Assembly (NCBI GenBank): GCA_950097015.1
Contig: CATNEN010000011.1
Location: forward strand, 310,001 to 374,000
From: Macrostomum hystrix
Taxonomy: Eukaryota > Animalia > Platyhelminthes
DNA length: 64,000 nucleotides
Direction of reading: 5' to 3'
Below are positions 1 to 64,000 of this stretch, piece by piece. Both the position numbers and the translations under genes were made by a program. Each line of letters starts with the position of its first letter. Positions within the stretch are counted from its first letter, which is position 1. A model generated the notes under the pieces. It made no database searches. It was not told the origin of the DNA and saw nothing but the letters and a program-made list of their open reading frames with translations.

Positions 1-3000
1 ATGTGGGCTGCGCAGACAACTGCCTGGTGCGGTACGATGATGAGCGGCGAGCCATCCGGGTGCTGTACCGACCGACAGCCTCAACCTCACCCAGACACCC
101 AGAGACAATTGCTGAGGAGGCCGAAGAGGAGGACGAGCAGGTGAACCTTGATTAACATGGTTTTAATTTGTACTCGCACATGGTGCTCATATTCATTCGA
201 TAAAATTGGCCTGATCGTGCCAGGCGCCACAGCAAGCCGTTGTCACAGCTCCGTCGGCCCAACCAGTCTCATTCGAGCACATTTCTCTATCAACCCGTGG
301 CCTGTACGCTGCTGGTGACTTCCTTCACCTTGTAACATTCGCTCCTGGCGGCGGTGACTTCTACATCCGCGGCGTTGAGCCAATCGAAACCGGACTGGTT
401 GGTTTGGCCGTGTCCAGCCTGAGCGCCAACATGCGGCACGCCAAGCTGGCCGTCGGAACCCGTGACGGAGGAGTTCACCTGTTGAGCGTGGACAATGCCA
501 GCCACGGCGCGACGGCTGTTCCAGTCTACCGCTGTCGCTCCGGCGGCTTCGTTGGAGCAGTCACTCTGCCCGGCGGCTCCGGAAATCTTGTGGCTGTGAG
601 TCAGGAGTAACATTATTTAACAATTGATAGATAATTTTGACGGTGCGGGTATGGTTGCACCCATTTTGAATCAGAATGCCGAAAACCCAAACCCAAGTAC
701 GAATGCTGTTGTTCTTCGACCAAGAGTTCATCGCCCATATCAGTATCAGCTTAGTCAAAGTGCAGTCAGTATCAGCTTTTCGCAGGCCTTTTATTATTTT
801 CGTTTCAGTTCAGTGAAATTTCAACTCGAATATTTCAGACTGTTCGAGCCAGCGGCTTAGTGCAAGTGTGGGATTCAGGCTCAGGTGGCGCGCTGCTGTC
901 TTCGCTGGAGCTGGGTGTCGAAGTGAGTATATAGTTTTGAGGTTGAAGAAATAGAGCGAAGCTCGTAATCATATATCCCAAATATTCAAACAATTGAATT
1001 GAAAGTTACATTGACTTAGCTGCAGGGTGGTCTACGGGCACACCGGGGAGGCAAGGGTCGCCCATACCGCTAACCTTTGTAGGCCTGCAGGCAAACAATG
1101 TACATAGACTTACGATCTAAAAAACGATCAGCTACCTCTACTGGCTCTTAAATCTCAGACTGGCAACGCAATGCGGACAGCTGAATGCTGATAAGCCTAA
1201 ATCCAACAATCTTAATCGCATTTCCAGGCGGCCTCCTTTGCCGGCAACCCCACAGCAAACGTGGCCCTCGTAGGCGGCCTGGACGGATCCGTCTCTGCCA
1301 TAGATTTTAGCAAACCGCGCGAGCCACGCCTCCTGTGCCGCCGCCAGCTGCACCAGGCTTGTCCCGTTGCCAAGATTGTCGTGGACCCAACTGGCCGCCT
1401 GTTTGTCACCGCCGCAGCCGATGGTCGAGCCTTCATTGGGTGGGCTCGGCCGTCGAGGTCATTTGACATCCTCGGCGGAGTGTCGGTGCCCGGCCAGGTA
1501 CAGGATATGTCCGTCTGCGGCATCAGCAGCGGCGGCGGTGCCGTTCAGGTGCTGGCATTGGCCAAGCTGCCCGGTCAGAAGGATCCTGGTCACGTGACGT
1601 TCTTCGAGATTAGCGACGAGCTAATGAAAAGTGAGTGCCGCTCGGATGCCTGCTAAGCAAAGTAGGTAAATTGATACATTTATTCTGAAAGGGCCTCGTC
1701 CGCCCACAATTTTGCACCCACAGACCCGTCCCAGTTCTATGGGCCAAGCCGTGGCCTCTTCGATGACGCCGCTGTGAAGCGGCAGGCCTTCAGGCTGGAT
1801 GCCAGCGGCTACGGCTGCACTCTATTCGGCGGTGATCGGCCCCGCTTTTACACCATCAGCAAAAGCACCCGGCAGTTGCTACTCTATCCGCTGCCCACTA
1901 GCCAGGTAAATAAGGGCCGGCATAGCAACAAAAGTAGTCGTGAACTATTTAATCAATTGATCCAGTTCAATAGTCGGCTCCCTCATCTTCCATCTCCCTA
2001 ATCTCTGTGTGCTATGTGAACTTGCAGCAGAAAATAAACGCAGCAAATTTAGCTCTCCGCGATGCCAAGGTATTGTCGGCAGTTTTTTTTCACAGTTTTT
2101 CCTTTTTTAATTTAGCTTTTAGCACGCCTAAGTATTTTTCTCTGAAACAGCCAACCAACCACATGACCACTGGTTCCGCTGTCTTCCCTGCTGCCCTTTT
2201 AGGCCAACTATGCCGATGAGCATAAAAAGGTATTGCCGATTTTATCTCTTTCCTCTAGAGTTTTCCTGCACTTTGTCTACTCACCTCGAATTATTTCTCT
2301 GTTATTCGAAGTTTATTGGATGACGAAAAACTAAATTTCTGCTTTGCTGCGCACAGGGCGACATAACTGAGGAGGAAAAGCGGCTGGTAAAAATGCTTGA
2401 TTTTTTTAGCTGCACGCGTCTTTTACTCAGGAAAAATTATTTTCTTTTGCTGTCATTTGATTTGTCTTTAGGTTGTTGAGCATATCTTTAAGATTCTCGT
2501 TTTACTGTTTTTATTCTAGCTTCGCATCAAGCAGGCAACTCTGCAGCGCACAGAGGTACTAAGCTAGCAACTGTTTTTACTCGCTAATATTTTTGCACTT
2601 TCCATGCTACTTTTAGCATGTCACGTGCGCCGTTATCTAGGAGTTTTTTATCGATAGAAAAACTAAATTCAGAGACAAGCACAGTGACAAAGACTGCGCC
2701 CTGTGCTTCATGTTTCATCTCCCATAGACACAGCGCAGGCTCTCTGTGGACATTGGCAGCCCAGCCATGCAGCAGTCGGTGAGAATGAAGCAGCCACAGA
2801 CTTCGCATGCCGTAGATTTCAATCACAGACGAAACATAAGATTAGATTGTTTTATACCATAGAATCACCACTGATTAGCAGGTTTGCTTACAAACGAACA
2901 CGACTTCCTAGCACACATAGATCATTAGCTCATGCTGTCAAATTAATCTACGGTTCATTTTCAGTTTCTCGAACTCTACGACAAGGTAATCCATAGAGTA

Positions 3001-6000
3001 TTTATCTATTTATCTTGAGGTAATCTATTTCGAATATCATCGGCCAACGTTTACATTTTCAAAGCATTTTGTTTGAACTGCTGATCCAAAGTTTCTTGCA
3101 TGTATTCGAAGTCAAAGCTATGATTTTGTCGATCCAAACTTAAATCAAAATCACACTACATTGCTAACGAAAGAACACAAATTTGGCGTTGAATTTGCTA
3201 GGCAAAGCGCCGAATGACCCTGTTTGTGCAGAATGTGCCTCAGGTGAACCAGGTAAAAGTTTCTTTCGCCTCCGTTTCGTGGATAAACGATTTCGGGTTC
3301 GCTTATTATCAGAGTGACAATTCTGTCTCGTGTGAGTTTGTGTCTCTCTCACAGCAAGATCAGATCTCACGCGTTGAATTTCCGTTTTAGACAGCATTAG
3401 AAGTAAAACAGGTCCCGTGAACTCGAAATTATTGCTTGCGTGTGTTTACAGAAATTCACAATAATTATTCACATTTTTTCGTGCTCTCACACTGAGCTGG
3501 CCAACTTGTGTTCTTCATGAATAACCCAAACGAAAACAACTTTATGGATGAGCTTTCTAGATCCATGTCTGTAAAATTCTGACCGAAATTTTATTAATTT
3601 GCTCGCAATTGAATGTACTGTTACGAGCACTTGAGTAGTTATTATGCCACACGCTCATTTTTGATGGGCAAAATAAAAGTTCTAACTCTCCGAAATAAAT
3701 CTTGACACTCGGTAACCGCGTCAATCATTGTGAAGATTCATCGCAGGCACGAGGAAGAACCGGTAATTTACTGATGTGTGACTAATCATGGTCAAATACT
3801 TTAAACAAGCCTAAAATAGTAGCAAACGTGGAAAATATGTAATTTCTTTACAACTTCATGTTGTCTAGATAGTGGAACAGACGATACCAGAGCAAGCTAT
3901 TGAGGATTCTGACAGTGAGGTTTGTAAAGTGTTCGGTTTTCAGCGTCGGGGGTCTGTTTGCGGATCACATTTAATGTGCTTCTCACTGTTAGCTGCAGAT
4001 GCTTATTTAAATTTACTAAATTTTGTTCTTTTACTCTTTTTAAGGAATGAATTTTTGTGTTTAGTGATTCTCTGAGTGCAACAGACTATTTTCATGCCAC
4101 AGTCAAACAGCCAGCCAGCTTACTTGCAAAGCTCGCTTCTTAATACAGCAGTCGCAACGGCCAGAGTCCATGCAGTCAGCGGCAACGGGTTCAGAAACGC
4201 CCGATCTTGAGCCGGTCTTCACCAGCCGCGGACCTAAGTCGTCCATTGACCTGTCCGCTTCGCTGAATCTTCACACGGGAATGTATGGCGAGCGCCATCC
4301 CAACCCTCAGCGGAGAGCTTTGGGCCAGCAGAGACTGGCGGATGAGAGGCGCTCTCAGGTGTTCTTGAAAGCCTCTTTGGCTGCTGTTATCCAAATAGCC
4401 TGGCTCTAATTGCTTCCGCAAAATTCGCTGTCTAAATTATTCACGCCTGAGCAGAGCTTAAGTTGGGCATGAAGCTATCAGCGGCAGCCAGTCATTCAAC
4501 AGACAGCAGCATAAAATTATAAGTTCAATATCTCGCAGCTTCGACGAAATAATAGTTGCTTTCTCGTCTGCCTAGCCTTTTCAGATTTTTTTCAGAATTT
4601 TTATCGCAAAATTAATTTGTTCACGGTGTCGCTAGACTGTAGCCCACAGATGTTTCGTTTTAGCATCTGACTGATCTGTTCACTTTTAGGCATCACAAAT
4701 ATTGATTTTCTTGAATACGCGAATGAGATAAAAGCATCGTGATTGCACATTTCAGATTTGCTTGCATTTATGCGTCGTAAAAACACAACTTTAATTTTTT
4801 AATACCCGGAAATTCGCAGGACGAAGTACCAGAGGACCAGATTCTATCAGCGAATGTTTCTGCATCGCCAGAGATTTTTGCCGAGGACTCGGAGATGCAG
4901 CTGAAGATTCACCTGTCCAAGATGGCGCTTCTTGTGTACGGCTGTGACGGTGACGTGACTGTGGTCGATTTGGACAAAAATGCAAGTCTACTACTGGTAC
5001 ATGTATAAACAAAAGAGTTGGTCAAGATACGGAAAAGCTTAGCTAAAATTCCGCGAACTTTTGGACACCCCTCGTTGTTTATCCCATGAGAAAAAATGGG
5101 CAAATTCGTTAATATATGTGAAATCGAGCATCCAAATCATTATTGCTTAGAATCCTTAGATGCTGAATTTGCTCTTACTAACAAGGCAAAACATCATGAC
5201 TTATTTTCTAAACAGGAGGTTGCTGCCAAAGTTCGCGCTCACACCTACACCAACGGTGGGGTGCTGTCCGCCACCCTGTCGCCTGACGGCAAATCTCTTC
5301 TGACCACCGGCCACGACGGCAGCCTGTGCCATTTCGCCATTAAGTGAGATTCTAGTTTAATTATCTGTATGGTGAGGAATTAAAAAGGGGAATTTTCGCG
5401 CTTCTTATCTTCGAAAATAGGAGTGCTTTTTAATGTGGCTGAGGATCTACAGTCTAAATTACCGTAAGCAGCCCACGAACTGTTTTGTACAGGCTGCCTG
5501 ACCAGCTAGCATCCCACCTAGCAGACTGGGAGCTAGCCTTCAGCTCGGATCGAATGAGCGCAGTGACAGCCGAGAACGAGGCCGCAGCCAGCGCGGAGGC
5601 TTGGACAGCTCCGAGCGGCAGGCCAGTGCGGCGTGCCTCCGAGTCCGAGGACGATGACAGAGCCGCCGACGGAGACTCGGCGACTACTCAGGCAGCCACG
5701 TGGCTTCGCGACCAGGAGCGCCAGGCCCTGGCGGAAGAGGACCGGAAGTACGCGGACAAGAAAAGCGAGCTGCGAGATCGACTGGCGGAGATGCGTGCTC
5801 ACATCAAGGCCATGGTGGACAAGAACGCTGTCGAGGCGGACGATCTGGAACGCCTTGATCCACACGAGTTCGAGCTTGATCTAGACGAGCAGGTCAAGTT
5901 CGGACAGGAGACTGACAACGAGGTGATTCTCTGACGAGCTCGTGGGCTGCTGGGGTTATAACAGTTCTTTTCGAAAGAATTAGGTGCGGAGAAAGTCTTA

Positions 6001-9000
6001 AAAAAACAAATAGGAAACTTTAAAATTAAACTATTTGGGACTATTGGAGACACTCCGCATTGCTTTGACTTCGCTGTGAAGTTAACACGCTCCCAGATAA
6101 ATCCAAACTCAGGTGGCCAGTGTCCGCAAGCGAATCGGCCTAGAAAACCTGGCCAAGAAGTTCCTGGTGGAGGTGATCAAGCGCGAGTGCTGGGAGGAGA
6201 TGGAGGTCAAGGGGCGCAGTATCGTGTCATTCGGCGCGCCTCTGGAGGTGTCCAACTATCCATTGCGGCCGCAGACGCGGGAGGAGCAAGAGCGCCTGGA
6301 CCAGGTGGCCAAGCGCCGAGTGGTGGAGATTCAGGAGGCCAAGGATCGACGAGAGCTGCTGGACGCTCACAGCAAGGATCAGCAGGTATAAGTTTCTGGG
6401 CATGGGTACAATGGGCTATGGTCAATGAGTCTGCGAACTCATTGTGTTTGAGCCCATTAGTCACTTCTTAGTCGGCAATTTCATGATTTTTTATTGACTA
6501 ACCACATAGAGTAGTAATACTTGGAATGTGAAGTATGATGTTCTGTTCAGCTCAACCTGAAAAAGTTAGATTAGTCCGAAAGTCTTAAAGACAATTCCTA
6601 ACTTTTCTGCTAAATTAGGCTTCTTGTACAGTTCACACGATGCACTCTCCCAATTCAAAGCCTCTGGAAGATGTGATCAAAACCCGGTTCAACCTGAAGG
6701 TAAATATATATTTTCACCTAAGGTAGATTTGAACAAGCAGATCAAAATACTCTGCTGGTCTGTGACCACTGTAAATTATGCATTAGACGCTGTGTTTGCT
6801 TTTTGTTGCACGGAATACTGTCAAATGCACCTGCATTATATACTTTGTTATTTGTATCTTGCACATTAAAGATCCATTCTGCATGCTTTTCTGCTTTATG
6901 TCATTGAGCGGCAAATAAGTGTCTAGATGCTTGATGTTTCTGGAATGTGCCTGGTATTTTTGGCCTTTACGCAGTATTTGTATAGCGTCTATACACTGTT
7001 ATATAGCATGTTGTTAGGTTGCTTGTATGATTTATGCCTGATTCTGTTAAGCTTTTTTGGGAGCAGTACACTCTTTTGCGTGTTAAGCATGAGGTTTCGC
7101 CTCCAATCGCACTTTATCCAGCTGCATGGCACATGCATGGTTGCATGTGTTATTACTATTATTGGCACAAGCACTTTACAGAATATAACTATTTCCTAGA
7201 TTTCTCCTATTTAAATATTTAAATCGAAGAGCTAAAACTTCGATCCATTACGTTGTTACATGAATAGTTTCTCCCGAATTTTAGACGGATGGCGAGGATG
7301 AAGAGGAGACACAGGAACAACAAGAGCAGCTGGACTCCATCACACTGCAGGGCAGTGCAGGTATGCATTCAGGGATTTGCTGTGGCACGGCTGGTCTGAT
7401 TTAAAATACCGAGAAAGTTTACAGTCATAGTAAGAGCTTTCATGTACGTCGAGGCCAAAACTTGGAGGGATTATTAAAATTACAGATCGGGAGTGATATG
7501 TCATTTGACGTCAGGATTTTATATTTTAGTAAGCAGTTTCATTCAGAAAGTAACGAAATTTTTTCTGAGACCCCCTGACAGTCATGGGCTGGCTCTTAAG
7601 CAAGAAATGGGCAGCACAGCTCAAGAAATTTGCTCGTTCACTCTTATAACAACATTTGTTCCCTGTCTTATTTCTCCTTGCCATTTGTCCTGTCTGTCTC
7701 ATCTCTCCCAGTCTCTACGCCTTTCTTATATAACTTTCCTATAGTTATTCCTAATTATTCCTTATTTCCTAACGCTCTATAACTTTCCTTGTCCGGCCCG
7801 TTGTCCTTTTGGGTTCTGTTCTTGGGCCGTGAGGAAGCTTGCGACCCTGAGCTTCTAACCTTTGTCGCTTAAGCATTGCACTATAAACAGCTAGTAATTA
7901 CCATAGATACTAAAATAACTAAATAACTAAAATAAAATTATTTTTGTATCTATGCCTATGGTAATTACTTGCAATCAATTGCCATAGCTTTTAATGTTGC
8001 AGCCTTCTCACAGCCACAATAGAGCAGCTTATGTAATATCTTAGAGGAATCTAATACGCTTCAAGCAAACCATGGCTAACAAAAAGTGGCAGTGTAGCGT
8101 TGTTATTCGCTTTGTTATAATCTATCGGTGACTTTGGTGAACTTGTTTTCGCAATCATCTTTAACAACAACGCTCTCCACCGCACACCTGCAAAAACAGT
8201 CGCTTCTGATAAAGGCTCAGGTAAAACTTTTGCTGCAATCACTAACTGGCTAACACTTCCTCCAGCCCGTCTCATTGCCTGTCCTAGGCTTGCTCCGAGC
8301 AGGACTATCTAACTGTCCCACTGTTTGTTTACTAATAATTCGAAGCCGTGCGTCCCTTCTTTACTTACTTTGGCTTTGTGCTTTTGAAGTGAAGAAAGGA
8401 TGTGCAATTCAAGCGTTTTATTAAGTGTGCTAACATTTTCAATTTACACTAAACCAAAGCGATATTTAGATCAATAGAATCGCAGAAAACCAGGAATTAA
8501 TGATATAGTCGCTCGTATCTTTCATTTCGAAACAAAAGCCAAGTTCGTTGTTCTCAGTTTAGCCTCAGTTTATTTATAAGGCAACATCTTGTTGCGCCCT
8601 GGCATTGATTTTTTTATACGAAGCTTTCTTCCATCGCTACTAACAGTAGTGTAGCTGAATGTCAAAACGAATGCTCATAGCAACTTACGTTATCGGTCGA
8701 ATATAATTTATATAATTGATTTATAATAAATAATAAATAATTGATTACACCTGCCCCAATTGGGTCATTTGTGCAGCCGACAGCACAGCCGCAGCTAATG
8801 CGCGGCGCATCTGAAGGCTGCGTACAGCTGTTCAGTCCACGGACTGGGGGGACGCCACACCCACCTTCAATTATCCCAGCTGATGCTGGTACCCATTTAA
8901 CAGCTGGGTGAACTGAAGCAATTTGCAGAGTTAAGTGTCTTGCTAAAGGACGCAAATTGTTCCAGTGGAGTCGGGAATCGAACCCCTGTCCTTCAAGTCG

Positions 9001-12000
9001 TGAGTCCGACGCCCTAACCACTAGGCTACAACCTCGATCATATAGTAATGATGATAACGATCAAATACATATTAAAACATTTTAATCTTCGGTTTAAACT
9101 AATAACAGAAAAATGCAGTGGTTAAAGAGAATGCTAAATAATTAAACGTATTACAGATAAATAAAAACGTACGTTCTTACTAACACTTGATGCTTGGACG
9201 GCAACAGAAACACGCAAAAGAGAACAATGTGCTGAGATAGAACTATTCAAACACGAGATTCAGACCTTTTAAATTAGTTTCGCTAGCAGAAAGCATGCAG
9301 TATAATACGCTGGATTTGAATGCTTTTGATTACATTTGAATCGATGTCGAACCGCTGCTTTTCCGTTTGTCTAGCTGAACGATTTGGAATTCTGAAGTCG
9401 ATGTTCTACTCACAGTTCGAATTGCACACCAGGGAGCAGAAGCTCAACCAGATCGTGCTGCTGCAGGCAAGTAACAACAAAGTAGACGTTATATATATTA
9501 TTTTAAGTCCGCGGAATGTATTGCTTTGCATGGCCAGCCACTATCCTGATGGCATTTTCTAAGTTTACTAATTCAAAAATAAAGAAATGACGCCTGGTAT
9601 ACAGACAATCGGCAAAGCCGCAGCGATGTGTATTTAAGTGTCTTGCTGAAGGACACAAATTTTTCCCTTGCTCTGAGATTAGCTTAAAATGCCTCTAGCT
9701 TAGGAGTCCTTGCCATGGGGTGCATTACTTCAAAGTTCATGCATATGTAGCATCTAAGGCTTTGTATTTCCAACAAAACTGTATATCGTAAGTTCAAACA
9801 ATCACTCGACATGCACTAAAATGTAAAGCCATCGAGCTAACTTTATTTAAGAATATCTTAAGCCGAAGCTTCAAGATTCGGGACGTTCCGAATAAAGCTC
9901 TCAAACACACCCATTATTGACATTCAGGACTCGATCCGCCACATTAAGACCGGCTTTAACAAGGCATTCAACGATGTATACAAGAAGAAAGAGCAGGAGA
10001 TGGGCAAGATTCGAGAACGCAACCTGCGCGTCAAGAAGATCGTCTCCGACCTAGGCCTGCCGATGAGTGTTACGGATCCGAACTTCGTCGCAGCGGAGAA
10101 GCCGGAGCTCCTGTTCACGGTCAGTGACAGTGAAGTCACGGTGGAGAAGTATCTGACACCGGAGCAACGGAAAAAGCTGGAGGAGGAGCGCCAGGCTGAG
10201 GAGGATAGGCTGCGCCGCGAGCGGCTGGACAACTGGCGAGAGCGCGGCCTGGACCAGATGATGGGCGGCGTGCTGGAGGTGCACAAGGAAGACGAACTGA
10301 AGAAGGACATTCCCAAGCCCGCCTTCATGGTTAACAAGCAGGTCAGCGAGGTGTCATGCGTTCATTGAGAAACAACCCGCATTTCCGAAGTATTAGTAGC
10401 TCGTATATTTAATATCCTAAACCAAATCATAGTATCCTAGACGTAATCCTAAAATATTATGATAACTGTATTCTAAAAGCTAAACGTACTTTGATCTACT
10501 TAAGAAACCGAGCGGTCTGCCTGTTCCACTGATCTGTCCTTAAAATGATTCTCTGTAGTCTAAAAACTCATAACATTTTATTTGCATATAACTCGTATAT
10601 ACATAGACTTATACGATACGCTTTACTAGAATAGTACCTCGTGTCAAACAGTTTAAAAAGTGGCATTCCTAGTCTAACTTCTTTCCAAACTTTCAACTAC
10701 AGGAGACCGAGTGGAACGAAGACGAGCGCAAAGCGGCCGAAGACTATGAACGCCGAGTCCGCGAGCTGCAGGAGGAACGTGAGAAATACCGCAAGCAGCT
10801 GGAGGCCGAGCTAAAGAAGCTGCAGGTGAGAGCGGAGAATAGAATTGAGAATACGTTTGTATAGTGATGACACAAGCCCGATTGGGTAAGATGTACAGTC
10901 AGTATACCGCCGCAGCTATTGCGCGATGCTGTGCAAAGGCTGTGCGCAAAGTCTGTTTAGTGCGTAGATTAAGGAGGCCGACACACCCACCCAAGTTTCT
11001 ACGCCAGCTAATGATTAGTAGAAATTTTACAGCAGTTTAAACTGAGGCGCCAGGGATTTAAGTAAGTGTCTTGCTCATTGCTAAAACGACACAATTTTTT
11101 CCTTTGGGCAGAGATTCGAACTCCTAACCTCTCTGCCTGACCACAAGCTCGCTGTAGTGTAGAATGGGCAACCTCAGATACAGGGTCGAGCTGGAATACC
11201 GCTTTAAAAACACATTGAAGAAATTTGCAATTCTTTTAAAAGACTAAGGAGATGGAAGCTGATCTGAGACACCCGGGTTAAAAAAATATTGATTTAGCAA
11301 TTGAACTGTTGAATTTTCTGTCATACCGTTGTTCCCTAACGCCTCAATCCGCTGCCCAGAGCCTGACAGAGGACAACATGGCCGCCTTCGATCAAGAGCT
11401 CCGTCAGCTCTTCACGCTCAAGGTGAAAACCCAGTCAGCTGTGGTGCATGAGGAGCTGAAGATCTACCGCCTTCGACTAGCCCTGCTCATCGAGGAGGAG
11501 CTGTCCGTGCGCGAGACTGAGCTGGCCTGCCTGCTGCAGAAGCGCCGCGCCGCCCTTGAGGAGCTCGGCCCACTGATTGAGCGCAGCCGGAAGCTGGTGA
11601 AGACACAGGACGAACAGATCCAGTACGCCAAGTCTGACAACGAGTACCTGGAGAAGAACTTCTCCGCCTTCAAGAAGGAGTTCCCTGATGCATCCGCAGC
11701 AATGGCTGACGCTCTGCACAAGATGTTCAAGAAGAAGCTGCCTCAGTGAGCTTTTAGTACTGTTGCAGTATAAGGGGCACTAAAGATAGGCCAGATTATT
11801 ATAAAGAATAGCGTTTCGAATCCAATGTTGACAAAGGTAAAGATGTAGATTGACGATAAGGCCGTAAATGAATATAGTACGAGTATATAAAAGCCCGAGG
11901 CATCAAAGTATCATACAATAATAAATACTCCACCTTTAATCTTCACAAACCTCCCAGGTTGAAGATCAAAGCTGGCCTTGGAGACGCACCGTTCAATCCA

Positions 12001-14017
12001 TACGGCAATCGGCCGACGACGGCTAGCAGGCAGGAGGGAGCCAGACAGGCGCTGGGACAGGTCAGTGAGCCAGATCCCTGACTTCAATTTCGTGTGTACG
12101 AGCGTATCATCTGGGCTACACTAATAATCTTAGTTGCTCTCTTTGAATTGGATTTGAGCAAGGCATTCAATTATGGTTTTGGGTGCTGCCACACTTCAGG
12201 TCCTTCGCGAGCAGGACGACGAACGGCACATGCCATCGGGCTTGGACGCGCACGTCTGGCAACGATTCTGTCAGCTGCGCAGAAACAAGCGGGAGAAGGA
12301 ACTGCTAGTTGCCGACATGACCCTGGCATTGTCAGAGTTCCAGGCCTTTGTTACCAAGCGAGAGTCCGAGTACAATCAGCTGCAGGCTGATGCTGAGAAC
12401 CTCAAGCTGCTACAGGTGAGAGCAACTCAGTGATAATCACTTACGCTCGTGATCACACGATGCATATCAGCTGGGATCAGTTAGACTTTTGGTGTGTGCT
12501 ATGCATTTTGGTGGGAACAATCGAATCACCCCGTTGCATTCGCTCAAATCCTTCTCAGGAACAGCTGGCCAATCAGCACGCCCAGTTCTCCAACAATCTG
12601 GAAGTGCAGCTGCTGGTGAGGCAGGGCCAGGTCGAGGTTGAACCACGTGATGATTTCATCATCGACTTTGCCGATAGCCTGCTGCTCAGTCGCAGCGTTG
12701 TCGAGGATCTTAACAGCAAGATCAAGACGCTGGGCGAGGCGAAAGTGCGTTTCATGGAAGAGGCGAAAGATTCGAAGAAGACCTTCCGCCGGCTGGAGTG
12801 GGAGCTGCGGGGCATGCGCATGGATGCAGAGGATCTCATCAATAAGCTGCGCGATGTCAATAGCTTTAAGATTACGCGCGAGATACAGAGAGTGAGTTCA
12901 CGCTGTGGTACCCGGAGAATCTTGTACGTAACGATCGGTGGATTTGAACTCTAAACTAATTTAAGCTGCGCTGCGTCATTTGCCGATTTCAGTACCTTTC
13001 AACTGAGGACTATGACGGATTGATCAACAGTGAGATACAGAAGCTTGACCAAGCTATTGAGCTTATGAAGAAGGTTGGTTTGTATAATAAATATATAGTT
13101 CATAATTCACGTAAGCGCCTTAATAGCTCATATTGTGTAACCACAAACAAGCCATAGAGGGTTGATTTGCAAAGCGGACACGACTCGACTCGATCACATC
13201 ACGGACCACGAGGTCGAATCCGCGGCCAAGTGATAAGGGGTGCTGTTGCTGAGGAAGGTTGGAAGAGTTGACATGCAATTATAGACATGTTTACCAACCC
13301 CTAAGGCACAATGCACACTGCCTGACAACCAAAATGTCTGGGCAGATTTTTTTTCTAAACTAGCCGCGAGTTACTGTACAGCCGAGAGTCGGTGCCAACA
13401 GTCTTCTTAAAAATATTTATCAAGAATTTTCTACGGACCCATAACTTCCACTCACAAACCACCGTTGCAGCATCATGCCAAGATGCTGGAGTTGAAGCAG
13501 GCCAGGCTCAAGGAGCTCACGGAGGTGAAGTCCGGAGCTTTGACGGCTAAGAATGAGCGGCTGGACGCTGAACTCGAGGACATGAATGTGGGAGTCAACG
13601 AGCGGGTGCACATCGAGGAGACCAACGGTGAGTTCTGTTAAAGTGAGAGGAAATTAGACAATAACAGTGTAGATAGGACGAGTACATAGGAGCTGGATGT
13701 AGAGGGACAAGAGAGAGAGATACAGGCGCGATTGCGCGAAAATCAAGCTAGTTGGAATAAAAAGGCTGATATAAATAAGAATGGAAAATATAGAATTTGC
13801 GGAACTTTCAAGGCCAAACCTATACAGAAAATATCAACTCATTCCAGCCGAGAAGCGGGATGAGTCCTATGCAGCCAAGAAGCGCTATGAGCAAATCCTG
13901 CAACGCCAGCGCCTGGTGGACCTGGCGAAAGCACAGGCCAAAGAGGTGGCCGTCCTGCGCGCTGAAGTGGAACGCCTGCGAATGCGGACCTTCCCAGCGC
14001 TGGTGCACACCAAGTAG
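1..14017 (+). CDS. CFAP43: Cilia- and flagella-associated protein 43 (WDR96), 5'-partial. Proposed exons: <1-140, 224-595, 839-922, 1228-1630, 1724-1905, 2357-2386, 2728-2778, 4149-4358, 4820-4996, 5216-5343, 5493-5922, 6113-6385, 7285-7360, 9375-9466, 9928-10341, 10703-10825, 11360-11745, 11958-12060, 12200-12415, 12559-12891, 12993-13073, 13471-13627, 13848-14017
   Basis: WD40-like blades in the 5' exons followed by long coiled coils. Motifs I recall from CFAP43: [37 protein letters not shown], and C-terminal [14 protein letters not shown]. Exon phases join consistently with GT/GC-AG boundaries. The small exons between 2.3 and 5.0 kb are less certain. Confidence 0.92.
8700..9033 (-). mobile_element. 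tRNA-derived SINE, family A (near full-length copy, intronic)
   Basis: Reverse strand starts GGTTGTAGCCTAGTGGTTAGG (A box) ... GGTTCGATTCCC (B box). It continues with CCTTTAGCAAGACACTTAACTC...CACCCAGCTGTTAAATGGGTACC, resembling the Deu/Nin-type SINE core, and ends in an AT-rich tail. Homologous copies occur elsewhere in the window. Confidence 0.8.
10905..11155 (-). mobile_element. Diverged SINE family A copy
   Basis: Shares CCGCAGCTATTGCGCG, AAGTGTCTTGCT and GATTCGAACTCC segments with 8700-9033. A further partial copy lies near 9625-9720. Confidence 0.6.
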
Positions 14018-15812
14018 AGTTCGCCAAACACTTCGTTGACTTCTGCTGTGAATTGCACATGGCGGATGACTGCTATGCGATTAGCTTGCGGTGATATAAT
14101 AAGATTTTTTATGCCTCACAAATTTCATACCGACTTCTGGCTCAGTTTTTATGAAAAGAAAAAGTTTCTTATATATTTCGACTTTCTTGACAGCCTCATA
14201 TCCAATATTTAGTAAAAAATACGTCTTATCCCTACGAACCAAGATTTAGATATAAGAAGAAGCTACTCGCTTGTAACCGTGAGTACAAGCGAGCATCGAA
14301 AAATCGTCAAATTCGATAGATTAACTGCTTGGCTGACAAAGCCAGACATGTAAAACATGTTTTAAAACCAGCCATATTCGAACAAGTAAATAAACTAAAA
14401 TAAAATATTGATAATTAGGATTTTCTTTCTTATTTATACAATCAAGCACTGCCTTCTTTGACGCGCTTTTAAAAAACCAACTGCAGAGAAAGAGTGAAAC
14501 CACGTGCAAATTAGATAGATGTGCTTTCCTTCACTGCGATGTAAAGGCCTACCATCATTCAGTGCTATGTCGGGTGTTAGTGGCAGTGGTTAAATTTTGT
14601 TTCAGTTGCAGCAGTTGGCCTATACCATCATTCAATGCGATGTCAACCTACCATACCCCACTGCAAGTTATTAGTATATATTGATAGTGTACAATAGTAT
14701 TCTTAGCTGCTCTGAAGTTTTCCTCATTATATTTTAGGGATGATAAAGCTCAGTATGAATAAACTAAACTTTTGATGGAGCAATAGTTGAAAACACACAC
14801 AGAAACTATTGAATTTGTAATACGCAAAACATGGATTAGACCGAGAAGCTAAAAAACCTGAAATTTCATGATACTTTCAAACGGATAAAGTTGCAATAAA
14901 TCTTAAAACTTTATTTATCAGCATTTACGAGTATATCGTTTAAGACAGTAATAAACTGTCCAGTTATTATAATTTTTGAAACGTTTTGTCTAAATCGGTA
15001 GACTTGACTGAATAAAAAGGTTGCTACAGTTTTACTGAGATATTGTCCGGGAAGCAGCCATAGCATTCTGAGGAAAATTCGAACACTATATCATAAAGCA
15101 CTTATACTAGTAAGTAATGTGTTTTTAGTACAAGCACTAACAGGATTCAGGATATTTTAATCATTTACAAATAGCAATTGTTGTTTTGAATCAGTAAGAC
15201 GACGTTAAAATACGACTAAGTAATAACGAGTAAATGGAAATGTTAAAAACAATCCGAAATCCCTGTTGTTAATGGTAGAGTGATACAACACGCTTCGCGC
15301 ACTCGTGCAGACGTTAACAGCACTTAAAACCAAGTGTTTGACACATTTAAAGTCAATCTAAAAGTCCGGGCTCGTACTATAAAGCTTTCGCTAAGTTCAG
15401 TTTGATCTTAGCTCCTATCTCAGCAGTGTTAAAATTTCAGCTTTATAGTACATGCCCTCTATTTTTTACAAAATATAATCTCACTCGTGTGAATAAACAG
15501 AAGAAACATAACAGCACTAAGCAGGTTTATTTTAACTGATCTTATATTTAGATCTTTTTAGATATCAGGTGGATCTTGACATTCCATCTTAGGCAGTTCT
15601 GTGCCCACCGTCAATTGTAAGCAGTATAAAAAATTGGTTCTAAAAACTATTTTATTCTCAATGAAAATTTCTTTCTGCAGACCCCAAAATGATTTTCGAA
15701 GTACTAAGAAGAGACGGTGGATCTGATATACAAGATGCCTAAATCAGAGAAGTAACCTGATTTGGGCATCCGAGTACAGTGGCAACACAAGACAGACTCG
15801 CGCTAGGCTAGC

Positions 15813-16463
<651 letters not shown>

Positions 16464-19400
16464 TCAACAAGGGCTGAAAACAGTTAATTTCTCTGTAAAT
16501 TAAGTGATATAATATAAGTGTGACCAACAGCATTTCCTATATTTTCATGCAATAAATCACAACTGAGTTGTGATTTTACAAATTGGTTAAACTGTTTAAA
16601 TAATCTGCCAAACACTCACAATGGTGTGCCATTCGGACAAACAGATGCATGTGCATAAATTAAATATTAATATTTAATAAAACTGAAAATTATTTCTTTT
16701 TCAAGCTAAAGATAGCACTATTGCATTGGGATTAGTCAGGATTAAACTAGTGCTAAACATAAAGACAAATTACTTAAATAGAAAAATGTAAAACCTAAAC
16801 AGGATTTCTTGTAGATAATATTGTAGCACTGGATTTTTCCCTTACGTAACTTTCATTTATCAATGACAAGTAAAATTTCTATAAACTAGTACTCATATTA
16901 AATATGCTCAGTTCAAGTGCAGTACTTGCTCAATCCAGACTGCAATGAAGGCTTGGCTTGCTTAACAATATATATTATATTTTCAATCGAGAAAGCCATT
17001 CTCATTCATATCTGTTCAATTGTGCTGAACATAGGAACTACCAAAATTTATACTGCTAATGATCCCTAGGGGGCCTACCTATATTCCAAATCCTGAATAA
17101 AACTACTTAGAGTAGTTTGAAAGCTTATTCAAGGTAAAATGCCAAAACTAAAAAGAACTTATTGTTAAAAGCAGACTTCAGTAGGTGCAATTCTTATAGC
17201 AGACTTTAGAAACAAAGTTCCTGCAATAAAGTTTGGCAAGCTAATGTGCTACAATCATATTTCTTACAAGAAAACTTTGGCAAGCAAACCTTGGCAAACA
17301 GACAAGAGCAAACAAAATTCTTGTAAGCCAATGTTGTATTAGGGGGCCTACCATATGTCCATGAATTCCCAATTGTCAAGGTATCATTTTGCATAGAAAC
17401 TTCTAGCATTATTGTGCACTTGGCATTTTTAGGAAAAAAACTAAGTTGGCATAAGCATAGGCCTATCATGGGGAAAAGAAGTAAAATTATGTGGCATAGC
17501 ATGGTACAAAAAAGAAGAATTGAAATTGAATTCTTATTGCACTGACTGACTTCATTTTTACTTAGATTTCGAATGATGTCTATAAATAGGGGCTTTTTTT
17601 TCTCTGGGACTCACAGTACAAATTTTAGTACTAGACTTTGGCTCACAAGACACAAAGAAAATTGCATGGTAACACTAAATGTTATAGGGTACAAAATCTA
17701 TAATATTGTATATGATCCCGTTATTGGGAAAAGTTTACAATAAAGATAGGCCTATAAGAATTTTAAGTATAAATTAGAGTTTAATTAAGTAGTATTTCCA
17801 CATTATTAAAAGAGCCCCCAAGTTTTTGTCTCTAGTCTAAGATACATAAATACTAAATAGATATGTTTAAAATTTAGCTAGGCAGCCTAGGCCTATGTTC
17901 CCTTAGGCTATAGGCTAGGCCTATACCTATAGTAAAGTTTTAGGCCTATAGTAGAGAATTTATGAAAAAAAACACTTGGTAAGCTGTTTACGGTGTTTAG
18001 GCTAGTTATCTAGACTCAAAAGCTTAACAATTAGGCCTAGGCCTATTATTCCTGGGCCTAGGCCTACAGTCCTACAAAATCATTTGATCAATTCTAGCCT
18101 GGGCTAATAGGCTTCAACCATTAAATCACTCGTACACTTATTCAGTACAAGGACCACTAGGAGTAGAGGAATTTTGATACCACCTAGCACTTGTGCTCTA
18201 GGCCTACAGCCCAGGTCCCTGCTGTGCTGTAGTGCACACCCTGGGTGTGCACTACCCAGAGAGGTTGCTGTCCAGAGAACTGATGGCCTGCGCTGGAATT
18301 CCTGACGTGAGTGTCACCCTCCGCTGGCGCCGACAAATGCTGCTGGGCCTCTGCTTGCAGAGTCATGGCCGCGGCGACCAAGTCCCTTTGGCCCTGGCCC
18401 TCCTGCACCAGACGACAGAGCAGAAGCGCCGAAGCTAAGGGCGAACTGTGACGCTGACTGACTGTTTTATGGCTGACTTGCAGGGGCTGGGTCTCAGTCC
18501 CCAGGCCACAGCTGTCTGCGCCTCCCGTCTGTTTCGCGAGCGTGTGTGCGCAAGTGTGCGCCTGCGTGTCTCGATCTATAGGCCCCTATACCAACTTCTA
18601 GGGGTCCTTGATTCGATGCTCAAATAATCAAATGATTGGTCGTTAAGATAATTTACAATATTTTTGTGTGTTTGCAGTGGAATGTGAGCGAAACCTAAGG
18701 GATGACTCAGACGAATGACAAAACGAGGTGCGTCTTAGGCCCCCGATATTTCGATTCGGATAGTCTTGAAACAAATGACGAATATCAAAACAGAAAAGTC
18801 GCAACAAAAAGCCTCGAAGCAAAGCTAGCTTGCAGAGAAAAAAAGCTATAAAAATAATTTTATATCTTAATATCTTAAATAGTTTGTTTGGAATCTGCTA
18901 CGATAATTTTTCCTAAAGGTTTGTTAAGAATTCTTAACTGCTAATAAGGGTTTTTTAAGGATGGTATTTTCTATGAAATTAAGTAATGTAGCATGGAACG
19001 TTCGGTCGGTCGGTCACACCACAGAATTACTTCATGTTCTGATATAGCAAATGTACACGTCTTTTTTCGTTAATATTACATTACTTTTACTCATAGTACA
19101 CCAATTTCGATATAATCAATTTCGTTTTTTAATAATATTATTTAATATTAGGTTATCATTTTATTAAATCAAGTAAACTTTTACCTAATAAGGCAGCCTC
19201 AGTTAATAGTATTTAAAACAATTATATATATATTGTATTATTAGTAGTTCCTCTCGCTTTTATGAAAAATATACTTAAAATTAGGCACTCGAGCATTTTA
19301 GCCTATAAAACAATCTATGTGTTGTTCAATTTTTAGGCTTGTGTAAAAGCATTTCACAATAGAGTCATTGACAACAAAAATAATAGTAATGATATGTTGG

Positions 19401-20792
19401 CTGCAAGTTGCAATCCTGCATCGTAATCATATTTTTCTCTTCAAATTCTTAGTTCCATTTTCTATAACATACTGAATGCTGTATGACTCTCATGAGTGAT
19501 CTTGATTTGATCAATCATCCTTTTTAATCAATTTGATGTTATCATTTGTTTAATTATGCTAGCTTATATCTAGATTAAATGGTGCTTAGGTGTAATTTTC
19601 ACATGCACTCTGCAATTCAATGCAGTTACTATCTTGCTTAAGCAAATTTATATCAATTAATTCAATCAATCATGACTCATGTCTATCTTTAAGCCTGTTT
19701 TTTTGTTTGTTATTGTACTTGTACATAGACTTGGTCATAAAATCATCAATCTGTTAGTATATTTAGTTAAAAGTTAGTAATACTATTATTTTCTAGCAAT
19801 TTTTTATTTGAACAATTTATACTATCTTTAACAGTAGGACTACCAAGCCATTTTGCTGCCTGTTTTGATACCAGGGAGGGAATACCCCCTGAAAATGTTT
19901 TTGCCAGTGCCTGAATGCTTTGGGGGTGACTGATTGGTTGACAGACTAGTCAAGGGTGTCCTGTGGTTGAGCTGCACCTAATAGTTAGACTTGAACAGTG
20001 AAATTAAAGAAATTCGCGTCAGGGTGTCCATAGTGGCCTAGTTCCACCTGTTGTAGCTCTTAAAGGTCTAGATAGATAAGAGAGATAGATCTAGATAAGG
20101 GTTGGTGACCGCTGAAGTTGGAGATGATGCAAGCACATTTGGGTGACATGCTGATAAAGTTTGAAGGTCTGGAAAGGCCGCACTGAGGCACAGTGCAAAT
20201 TCGTGTATAGGGATCTATGAAATGCACTAGCTCTTATGGGAAAAATCGGATCTTCGGCCAGAAACATTAAATATCTCGACAGTCTGAAGAGCTGGTAACT
20301 TGTTTCTTGTTTCAGAAGGTGCGCAACAAAAAGTTGGCCCGTGTTCTTGAGTTTTGTGTGCTTGCAATGTTCAGTTTGGGGGCAGCAAAAAATTGTCAGG
20401 GGGGCCCCTTGGTAGTTCTACTGTTAACATGTTTCTCAAGGAAATTTCAAGCTATACTTATTGTACAACAAGCAAATACTGAATGTATCTAATATCCCAA
20501 GAAATTAGTATTTATTAATTGTGATAGTGTCAATGATTTCTGAATAAATTAATGCTTTGGGTTAGTATTTTCATAGCTTAATATAATGTTGTAGTGTGAT
20601 ATTTGATGGTATTGGGAATACTTATTTGATTTGTTGTCTTTAGATTGGCAACTGTATTTGGATCTTTTTGTATGCCATTACCCTGTCTTAACTCATTAGC
20701 TACCCTTTTAACCTTACAGTTTTTTAGTGATAAGCCAACATAAATATTTCATTGTCAAAAAAATTGTAAATCTATATTAAGCTGTATATAAC

Positions 20793-23158
20793 ATGGCTGA
20801 CAACTTGTGTGAACAACTAAAAAATCTTGTTCTGTATGGCAACTCAAGCACTGCAGAAGAGGCTATCTCTCTCTACAAGTAAGTTTACATGCAATTACTT
20901 AGCGCCTACCTAATATGAAGTATGCAGAAATGGAATATGGCAATATTCCATTTCCATAAGAGCTCAGTTTCAATTTTTAGGCAGTTAGTCGAGATGGATA
21001 AGTCCGATGTTCGTTCCTGCTTTGACCGAATCGATCTTGCCGACTTAGCCCAGCGAGTCGATACTGCTTTGGGCTCATCTTCGGCGGCAGACTCGGCTCT
21101 TGTCGACGCACTACGCGACATTGGCAGCCTCCTGCTTGCGAGCCGGCCGCCCCTGGATCCTCAGGGCGGCGCGTTGTCTGGCCGACGTCAGAAAGAATTT
21201 CTCCGCGCTTTGGACAACTGCTCGGCTGTTGAAGCCAGAGTCTTCTGCGTGCGACGCCTGACGGAGGCAGCGGAGGCCGCTGCAAAAGTGAGGAGGCTGG
21301 CATCCGGGAAGAGTGAAGCTTGAGTCTACTTGTAATTCAGAACTGTTTCCTAAATTTATTTCTCGCTGTTATTAAGGCTGACTCCGACAACGAAGTGCTA
21401 TGGGACCACGGCTTGCTACGTCGACTTGCCGATCTTCTTGGCTCCGGTTGCGGCGAAGGCGACGGTGACGGCGACGATGACGTGTCGTTAGCCGTTGCGG
21501 CGTCCAAATTCTGGCTAGCCGCAGCCTCTGGAGGTCGAAGCAACGGCCTGGATTGCCGGCTGCTCTCTGGCGACTTGTCCAATGTGTTCGCCGATCGGGT
21601 TTGCCGTCGCGACAGCGCCGTTATTCGAATGCGCGGCCTAGAATTGGCGGCCAGACTGGCCACTAGGAACCCCGCCGCGTTGGTTGCCATGGAGAGCACT
21701 GGGCTGCTAAGCAGATTGGCTGACGATGCGTCCGGAGCGGCGGCTGACCCGCTACTCACAGTCAACTGTCTAGAAGTTCTGGGACTGTTGGCCGAATGCC
21801 ATCATGGACTGGCTTGGCTTCAGTGGTCTGTGTTTTATCACCGCTGCTTAAGCATTATCGCACGCTAAATCATTAGTACTGATTTTATTTCCACCGCCAG
21901 GTCAGGCGTCATGACCCGTCTGGACCAACTACTCGCGCCCAACAACATTGATGTAATCGCTGCCCTGCTCCGTCCTCAGCTAATTCGTCTATTCGGACAA
22001 GTGGCAGCAGCTGCCGAATCGCCAGAAGCCGTCCTGTCTGCCTGTCCGGGCTTCTCGGCCAGCTTGCGCGAATCGCTGGCTTCTAGCTCGCCAGACCAGG
22101 ATGTATTCGTTGCCATGGCAACCATCGGTCATATTGGAGCCGCCTCGCTGGCAGGCAAAGTGGCCCTACAAAGCCGGCCGGAGCTGGTGTCGCCTTTAGC
22201 TGAAATTCTGCGCCGCTCGCCTCGCACGGAGCCTCGCTCACGCGCCCTGGCTGCCATCCGGGAGCTGCTGACGGCATGGCCCAGGCTGGAGGAGTCCACT
22301 GTGACTGCTGAGCGCCTCTGGTCCGGGCCGCTGCATCTACGCCTGGCTGAGATTGACAAATTAGCTAGAGTGCCGTTTCCTGAAATTCGATTTGAGGCGA
22401 TGAGCTTGCTGGCAACTATTGCTGAGCAGGTTAGTTGATGCCGTGCACTAACACTAGGCTGTCGCAACAAAATTTGCCTAGAAAAGGCACCCTATATGAA
22501 ATATCCCAATTATAATAGTCACAATATTTGCAGGCAATATGTGGGCACTGAAGTCTTGTTTTCTGAGAGTCGACACATCCCTCCAGCATAGCTGAATTCG
22601 CCCATTCCGCCAACTACTGAACACACATTAGCACACCGGTTACCTACCTGGTCCGACTCGCACAGGTGTCTTTTTCCTACAGAGAGCAATTTAAACTATG
22701 CTTTAAGGAGTTGGCACTCTAGGGCGTGAATTACACTTCAAGCACTCCACCTTTGCCTAAAACCGCTGATTTGAAGTCAGGGACTTCAGTGCGATAGTCA
22801 AACACGGTACCACATCACCATTCAGCTGCATGCTGCACCCTAACTGCTTTTCATCTTTGTTAATCTATTGTTTCCACGTTTCTATGCAACTTTCCCAATT
22901 TATTGCTATTCACAGGACTGGGGTGCCAGGTTAATCTCTGCGGAGCCAGGCCTCATAGACTTCTTATTGGACCGGAATGCAGAGTCCAGTCACGAATCTG
23001 CAGTCCGCAAGTTTGCCATAGTGGAATCCGCCTGCCGCTGTCCCGGCTTTGCTAGCGGAGTGTTCGATAGTGCTACGCAGCTGCGGCTGCGGCTGCATCT
23101 CAAGCTGGGCGTCTATTATGCCCCGGCTCAGGCCAATGTGGCCACCGAGGATGCTTGA
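20793..23158 (+). CDS. PSMD5: 26S proteasome non-ATPase regulatory subunit 5 (S5b/Hsm3-like chaperone); exons approx. 20793-20878, 20981-21287, 21378-21826, 21901-22428, 22915-23158
   Basis: HEAT/ARM-like helical protein. DPLLTVNCLEVL, RVPFPEIRFEA...IAEQ/DWG and C-terminal LRLRLHLKLGVYY...VATED match PSMD5 as I recall it. Confidence 0.85.
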
Positions 23159-23590
23159 AGATTATTGAAAATAACTGCTCGCAACACATGATTAGGAGTT
23201 CAGTCCTCAGCTTTTAGTTATCAGTTTCCTGTCATATCCTTTTGTATCCTGTAAAATATTCGCTAAGTGCGGATGCATTTTCGACTCGGTAGTTAATGTA
23301 AGCACAAAAAGTCGTATTTTTTATAACTACAGTGCCACTGTCTCGTAAACCCGGAAAAATTTTTTCCAGTTCAGTAAAAAGCTGACAGAATAAACGATTA
23401 TAACTGCCTGCATTCAAGAAACTGTATTCTGGAAAGGTTTTCATTCTTTTGAAACAAAAGCTTAGTAAATATAAGTTTATTACTCATGCATATATTAAAT
23501 AATAATAAATAGGGAGAAGATATTAAACTATTAAACTACCAGATAACTTTCGACAGTTACTAAATTTCTCGATTTCTCACCGCACTTCAG

Positions 23591-26500
23591 ATGTCGCAGG
23601 CCCAGATCTGCTTATTAATTCACTAGAGGCGAGGCGGCCTGTACTACCTCCTGCAGTGATTATCCCGGATAAAGCGTCAATCGCTGCCAAGATTGCTCAT
23701 CTGTTGTCTGCAGTGTCTCCGCCCGGCATGCCCTCCGATGTTCAGGATCCGGTGGCATCGCTGGACAGGCAGCTCAGCCTGGAGTTGGACACTCTATCTC
23801 AGTTGCACAGCAAGAGTCCGAGCTCTTCAATAGTCGGCGGCTACGATAATCCGGCGTTTCGCAACTCCTGCCTCCAGTTGATGACTTCGGCCGCCTACAG
23901 CTGCAGCGCTTCGCCGAGCATCGGCGCTCCAAGGCACTCGGACGAAGCCGGCAGTTCCACCACTGTGCGAGCCAGCTGGTCTTCCGGCTCCGTGGCCGTC
24001 AACGGCCAAGTTGACGTGCTCTCTCCGTCGACAATTTCACCGCCGATGCCGTCCTTGACAGCGTCGTTACCATCATCGCCGACGGGATCGCCTTCGAAGA
24101 CAAACTTCTGGCAGGGCGTGCTCGGCTGCCTCCGGCCTGTGTGGACGGTGCTGAGCGTCCGGGTGGCGGCAGCGGGCGCCGGGCTCAGCAGCGGACGGCA
24201 TCGCACTAATCAACCAGCCCAGCCGTGGACTCTTGACCTCATGGACATCCTGGACTTGCAGTTTCTGGCATCCGGAACTCAGGGCTCCGTGTTCTTGGGC
24301 GTCTATAATGGTCAACAGGTGAGAATGTCTGTACTTTTTGTACTCAGAGACTAGTTTAGTGACATTTCAGTATGGCTCTGTTTCAGTATGGCTTTAGCCA
24401 CGAACTTTTCCCCAGACAGAATTTCTGAGTCCTGGCAGATTCTATTTAAAATTCAAGTTAGGCTTGAATTCAGAAGTTTTCAGTCAGGAGTAGTAGTTTT
24501 GCATGTAATTAGTTCGAAAGGCAATAGTTCATTGGTCTCCCCTCCGCAACTTGCGGTGACTCTTAGCTACTAGCTCGCAGGTTTTAATGTCAGAATCAGT
24601 GAGTAATGAGCCTCGAAGTGCAAAATGCTCGACTTTTAAATTTCGTTAATTGAGACCTGGGCGTGGCGCAGCACAACTGTTTGCTTTGCTCATAACAAAA
24701 TCTAGCTCATTAATTATGCTAATGTGATTCGTTGAAGTCAGCGGCAAGTCCAGCTTGCTGTGGCTTTATTGTTACCGTTGCTTCGTCATTTCCTCTTGCT
24801 ACCCAGGGTATCTAGCTAGGCGTGGAAAGGTGCAGATCCAGGAGTAAGTGCTTTCTATGTGCCCTGGTTGATGCTTTTTTAGCACTAACTCGCGAAGGGC
24901 CAAGTGAAACTCTATCCAGGCTGGATCCAGTATACTTTCTGTTTATCGAATGTAGTTTGAAGGATTCGTGTACACAGAAAATTGTACACAGACATTTTTT
25001 TGCTTCCTTGAGCTCTCTCGCTTGAGCTGCAACAGTTTTTGGGCTGCAACAATAAAGTTGGGAGCCCAGACGGTTCGGGTCGATTTAAGCAATGGTTAAT
25101 CGATTGATTTCCTTCTCTAGTGACTCCAGCACCGTGAGCTTGTGCGAGGACAGAAACTCAGTACAAGCTACTCTGCACTAATCCCCGCCTTGCTCTGCCC
25201 AAGCTAGACCCCACAACTTCACTCTCCCCAACATTGCTAAATCTGCGATTAGGAAGGCTTTCTACCCCATCGGTGGGTGCCTTCTATACTCTCCAACTGC
25301 ATAGTTCCCGTATTCAATGCACAATGAGTGGCACTGTTTGAGTCTGCAGTGAGTTTTAGCAGCCATATGACACTTGCTAATCTTATGCTATTTTTAGTAA
25401 CAAAAACGCTGTCTTTCGTATAAAAAAATGCCTTGTGCATCAAATGAGTTTTCATACTCAAAATTAAGACAGCAACAACGGAACAGAACAATGCAGGGCC
25501 TTTCATGGGAGTAGTGGCTTGAACTAGAAGGGCTAGAACAGATTTTGAGCTTCTATTTATGATTCCGCTTAGCCAGTTTAAAGAAATTCAACGCTAAATG
25601 CTAATTGAAGTTACTCAGGGGTAGCTCAGGGGAATTCTTGCTGGGAATCCTGGAATAGACAAAAGGGATTACCCAAAAAGAATAAAAAAGAAGGGTAAGA
25701 GTAAGACTATTAATCTAGTAGCTAATCAGCGACCTAGGTGCATAGTCCTATCTGAAGGTAGCCATCATCTGCTAAAAGAAAAAAACAAGGCTCTGGCATT
25801 GCCAAAAAAGATAGGACTCACCGGGATTGCCCAAAAGGGATAGGACTCACCGAGATTGCCAAAAGAGATTGCCGAAAAGAATATGACTCAGCGGGATCGC
25901 CAAAAGAGATTAGAGTCACAGGGATTGCCGAAACGGATAGGACTCACCAGGATTGCCCAAAAGGGATAGGACTCACCGGGATAGCCAGGATTAGTAGCGA
26001 TGACTAGATAAGACGAAGTGTCTTAGAAAAAATTAAAAGACTCATGAAAAAGCAATGCTAGCAAATCTACCCGGTCGCCTTTCACTCAGGTGGCAATGAA
26101 GAAGTTCAACGAGCCGCCGGACGTACAGCTCCGGGAGCTTCGCCACCTGGCCAGCCTGCGGCATCCCAACGTGGTCCGCTTCATCGGCTGCATCGACGCG
26201 AACATCTCCCTGGTGATGGAATTCTGCCAGCATGGCAACCTATTCGATTACTACAACAATCCGGCCACGTGCATCTCGGCAGCCCGGGTGGCTGACTGGG
26301 CCCGCCAGCTGGCCGACGGCATGGCCTACCTGCACTGGAATCGTATTGTGCACGGCGATTTGAAGAGTCCAAACATTCTGCTGTGCGAGTTGGACACGCT
26401 CAAGATTTCCGACTTTGGTCTGGTGAGGCTGCCTAGTGATGCGGACCATAGACAGCAGCAGCAGCAGCAGCTGTACGGCACTGTGCGCTGGATGTCACCT

Positions 26501-29500
26501 GAACAGTGCCGTCAGGAACTATGGAGCTACCCAGCCGATGTGTTCAGCTACGGTGTCATACTCTGGGAGATGCTGTTCCAGGAGGTAATCCTTGACAACT
26601 GAGACTTCAATAACACCTCATCTAGTTTTCATTTGTTGACATAAATGTTCTACACTGATTTCTGCAACCCGCCCAGGTGCCCTACCGCAGCGTGGACCCG
26701 TGGGCCGTTGTGCTGGGAGTGGGGCAGGGAACTCTGGCGCTGCCGCTGCCCTGCCACACCCCTAGCATCATGCGCACCCTCATGGAAGCCTGCTGGACCT
26801 GCAAGCCGAAGCAGCGACCGGCATTTCGCAATATCGGCCGCTCGCTGGAGGCCAGTTTGCTGGATCTGCTGGAGCTGAGCGACGGCGATCTGCGCATCCT
26901 GCGCAAGGCCTGGTCGGCTGAGATCGCCAGTCAGCTGTCAAGCATGCGGCAGGATGACTTCAAGGCCAAGCTGGAAGCCGACCTCATTCGCAAGCGCAAG
27001 GAGGAGCTGCAGCACGCGCAAGGTTGGCAGGCCACGGATAGAATGGGGTACTTAGTGAGATTAGGAAAGAAAGGCGGGCGATAAAAAAAAGACTAGGGGA
27101 TAAAATATGTTAAAAGAGGGTCAGGAGAAATATCATTGACAAAGCTGAATAGAACGGAATAGCAAAGATATTTATAAATATTGGCTAAATAGGCAAGCAA
27201 GAGCAATAAATAAAAGATCCGGATTGCGATGGAATATATTATATAAAACGCAGAGGAGTTGGTTTAGATGATATACTCGTATAATAATAATAATAATTGC
27301 AGGAGGGCTGCGGGCAATACCACATTATTTGGTAACACTAGACCCGCAGCCAGCGAGGAGGCAATTCTGCCCATTTCGCTGACTCCTGAGCACACACGCA
27401 CACAGTTACTGTGTCTGTTCTGTCTGTGTCAGTGCACTGTGCCTTAGAGGTTGGCCCTGAATGGCGTAAATTTCACGACAAGCCACCAAGCCTTCTCTCC
27501 GCGACTGCGCCACAAACGCGTTAACCGCTCTGCGTCTGACCCCCCTAAAATTATTATAATTTTGGAGTTGGTTCCGATGACATAAGAATAGCGATGAAGA
27601 ATGAAGGAGTAGGAGTCCAGGGGAGATACTGGTATCAAAGAAGGACAAAGTTCGCATCAACAAGAGAGCACAGTTAAACGCAAGCAAACAGTTTGCGAGT
27701 CATCCCCAATCAAACCTCTTCGCTCACAGAGATTCGGCAGCACTATGAGAAGCGTCTGCGGCGCGTTGATGACCTTCAGATGGACCTGACGAATCTGCGA
27801 CTGCAGCTCCAACTGCAGGCCAAGGCAGAGCGGGACAGATCCACGCGCCTGCGCTCGCTGATTCGTCGGCGCTGCTGCCCGACCTGCAAGCGCAGCCTGC
27901 GCGCCGTCTGCTCCAGGGAGCAGCTTTCAGCCGCCGTTGTGCTTGATCAGCCATTGCTGGATGCTGCCACGGCCGCTGTTGCCGCTGCTGCAATTGCTAC
28001 CGACCCAGCTGTGCTGCAGCAGCAGCAGCAACAGCAGGCTTCAGCGTCGCCCAATATTGGTGACAGAGGCGGAAGGCCCAGGCGAGCTAGTCGACGCTTG
28101 TCGAAGGCGCTGACTCTGCCCGTTGGCGGGGTGGCCGCCGCTGCGGCTCTCTTTCGGCGTGGTGGCGCGCCGCCTCCACCTCCGCCGGCGCCATTTGCGC
28201 CTTCAGCCAGGTGAGCTGCTGGGCCAGGGCCATCGAAGGAGCTCTTTTTTGGCCACTTCCTTTCAGTTCTAGCCTGGTTTACCTTCTGCTCCAGTTCCCT
28301 TAACCCTTCATTTCCAGCCCCCTAAACTCTTTAGTTCTAGCTCCCTAAACCCTTTAGCTCCAGTCCCCTAAAGCCTTCAGTTCCAGCCCCCCTAACACAG
28401 TTCCAGTGCCCCTAACGGCCTCGCTCTTAACCCTCTCCAAACACCTAGAGATGCGTGGGTCCAAACTTCGCCGGCATCAGTCCTACCGATTCCGCCGTCA
28501 GCTGCTCCGTCCGTCGGTGAGCCGCAGCTTCGCGCGCGTCCCGGACGCCGTCGCTATCAGCCGGCAGCTGGTCAACTGCAGCAGCAGCAGCTGGAACCCA
28601 CCAATGCCGCCCCTCCCTCCGTCGCAGCGACAAGTAGCAGTGTAGACAGCGGCAGCAGCGGCTTAGGCTACTCAAATAGTAGGCTACCGAAGCATCTGCT
28701 GCAGAGCACAGATCTGCTTAGCCAGGAGTTACAGGAACATCTAGCTGCCACGGCCTCATTTGTCAACCCAGGCTATTCCCCATCGAGCACAACCGCTGCT
28801 GCTGCTGTCAGAAACGGCTGCGACAGCCTGAGCGACAGGGAGCACCGTCTGGCGCAGCTGAAGCTGGACAGGCAGATCTCAGCCTGCGCTGCAGCCAATG
28901 CAGCAGCCGCTGTTCATACTCGTGCACCGGCTAGTGTTGAAGGTACTGCCGACGGCGTAGGGGATAGCCGCGACAGCTCGCACCTGGATTTCAACCGATC
29001 GGTGCGTCCTATTCACACGTACCTGTTCTTATCAAAAGTCTTTAATTTACCTCACACCTACCTGTTCTTTTCTTAAGTCGCTAATTTACGTCACACCCAG
29101 CTGTTCTTATCTACAGTCGGTAATTAACCTCACACCTACCTGTTTTTATCTGATGTCTAGTTGGGCCACCACAACTCGTAGTTGTTACACAATCTAGTTG
29201 TGCCAGATGTCCAGCTAATGGCACAGTCGCCGCCGCGGTTTTTACGCGGCGGTTAACGACGATAATTACTGTGAAGGCCGCAACTCCCACCAAAATTTCT
29301 ACCCCAGCTAAAATACTGGAAACATTTTACAGCTGGGTGAACTGAGATAGCTTGCTCAAGGAAGCATTCTTTCCATTGGGCTGAGATTCGAACCCCCGAC
29401 CTCTCGATCAGAAGTCCGAAGCTCTTATCCCTATGCCAAAAGCTCCCTTGTTTAAAGTATTATTTAAATTAACTCGCAGAGCTTCTAAACATAAACTTAA

Positions 29501-30002
29501 AGTTTTTCATCTACTTTCCTTCTATTTCGTTGCTTTGTTTTTAGGCCATATTGATTTCCGTGTTCAATTAAGTATAAATTGGTCAAAACCCTGGATATTT
29601 TTTCGAGATGCGTTGCATTAATTACTTCTTTGACGCACCTGCTGCAATACTTCAAATCTTGTTTCTAAAATTAAATATTGCCATTTCACTCGTTGGTTGT
29701 GTCGTTTTTACGTGAAAATCTCGGGGCCATAGAGGTGCAGTATTTACAGAGGAATAATAGGTTACTAGCTTTCGTCTTCAGTTCCCATCTTCAGCATCAG
29801 TTTTCACCTGAGCTCGTTCCGCCCCCCCGCGACACAGGCCTCGGCGGATCCCAAATCAGAGGACGACCTGGAGCTCGAGGTGGATGTCGACGTTCTGCAC
29901 GACACTGACGAATTTGATAATGACGATGAGCAGGCGGCATTCGACTCGGTGACGGTCCAGTCCGATCGCCAGAATTTCCGGCCCAACTCCTCCATCATTT
30001 GA
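23591..30002 (+). CDS. MAP3K13: Dual leucine zipper (DLK/LZK, MAP3K12/13-type) kinase; exons approx. 23591-24318, 26090-26584, 26677-27022, 27730-28210, 28449-29001, 29838-30002; true start uncertain
   Basis: N-terminal GVLGCLRPVW, ASGTQGSVFLG, VAMKK, HGDLKSPNIL, LKISDFG, WMSPE, DVFSYGVILWEML, CWTCKPKQRPAFR, post-kinase LIRKRKEELQHAQEIRQHYEKRL zipper, and a late CDSLSDRE motif. MAP3K12 versus MAP3K13 orthology cannot be settled by eye. Confidence 0.85.
25808..25985. repeat. Degenerate ~29-30 bp minisatellite (GATAGGACTCACCGGGATTGCCCAAAAGG) in MAP3K intron 1
   Basis: About six imperfect tandem units visible. Confidence 0.75.
27301..27545 (-). mobile_element. tRNA-derived SINE family B, internally deleted copy
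   Basis: Colinear similarity to 37393-37727 (GACCCGCAGCCAGC, CTGCCCATTTCGCTGACTCCT, GAGGTTGGCCCT, CACGACAAGCCAC, AAACGCGTTAACCGCTCTG). Confidence 0.7.
28270..28430. repeat. Degenerate ~22 bp pyrimidine-rich intronic tandem repeat (TTCCAGCCCCCTAAAC...)
   Basis: Repeated CCAG(T/C)CCCCTAA motif. Confidence 0.55.
29010..29150. repeat. Four ~39 bp intronic tandem units (CACACCTACCTGTTCTTAT...)
   Basis: CACAC(C/G)(T/C)A(C/G)CTGTT recurs four times at regular spacing. Confidence 0.65.
29210..29437 (-). mobile_element. Diverged SINE family A copy
   Basis: ACAGCTGGGTGAACTGA, CTTGCTCAAGGA and GATTCGAACCCCCGACC segments match the 8700-9033 family. Confidence 0.65.
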
Positions 30003-30107
30003 CCAGCTACCTGCGATTGCCAGCCTCAGCCTGCCTGTATGACTGTTAATATTCGTCTGGCTTCAATAGTATAACTACTCCGACTCAAGCAGCCTTTGTT
30101 GTCTCCT

Positions 30108-30850
30108 CTGATTCTTCAGTGAGCCTCCACAGTCCATCCCCTGATTCTTCAGTGAGCTTCCGCACTCCATCCCCTGATTCTTCAGTGAGCTTCCGCAGTC
30201 CATCCCCTGATTCTTCAGTGAGCTTCCGCAGTCCATCACCTGATTCTTCAGTGAGCCTCCGCAGTCCATCCCCTGATTCTTCAGTGAGCTTCCGCAGTCC
30301 ATCACCTGATTCTTCAGTGAGCCTCCACTGACCATCCCCTGATTCTTCAGTGAGCCTCCACTGACCATCCCCTGATTCTTCAGTGAGCCTCCACTGACCA
30401 TCCCCTGATTCTTCAGTGAGCTTCCGCAGTCCATCCCCTGATTCTTCAGTGAGCTTCCGCAGTCCATCCCCTGATTCTTCAGTGAGCTTCCGCAGTCCAT
30501 CACCTGATTCTTCAGTGAGCCTCCGCAGTCCATCCCCTGATTCTTCAGTGAGCTTCCGCAGTCCATCCCCTGATTCTTCAGTGAGCTTCCGCAGTCCATC
30601 CCCTGATTCTTCAGTGAGCCTCCGCAGTCCATCCCCTGATTCTTCAGTGAGCCTCCACTGACCATCCCCTGATTCATCAGTGAGCCTCCACTGACCATCC
30701 CCTGATTCATCAGTGAGCCTCCACTGACCATCCCCTGATTCTTCAGTGAGCCTCCACTGACCATCCCCTGATTCTTCAGTGAGCCTCCACTGACCATCCC
30801 CTGATTCTTCAGAGACCATCCGCTGCTCATCCCCTGACTCTTCAGTGAGT
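30108..30850. repeat. 33-bp tandem array, ~22 copies (CCCCTGATTCTTCAGTGAGCTTCCGCAGTCCAT / ...GAGCCTCCACTGACCAT)
   Basis: Directly visible near-perfect units of two alternating subtypes, about 100 bp downstream of the MAP3K stop codon. Confidence 0.97.
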
Positions 30851-32888
30851 CTTCTAATGAAAAATTTCAGTCTTTTAAAACCGCTTTTGAAGTCGTCTTC
30901 TGTACATAAGTCTTTTAAATAATGCTATCAGATAATTTTTATATTAGAGCGTCGCTTGGAATAATGTCTTGTTAACAGCAACACCTCTTTGTAAGTTATT
31001 TTTATGTTTAACTCGTTTCAAAAGTAGAGTTAGCCACCTTCCCACGTCATTCTCTTTTTGTACGGCTTTAGGTGTTCTTAATCTCTATTTTTTAATTGTA
31101 TTATGCATAACAGGCCAGCTTCTCGTCTTACTACTTTTGAAAGAACAGTAGTATGTTTAGCGTTTATTTTTTTGTTGATGACCGGTATTCTCTTCCTATG
31201 AACCGCCTAGTGTCATAGGTCACTGAATTTCTTATTAGGCTGAGTGGGACACGAATTGAGAAGTGGTAACCCGTTACTAGATTCATGCCTCGAATATTAT
31301 GTACCTTGTTTATTGTGTACTGAAATAGTCGTAGATTTTGGTCATATTTTTCTAACTTTTCTCTCACCTCCGTCCCAAAGATTGTGGCCAGCGCTTTTTA
31401 TGTGTCTCCAGACGCGCTTTTCCCACTTAAACAGCACAACGGTTTGCTGAACTCCCTCAGTTTGAATTCTTTATTCTCTATTTTGTTATAATTTTTTCCT
31501 GTTCGAACGGTCTCGTCATTGTGCCTTCTTCTCAAATGTTTTTGCGCTGCTTTTCCAACTTTTCTGTTGTGATAGTAAGATATAGTAACTTACATACTTG
31601 GCCCAAAAGTCCGCTAATCTCGCTGGCTGTGTTTATGTATAAATCATGTGCTCGCAACTGGTTAAGCATCAGATTGTTTTATTTTTTTGCCTTTATTTTT
31701 TATTACTTCAAGCTTTCTCGCTAGCTGGTGCACATTCCATACTACTCGCAACTCACCTTATATTAGTAGTGTAATTCGCTTGCTAATACTTTAGCCAGCA
31801 GAGATGACAGATTTGGAGATTGCGTGTAAATATTTTTCCCTTTCTCTCTGATGGTTAGTTTTGTTTATTTTTTTATGAAACAGGATCATAATGCCTATAT
31901 TTTTATACCACATTTTCCCATTAGATGTCACATTTCCTTTTAAGAAGATGCTTTTTTCGCTATGCATTCCATTTTGAGCAAGAGCGGAATCGGTGCTTCT
32001 CAAAATGTTTAAGTGTTTTTGAGATTTGAGACCTTGACCATTTTGCCATCTGCAGTCAGCTGTTGCTATGCGGTGTCGGATATTCGCACTTTTGTAACTG
32101 TGGCTGAAGAGGCCTTTATCCCAGGTTATTTTCTGATGGTCTGAAATCCTGCTAAAATAGATTATACCTTCGTAAAACAATTTGCTGTCTACGCTCGTAT
32201 TTTTGCTGCTAAGAAGTTATTATCGAAATAAATATGAATAATTTCACACAGTCTATGGAGCTATTGACTGAAGCCAATAGAGAACTTGGGTCGGACATTC
32301 TTTCACTCCAACAAACTGCTTTCCCAATTGAACGGGAACACCTAAGCAATTGAAAATATTCGTCTACGGTTAAAATTGATGCTCAGATACACACACACAC
32401 ACACACCTCATCCACATAATCAACCAATGGTTAGAGCAGATGTACATGTTTATTGATGCAAATTGCAGATGGAAATCGTATTGGACAGTTCAGTAAGTTT
32501 TTATGGCATAGCTTCACACAAAATAAAACTGCATGCATTTGAGTCTCTTAGACTGAGAAGTGGCATTTCGTGGCACCATCAATCAGCTCAAGGCTGTGCC
32601 ACAGAGGCTTCAGTCGCTGCTTTAAGAACAACAACCACAATTCAATGGTATAGTACTGTAGAGCAATTTTTGGCAGTACAGTTTGTTCGCAGAATGGCTC
32701 CCCAGCCTGAAAAAAACCCACAACCTTCTCAAATCTCGGTTAACTCCACAAAATAAGACAGGAACAGACAAGTCCTTATCAAAGCTCGGCAGCCATACAA
32801 TATTTGGTTCGATTAAGCCAGACTGTCACTAGACACAAAATCTCCCCAGAGCCAGTGCATGTCCAAACCCGATGTGATCAAAGTTTAA

Positions 32889-35800
32889 TTACAGCACCAG
32901 CCGACTCAGGCCGGCCATCAGGGCGGCGCTGATGGCCCCACTGGCAGGCAGGGTGACCAGCCAGGCAATGATGATGTTGCGAAAGATGGACCATTGGACA
33001 TTGTCGCGACTGCGAAAAAAACCGACGAGTACAACACTCCCAACTTTACAGTGGGTGGTGCTGATGGGAATGCCAATATTGGAGGCAATCAGGACGGCCA
33101 GGGCTGCGCCAAGCTCGATACAGAAGCCGCTGGAGAATAATAGGAGATATGAGATTTATTGGGGCTTCTTAATTTGTCAATAAGATAGCAGGGTTTCAGG
33201 GTGTCAAACACAAAGAACTGTGTCCTGGAGGTACCAGGGTGTCAGTTAGGTACCAAGGTGTCAGGGAAGTACCAAGGTGTCAGTTTGGTACTAGGGTGTC
33301 AGGCAGGTACCAGGGTGTCAGGCAGGTACCAACGTAGCAGCTAGGTACCAGGGTGTCAGCGAGATAATTAGGTGTCAGGACAGGGAGATATCAGTATCTG
33401 CACCTAGTTCTGTTGCGAATTTTAAAGACCCACTAAATACATGATATCATTATTGGATAAAGACCTGAATTGGCGAATTCCATCCATAAACTCACCTGGA
33501 TGGCGTAATGGTGGTGAGGTCCTCACCGAGTGTTTGAATGACGCGCCTGCCCCAGACCCATAGGCCGATGCTGATTCCGAGTCCACCATAGATGAGAATT
33601 CCAATTGGTGACGCAGCTTTACCTGCGATGTCACCAGTGGTGGCCACCACCCACAGGCCGATGAGAGGACCGATAGCGTTGCTGACGTCGTTGCCACCAT
33701 GGGCGAATGCGCCGAAGATGGCGGTGAGAATCTGCAGCCAGGCAAAAATTCTGGCCTGTTCTGGTCGGTCAACTATGGCCTTCATACCTTTTCTAGTCCC
33801 TTCTTCCTCGTCATCGTCCTCATTCAGTTGCTGGCGCTCTGATGGGGTTGTCGGCTCTTCATCTTCCGGGACGGCGATTGCCTGCGGAATTTCGACATTT
33901 TCGGGATCGCTTTTCAGATTGAGAGGCTTTCCTGCTTTGACGATGCATAAGATGCTTAAGCTTGGGCTTAAAAAACTTGCTGAACCTCCGAAAAGCCATT
34001 TAAATTAGCACCTTTATCTATCAGATTGGCACCAATGTAACAGATGACTGGAAAGCTGACGCTTAAACGCAGCCCTAGTTCCACAGTCTTAATTGGTGTT
34101 AAATACCGACCAGAGACCGCAATGTACCTTAGTCGTTTTGGCACCCCTACTACATACAATATTGGTTTTGTCAGCCTAACTGAGAATAAGGCCACCCAAA
34201 ATGAGAATCCTGCCTACGCTGACTGCGAAGGCCTTGGCAGCCTTAGTCTATGGGCCATATACAATAAACTGAATAAAGGATAAGCAAAGTGATAAAAAGG
34301 CATCCAATGTGAGAATCGATCGCTTTTTCTCTTTCCCCCAGCTCTCTCCACTCCTCCAAGCGCGACTCCTCCATCACTGCTTCTCCATCACCCACAGTCT
34401 CGTTGCTTTCTTGCCTATACCTTTATCCAACACTTAGAATTAACAGAGTTCAGTCTTCACCACTGTAATAAAAATGCCCGCCTCATCTGTGGACCGCCAG
34501 CGACTCATCGCGGCCATTGAAAATGGAAGCTCACTAAGGGGTACAAGACGGTCGATCGGATGCTCCAAGGGATGCTATACACCCTGAAGCTCGGAACGAA
34601 GGGCAGTGACACCAGAGCGAGCTGCAACCTGCCTGAAAACATCGAGGCCCGGAGAGAATATGCCAACTTCATGCTGCACCTTGACGCCTCCGTACACATC
34701 GTCTATTTGGACGAAACTGGATTCAACTTGTGGCTACGGCGATCGCAAGGCCGTGCTATAAGGGGTCGCCCTGTTAAGCGGACTGTGACGACACAAAGAG
34801 ACGACTCTTTGGGCAGTGCATTGAGGGATAGCTATTTTAACTCTTTACTTTACTGTACTGTATCATCCAGTGTGTTCCTGTTTCCGTTATTCCGTTCAAG
34901 CTACACTCAGCAACATTTAAAACGCAACACTCTAACTAGAAGAAAAATCAACTCACTCAGAAGAGTCAAAGCGCATAGTCTATGGTTCAAATCGAGCTTC
35001 AGAAACGCATGTAGCTTCCTCTACAACAGAGGGCAGATCGACGCCTGCTGAGAATAGTGCGTGGAAACCCCACACTGCCTGCCACACTCCTGCGATTGAT
35101 GTGGGCAGAGAGAAGCCGCAGAGGCAACGTTCTCAGCGCGCAGACGATTCGCCGCAGGATTCACGCTGCAGGATTGCGGTCAAGAAAAATGCGGAGGAGG
35201 CCGCGCATGAGTCCTGCACATGTCGCTAACAGGGAACTGTGGGCCATGCAGCGGGCGCACTGGCGGCAAGGACAGTGGCAGCGCGTTATCTTTACAGACG
35301 AGAGTCGGTTTCGTCTTTTTCGCAGTGATGGTCGAATTCGCGTCTGGCGTGAGCCACGGCAAGAGCTTCTGCAGCAGCACGTGCAAAGCTGCGATGGGCA
35401 GGGACCCTCCGTACACGTGTGGGCAGGGATTTAAATGCGAGGCAGGACCCAGCTGGTTTTCTTAGACGCAAACGTGAACGGCGATGAGTACGCTCGTTTG
35501 CTGCATACGCATCTGCTCCCTTTTGTTAACAACCACTTTGGTGGCGTCGCAAACTGCATACTGCAGGACGATAATGCACCGGCGCACCGGGCAGCAGCTG
35601 TCAGCGAACTCAAGGACCAGCTGCACCTGCGTACTCTTTGGTGGCGTTCAAGATCCCCTGATATGAACCCAATTGAACATGTCTGGGACTTTATCAAGCG
35701 GAGTGTTAAACGGCAGAATCCGCCGGAGACAGTCGCTGAACTGCGAAACGCTGTTGCTAACGCGTGGCAGGAAATTCCCCAGGACTTTTTTCGACGCCTT

Positions 35801-38800
35801 GTTCTGGGAATGCCACGTCGAGTCAACGCCCTGTTACTTGCGAGAGGAGGCTACACGCGTTTCTGAAGCTCGATTTGAACCATAGACTATGCGCTTTGAC
35901 TCTTCTGAGTGAGTTGATTTTTCTTCTAGTTAGAGTGTTGCGTTTTAAATGTTGCTGAGTGTATATGGCTAGTCAAATGGCTCAGAAGGTATAAAAATAA
36001 AAGAATACGACGCATAGACCAATCGATTCTCACATTGGATGCCTTTTATCACTTTCCTTGTCATTTATTGTCTATGGCCCATAGACTAAGGCTGCACGCA
36101 GCCAGGCCCTGCGCAGTCAGCGTAGGCAGGATTCTCATTTTGGGTGGCTTTATTCTCAGGCTGACAAAACCAATACTACTACATACATGCGAGTACATAC
36201 CCATACTGTCGATTTAGACAATAAACTAAGTTAAACGGGGATAAGTAAATTATGTATTTGACTTAAAATAGAAAAGAGAGAGATCTGCTCTTGGCTGCGC
36301 GGGACCTGTTTGAGCGGGCTGCAACGAGGGCCATAGACCAAACAAATAGCAGAGTAAATAACGAAAGAAGAAAAAGACAGATGGATTAAAGAGCTGGTTG
36401 AACTGAGAAATTAAAAGACCGGAAAACAAGTGCAATATATGGAGGATGAAATCCGACACATACAATGAGCGTAAGAGCGAATGAAGTGTAAATTGTGCAG
36501 TAATTTAAACTAATCCATCGAAGCCCACTCAACTAAGTAACATCAATGAATTAGCTGTTTGAATATAAGGCTTTGTGAGCGCCGCACAGGTAAACAATAA
36601 AACTTTGACAGAGCTATAGCTCCCTGTCTGTGCATCTCAAGTCTAGGAAACGCTTGGCACGACTTATTTTATTCCCAGCGTTTTCCGGGACTGGAGATAA
36701 AAGATCAGTCACATTTATGCTGCGATCTACGGCCCGAGACTGCAAATGCATGGATATTGTAAGGCCTAACACTGGTTTGTCTTGTGTCAAATGGATAGCG
36801 AAAATTCACTAACATTGTACTTTCCCTTCCGCTGGGTAGTGGACTCAGAGTTGCGGTTTGCGGCCAATGAGGAGCCAGGCTCTGATGGAACATCGACGGC
36901 TGCGGTGGCTTTAAGTTCTTCGATTGGTTTGTTGTGAAGATCCGCTGTAAAAATACAAATATTTAATTTTGTACTCTTCTCAACGCTGGGGGGAGCTTTC
37001 TGTCTGGATCAAATGTACACCTTGAACTCACCTAGAATTCGATTTCGCTGCCATGGGATAATAACAAGCTTGACCAGGACGGAGCAAATTATTCCCACAC
37101 CGAATGTGGCCAGAATGGCGCCCCAAAGTGGAATGACGTGAAAATAGAGACCTAGTAATAAAAAGTAGACCATGCACTTATTCTATGCAGCAAAATTGCA
37201 CAATTAAGGCAATGTTTCGGAAATATTTTTAGTATCGGTGTACTTACTCTCTGGGCCTTCGTAGACAATGGAGAACACGTTGATGGCGATGGTGATACTG
37301 TAAATGAGTGGCAGGAAACGCAGCCCAGGCTCCAGTGGGTCGGCCTGTAATGAATTTCATGCACATGCACATAATATAATATATATTTCTTCAGGAGGGC
37401 TGTGGGCAATGGCACATCATTTGGTTGCACTTGACCCGCAGCCAGCCCATTCTGCCCATTTCGCTGACTCCTAAACACACAGATAAAATTGTACGCAGGC
37501 TCACGGTCACACATGTGTGTACATCTGCCATGACTTTCTCATCGTCAGGCAGTGTACTTATTCACTGTGCCTTTGAGGTTGGCCCTCAAGGGCGTAAATT
37601 GCACGACAAGCCACAGGCCTTCTCTTCGCGACTGCGCCCCAATTTAATGTAGCCTCGCCGCGCAATCGAGCTCAGTGACTATGTTGCGAGAGGCAAACGC
37701 GTTAACCGCTCTGCCACTGACCCCCCCTGATTTGTGGCTTAGTATCGCTTTTTTTGCTTTCAAGCTTTTCGACTGTTTAGTATCTGTTCTGTTGCAGAAA
37801 AGGGCTGCTAAAAGTTCTCACCTTTGTGAGGATAAAGACTTTGATGAAGTAAAACAACGCGATGGAGATGCCACCGCTGAGCAGAGGCGAGATGAACCAG
37901 GAGGCAACTGGAAGGCATCGAGAGTTCATTTTGTGAATATGCGGCCATCATTGGTGATGCAAAAGCAAAAAAAGGAATTACTGAGACACTGTTCAGAAAA
38001 AATTATCAACCTTTTTGCATCAAATATTGTAATTAGCATTACTATGTCTCGCAAAATATTTATCAAGAGAAGAACGAACAAAGCATAAGCTTGTTAAGAG
38101 CGAAGCAACAGTCATACTAGCTCATCAGAGCACTCTAGAAACAAAGAACTCGTTCACTCGAGCAGTCCTCGAGAAGCAGACACAAAAAACTCTTGTAAAA
38201 GTTAAACAAATTCGACATAACCGAAAGAAAATGACAGCCGTTTTTAGAAGCGCTTTGAACCCGCCCGGCTTTCAAACGCGTAAGATCCAATCGCCAAGCA
38301 AAGCGTGAAGTGCCACAGAGCTACCTCGATAAGATACCATAGGCAGTCATAAAGACCCTACGGCATTATGAAGCGTCGAGTGGCAAAAATGCAGCGACGT
38401 TCACTGGTGGTGCCCAAGTGATAGTGGACCAATGTGCTCTGGCCTCTATAGTGTTGCTGTGCTGTGAACCGGTTAAGTGGTTGTCCAGATAAACTCTACA
38501 TGCCCAGTTTTTCTCTACAGAGTTTCACAGCACTCTCCTTTAGACGAATTGAGTTGTCAAATACATTGATTAAGATTGACTGCGTAGGATAGCAAATCTC
38601 CGACACTCAACATGTGGCCATGTTTCGTGACGCTCTGTCGAGAAATTCGAAGAAAAATATGCATGAGTAGTTAGAATGGAAGCACTATATGTTTTATAGG
38701 TTGCATATCAATAAAGAAACTTAGCCAAATATGCTCAGCCATCACACACAAATATGAGCTACTTTACTACTTACGAGAATTTATTTGCCTATCAGGAAAA

Positions 38801-39396
38801 GTATATAGTTTTAAAAGACTAGATAAATAACCTCCTTTGCTTTGTAAATTTGAGAAATAGAAATAGCTCGTGCACTGGATCTTTAAAGTTTATAATAAAT
38901 TAGGTAGTAGCTTCCATCGCTCACCGATCAGTCCCAGCCGACCCCAACCAACTCCAGTCTGAGCGTTGGCCACCAGTGCAAAGCCAACAGTGGCCCCCAC
39001 AATAGAATGCGTCCCTGAAACAGGCACGCGAAAGAATGTCGCCACTAGAAGCCAGATACAGGTTCCAGAGAGGCTGGAGAGCTGGCCCATCATTAGCAGC
39101 TGGGAGCCGGTTGTGCTGGTTCCATTGTTATTCAGCTGCACATAATAGTCAGTGTCGATGATGCCTTTTCGAATCGTCTCTGACACTTTCGCGCCTAGCA
39201 GCACGGCGCCGGCGGTCTCAAAAATGGTGGCCAAAATGCAGGCCTGCCGCAGAGTCAGGACTTTGGAGCCCACGGAGGTACCAAAGCTGTTCGCAACGTC
39301 GTTGGCACCAATTCCAAAAGCTAGGACAAAGGCAATGATGAAACCAAGCACAACAATCCAGATATACTCCTCTGGTATGCCCAGGAAAGTCGTCAT
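32889..39396 (-). CDS. SLC20A1/2: SLC20/PiT sodium-dependent phosphate transporter; exons approx. 38925-39396, 37822-37907, 37248-37344, 37032-37151, 36822-36945, 33496-33932, 32889-33129
   Basis: Both PiT signature repeats are present: [19 protein letters not shown] and [17 protein letters not shown]. Also [32 protein letters not shown] and [15 protein letters not shown]. Confidence 0.95.
33229..33360. repeat. ~19-20 bp intronic minisatellite (GGTACCAGGGTGTCAG)
   Basis: About seven tandem units. Confidence 0.8.
34160..36175. mobile_element. Outer non-autonomous DNA transposon with ~100-bp imperfect TIRs, containing an IS630/Tc1-like transposase fragment (~34476-34800) and the nested Tc1 element
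   Basis: TATTGGTTTTGTCAGCC...GCCACCCAAAATGAGAATCCTGCCTACGCTGACTGCG...TTAGTCTATGGGCCAT at 34160-34258 is inverted at ~36072-36175. Flanking direct repeat TACTACATACA at 34148-34158 and 36177-36187. Internal peptide [10 protein letters not shown]...[23 protein letters not shown]. Confidence 0.75.
34904..35961 (+). mobile_element. Tc1/mariner (DD34E-type) element, defective transposase, 105-bp TIRs, TA TSD
   Basis: [20 protein letters not shown] and [11 protein letters not shown] catalytic motifs. In-frame TAA at 35432-35434. TIRs 34904-35008 and 35857-35961 appear identical. TA at 34902-34903 and 35962-35963. Confidence 0.93.
37393..37727 (-). mobile_element. tRNA-derived SINE family B, longer copy
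   Basis: Reverse strand begins GGGGTCAGTGGCAGAGCGGTTAACGCG (A-box-like) ... GAGCTCGATT (B-box-like). Homologous to 27301-27545. Confidence 0.65.
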
Positions 39397-41788
39397 TGGA
39401 TTAATATGGATTAAGTTAATCAAGGCAAAGTGTTTAAAGTTGAGAGAAAATGTGTTAAACTTCAGTCTAATGTTTTGGTATCTCAGCTCAAAGTTTGAGC
39501 TGCTTTAGGCTCTGGTAATTTATGCTAAAAAGCACTGGCCTATAATCGCAGTGCAGCGCACATTTGTAATAAGAAAGCTACGGTGCTATGAGTAGATAAC
39601 AAACTCCACACGCTTCGCTCTGGTGGGTGGAGGTCAAAATGACAATGTTGAGCGCGACTCAACAATTGGGATTGCTGCCGGCTCTTGCGGGACACTTTCT
39701 AAGTTGTACCTCTGGTTTCTCCGTGTGCACTTTCTACTGAATGTAGCTCGTAAAGCAGAGGTGCAAGAAAAGTTATATTTCAATTCTTGACTTTTCTAAC
39801 GTTATGTTTTCCCTTTAACTTGTATTTTATGTGTGAATTTTTTATGCAGGTTGTTTTTTATAAAAAAATACATCAAAGACTCCAGTTAGGATGGAGTCTT
39901 CGAAGCTCGAGTACGAGTCTGAGTATTTTCCCCAGGATGAGTATTAGACTGAATATAAGACGAGTCTAATCGAATCTAACTGACGATATATTTCTTTGAG
40001 TCAGTGGTTTTGTGACGAAGCTGGTCCGGGCACAAAATGATCCGCAACTGAGTCTTCGCAGTCAGAGACGGACTTCCAAAAGACGAGCAATGAGGCTAGC
40101 AATATTGAACTTGTCAGAATAAGCCGTCGTTTATTTCCTTTATTTTTGACCGAATGGTCCACAATCAATCAGCAAAGTATTCTAGAAGTCAGTCAGCCTA
40201 TGGCTACGCTATAAGACAATTGTTTAGGCGTTCCCAGCAAGGTACGGTAAAAACAGAGGCTTTGGCGCAATGACTTTAAATAAGCCAGACAGAGAAGGGA
40301 AGGCCGCCAGTGTCACATGACACCGAGGCAAGCGAAGTGGGGGCAAGGCCTTAGCCGACTTAAAGGGCGCGATCGCGCGCGATTGGCTGAGAGGAAGAAA
40401 GGGCGGCGAAGCGTACAGCACATGGGGAAGGACTGGAACGCAGGGGCGGCCAACCCCCACGTCCTGAGCGGGGAAAGTCCTGAAACTGGTAAACAAGCTC
40501 ACAGAGGCAGCGCCAGAAGGTGAGAGTCCATTAAAGGCCAAGGGGGAGCGGGCAAGTTACAACGTCACAGTTTGACGTTTTTAAAGAGTATAGTGGAGGC
40601 TTTTGCATGCGTTTAAGCAACCCTGTGTAGTTTAGACATTATTTTACGGCACTTCCCTGCTAAAGTATTTTCGAACGCAATCTTTAAATTTGGTCTCAAA
40701 ATACAGCAATTTTATCTCGCCCTGGTTTGTCATGTAATCATCATAAGGCTCACAATTGCAGTGCTGTGACTGGACTGAGCATGGAACATAGTCAGTGGCC
40801 ATGCCGAATTCACAGAGTGCACAAAGCAGGCAGTAGAGGTTGGCTACTCATTCTGCGGAAACACAGCAAGTTCCTTGAGTCGGAGAAAATGAGCTTTCCG
40901 TCCCTCCCAGTTTTACAAACTGGGCCAATGGTCTGTGCTCTGTAAAAAACTTTAGCCATGCTACTGCAAACTGCATGGCATCTGACTAATCGAAGACGCA
41001 AAAGCGGGTACGATAGCAGGGTCCACGCTATAGTTTATAATATTCATTCCCATGAGCCCGGCCTGTTGTCTTCCAATGTCAGAGGTGATCTCCGCCAGCT
41101 GTTTTTCGGCTCAGTCTCGCTGTTAAGGCTGGAATTAGTTAAGTATGGCAAATTCTAGCTTTTTGGCCGCTGCGCCACCAAAAGTCTAGAGGAAGCAGAA
41201 TTCGCAATTTTGGCAAATAAGCCACAGGATAAAGCTGCTCGGCCACTAGTTGAAGACTGCGACTGAATAAGCTTACTCCCGAAGTCGATATTAAGTCAGC
41301 TTGCAGAAGCACAAATTAAGTAAACCAAGAGGCCCATGAAAAAATAATACGAACTGTGCACGTGTCTTCTCTTCAGCACATGAAAGCAAGGTCCAGGCTT
41401 TTCTTCCGTAAATTGTCGGTAAGCTTAATTTTGACTGTCTAGTGAATTGACAGATTTCAATCACGCTTCAATAATGTTTCGAGGCTGTTGTTAGATTTCA
41501 TCACATCTTTTGCTTTTTTCAAAGTTCTTGCTTTAAAAATTTTTCAATGTAGTCAGTTGGGCCTGACAGTATGACAGCACGACTACCGTGTCAAAGACGT
41601 TAGAATTTGGCAGTTTAAAAGCGGTTGGTTTTTGTGATTCAATTTAAGCGCTCGTACTTTGCGTCTTTCTCAGTTGATTTCAGCATTTAGTTATGCATTG
41701 AACACACTGAACGCTCTGGACGCAAATGAAGTAAATTAATTTCATTGTTCTTGCGCTTCCAGCGTTCTGAAGTGTCAAAAATCTAAGA

Positions 41789-42913
41789 ATGCTGCTGCTT
41801 CAACACTCAAGAAGGCGAAGGCTATTGCGTCCTAAATATGTTCTGGCCTTGGCGCTTGCTCTGTTCGCTAGTGTATATTTGATGCGTAAGTTCCATCAGT
41901 GCTGTGGTCTGGAGGTGCCCGTACTGTTTAAAACTTTAAGACGTGTTGACACATATTGGAAGCCGCCAAAGCAGCCAGTTACGGACGCATGTTACCATGA
42001 TGACTTGTTAATAAAGCTACTTCAGATGCCGAGCAGTGGAGTGCAAAAGCAGCAGCAATTTATTAGAGGATTTTACGCCACGCCCACATACTCAGTAGAT
42101 CTGCGTAACCTCACGTTATCGAGGGCCTGTGTCAATGCCCTGACGCCTGCTGACAACAACGCCTACGAAACCATAGACTCTAACTGTTTCACCAGATGGA
42201 TAGCTAAAGACGATATGAACAAAGTCTACGATGCACTGCAATGGTTATTGAGGAACTTCAGGTCACGTGGTCTGGAATGCTTTATGCTAGATGGTAGCCT
42301 AATTGGATCGTTACGCCACTTTGGATTGGTGCCGTGGGACGACGATTTGGACTTCGCGATTCGAGCGGATCAAAAAGCCGAAGTTCGACGGCTGTTTGAG
42401 GAGCTGGCCGAGGGTGCGTCACCGTACTTGTTTGTTGACCAAGAAGCAACCTTTGGACATTGGAAACTGGGATTTCTTTGTGTAGTCAACTCTGCAGCTG
42501 GGAAATCGTGCCGAGTTGCTGCCGATTTCTTCTTTTTTCGTCGGGCTGGTCGCTGGATCATTCGACCTGAGTGGCCCTTTCACTTTCCCGCCGAAGATAT
42601 TTATCCCCTTTCGGTGAGACCGTTTGGCCCACGTCTGCTTCTTCCATCGCCTCGGCGGCCCTTGCACTTTCTGCAGCGGCAATATCGTTCTGATATAATG
42701 ACACGATGCCTCTACCAGCCCCACTCTACAACGAACTGTTCCCATCCGGAGGTGGCTTGTCGAGCAGTCCAGCTGACAGGTAGGCACCCGTTTGTTGCGT
42801 CTGTAGTTTTACCTGCACCGCCCGCTATGATTCACCGAAGCCTGAATGTCACTGTCGAGCTTCTGGTTTGGAATGGAAAACTAATTTCCCTGTTTCTTCC
42901 GATTGATTCATAA
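41789..42913 (+). CDS. LicD/fukutin-family nucleotidyltransferase-fold protein, predicted type II membrane protein (374 aa, single ORF)
   Basis: N-terminal basic segment plus hydrophobic anchor (RRRRLLRPKYVLALALALFASVYLM). LicD/FKTN motif CFMLDGSLIGSLRHFGLVPWDDDLDF; EDIYPLSVRPFG. Confidence 0.85.
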   Translation: MLLLQHSRRRRLLRPKYVLALALALFASVYLMRKFHQCCGLEVPVLFKTLRRVDTYWKPPKQPVTDACYHDDLLIKLLQMPSSGVQKQQQFIRGFYATPTYSVDLRNLTLSRACVNALTPADNNAYETIDSNCFTRWIAKDDMNKVYDALQWLLRNFRSRGLECFMLDGSLIGSLRHFGLVPWDDDLDFAIRADQKAEVRRLFEELAEGASPYLFVDQEATFGHWKLGFLCVVNSAAGKSCRVAADFFFFRRAGRWIIRPEWPFHFPAEDIYPLSVRPFGPRLLLPSPRRPLHFLQRQYRSDIMTRCLYQPHSTTNCSHPEVACRAVQLTGRHPFVASVVLPAPPAMIHRSLNVTVELLVWNGKLISLFLPIDS

Positions 42914-43577
42914 TTCATTAGTAATAATTGCTGAGATGAGCGAACAGGCTTTTTAAAAGTGATGGCATAAATGCGTTTAATTTTAATTTTCTGACTTTAA
43001 AACCTTGCCCGACAATACTTCTGTTGTTTTTGTTCCGCTGAAACATTACCACCACTCTCAAAGCATCCTGGCTATTATCCAATGCATCTTGCGATAGCCT
43101 TTTTGGATTAAATCATTGCACCGATATTTAATTCTTTTCATTTTGTCTTCTGAATTTTAGTTTCAGAAATTCAGAAATTCTGCAAAGATAAAGGAAAATT
43201 CCTTTAAATGGTGCTTGTGCAATAGGCCAAGTTTAATCTTTTTGTAAAAAAGTGAATTAAAGTTTCTTTTGTAAAAATGAATAATCCTTCTCTTTTTAAT
43301 AAAACGTAATTAATTCCTACGCATAATAGGTTATATTCGTGCCGACGTCTGAAATCATGTCTTTTGCAGAATATTGTAACGCACGTTTGTTAAAAATCAA
43401 GACTGTAAAAGGGTATTGAGGAGGAAAAACAACGTCGTTGGCACCCGCGCGTTCAAATAATAAGAAATAAGTTCTGATTGAGAAGAAAAGCAAGTTTTTC
43501 AATTAAGAGAGAAAGATTCGCGTTAAATTGTTGCAATTATTTTTCAATACAATAGACGTTGAAAATATGAAATATAT

Positions 43578-44020
43578 CAGCCGTGTTGACGACTCTTAGG
43601 CTACATCGAACATGCGCGACGGTCGCCTAATAGGCAACTCCGAACATGTTCTTTGTTCCGAGAACATGTTCTTTTAAATTAATAAGGCTATTTAATGTAT
43701 ATTAATAAATTAATAACATGAAGAAAAAACTATGCATTCCTTGGCATGAGGTCAACAAACAAGACAGTTAAACTATGTGTGTGTGTGTGTTAAACCATAC
43801 TAGACATAGTATGGGTTTAACTGTCTTGTTTGTTGACCTCATACCAACGAAGGCATAGTTTTTTCTTCATATTATTAATTTATTAATATACATTAAGTAG
43901 CCTTATTAATTTAAAAGAACATGTTCTCGGAACAAAGAACATGTTCGGAGTTGCCTATTAGGCGACCGTCGCGCATGTTCGATTACTGTTTCTTAGACCC
44001 TATCTCTGTCAACACGGGTG
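43578..44020. mobile_element. Foldback/MITE-like element: ~380-bp near-perfect palindrome (43605-43983) with short outer TIRs
   Basis: Arms ATCGAACATGCGCGACGGTCGCCTAATAGGCAACTCCG... and ...CGGAGTTGCCTATTAGGCGACCGTCGCGCATGTTCGAT. Outer CCGTGTTGAC (43581-43590) / GTCAACACGG (44008-44017). TA-rich flanks. Confidence 0.85.
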
Positions 44021-46485
44021 AATATATATACGGAGACAATAAATAAAAACTGATCTAAGTAAAATACAAGATAATTACTAAGAAATAATATATCAGAAAC
44101 ATATATCAAATAATACTTAGAGTTATACATTGACGAATTCACTAAGAGAAGCCGTTACCCTGTGAATCAGTGAAAGCCTAATCTGACTGGGAAATCATAT
44201 ACAGTAGCCTAATAGACCGCTCGTGCAATAAATTGATCGCTACCACAATTGTGAGTAAGATATACTGAGAGGCATTGTTAAGTAATAGTCTTAAATACTC
44301 AGAAATTATTAAAACCATATTCTAAGAATAACTACAATTTTGTCAAAGAGATAGGATAAGATATGGCCCGATACTACTTTAGTATCATTAATATTGAAAT
44401 TAGTGATACTTTGGAACTAATCTTAAATTAACCCTACCACAACTTTTGTGACTTCATTGGGATAAAATTATCTTTAGAGTGGCTCTCTAAAGGATCTCTT
44501 TAATCTCTTTTAAGTCTTTCTTTAATTAAAAAGAGACGCATAATGACACTTGTACTCGAAGCTTTCAAAACAATAAACTTAATTAAAGCTGATACGCGTT
44601 TTCAATTTACGATCGCTACTTTTGACCACCAAGAGCTAGAGACATCTCTTGCTCTTCCCAAATAACACACACTCGTGTTATAGTTAATACTGACAGCAGT
44701 GCAGTTGCTAAATCTGTCAGACACTAAATCTTGGTTGCTGAGCTAGTATTGCATAAGCCTTGAGTGTTCTCAAAATTGAACGGTAATCGGTCCCGAGGCC
44801 GCATGTTCTGAGCATACGAAACACGGCATGTCAGCTTAATTGACAGACTTACTAGTGAACTCAAGTTGACTCCTAGGTACCAGTAAATAACACTTGTAGG
44901 GCCATTAGATGAAATGAGATCTACAGCTAAAACGTACTGTATATACATGTAAAAGGATAATGCAGTTAAAGATGCATTCATTATAGTCTTTAATAAGCAA
45001 TACATATTTACCAGCGTAGAATCAGAGCTACGAGGTTCCACCTACTCTACCTGCACCTACCTGCAGTAATTTGAAGGGAAGAAAAATACACAACTCAGTT
45101 ATTGAACAAAGGCCCGATGATCAACAACATACGAGCTCGTATAAAAATGGGAAATTTGAAGCCATCAATCAAAATGACCAACATGCGGAATGACACTGAA
45201 CCAAATCATTGGATTTTAACGTATCACAAGCTCGTGCTCCAAGATGTACATCTAGGCTCGTATTGTGCGTTGTGTACAGGATGTTTGAAATGAGCAACAC
45301 CGTTTGACCGGCTCCATAAGAGTCATCTTAAACAAGAGCATCGTGGCACCAAATTTTCTTTTTGCAGAATGGAGCTAGATGGCTGAAGCGCTGGCCCTGC
45401 AAGGATTGGTGGCAACAAAAGATTCGACGAGCAGAATGCCGAACATACCGATGGGCGGATAGAATTGAAGCTGCTTTCCATCGTGCTGCCGAGCTGAGCA
45501 TGCCAATGGGCGGATAGGATTGAAGCTTCCTAGCTGACACGGAGTTTGAAGCTTCAAACTCTTGTGTAGCTAGAAATCTGTGTTTTCTAACATCTGTGCT
45601 GTTCTACTGAACCTGGACATCAAATTGTACAAAATAGGAGTACAATTTGGCTGCCTATTTTTTTTGCAGTTCGCAATCGTCATGTTCTTAATTCTTATTC
45701 TTAATTCAGTTAAACTTTATTTCGTAAATTTTTTAAGCAAAACTTAAAAATAAATAAATCGATCTGTGCCGACCACAAGTAGCCGAAGGAGGCGCTGAGT
45801 CAACTCGCGCTCTTGATGGTGAATTCTCGAACATGCATCACGCCAGAAAACATGAAAACAATCATAAAAACTATTAAAATTAGTCTGCACTAATTCGAGC
45901 TTAATTACAAAACTCTAAATGACTGAGAAGACTAAACAGATTTTTAAGAATATTTTTTTAGAATAAAAAGCTATTTATCATAGAGTTTTTATTTTTACTT
46001 CGATTATTTCTAAAAAGGAGCATTTTTAAACTGATTTCAATATTATCAGAAGGGCTGCCGATGCAGGTGGTTGGCTCCAAAACAGCAGGTGTTTTCCTGC
46101 GAAGCAGCTGTTAGACTCCATGCCTAACTAAGAACTCTTATCACATTGGTATTATTTCGGCGCACTCTGATTAAGCAACCGTGCAACGAAATTTTGCATG
46201 AGTAAAAAACCGTAAACTTAGGAGAATAAGAAAGTAGAATTCTCTAGAATTCTAAAAATACTAAAAATATAGGATATGCTTTACTGTACGGCGTCAAATT
46301 TGAAAAAGAGTTTATAAAAATACAAACGATTGATAAATATAGAAAATATTTTCTTGGGGCTACCGCAAGTAGACAAATGTAAAAATGGTTCTGTTTTGAA
46401 TTATTTACCGCAGTTATTTCATAAATATACGAGTATTCCGAATGTTATATCTTCATACGCTCGGAGCTCGTATATTGACAGATCT

Positions 46486-48414
46486 TCATAGTTCAGTCTT
46501 CTCTATTGAGGCTATATTGTCGTACGCACTGTGGCGTCCAGTATCAGTCTCCGCAGCAAACTTGCCTCCTGCCGCCGGTGATCGACCGCCGACGTGCAGT
46601 CGACTTGCCAGAAGACCCAGAGCACCGAGCAGCAGAACAAAGCCCAAGCAGCTGCACACAATAATGATGATTAGCAGGTGTTCGGAAGTTAAACCGCCTG
46701 ACATTATGGGCATCACAATTGGCGCAGTGGTTGTCATCATCATGGCGGGCTGTCGGTCCAGCTCTGCCAGCATCTTGATTTCCTGCTCACAGAAGCGCTG
46801 TCCAAACAGTGTTGCGCTAATGTTCTGGATCACAGATGCCGAGCTTATACGATAAAGCCCCAGTGCTAGAAACTCCGACATCTGCCGGGACCTCTTCGGA
46901 TCGTAGCAGGCGTTGTTCGGCCAGAGCGTGTTATTCAGGTAATTTCGGCAGAGAGGATCGCAGCCTGTTCTAGAGAAGCATTTTTTACCGATCATTTCGT
47001 TAAGAACTTGAGACGGCATAGTTCCACTGCGCATTGCAGTAATGTTGCAGTCGCCTTCAACGTGCGGCGTGATGCCACTTTGTAACCAGCAAGTATTGAT
47101 GCCAGAAACGGCTATGCATTGGCCTAGCTTAGCGCTAGTGGTTTGGCTCACGTTGTTGGGATAGTAGGAAAGAAACGACAAGCACATTTCGTCGCTGGTG
47201 CTTTCTCCAAAGAAGATGGTCGAGTTGCTTCTAAGTGAACTAAAGTAGCATTCAGTCTTCACCTCATCACCTTTTAGGTACGCGATTGGTGGATCAAAGG
47301 TTACCATCTGTGGTGAATTATAGTCGTAAACCTGCAGCGGAGACAGATCTTTGATCAGTGTTCCATTCCGCCATAGTGAAATTCGCCCCTTAATACCATA
47401 GGTGTGCATATGGATTGTTGCAGACGTAATGTACCGCGTGCCTGCGTGATAGCGTTCTGTGCATACGGAAGGACAAGTATGGTTGAAGCTAACCAGTGGC
47501 TGACGAGGTGGAATGACGAGGTTTCCCTCGCCGTACATCAGTGTTCCCTGGTCATAAGGTCGAAGATTTGGCGTAAAGAAAATTGAAAAGCCAGAGGAAT
47601 CCGTGTAGCCAGAGACCATTGCCGGGTTGTTCCAATGAAGCTCGAGCAGAGCATATCTGTATCCTTCGCCACCGATTCGAAACCCTGCGTTGCTGCTGAA
47701 GCACTCACCTTCGACTCCGAAACCCCATAGATTCAGCATCTCCGTACAATTTGCACGACCCATAAAGCATTCTTGTGGACCGTCGAACAAGGCCTGCTCT
47801 GGTTTCGATTCACAAGCGTACATTATCATGTGGTGCATAATGTTCGTGTTGACAATGATAGGCAGCGATCCGATCATATGAACAGGTGTGGCGGTGTTGT
47901 TCAATTCAAACGCTTGGCAAATGTACGTTGTCTCTTTTGCGGGAACTGGGGTGTTTTTGCTTAGGGTGAAGTTCCTCACTGTCACATTAGCACCCTTCAT
48001 GGCAGGACAGTTAAAAGCTTTAGGACATACGGTCCAGAAATTTTTGCAAGTCGTTGAGTCGAGCGGACAGATTCCAGGATGGGACAGGCCAGTGGTTCTC
48101 GCTGGAGTGGCTCCGACGATCCACACGCAGTCGGGATCTCCGAGCTCTTGACCATTCGTGAGCCCGTCGCCGTCAGAGTCTTTGCGGCATAGTTCTGGTG
48201 TCCATTTTAGGCCGGCGGCCGCGAAATCCACTCCGAACGGGTTCTTGGCGTTTGCGCCAAGAGGGCTCTGGTGTCCGACCCCGGCCCAGATGGCGCCAAC
48301 CTCGCACGGGTTCGGGACCCTGTTTCCGTTCGGAATCCTCGATTGGTATGATGTGCGCGCCTGTGAGCAGCTTAGCAGTGCGGCTAGAACCGACAGGACA
48401 AAAAGTGTGCCCAT
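46486..48414 (-). CDS. Paralogue A: signal peptide - temptin-like domain - copper type II ascorbate-dependent monooxygenase (DBH/MOXD1-like core, no DOMON) - Cys-rich domain - TM (642 aa)
   Basis: Temptin-like IPNG..V.NPC...W.GVGH...NPFG.DF...W...LC..DSDGDGLTNGQELGDP.CVW. Copper ligands IMHHMIMY, LELHWNNP, IHMH and GESTSDEMC. Hydrophobic C-terminal helix. Confidence 0.9.
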   Translation of the reverse strand: MGTLFVLSVLAALLSCSQARTSYQSRIPNGNRVPNPCEVGAIWAGVGHQSPLGANAKNPFGVDFAAAGLKWTPELCRKDSDGDGLTNGQELGDPDCVWIVGATPARTTGLSHPGICPLDSTTCKNFWTVCPKAFNCPAMKGANVTVRNFTLSKNTPVPAKETTYICQAFELNNTATPVHMIGSLPIIVNTNIMHHMIMYACESKPEQALFDGPQECFMGRANCTEMLNLWGFGVEGECFSSNAGFRIGGEGYRYALLELHWNNPAMVSGYTDSSGFSIFFTPNLRPYDQGTLMYGEGNLVIPPRQPLVSFNHTCPSVCTERYHAGTRYITSATIHMHTYGIKGRISLWRNGTLIKDLSPLQVYDYNSPQMVTFDPPIAYLKGDEVKTECYFSSLRSNSTIFFGESTSDEMCLSFLSYYPNNVSQTTSAKLGQCIAVSGINTCWLQSGITPHVEGDCNITAMRSGTMPSQVLNEMIGKKCFSRTGCDPLCRNYLNNTLWPNNACYDPKRSRQMSEFLALGLYRISSASVIQNISATLFGQRFCEQEIKMLAELDRQPAMMMTTTAPIVMPIMSGGLTSEHLLIIIIVCSCLGFVLLLGALGLLASRLHVGGRSPAAGGKFAAETDTGRHSAYDNIASIEKTEL

Positions 48415-50696
48415 GTTTTTTATGTCTTCTTGAATGCGTCAGGTTATCCAAATTTTTTTAGAAGCTAAGACGAGCTTCACTGTGCTTTTATAAGTATTTG
48501 TTAGCAGATTTCATTGGTTGGTTTGAATGACGTTTTCCACTCTGTCTTTTTTCTGGAGTGCAAGTTCACCGTGAAAGTATAATTTACTAATTCAGTTTCT
48601 ACCACCGCACTGAAAAAAAGTTCGAAGAGATCCCTAGGTGATTTTAATAAGCAAATAAGCTAAGGGTTACCATAAGAGCCCGTATTTAGCGGAGTTATTG
48701 CAACGTGACAGGTCCTGACAAGTATTTTCAGCACGTCGATTTCTCTCCGTGTCCCACTTCTTCCTGCAGAATGCAACCTGCTCAGGTGCAACCTGCTCTG
48801 GCCAAAGAGTCTAAAGCAATGCAAGTTGCATCTCGATGTAAGCATATGCCATACATGTACATGTACAAGCAGGAAAGACCTTTACACCTGCCCAACCAGG
48901 CTATATGCTAACCTGGCTAGCAATAATCCTACGGGCAAACATAGTTGGGCAAACGAACCACAACCCGCGAATGCATTGAAACCAACTTATGAGAATTAAG
49001 CAATAATATTTTTCGCTGAAACATGAGTTCGCTTTTCAAGTACTGGTAGTGCCTTAGGAAAAGTTTTTTGATTCTATCGACGCTTAAGTGTCAAATATTG
49101 ATTCTAACGCGAGCCGAATAGTTGAACATGCGATATGCACCTAAAATCACGCATATTAAATCAGTGCAAAATGAACGCATTAAAGTAGGTCTACACCTGT
49201 ATAAACCGCATGAATCATTGGATATTTATAGGCTGCTCTTGGCAGCTTATTTGGCTCTGCTGCTGCATCATGTGACAGCGTGTAATTAAAGCTCACATTG
49301 TTTTCGCAGTAAACAATTTCATTTCATTCCAGAGTCTTCTAGAGAACTTAGAATATCGTTTCTGTTGTCTCTACCCATCAGGAGTTCTCATGGAAAACAC
49401 TGTCATGTGAACTCGAAGGTCTGGAGTGCCTTATCTCAAACCCCCAGCACTCATTCGCCTGCCCAAGAGAGCTGTTGATGCACTGAGCTTTAATAAAACG
49501 CATTGCACAATGATAATTGTTAAGGCGTGCGATTGTGGCCGCTAATGACAAGGCTCTTTTTCCGCAGTATCTTTTCCTTTTCAGCCAGCCCACTTTTTGT
49601 TGCCTTTCATTTGAAGTTTCTTGGAAAGTTTAGTTTAGAAAAGAGAGAAAACAGTTTAAGAGATAACGAAATATGACATACGACTGTTTTTAGACTCCAA
49701 GAGCCTGGAAATTTTCTGGACAATAAAATGCAACACATTATAATAAACCCTTCTTCATTTTCACATCACTAGCCACTAAAAGATGCGAGGGTTAAACGAA
49801 CTTTAATGTCTATTGTGTAGGTTTAGGCTACAAAATCTGCTCTACAGAGAGCAGACGACTGTAGACGAGAAACGTAGGATTGACGATTTTAGAGAGCAAC
49901 TTTGAGCTTATACTCATATTTAATCAAAACTAAAAGTTTTGAATTGCAATGATGCAGCCGAGTTTTGATTATGTGCCGTCCTAAAAGTGCTTTAATTTGG
50001 CAACTGTGCGATAATACACTGTCAAATTGCTAATTAATTGCTGTAAGCATGCGTCGCTTAAGAAAGTTTCGGACAACTATAAAAATGTAGATTTGAAATA
50101 CGACTGTAGAATAAAATAGGAAACTGAAAACACTATCGACAATGCGAGCATATAGTGTTAAGCAGTGGAAATACATAGCTTCGTCTGCGGCGAATCTGCT
50201 GTTGCTGACCAGGGGGAGAAAAGGGACAGATTGATTGCGATTGAGGGAAAATAAATTAAAGCTTCGGCCAAGACAAAATACACAAAAACAATTGCCAATA
50301 TCCATTTTTAAGAGTGAAGGATAGGAGGAGAAAATTAAAAGAGCTACCTTCCTATAAATCGCATTCAAATACATCACACACTCGAATAATAGCACTGAGA
50401 CTATTTTTGTGACTTCAATAGTCTCAGTATTTTCACTGAAAAGTGTCGACCCGTTTCGAGTATCTCCATTTATATTAAACTGGGCCTGTAAATAATTTTT
50501 GTGCTGCGGCGTCTTTCTTGCTACCAGTTGCACATCTGCATGCTATACTACTGGAGGTGATTGTGACTGACACACAAAATAAGAAAGCTTTGAACGTAAA
50601 GTTACCTGAAATCAAGAGCAGCGGTAAAGTCCCGCTATAGATCAAACTGTGGGACCATTTTAAGTGAAAGCAAAAAAGACATGAGTTGACATGTTG

Positions 50697-51602
50697 TCAT
50701 GGAGAAAATGGAGAAAAGAATGCAAAAGTATATACCGGAGAACTGTGGGGCACAAAGCCGACTTTATTGTTTGAGTAATCAAATTCTGGCTCTGAAATCG
50801 GCTTTTCAACCTTGAAAAAGGCAGGAGGTCCGCCAGAAGACATGCTACGGTCGTCAGTCATTCTGTAGCAGGCCAAGCGTCTGCGCAAAATGGTGGCCAG
50901 CAAATGAAGAGCAACCAGCATCACGATGAAGCCAAGACAGCTGCATACGATAACGATGATTAGCAGGTGCTCCGACTGTAGGCTTGCTGGGTCGGGATGA
51001 GCGAGAGCACGATATGGAGGCATGGTTGGAGGTTGAAGTGGAGGCTTGGCTGGAGTCTGAGTTAAAGGCTTCGGGGGAGACTTTGTTGAAGATGCATTGG
51101 AAGGAAGGATGGAGGATTTTGATTTTGAACTAGCAGGTGGAGCCAGTGCAGTTGTAGTAGTAGTGGTAGTTGGTAGAGCTGCCGTTGGCTTTGGTAAATT
51201 CGGACATACATTCCAAGCATTCGTGCACCTGGTGGAGTAGATCGGGCAGATTCCTGGATGGGACAGGCCAGTTGTTCTAGCTGCAATGGCTCCCTTCTTC
51301 CACACTCAGTCAGGATCACCGAGCTCCTGACCATTCGTTAGTCCGTCACCATCTGAGTCCATTAGGCACAGCCCCGCTGTCCACCTGTGACCAGCAGCCG
51401 CAAAGTCGAGTCCCAAGGGATTCTTGGCGTTGTAACCGTAGGGACTCTGGTGACCAACTCCTGCCCAGATGGCTCCAGGCAGACATGGGTCAGGCACTTG
51501 GTTTCCGTTAGGTATATATATCTGGTACTCATAATAGGCTTGAGCAATCCAGATCTGTGCTGCAGCGGCTATAAAGATGGTCACAAGTTTAAAATGAGTC
51601 AT
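50697..51602 (-). pseudogene. Paralogue B: signal peptide - temptin-like domain - S/T/P stalk - TM, interrupted by an in-frame TGA (51306-51308) at a conserved Cys; pseudogene or recoded gene
   Basis: Track ORFs 51306-51608 and 50697-51305 are contiguous in one frame: ...ELGDPD*VWKKGAIAARTTGLSHPGICP... The other three paralogues have TGC (Cys) at this codon. Confidence 0.7.
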
Positions 51603-51611
51603 ATTCAAATT

Positions 51612-51870
51612 AGAGCGTAGAGCGTTTTTACGACCTGAAGGTTGGGGGCTCGATTCCAGACTCTACGGAAATGAATTTGTGTCGTTTAGCAAGAACGTAA
51701 CTCTCCCAGCTGTTAAACCAAGCATTAGCTGGGGTAATTGAGGGTAGGTGTGGCGCCCCCCAGTACATGGACAAACAGCGTACGCAGCCTTCAGATGCGC
51801 CGCGCAATAGCTGCGGCTGTGATATCGGCTGCTTATCTGGTCTAATTAGGGTAGGTGCAATTAATTATAA
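51612..51870 (+). mobile_element. 5'-truncated SINE family A copy immediately upstream of paralogue B
   Basis: Aligns by eye to the reverse complement of 8700-9033 (GCAGCCTTCAGATGCGCCGCGCA(A/T)TAGCTGCGGCTGTG shared). Confidence 0.85.
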
Positions 51871-52831
51871 ATTTATAAATGGTCCCTTTTATTAAACCAT
51901 GCATGCGTATAGCAAATACTTTTTTCTGAGGTTACCTTGCCCAAATACTGACTGGTTGAAAGGTGCAAGCGAAGTATTTCAAAATCGATCCGAGAGTTTG
52001 AGAAACCAGGTTTCAATACCGTTTTTCGGTATCTGGCAAACGGTTTGACTGGCCAGAAAAATTCCCTAATAAATAATCCCCACTGGCAATGCAGCCCAGC
52101 ATGTACTGATGACGGTCAGGAAACGGTGCACGTTCTAACGACTGGAAAAGTCGTTTAAAAGTAAAAGTCCTCTAAGGGTGGTAATTGTTAAGTGCTCAGA
52201 CTTGTAACCAAGAAGTCCGGAGTTCGAATATCAGTCCAAGGGAAACAATTCAAGTCCATAAGCAGGATGCTAGATACCAGATTTTTAAGTTCATCCTGCT
52301 GAGAAATATATACTGACACTGTCTGGGTAAAAACTGTGTGTAGCGTTAATTGGTCAAGGTGTAGTTTCTACCTGTATAATGTTTATATTATAAGGATAAA
52401 ACGGTGCACGGGTAAACACAAAAAGGCTAAACGCTCCAGCTTTACAAGTACAAAGGTACACAAAAATTCATATTTGGTTTTTTAATTTACTGCTCTTTCT
52501 GAAGATTTTTATTTCTATCTGAAGTAAAATGCTAAGTAAAGCTCACAAACGTGTTCCTTTATTTTGAACGTTGTAATCAGATTCCTTAATTCGTATTCAA
52601 TGGGAGCTATATACTCGTATAAGTAGCTCGTATGATTACACCACTTATTAGTGGAATTATACTGTTGATTATGGTATTGTATTAAGATATATATATTTAT
52701 TTAATCGTAAATTGTAATATTTTGTATTGCTAAACACATGTAGAAAAAATATCAAGAAATTAGGCTAATCTGTAATTGGACGCAGTTAAAATCTTGTTAA
52801 GCAAAAGGACAAGACGTGTTGATTTCATTGC

Positions 52832-53578
52832 TTATACGACAGTACTGTAGGGCAAACGGAAATTTCTGCGATCAGGGACATACGCTTGATTCTCTGTGCC
52901 GGCGTAGAGAGGCTCGGGCTCTGGGCTAGATTTAACACTGATTTTATAGCAGGCCAAGCGACTGTGCAGGAAGTTGGCCAACAAGTGAAGAGCCACCAGC
53001 ATCAGGATGAAGCCCAGACATGCGCATATGATGGTGATGATCAGTACCTGATCGGACTGCCGGTTCGAAGAGGCACGAGAAAAGCCAAGCGATGAAGCCT
53101 GGGTGGAGGTCTGGGAGAGAGGAACCGAAACCGAGGTATTGGAGTTTTTTGGCGGTGCTAGAGTGGGATTTGATAAGTTCGGACACGCGTTCCAAGCGTT
53201 AGAGCACGTTGTTGAGTAGATAGGACAGATTCCAGGATGAGACAGGCCCGTTGTCCTAGCTGGTGTGGCTCCGACCATCCAAACGCATGAGGGATCACCC
53301 AGCTCTTGACCGTTTGTGAGGCCGTCATTGTCAGAGTCCTTTTGACACAAAGCAGTTGTCCATCTGTTGCCGGTAGATTTGAAGTCCTGTCCGAAGGGAT
53401 TCAAAGCATTGGAGCCATATGTACTCTGGTGGCCGACTCCAGTCCAAACGGCTCCTGGCTGGCACGGGTCTGGTACTTGGTTTCCGTTTGGAATGCGGGA
53501 CTGGAAGCTAAAGCTCGCCTGGGCTACGCTGATTAGCGCTGTTACGGCGAAGAGAATCGACAGTTTAAAGATAGCCAT
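52832..53578 (-). CDS. Paralogue C: signal peptide - temptin-like domain - short S/T-rich stalk - TM - tail; no monooxygenase domain
   Basis: Likely start MAIFKLSILFAVTALISVAQA. Intact temptin-like domain with DSDNDGLTNGQELGDPSCVW. TM VLIITIICACLGFILMLVALHLLA. Confidence 0.85.
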   Translation of the reverse strand: MAIFKLSILFAVTALISVAQASFSFQSRIPNGNQVPDPCQPGAVWTGVGHQSTYGSNALNPFGQDFKSTGNRWTTALCQKDSDNDGLTNGQELGDPSCVWMVGATPARTTGLSHPGICPIYSTTCSNAWNACPNLSNPTLAPPKNSNTSVSVPLSQTSTQASSLGFSRASSNRQSDQVLIITIICACLGFILMLVALHLLANFLHSRLACYKISVKSSPEPEPLYAGTENQAYVPDRRNFRLPYSTVV

Positions 53579-54159
53579 GCCTAGATTCTTTTTCGCTTTT
53601 CTATGCTTGAAGTGTGGCACTCGAAGTCTTCTTGATTCCTATCTGAAATCCTGACTAAGCTCATGATATTACTTTCTTGAAATTCCTCTGGCTTTATACG
53701 AGCGTACTTTAGCGTATTAATGCCCGAATAAGTGGCTGACATACTTTCACAGATCGCCAGCGAACGGTGTTTCTAAATATAGGCGAAAGTTTCAGCGAGA
53801 TGTGCTTTCCGACGATCAAATATTTGCACTACCCATGACGACCGTAGCTGTACTAGAAGAAATTTCTGCTCCCACAGTTCTCAACTCTGTACGGGAGACG
53901 GAATTGGCTCTGTATGACTAATTCACAGTGGGATGCACAGGCGCACTTTACCCAAGTGAGTGCTGTTTGCAATGGAAAATGTGAAAGCGACGACAGGTGT
54001 GTCATGCTCCTTTTTGCGCTTCCATCACATAGACCTGAAGACTCTGTGCAGAGCTTATTCAAGAGCGACTCTTTTTGTGGGTATTATTGAGGTCGAAACT
54101 GTAGCTTCTAATGTATACTATTATAGTATATAAATGTTGTATATGTATATATTGATTAG

Positions 54160-54960
54160 CTTTGCACCACAGGTCCTCCGCACCGCCTGGTCGGCTTAGA
54201 CGGGACTGGCTGAGCCGGAAGGCGCGCACTGAACGAACATCGAGCTGTCCACGACGGGTAGTCTGCGAATGCCAATAAGCGCTGGACAATCTTGGCGACC
54301 ATGCCTTGTCCTGCAACCGTGTCATCGAGCGACATCGCCAGCAGGACGAGCTTAACACCCGGTGCTTTACTCTCGTAAAGGCACACAAGGACTGATTTGG
54401 CTGATTTTCCAACTGCACGCCGACTGCTGCCCGGCACTATGGGGCTTCCAGACCGCCATAGGCATAACGTTGTGCGCGCTTGCCGTTTCTGTGGCGAGGG
54501 CGACGGCATCCCACCCGCTGATCTACTGCCCCGCCCGCCGCTCGCTGACTTCTCACCGCTGCCGCCTCTGGGGCTCAAACCAGGAGCTCGCGGTGGTTTT
54601 TGCCAGCTAGCCTGCCGTGCTGGACTTCGTCGGGAAGGCGGGCATCCTACGATGAAGAATAAGCTTAACCCCGCGACGTGCGAGACGGTTTTCCCTGCGG
54701 TGCTCGATCCGGTCGGCCTGGCGGCACGTGACCGTAGGGAATTCGACAGATTCACGTTTGCAGCGGCAGTTCATCGGTCGAGTGAGGGCCGCCGATGGCC
54801 TGGGACGCGACATGCATTCACACCAGGGCCTCAATTCATCTGGCTGCTTCCGACGCCGCCACCCGTGCTCCTGCTGCCGTGGCAGAGGTGCACAAGGCCG
54901 TCAGATACGCTGACCAGGGATGCCCAGCGCATCCTCGAACAGCTTTGGGGCTTGATGTCG
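54160..54960 (+). mobile_element. Possible decayed 3' fragment of an RLE-type (CRE-like) non-LTR retrotransposon
   Basis: Scattered peptides LDNLGDHALSC, HRHNVVR, PPADLL and RAGLRRE in different frames resemble the zinc-knuckle/restriction-like endonuclease region. Heavily disrupted. Confidence 0.35.
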
Positions 54961-55811
54961 AATTGGCTAAATAATTTTGATTATTTAATCCATCATTTAT
55001 TCGAATATTATACAAATATTCTTTTTTTGTCTAAGTTTTCTAAGCAAAGCATTAGTTTTCATATTACTATTCGAGCTATAGAATATTAATACGAAATCAT
55101 AGAAGTATTATAAGCCTAACAGCCCTGGCTAAACCCATAGCCAAATCCATAGCCAAAGCCATAGCTATGATTCTCAAGGGGGTTGGTAGGCCCAGTGGGT
55201 TAGTGTTTTAGAACTCCTAATCTTGAGGTCGGGAAATCAGTCGGTGCCCTTGAGTAAGAAGCAATAGCTGCGGCTGTCACTGGCTATACGAGCTACACCT
55301 GGACCAGCTAGGTTAGAGTCACTCCTACCTTTCATCTTCTGTAATTATCAATATTTGATGTCGAATTGAGAACACAAAAAGGTTTTTACTGCGGACTCAA
55401 GCCAGCTGGCTCAGGTTAGAGGCACTTGGGTCTGACGCACTGCTGTTGCTCGGTATCCAACGAAACAGCGCTCTGTTTATTTCACTCTCAGAAAAGCCCC
55501 TTTGTCACGTCGACCAACCACTCTGCCAGAGGTACTTTACCGATACCAAGTAGTCAGACTTTTGCATGCAGCGTGAGAGTGAAGCTAGACAAGCTTTGCC
55601 TGAATCTAAATTTGTCCAATACAAACTAATGAAGAGCACACATTTTCTTGGATTCTTAATTAAATTTTGCTCTTGCCAACATGCTTAAGAAAACAAATAT
55701 CAAGATAGACAAGAAAGAAAGAAAGAAAGACAAGATAAAAGGGTATAATAAAGCAAAGAAGGATTAAAACAGAATAGTTCTCGTGGGAATCGGAAAATAG
55801 AGAGTTGCACA

Positions 55812-57761
55812 ATGAACTCTATAGTTTTTGTCATTCTAGTGGCAGCCTTTGCGCTGCAGACTGTACACGGATATTCGTCCTACAAGTCAAGAATTCCGAA
55901 CGGTGACAGAGTGCCGAACCCGTGCCAAGCTGGAACCATCTGGGCCGGAGTCGGACACCAGAGCTCTGTTGGGGCTGACACGAGGAACCCCTTCGGACTG
56001 GACTTCAAAGTTGCCGGCTCCAAGTGGACAACAGAACTGTGCCGGAAGGACTCGGATGGCGACGGCCTAACGAACGGCGAGGAGCTCGGAGATCCCGACT
56101 GCGTTTGGACAGTTGGGGCCACTCCCGCGAGGACAACTGGCCTGTCTCACCCTGGAATCTGTCCTCTAGACTCGACAAAATGCAAGAACGCATGGACAGT
56201 GTGCCCCAAAGCATTCAGTTGTCCTTCTATGAATGATCCCGGTGTGTATGTGAGAAACTTTACCATCAACAAGACCACGGTTCCGGCAAAGGAGACTACG
56301 TACATCTGCCAAGCATTCGAGCTGAACGGCACCGCCACCCCTGTTCACATGATTGGATCTCGACCCATCATCGATAACAACAACATCATGCATCACATGA
56401 TCATGTACGCCTGCGACACTAAACCAAACCAGACGTTCTTTGACGCACCTCAAGAGTGCTTCATGGGACGAGCGAATTGCAACGAAATTCTTAACCTCTG
56501 GGCTTTCGGTATTGATGGCGAATGCTTCAACAACAACACTGGATACCGCATTGGAGGCGAAGGCTACCGATATGCGATGCTTGAGCTTCACTGGAACAAT
56601 CCAGCAAAAGTGAGCACCTACACGGACTCATCTGGCCTCTCTCTGTACTACACTCCCAATTTGCGGAAGTACGATCAGGGAACAGTGATGTATGGCGAAG
56701 TCAATCTTGTGCTACCGCCACGTCAGCAGCTAGTTAATTATAACCACACATGTCCATCGGTGTGCACGGAGCGCTATCACACTGAGACCAGGTACATAAC
56801 ATCAGCTGGTATCCACATGCATGGCTATGGTGTGCAGGGTCGCATCTCCCTCTGGCGAAATGGAACATTCGTCCAGGATCTGCATCCGCTGCAGGCATAC
56901 GATTACAACTCACCCAAGATGAACCCGTTCGATCCGCCAGTGGAGTATCGCAGAGGCGACGAAGTAAAGACCGAATGCTATTTCAGTACACTGAGATCAA
57001 ACACCTCGGTTTTCTTCGGAGAAGGGACTAGCGACGAAATGTGCTTCTCGTTCCTTTCTTACTATCCCAACAATGTCAGCAAATCCACAGACGCCAAGCT
57101 TGGTCGTTGCATTGGGGTGTCGGGCATAAATCTTTGCTGGTTAAACAGCAATGCCAGGCCTCAAATTGAGCAGGAGTGCAACATTACAGACATGATCAGT
57201 GGAAAGATTCCCAACCAAGTATCAGCCGATATGAGTGCGAACGGATGCTTTTCCAATACCGGCTGCAGTGCCGCGTGCAGGAACTATCTGAACAACACGC
57301 TTTGGCCATCGAATGCCTGCTACGATCCGAACAGGTCACGCCAGATGGCGGAAATTCTAGCGATGGGATTCCAGACCAGCCAGAATGTGAGCCAGATGAT
57401 TGTCAAGACGCTCTACGGACAGAGGTTCTGTCAGCAGGAGGTCACTATGCTTGCAGAAATGGCCCGTCAGGCTTCAGCACTCTCGGCTGCTACCACTCCA
57501 GCTACTGTCCAAGTGGCGGCCCCGACTGGGTTGAAGTCCGAGCACCTGCTGATCATCATTATTGTGTGCAGCTGCTTGGGCTTCATAATCATATTGGCCA
57601 TTCTGGGCCTCATAGCCAGCAAGACTGCCGGAAGGGACTTTCCGAAGCCCACAGCTGGAGCGGACAAGACTCAGTCGATCGTAGGAGCGCAGAGCGACAA
57701 TAAAGCCTACCTTTACAATGAGTACGACAATAACTCGGCTGCGCACAAGTCCCAGCTCTGA
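55812..57761 (+). CDS. Paralogue D: signal peptide - temptin-like domain - copper type II monooxygenase core (no DOMON) - Cys-rich domain - TM (649 aa)
   Basis: Colinear with paralogue A. Copper ligands IMHHMIMY, LELHWNNP, IHMH and GEGTSDEMC are all present. Confidence 0.9.
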   Translation: MNSIVFVILVAAFALQTVHGYSSYKSRIPNGDRVPNPCQAGTIWAGVGHQSSVGADTRNPFGLDFKVAGSKWTTELCRKDSDGDGLTNGEELGDPDCVWTVGATPARTTGLSHPGICPLDSTKCKNAWTVCPKAFSCPSMNDPGVYVRNFTINKTTVPAKETTYICQAFELNGTATPVHMIGSRPIIDNNNIMHHMIMYACDTKPNQTFFDAPQECFMGRANCNEILNLWAFGIDGECFNNNTGYRIGGEGYRYAMLELHWNNPAKVSTYTDSSGLSLYYTPNLRKYDQGTVMYGEVNLVLPPRQQLVNYNHTCPSVCTERYHTETRYITSAGIHMHGYGVQGRISLWRNGTFVQDLHPLQAYDYNSPKMNPFDPPVEYRRGDEVKTECYFSTLRSNTSVFFGEGTSDEMCFSFLSYYPNNVSKSTDAKLGRCIGVSGINLCWLNSNARPQIEQECNITDMISGKIPNQVSADMSANGCFSNTGCSAACRNYLNNTLWPSNACYDPNRSRQMAEILAMGFQTSQNVSQMIVKTLYGQRFCQQEVTMLAEMARQASALSAATTPATVQVAAPTGLKSEHLLIIIIVCSCLGFIIILAILGLIASKTAGRDFPKPTAGADKTQSIVGAQSDNKAYLYNEYDNNSAAHKSQL

Positions 57762-58984
57762 GGATGCGGATTTCGGTGACGATTGAAGCGAGCGTGGTTT
57801 TTTATCAAACATATTTTAGCAGGAAAATTATAGCACAGATTGGCACTGGCTTGCAAATCTGTGTCACTGCTACTTGCTGCTCTTTTTTAGTGTTAGTTTT
57901 TTTCTCGCTCTAAAACTATTTATGAGCATTAGGAATATTAGGACTATATTTAGAACACATTTTATTTAACGCGTGCATCTCTTTAAATTAGACTGAGTAC
58001 GAGCTAGCAGTAAGTAGCAGAAACAATGGATAAAAAAACAGAAAAAACATTTGTGTAACTTTAAACTTTAATTAATATACTAAGTTTCAGATCTACATTA
58101 CAAACTCTCGCTAAAATATTATTACGTTTTTATTCCGCTCACTTCTCTTTGTGTATATGCAGCTGTGTTTAGAACTTAACTTTAGATTTAAATGTATTAT
58201 CATATTCTTACAATCTGCTAAAATTTTAATATTTACGAGTATTAACTTCTACCGGTTCCAGAGAGCTTAAAAAGTTTACACCAGAAAGGAATCATAAGTC
58301 TAAATATACTGTTACGCACGCGGCCTATTTAAAAATGTAGAATTTCTTAAATATATAATTAAAGCTTATTCACTTTGGTGTGTAAGTATGATGCACTTTT
58401 TTAATTAATGAATCGCGTGCATCTTTTGAAAGTTTTCAAATGTAGTTTGATCCGCTGGTCTACTGTCTTTTATACTAATGTTAAAATTTGCAACTCTAAT
58501 ATTTTAATGAATGATTGAATGGTCATTGTAAAGAAGTCGATACTACCTATACTATTATGATAGGATAGTACTAATGTTCCGGTTTATAAACGTAGGTAGT
58601 CTAAAAAGTTCTGTGATTTATAAAAGAAAATTAAGGACAGCTGCTAACAAAAAATTTGAATTTTGTTCCTCAAAGCTATAAAAAGCTTTCCAGATAATTT
58701 TGGCTGACAAAGCACGATAGAAATAATTGTTAAATATTTAATAATATAATTAAAGCGGATGCAGATAAAACGTTACATTTTAGTATTAAGCAAAGTGGCA
58801 AACTTGCAAACAGAAAAATTATGAAAACTCAAAATATTTAACGTGCACTGATCTTGTGCCCATTTGTTATATCCATCTCGGGCTTCAGTCGAAACTCGCA
58901 GCAAAGATATACAATGCACGGCAATTTTATAAAAGTTGCTCAATTAATCTGACAGATCTTGGGATTCCGAGTGTGTTCATTTCA

Positions 58985-59285
58985 GGATGGGATCAGTATC
59001 CTTAGGATGGGATTAGTGTCTAATTTAGGATGGGATCAGTGTCCAGTTTATGATGAGAGCAGTTTGGTATGGGATCAGTGTCCAGTTAATGATGAGAGCA
59101 GTTTGGGATGGGATCAGTGTCCAGTTAATGATGAGAGCAGTTTGGGATGGGATCAGTGTCCAGTTAATGATGAGAGCAGTTTGGGATGGGATCAGTGTCC
59201 AGTTAACGATGAGAGCAGTTTAGGATGGGATCAGTTTAGGATGGATCAGTGTCCAGTTTATGATGAGAGCAGTTTGGGATGGGAT
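58985..59285. repeat. 39-bp satellite, left part (GGGATGGGATCAGTGTCCAGTTAATGATGAGAGCAGTTT)
   Basis: Directly visible tandem units. Confidence 0.95.
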
Positions 59286-61908
59286 CTTGACTTACTTGAC
59301 TTAGCGGCAGGGGGCCTCCATGACGGACGCAGCGAGGAGGCGGCTGGTGCCGCCCATATCGCTAACCCCTGGCAGCCAGACGGCCTCCAGCGAGGCGCGC
59401 CTGACTTGCGCCAGTATGGCCAGGGCCCTCTTGGCCTTTGTGGTGATGTGTGGGGTCCAGTTAAGCCTATGGTCTAGCACGAGACCAAGGCACCGGACCT
59501 GCTTTTCCATGGCAATATTCTTGCCATGGTCCAGAGCAGTTTGCTGGTAAACATAACCGCGACGGTCTTGGACTCAGAGAGTCGGAGCCCGCATTGGTCC
59601 GCCCAGCGCACCGCCCTGTTGATAAAGCCCTGAATGAGGTCCCTGGTGGTTTCCGCCGAGGGGCCCGCGCAGATGGCGGTCACATCGTCGGCATATCCCA
59701 CCTTCAGGACTGGGTCTGGACGAGTGCTTTTCAGCAGCTCATCCATGACGAGATTCCACAGCAGTGGGGTGAGGACGCCACCTTGGGGCCCTCCTTTTAG
59801 GACAGGTGCCGAGAGCACCCTGCCTTCGAGGTGGGCCACCACGTGGCGATTCCGGATCATGTACATGACCCAGCGAACGAGGTGGGGGTGAGTGGCCCTG
59901 GAAACCAGGGCCTTCTCAAAGGCTTCGAAAACAACGTTATCGAAGGCCCCCTCAATATCAAGGAAGACAGCCAGGGCAAAACCGCTGCCCAGTACTGCCT
60001 TCTCTAGAGTCTCCACGATGCAGTGGAGGGCGCTCTCCGTGGACCGGCCAGCCCGAAAGGCGTGCTGGTTTGGCGAGAGCGGGGCCCGCCCTAGCTCTAC
60101 AGTAAGAAGGCGCCAGAGCACCAGTCTTTCCATGAGCTTGAGGCAGGTGGAAGTCAAACTTATCGGGCGATAAGACTTGACCGAGCGATAGTCGCCTTTG
60201 GCGGGCTTCGGGATGAAGACGACCCGGGCTTCGTGCCACAGCGCTGGTACGTAGCCCAGCACGATGCAGGCCCGTAGAAGCCATTTTTGACCGCTTCATG
60301 CAAAAAGGCCGGATAAATACCATCTGGCCCAGGTGCTTTGAAAGGGTTGAATGACTTTGCCGCGCGAACGATGCGGTCATTCGTGACGAGTGACTGAGCC
60401 AGGCCCTGACCTCCACGTGAGTGGTCGTCTGGGCCAAAGTGCGCCGGTACACTCGGGAAGAAATGCCCTAGCATAAGCTCGAGCGTTTCCTCCGGGCGCT
60501 CCGTGATCGAGCCGTCTGGCTTTTTGATCGATGAGAGCTTGGAGAAGCGGTCGTTGGTGAGCGCCTTTACCACGCGGGCCGTGGGCCGCGAGCCCTCAAG
60601 CCCTTCGCAGTATTGTCGCCATTTGTCCGCTTTTGCCCTTCTGACCCGGCCCTTAAACTCATGGATGGCGCGAGTATAGGCCTCTTTGTCATCAGGGTCG
60701 TGCGAGGTTTTCAGCTTCCTCTGGAGAGCCTTAGCTCGGCGTCTCAGGACTCCGAGCTCGGGGTTCCACCAGGGGGCCGATTTTTTGCCTTTGTAGGCTT
60801 TGAGCGGGCAAGCCATTTCGTAGGCCTCTGTGATGGCGCCGCCCAGCAGGGCAGCCACTCCATCTAGGTCCTGCGTGGTTGCCATGGCCATGGAGGGGTC
60901 GGAATCCCGAAGGCCCTCATGCAGCTTTTGGCTGAACGCGGGCCAGTCGGTGTTTCTGACATTACGCCTCCAAATAGGCTTTTGCTTCTTATCGGGGGTA
61001 CCGATGTTGAAGCGAATGAAACGATGGTCCGAGAGCGAGCTTTCGGTCTCCCATACCTCCCACCCCAGCACCCTTGGGAGGATGCCGGGTGAGGCCAGGG
61101 TGACGTCAAGCACCTCAGCCCACCGCCCATTGTCGAAAGTGGGCGTGTTGCCCACATTACAGAAGTTGAGAGGCGTGCCGCTGACGTAGGCCAGGAGCTC
61201 TTCGCCGCGGTCATTGATTTTTGAGCTACCCCAGTGGGTGTGATGCGAGTTTGCATCTCCCGCGAGGAGCAGCTCGAAGTTACGTGCCCTGGCGAAATCA
61301 CAGAGGGCGACGAGGGTATCGCTGACCACGGGGGCGTCGCCTGCCAGGTAGGCGGATGCCACGAGGGTCAACTTGTTAGGCACAATGTGTGCAGATTGGA
61401 TGACGCAGATGTCCCCGTTAGAGAGATCGGGTCTCATCCACGCATTTAAGGCTTTTGTGGCATAGATCAGTGATCTAGGGCGGACAGAGTCTGCCATGCA
61501 GAAGCAGTCATAGCCAGCAGGAATGTTGCTTGGCTTGTTTTTTGATAACCAGGGCTCCTGCACAAGTACAAGGCCCGGCATCATGCGCTCTGTCGTGCGC
61601 ATCAGATTTACTGATGCTGCCACGCAGTGCTGGGTGTTAACTTGCAGACATGATATTCCGGGGATCATCATGCAGGCAGAGGTCTACTTGGAGGGGGACT
61701 CAGCCAGAAGGCGGTCCTCCTCCTCCAGGTCGATGTCGGTAGCCATGGGCTCCTCCGTGCCCAGGCCCCGAGCCAGAGGCGGGAACTCGACGGGGTCAGC
61801 CGCCCAGTCCCCACCCCCGGCCCCGAGCCCAGGCCCAGAGTCGCCCTCAACCGGAGCCGACACCGCTCCCTGGGCCGTGGGAGGGGCGCTCGAAGGGCCC
61901 TGCTCGAT
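59286..61908 (-). mobile_element. Non-LTR retrotransposon (APE + RT, LOA-clade-like), 5'-truncated, frameshifted and internally deleted
   Basis: APE motifs LVLVQEPW, GDANSHH..WG, LDVTLA, SDH (60160-61671). RT motifs YRPISLTS, QHAFRAGRSTESAL, FLDIEGAFD, GPQGGVLTPLLW, GYADDV (59474-60262). 3' tail (TAAGTCAAG)x2. TSD GGGATGGGAT at 59276-59285 and 61909-61918. Confidence 0.92.
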
Positions 61909-62645
61909 GGGATGGGATCAGTGTGCACTTAATGATGAGAGCAGTTTGGGATGGGATCAGTGTCCAGTTAACGATGAGAGCAGTTTGGGATGGGATCAGT
62001 GTCCAGTTAATGATGAGAGCAGTTTGGGATGGGATCAGTGTCCAGTTAATGATGAGAGCAGTTCGGGATGGGATCAGTGTCCAGTTAATGATGAGAGCAG
62101 TTTGGGATGGGATCAGTGTCCAGTTAATGATGAGAGCAGTTTGGTATGGATCAGTGTCCAGTTTATGATGGGATTCGTTTAGGATGGATCAGTGTCCAGT
62201 TTAGGATGGGATCAGTTTAGGATGGGATCAGTGTCCAGTTTAGGATGGGGTCAGTGTCCAGTTTATGATGAGATCAGTTTAGGATGGGATCAGTTTAGGA
62301 TGGGATCCGTGTACAGTTTATGATGGGATCAGTTTAGGATGGGATCAGTTTAGGATGGGATCAGTTTAGGATGGGATCAGTTTAGGATGGGATCAGTGTC
62401 CAGTTTAGGATGGGGTCAGTGTCCAGTTTATGATGAGATCAGTTTAGGATGGGATCAGTTTAGGATGGGATCCGTGTACAGTTTATGATGGGATCAGTTT
62501 AGGATGGGATCAGTGTCCAGTTTAGGATGGAATCAGTGTCCAGCTTATGATGGGATCAATCTAGGATCGGATCAGTGTCGAGTTTATGATGAGATCAGTT
62601 TAGGATAAGATCAGTATCCAGTTAAGCATGGGATCAGAGTGGGAT
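61909..62645. repeat. 39-bp satellite, right part, grading into 23-bp and 16-bp units
   Basis: 39-mers to ~62160, then mixtures of GGGATCAGTGTCCAGTTTAGGAT and GGGATCAGTTTAGGAT. Confidence 0.95.
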
Positions 62646-62757
62646 CAATCTCAGATTCAAATTCAAGACCTGGATGGAATGGGACAGTCGCAGGAAATTG
62701 ATCGGAAGTATGTACCAGCTGTGATCGCATATCAGAAGTAGCGCTAAAGCACACAAT

Positions 62758-63192
62758 TCAAGCAAACTTCTCCATAGCTGACTGCAGTTTCACTGGCATG
62801 AGGACCAGCATTTCCTTCAGCAAGCCCAGCTCAGGCGACATGACCGCGGCCGCGTCGGGAACCCGATCGCAGTAGTCGCTCACCTGGCGATAATTGGACT
62901 CCGCTCGGCGCAGGTTGGCAAGCCGGCGATCCTTCGAAGCTTCGGGTAGGCGAGCGGCTACTCGGCCAGCGTGGAACAGGGCCAGCAGCACCGGCCTGGT
63001 GTCCACCGCCTCAAGTCGGTCAGGCAGGCAGGACTGCGGTGCTGGCAGGCGGAAACTGTCGACGAACGCGTCGAACTGGTTGATCGCGTCGCGGCCAATG
63101 GCGTTGGCTTTGGCCACGGCTGCCGGCGATGGAGTCTGGCCCGCGGCGGCGCAGGACTCGAGCGCTGACAGCTTGATGTCCAGCAAGTCCAC
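62758..63192 (-). CDS. KIFBP: KIF-binding protein (KBP/KIAA1279), last coding exon only
   Basis: After acceptor CAG (63193-63195): VDLLDIKL...FVDSFR...RPVLLALFHAGR...YRQVSDYCDRVPDAA..ELGLLKEMLVLMPVKL, matching the KBP C-terminus as I recall it (RPAMLAKF...IVDYCEKHPEA...ELELSKEMVSLLPTKM). Confidence 0.8.
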   Translation of the reverse strand: MDLLDIKLSALESCAAAGQTPSPAAVAKANAIGRDAINQFDAFVDSFRLPAPQSCLPDRLEAVDTRPVLLALFHAGRVAARLPEASKDRRLANLRRAESNYRQVSDYCDRVPDAAAVMSPELGLLKEMLVLMPVKLQSAMEKFA

Positions 63193-63377
63193 CTGGTGCG
63201 AGAGGGAGAGAAGAACGGAGGCCGGGATTTGCAGATTCATGCAGCTTGGATGGGGGAGGACTGTAGATTGTAGAGGACTGTAGACTGTAGAGGACTGTAC
63301 ACTTGGCGGGGAACTACAGGAGGCTGACATTGTAGAAGTGGAGACTGAAAGATACGTCGAATGAAAGGATGGTGGGA

Positions 63378-63965
63378 GGGAGCGGGACTGATGGATGGCA
63401 GGGAGCGGGACTGATGGATGGCAGGGAGCGGGACTGATGGATGGCAGGGAGCGGGACTGAATGATGAGGGAGCGGGACTGAATGATGGGAGGGAGCGGGA
63501 CTGAATGATGGGAGGGAGCGGGACTGATGGATGACAGGGAGCGGGACTGAATGATGGGAGGGAGCGGGACTGATGGATGGGAGGGAGTGGGACTGATTGA
63601 TGGCAGGGAGTGTGACTGATGGATGACAGGGAGCGGGACTGAATGATGGGAGGGAGCGGGACTGATGGATGACAGGGAGCGGGACTGATGGATGGGAGGG
63701 AGCGGGACTGATGGATGGGAGGGAGTGGGACTGATTGATGGCAGGGAGTGTGACTGATGGATGAGAGGGAGTGGGACTGATGTATGGCAGGGAGCGGGAC
63801 TGATGGATGGATGGAGCGGGACTGATGGATGGATGGAGCGGGACTGAATGATGGGAGGGAGCGGGACTGAATGATGGGAGGGAGCGTTACTGAATGATAG
63901 GAGGGAGCGGGACTGATGAATGGCAGGGAGCGGGACTGAATGATGGAAGGGAGCGGGACTGATGG
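63378..63965. repeat. 23-24 bp purine-rich minisatellite (GGGAGCGGGACTGATGGATGGCA) in the last KIFBP intron
   Basis: About 25 tandem units visible. Confidence 0.95.
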
Positions 63966-64000
63966 ATGTAAAGGATGAACGAGACGTAAGGTTTAATGAA

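Follow-up and report, generated by a model that had tools for sequence, protein, structure and literature searches.

Copper type II monooxygenases such as DBH and PHM use ascorbate as reductant. The DOMON domain of DBH binds no heme, PHM works without such an N-terminal domain, and DOMON has also been reported on ferric reductases. A hybrid enzyme in which a temptin domain accompanies the monooxygenase core was published in 2009 (PMC2762978). The temptin domain itself has been viewed as 'glue', and work on mollusc pheromones, biomineralisation and host-parasite responses cites temptin as a 'calcium-binding EGF-like' protein. Here we analyse a Macrostomum hystrix locus that encodes such hybrids. 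The hybrid enzyme is already known; what is new here is a link between the temptin domain and the CxxCH heme-c motif of bacterial proteins, and we give this domain link more weight than the cluster.

Four temptin-domain genes at one locus

The stretch of DNA analysed (the window; 64,000 nt) contains four temptin-domain paralogues at 46486-57761, namely A, B and C on the reverse strand and D on the forward strand (Table 1); no further temptin or monooxygenase copies were found in it. Each has a signal-peptide-like start, a Pfam Temptin_C match (PF24784; E 1e-28 to 1e-38) and a homologous transmembrane (TM) helix. The shared anatomy and membrane anchoring put forward in the original prediction are thus confirmed, except that B is not an open frame and that the helix of C starts with SDQV and not with the SEHL motif thought common to all four. 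The full copper core expected of A and D is present in both (Cu2_monooxygen and Cu2_monoox_C, six ligands each), and B and C carry, again as expected, Ser/Thr/Pro-rich stalks of 73 and 39 residues in its place. The cytosolic tails of A, C and D end in T-E-L, T-V-V and S-Q-L, respectively. An origin of the stalks from enzyme-core sequence read out of frame was rejected, since local DNA scores were not above those of shuffles. With no inter-gene joints and with separate contigs, B and C were also rejected as exons used alternatively by A or as its operon partners.

Table 1. Features of the temptin locus, in window coordinates.
Feature	Position	Strand	Description
Gene A, 642 aa	46486..48414	-	signal peptide, temptin, copper type II monooxygenase core, Cys-rich helical domain, TM, tail
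Temptin domain of A, residues 20-131	48022..48357	-	Pfam PF24784, E 5e-37
CuH and CuM domains of A, residues 152-423	47146..47961	-	six copper ligands intact
TM helix of A	46606..46686	-	starts with conserved SEHLL...CSCLGF
Gene B, pseudogene	50697..51602	-	signal peptide, temptin with in-frame stop, 73-aa Ser/Thr/Pro stalk, TM, tail
In-frame TGA of B, codon 99	51308-51306	-	site of invariant Cys97 (D numbering)
High-copy short interspersed repeat	51618..51868		ends ~16 nt before ATG of B
Gene C, 248 aa, intact	52832..53578	-	signal peptide, temptin, 39-aa stalk, TM helix, tail
Temptin domain of C	53180..53518	-	modelled; matches no solved structure
Gene D, 649 aa	55812..57761	+	architecture as in A; single open frame
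Temptin domain of D, residues 21-132	55872..56207	+	with D-S-D-G-D-G calcium-type loop
His49 of D	55956..55958	+	aligned to His of bacterial CxxCH
His113 of D	56148..56150	+	second conserved His; typical of non-CxxCH forms
CuH and CuM domains of D	56259..57071	+	ligands H194, H195, H260; H335, H337, M410
TM helix of D	57537..57617	+	

A and D are intact hybrid monooxygenases

Both A and D are intact and belong, as type I membrane proteins, to the temptin/copper-monooxygenase hybrid family; Macrostomum retains them as a divergently transcribed pair. Like the 2009 hybrid, they combine a signal peptide, temptin, PF01082 and PF03712 and have no DOMON domain, and all 120 top homologue matches share the temptin plus copper-monooxygenase architecture. 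With the hybrid in print since 2009 and the family large and spiralian, the locus is not the 'undescribed system' first proposed. Mollusc, annelid, brachiopod and bryozoan members are 35-45% identical to A and D, and the architecture extends beyond lophotrochozoans, to a green alga and to a cluster that includes a haptophyte. A true TM helix with a cytosolic tail of 40-50 residues distinguishes the Macrostomum-type proteins (9 of 117 sequences) from most other members, which have a short hydrophobic, GPI-signal-like C-terminus or none.

The copper sites are complete in both enzymes (His-His-His at CuH, His-His-Met at CuM), and their core has the PHM/DBH two-domain fold (Z 24-26 against PHM and DBH), with DBH and PHM as the sole clear matches in structural comparison. 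Since the PDB entry that matches best is DBH (E 9e-28) and databases name homologues 'DBH-like' or 'tyramine beta-hydroxylase-like', A and D might be taken for the worm's dopamine or tyramine beta-hydroxylases, or for peptide-amidating PHM enzymes. We consider this quite improbable: identity to DBH is only ~25%, Pfam detects no DOMON domain, the Glu of the DBH H-H-M-E motif is Ile in A and D (Leu, Val or Ile in the family), and the family is expanded, with many paralogues per genome. In PHM, Arg240, Asn316 and Tyr318 hold the peptide carboxylate; the corresponding residues are Gly or Thr, Phe or Leu, and Phe, and these positions are hydrophobic across the family. Hybrid enzymes are nevertheless widely databased as DBH or TBH without residues that support such names.

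A and D share the two-domain core and all six copper ligands with DBH, TBH, MOXD1 and PHM, but DOMON gives way to temptin, the Cys-rich C-terminal domain is of another kind and the residues that bind substrate in PHM and DBH are replaced. Within the secretory lumen or on the cell surface, each would bind two coppers and use O2 with an external reductant to hydroxylate a small, probably hydrophobic substrate, presumably not a glycine-extended peptide.

The core-less genes B and C

B and C go back to a single old duplicate from which the enzyme core was lost (dS ~1.8, dN 0.16 between them), the deletion being clean and confined to the region that separates temptin domain and TM helix. Three signs mark B as a pseudogene: an in-frame TGA, a repeat that abuts the start codon and the lack of a transcript-like contig over the gene in the runs compared with the locus. 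The stop falls on a site that is Cys in 117 of 117 family members, and the invariant Phe61 has become Leu (F61L). The repeat 5' of B has very high summed depth across hundreds of contigs, with more copies at 8737-9001 of the window and at M. lignano loci. An assembly error as the source of the stop was rejected: DNA run X1 has the same letters at the TGA and a DNA contig extends without differences over 47800-51750, the run and the contig possibly being the assembly's own source. That the TGA is recoded, by selenocysteine or read-through, and B functional is extremely unlikely. Such recoding is favoured by a TGA at a Cys position in a 906-nt frame with no other breaks, but Rfam gave no match such as SECIS at E<=1 in 48400-55900, which together with the missing transcript led us to reject selenocysteine. 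Moreover, no aligned homologue has a stop or Sec at the site, the altered Phe61 and the repeat adjoining the ATG also count against it, and a single substitution turns TGC or TGT into TGA.

C is intact and constrained (dN/dS ~0.1), and colinear transcript-like contigs over 52674-53663 cross it without gaps in three runs. Contigs of this kind (X2-X4) also span without gaps the portion of A that was compared, its 5' 600 bases; the comparison covered this portion together with B and C, and 'transcript-like' is used of runs that are not recorded as RNA. The PF24784 domain, the DSDxD loop and the conserved Cys are present in C, as are the near-invariant temptin residues bar three, two at sites where A differs as well and one a Cys at the deletion edge. 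C appears to be a transcribed, lineage-restricted, membrane-anchored temptin, and a search with it returned no other TM-plus-tail orthologue. Decay without expression, raised beforehand as a possible state of both short genes, describes B and does not describe C.

In M. lignano the A/D pair is syntenic, together with PHO4, LicD and KBP, and the orthologue of D is Mlig028174 (77%); neither B nor C lies between A and D there. A conserved four-gene module is rejected by this synteny and by the state of B, and the original idea of two enzymes paired with two decoys falls with it. It is unlikely that the locus is a selected module in which A and D make or modify a signal and the short genes serve as its decoys or co-receptors, even though C is an old gene under constraint and is apparently transcribed, with most near-invariant residues kept, the TM helix is unusually conserved, and a temptin+TM deletion copy (L004) arose independently in M. 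lignano. This deletion copy is of recent origin and unlinked, and a frameshift interrupts its TM; its position among the A-type copies of M. lignano (dS 0.2-0.3) led us to reject it as an orthologue of B or C. B is broken, no short gene lies in the syntenic locus, and the search gave no further TM-plus-tail orthologue of C. We infer that the locus is a birth-and-death cluster and not a conserved four-part system; as such, it represents ordinary gene-family turnover.

The temptin domain and bacterial CxxCH proteins

Sequence comparison shows homology between the temptin domain and secreted proteins of Myxococcota, Planctomycetota and other bacteria that carry a CxxCH heme-c motif and the Pfam label Temptin_C. 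The motif is found in 58 of 60 bacterial temptin-domain homologues, collected by a pattern that did not contain it. Homology to the eukaryotic domain covers its whole length (hhalign 99.9%), a bacteria-only profile matches A-D at E 1e-14 to 1e-19 with the bacterial His aligned to His49, and NCBIfam NF041762 'GEGP diheme protein' matches C and D weakly. The bacterial proteins resemble A-D in their fixed mature N-terminus, with the signal cleavage site 7 residues ahead of I-P-N in either group, in an acidic loop and in the His position, and differ in having both Cys for covalent heme c. No eukaryote-type copy contains CxxCH: the second Cys is lost and a second conserved His gained, and A-D show C-x10-H, with Gly preceding the His. 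His49 is kept in 100 of 104 non-CxxCH forms and 116 of 117 animal enzymes, and position 113 is mostly Asn in bacterial forms and typically His in non-CxxCH forms. Because the Cys loss and the gain of His113 lie on a single tree split, their correlation represents one event.

A scan of 60 loci found no bacterial temptin beside a copper monooxygenase apart from one (L023), which was rejected because it lies in exon-like pieces on an intron-bearing contig and looks eukaryotic. The temptin model had no fold match in the PDB, cytochromes included, a missing match being uninformative; an Atlas feature search without PF24784 gave no match, and a bacterial query gave one low-score cytochrome row (0.81, below the reliable range). 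No paper in the literature searched connects temptin with heme; Cummins 2007 and Peng 2021 fall outside that literature and may mention bacterial homologues. The single co-occurrence of temptin and 'haem' in the search is a genome paper. Eukaryotic temptin occurs in fusions with copper monooxygenases (in algae, too), with ferric reductases and with lipid desaturases; DOMON shares two of these partners, copper monooxygenases and ferric reductases. Some other fusion partners of temptin, Hint and Ig-like, are not redox domains.

These patterns lead us to propose, tentatively and at somewhat less than even chance, that temptin is a eukaryotic descendant or cousin of the bacterial secreted heme-c domain that still binds heme non-covalently and acts as an extracellular electron-relay module. 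Equally tentative is its role in A and D, where the domain, sitting in the slot of DOMON, may relay electrons from heme to the copper centre. Covalent attachment would have been lost on entry into the eukaryotic secretory pathway, heme would be held by His49 with His113 or with the fixed N-terminal amine, and the DxDxDG loop would bind Ca2+. On the other hand, there is about an even chance that eukaryotic temptin has no heme and is a binding or scaffold module stabilised by Ca2+ and disulfides, as in the 'glue' view, its two His structural or Cu/Zn-binding, with A and D reduced by ascorbate directly, as DBH and PHM are. The absence of CxxCH from all eukaryotic copies, the silence of the literature searched, the non-redox fusions and the use of ascorbate by DBH and by PHM, which needs no such domain, argue for a domain without heme; the retention of His49, the constant cleavage site and the fusions to ferric reductases argue against it. 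As an overall account we moderately favour intact hybrids A and D, core-less duplicates C and B, a CxxCH-related temptin domain and a birth-and-death cluster.

If the relay reading is right, a large orphan copper-monooxygenase family and some ferric reductases would gain a relay module, with a hint as to the extracellular reduction of anchored copper monooxygenases. The snail 'pheromone' temptin would need re-interpretation, since it and C would be free heme-binding copies, C a membrane-tethered one.

Compared with known systems, C shares its PF24784 domain, DSDxD calcium-type loop and cysteines with the temptins of Aplysia and Biomphalaria. Those are small secreted proteins of attractant complexes, whereas C, with a TM helix, stalk and cytosolic tail, does not have the anchor-free, soluble make-up of a temptin pheromone, and a pheromone role gained no support in this analysis. 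The heme-binding DOMON domains of CYBDOM, the cellobiose dehydrogenase cytochrome and DOMON-ferric reductases are, like temptin, extracellular N-terminal modules found with Cu monooxygenases and with ferric reductases; judged from the model, the folds appear unrelated, a beta-sandwich in DOMON versus a small, loop-rich domain in temptin, so that the likeness would be one of functional analogy only.

Architecture and affinities of the enzymes A and D

The four temptin-domain paralogues A–D lie where the original prediction had placed them. A (642 aa) and D (649 aa) are each encoded in one single open frame and match Pfam Temptin_C, Cu2_monooxygen and Cu2_monoox_C, all exceeding curated cut-offs. 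Both carry the CuH ligands H194, H195 and H260 and the CuM ligands H335, H337 and M410 of the two copper domains (D numbering), a set kept in 115 of 117 aligned family members. Among Macrostomum lignano homologues, most copper ligands are missing from P0006 and one from P0005. Signal peptides were called from hydropathy and the small residue that is constant eight positions ahead of I-P-N, rather than with a dedicated predictor. An AlphaFold model of D (pLDDT 88) comprises a loop-rich temptin domain, two beta domains, a Cys-rich helical domain and a TM helix at ~576–605; its only clear structural matches, PHM and DBH, span the core alone.

The nearest named proteins are from M. lignano (63–77% identity), which suggests that the window belongs to another species of Macrostomum, and the three-domain architecture recurs in 120/120 best matches, with molluscs, Lingula, Owenia and Watersipora among them. 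Takahashi et al. 2009 described a ‘Temptin/mono-oxygenase hybrid’, in which temptin replaces DOMON, the N-terminal domain of DBH-type enzymes, and considered it a lophotrochozoan novelty (PMC2762978). Contrary to that view, the hybrid extends beyond lophotrochozoans: the green alga [Myrmecia] bisecta has it, and so does a cluster that includes a Diacronema lutheri member. Our literature search found no substrate or function for the hybrid; A and D add new members to an already described but uncharacterised enzyme family. A contig labelled Brasilonema sp. CT11 (L023) holds a temptin plus copper monooxygenase gene split into exon-like pieces and looks like a eukaryotic contaminant within a cyanobacterial assembly; a Shewanella locus (L016, 234 nt) is also eukaryote-like.

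At the positions of R240, N316 and Y318 in rat PHM, the carboxylate-binding residues, A and D have G or T, F or L, and F, and the Glu of H-H-M-E in human DBH is Ile in both. These positions are hydrophobic family-wide, and position 333 varies between paralogues; we infer that the substrate would be a hydrophobic small molecule and not peptidyl-glycine; a catecholamine is probably not the substrate. Outside the flatworms, most members terminate in a short hydrophobic, GPI-signal-like tail, and Macrostomum members in a TM helix and cytosolic tail; either anchor would place the enzyme in the lumen or at the surface. A, C and D have S/T-x-L/V at the C-terminus, a class I PDZ-type ending. The start of the TM helix (SEHLL...CSCLGF) is almost invariant across three species, and an identical 32-nt stretch of TM coding sequence occurs in both A and D (46640–46671 and about 57552–57583), unlike synonymous sites elsewhere, which are near saturation; this conserved stretch may reflect local conversion or a TM-based interaction.

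The short genes and the history of the cluster

C is an intact, membrane-tethered temptin variant of 248 aa, with a signal-like start, temptin domain, 39-aa stalk, TM helix and tail. Codon 99 of B is TGA where every family member aligned has Cys (B was translated throughout with X in place of the stop), its invariant F61 is altered, and a high-copy repeat ends ~16 nt ahead of its ATG. An Rfam search of 48400–55900 found neither SECIS nor any other Rfam family. The best reading of B is that of a recent pseudogene, which the repeat may have silenced before the other lesions arose. B and C are sister sequences (support 95–98), and their pairwise dN of 0.16 and dS of ~1.8 in the temptin domain, the latter too near saturation for precise dating, indicate an old short form with a long history of purifying selection. 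The core deletion is clean: Cys137 is gone from both, and six extracellular Cys remain in C. With C as query, a search of limited sensitivity found no orthologue elsewhere.

One DNA-like run, possibly the one from which the assembly was made, is identical to 47800–51750, including the stop in B. In three other runs, contigs lay only over A, C (52674–53663, colinear) and the repeat, as would be expected of RNA runs, the run types being unrecorded and one guessed as DNA; none of the three has a contig over B, save a short cross-match from the TM segment of A. Contig depth, which cannot rank genes, is far greater on A than on C. This comparison took in A, B and C, D lying beyond its 6-kb span.

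The M. lignano locus has an A-type gene (−) and a D orthologue (+) in divergent arrangement, followed by the KIF-binding-protein (KBP) gene. The window's upstream genes PHO4 and LicD are found in M. lignano on a different contig, next to two additional copies. Contigs of transcript size with A-type and D-type genes are also present in one run of an organism that resembles a third species of Macrostomum. The idea that the four genes form a paired system of enzyme and decoy or binder for an extracellular signal is not supported, since B is a pseudogene and no temptin copy was found in the 4.8 kb separating the M. lignano A-type and D genes. A recent temptin-plus-TM deletion copy of an A-type gene in M. 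lignano (L004:10001–10560, P0121), found with the C query, is independent, so the core has been lost at least twice; in this copy, the join between temptin domain and pre-TM linker falls on a 3-bp microhomology (CCG), and a frameshift lies within the TM. Repeated core loss fits a deletion-prone layout as much as it fits selection.

Temptin domains of M. lignano A-type and D-type genes (L001, L003, L005, L006) cluster by species and have an exact tract of 98 nt in common, suggestive of gene conversion. In the public assembly, full-length A-type genes at L005:18347–20041 and L001:3235–5159 are annotated short or frameshifted near the TM.

Features of the window
Feature	Position	Strand	Remark
Short high-copy repeat family	8737-9040; 51618-51868		also in M. 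lignano; neither tRNA nor Rfam match
EF-hand exon	15813-16181		
Proteasome-chaperone PSMD5-like exon	21869-22438		
Protein kinase exon	26048-26602		
DDE transposase fragment	35435-35866		
PHO4 phosphate transporter exon	38890-39504	-	synteny marker
LicD-family ORF	41771-42913	+	synteny marker
A	46486-48414	-	
B	50697-51602	-	
C	52832-53578	-	
Overlapping GC-rich ORFs	54156-55089		between C and D; no Pfam match; probably a repeat remnant
D	55812-57761	+	
Related tandem arrays	58970-59290; 61900-62650		flank non-LTR remnant
Non-LTR retrotransposon remnant	59474-61683	-	endonuclease and reverse transcriptase; between D and KBP gene
KIF-binding-protein last exon	62758-63195	-	synteny marker

The temptin domain, bacterial CxxCH proteins and heme

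By sequence comparison, the temptin domain is homologous to bacterial proteins with the heme-c attachment motif CxxCH. P0140, a match to the C query with a MYXO-CTERM tail, has C-L-N-C-H where temptins show G-V-G-H. In a bacterial genome scan with a pattern from the opposite end of the domain, away from CxxCH, the motif lay 39–60 residues upstream in 58 of 60 matches, the remaining two being fragments; the matches were mostly Myxococcota, with Planctomycetota and others too. A bacteria-only profile matched A–D over the whole domain (E 1e-14 to 1e-19), hhalign of the bacterial proteins against temptin gave 99.9%, and Atlas shape matches include Myxococcota clusters (TM 0.75). A curated NCBIfam diheme-protein model weakly matched the bacterial homologues, C and D (E 6e-6 to 2e-2, far under its cut-off). 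The signal cleavage site is at a fixed position in both CxxCH and non-CxxCH groups. Joint alignment placed the motif's His on His49, its second Cys on Gly48 and its first Cys on Cys38 in all 113 CxxCH forms, in which position 113 is mostly Asn; forms without CxxCH keep His49 in 100/104 and have His113 in 86/104, and animal enzymes keep both in 116/117. With the defining columns left out, a tree still parted the two groups by one split, so the Cys/His exchange counts as one event; the tree does not give the direction of transfer.

CxxCH in exported bacterial proteins is an established heme-c attachment motif, from which it follows that the bacterial homologues would bind heme c. That eukaryotic temptins still bind heme is a tentative reading, towards which we are mildly sceptical. 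In its favour, His49 was retained and a second His (His113) gained while Cys was lost, and Cys loss would be expected because the eukaryotic secretory pathway is not known to have machinery for attaching heme c; against it, the Cys/His exchange amounts to one event on the tree, and no solved cytochrome matched the temptin-domain model in a fold search. A literature search found no paper pairing ‘temptin’ with ‘heme’. We regard the link to bacterial CxxCH proteins as the lasting result, and it is cheaply testable.

Eukaryote-type temptin domains stand alone or are fused to copper monooxygenases, ferric reductases (P0268, P0282), lipid desaturases (P0234, P0239) or Hint modules (P0130, P0175, P0217, P0274). 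DOMON is a heme b-binding domain in CYBDOM proteins, but in DBH it binds none. Like temptin, it occurs on ferric reductases, and both domains are found attached to the same two kinds of enzyme, copper monooxygenases and ferric reductases.
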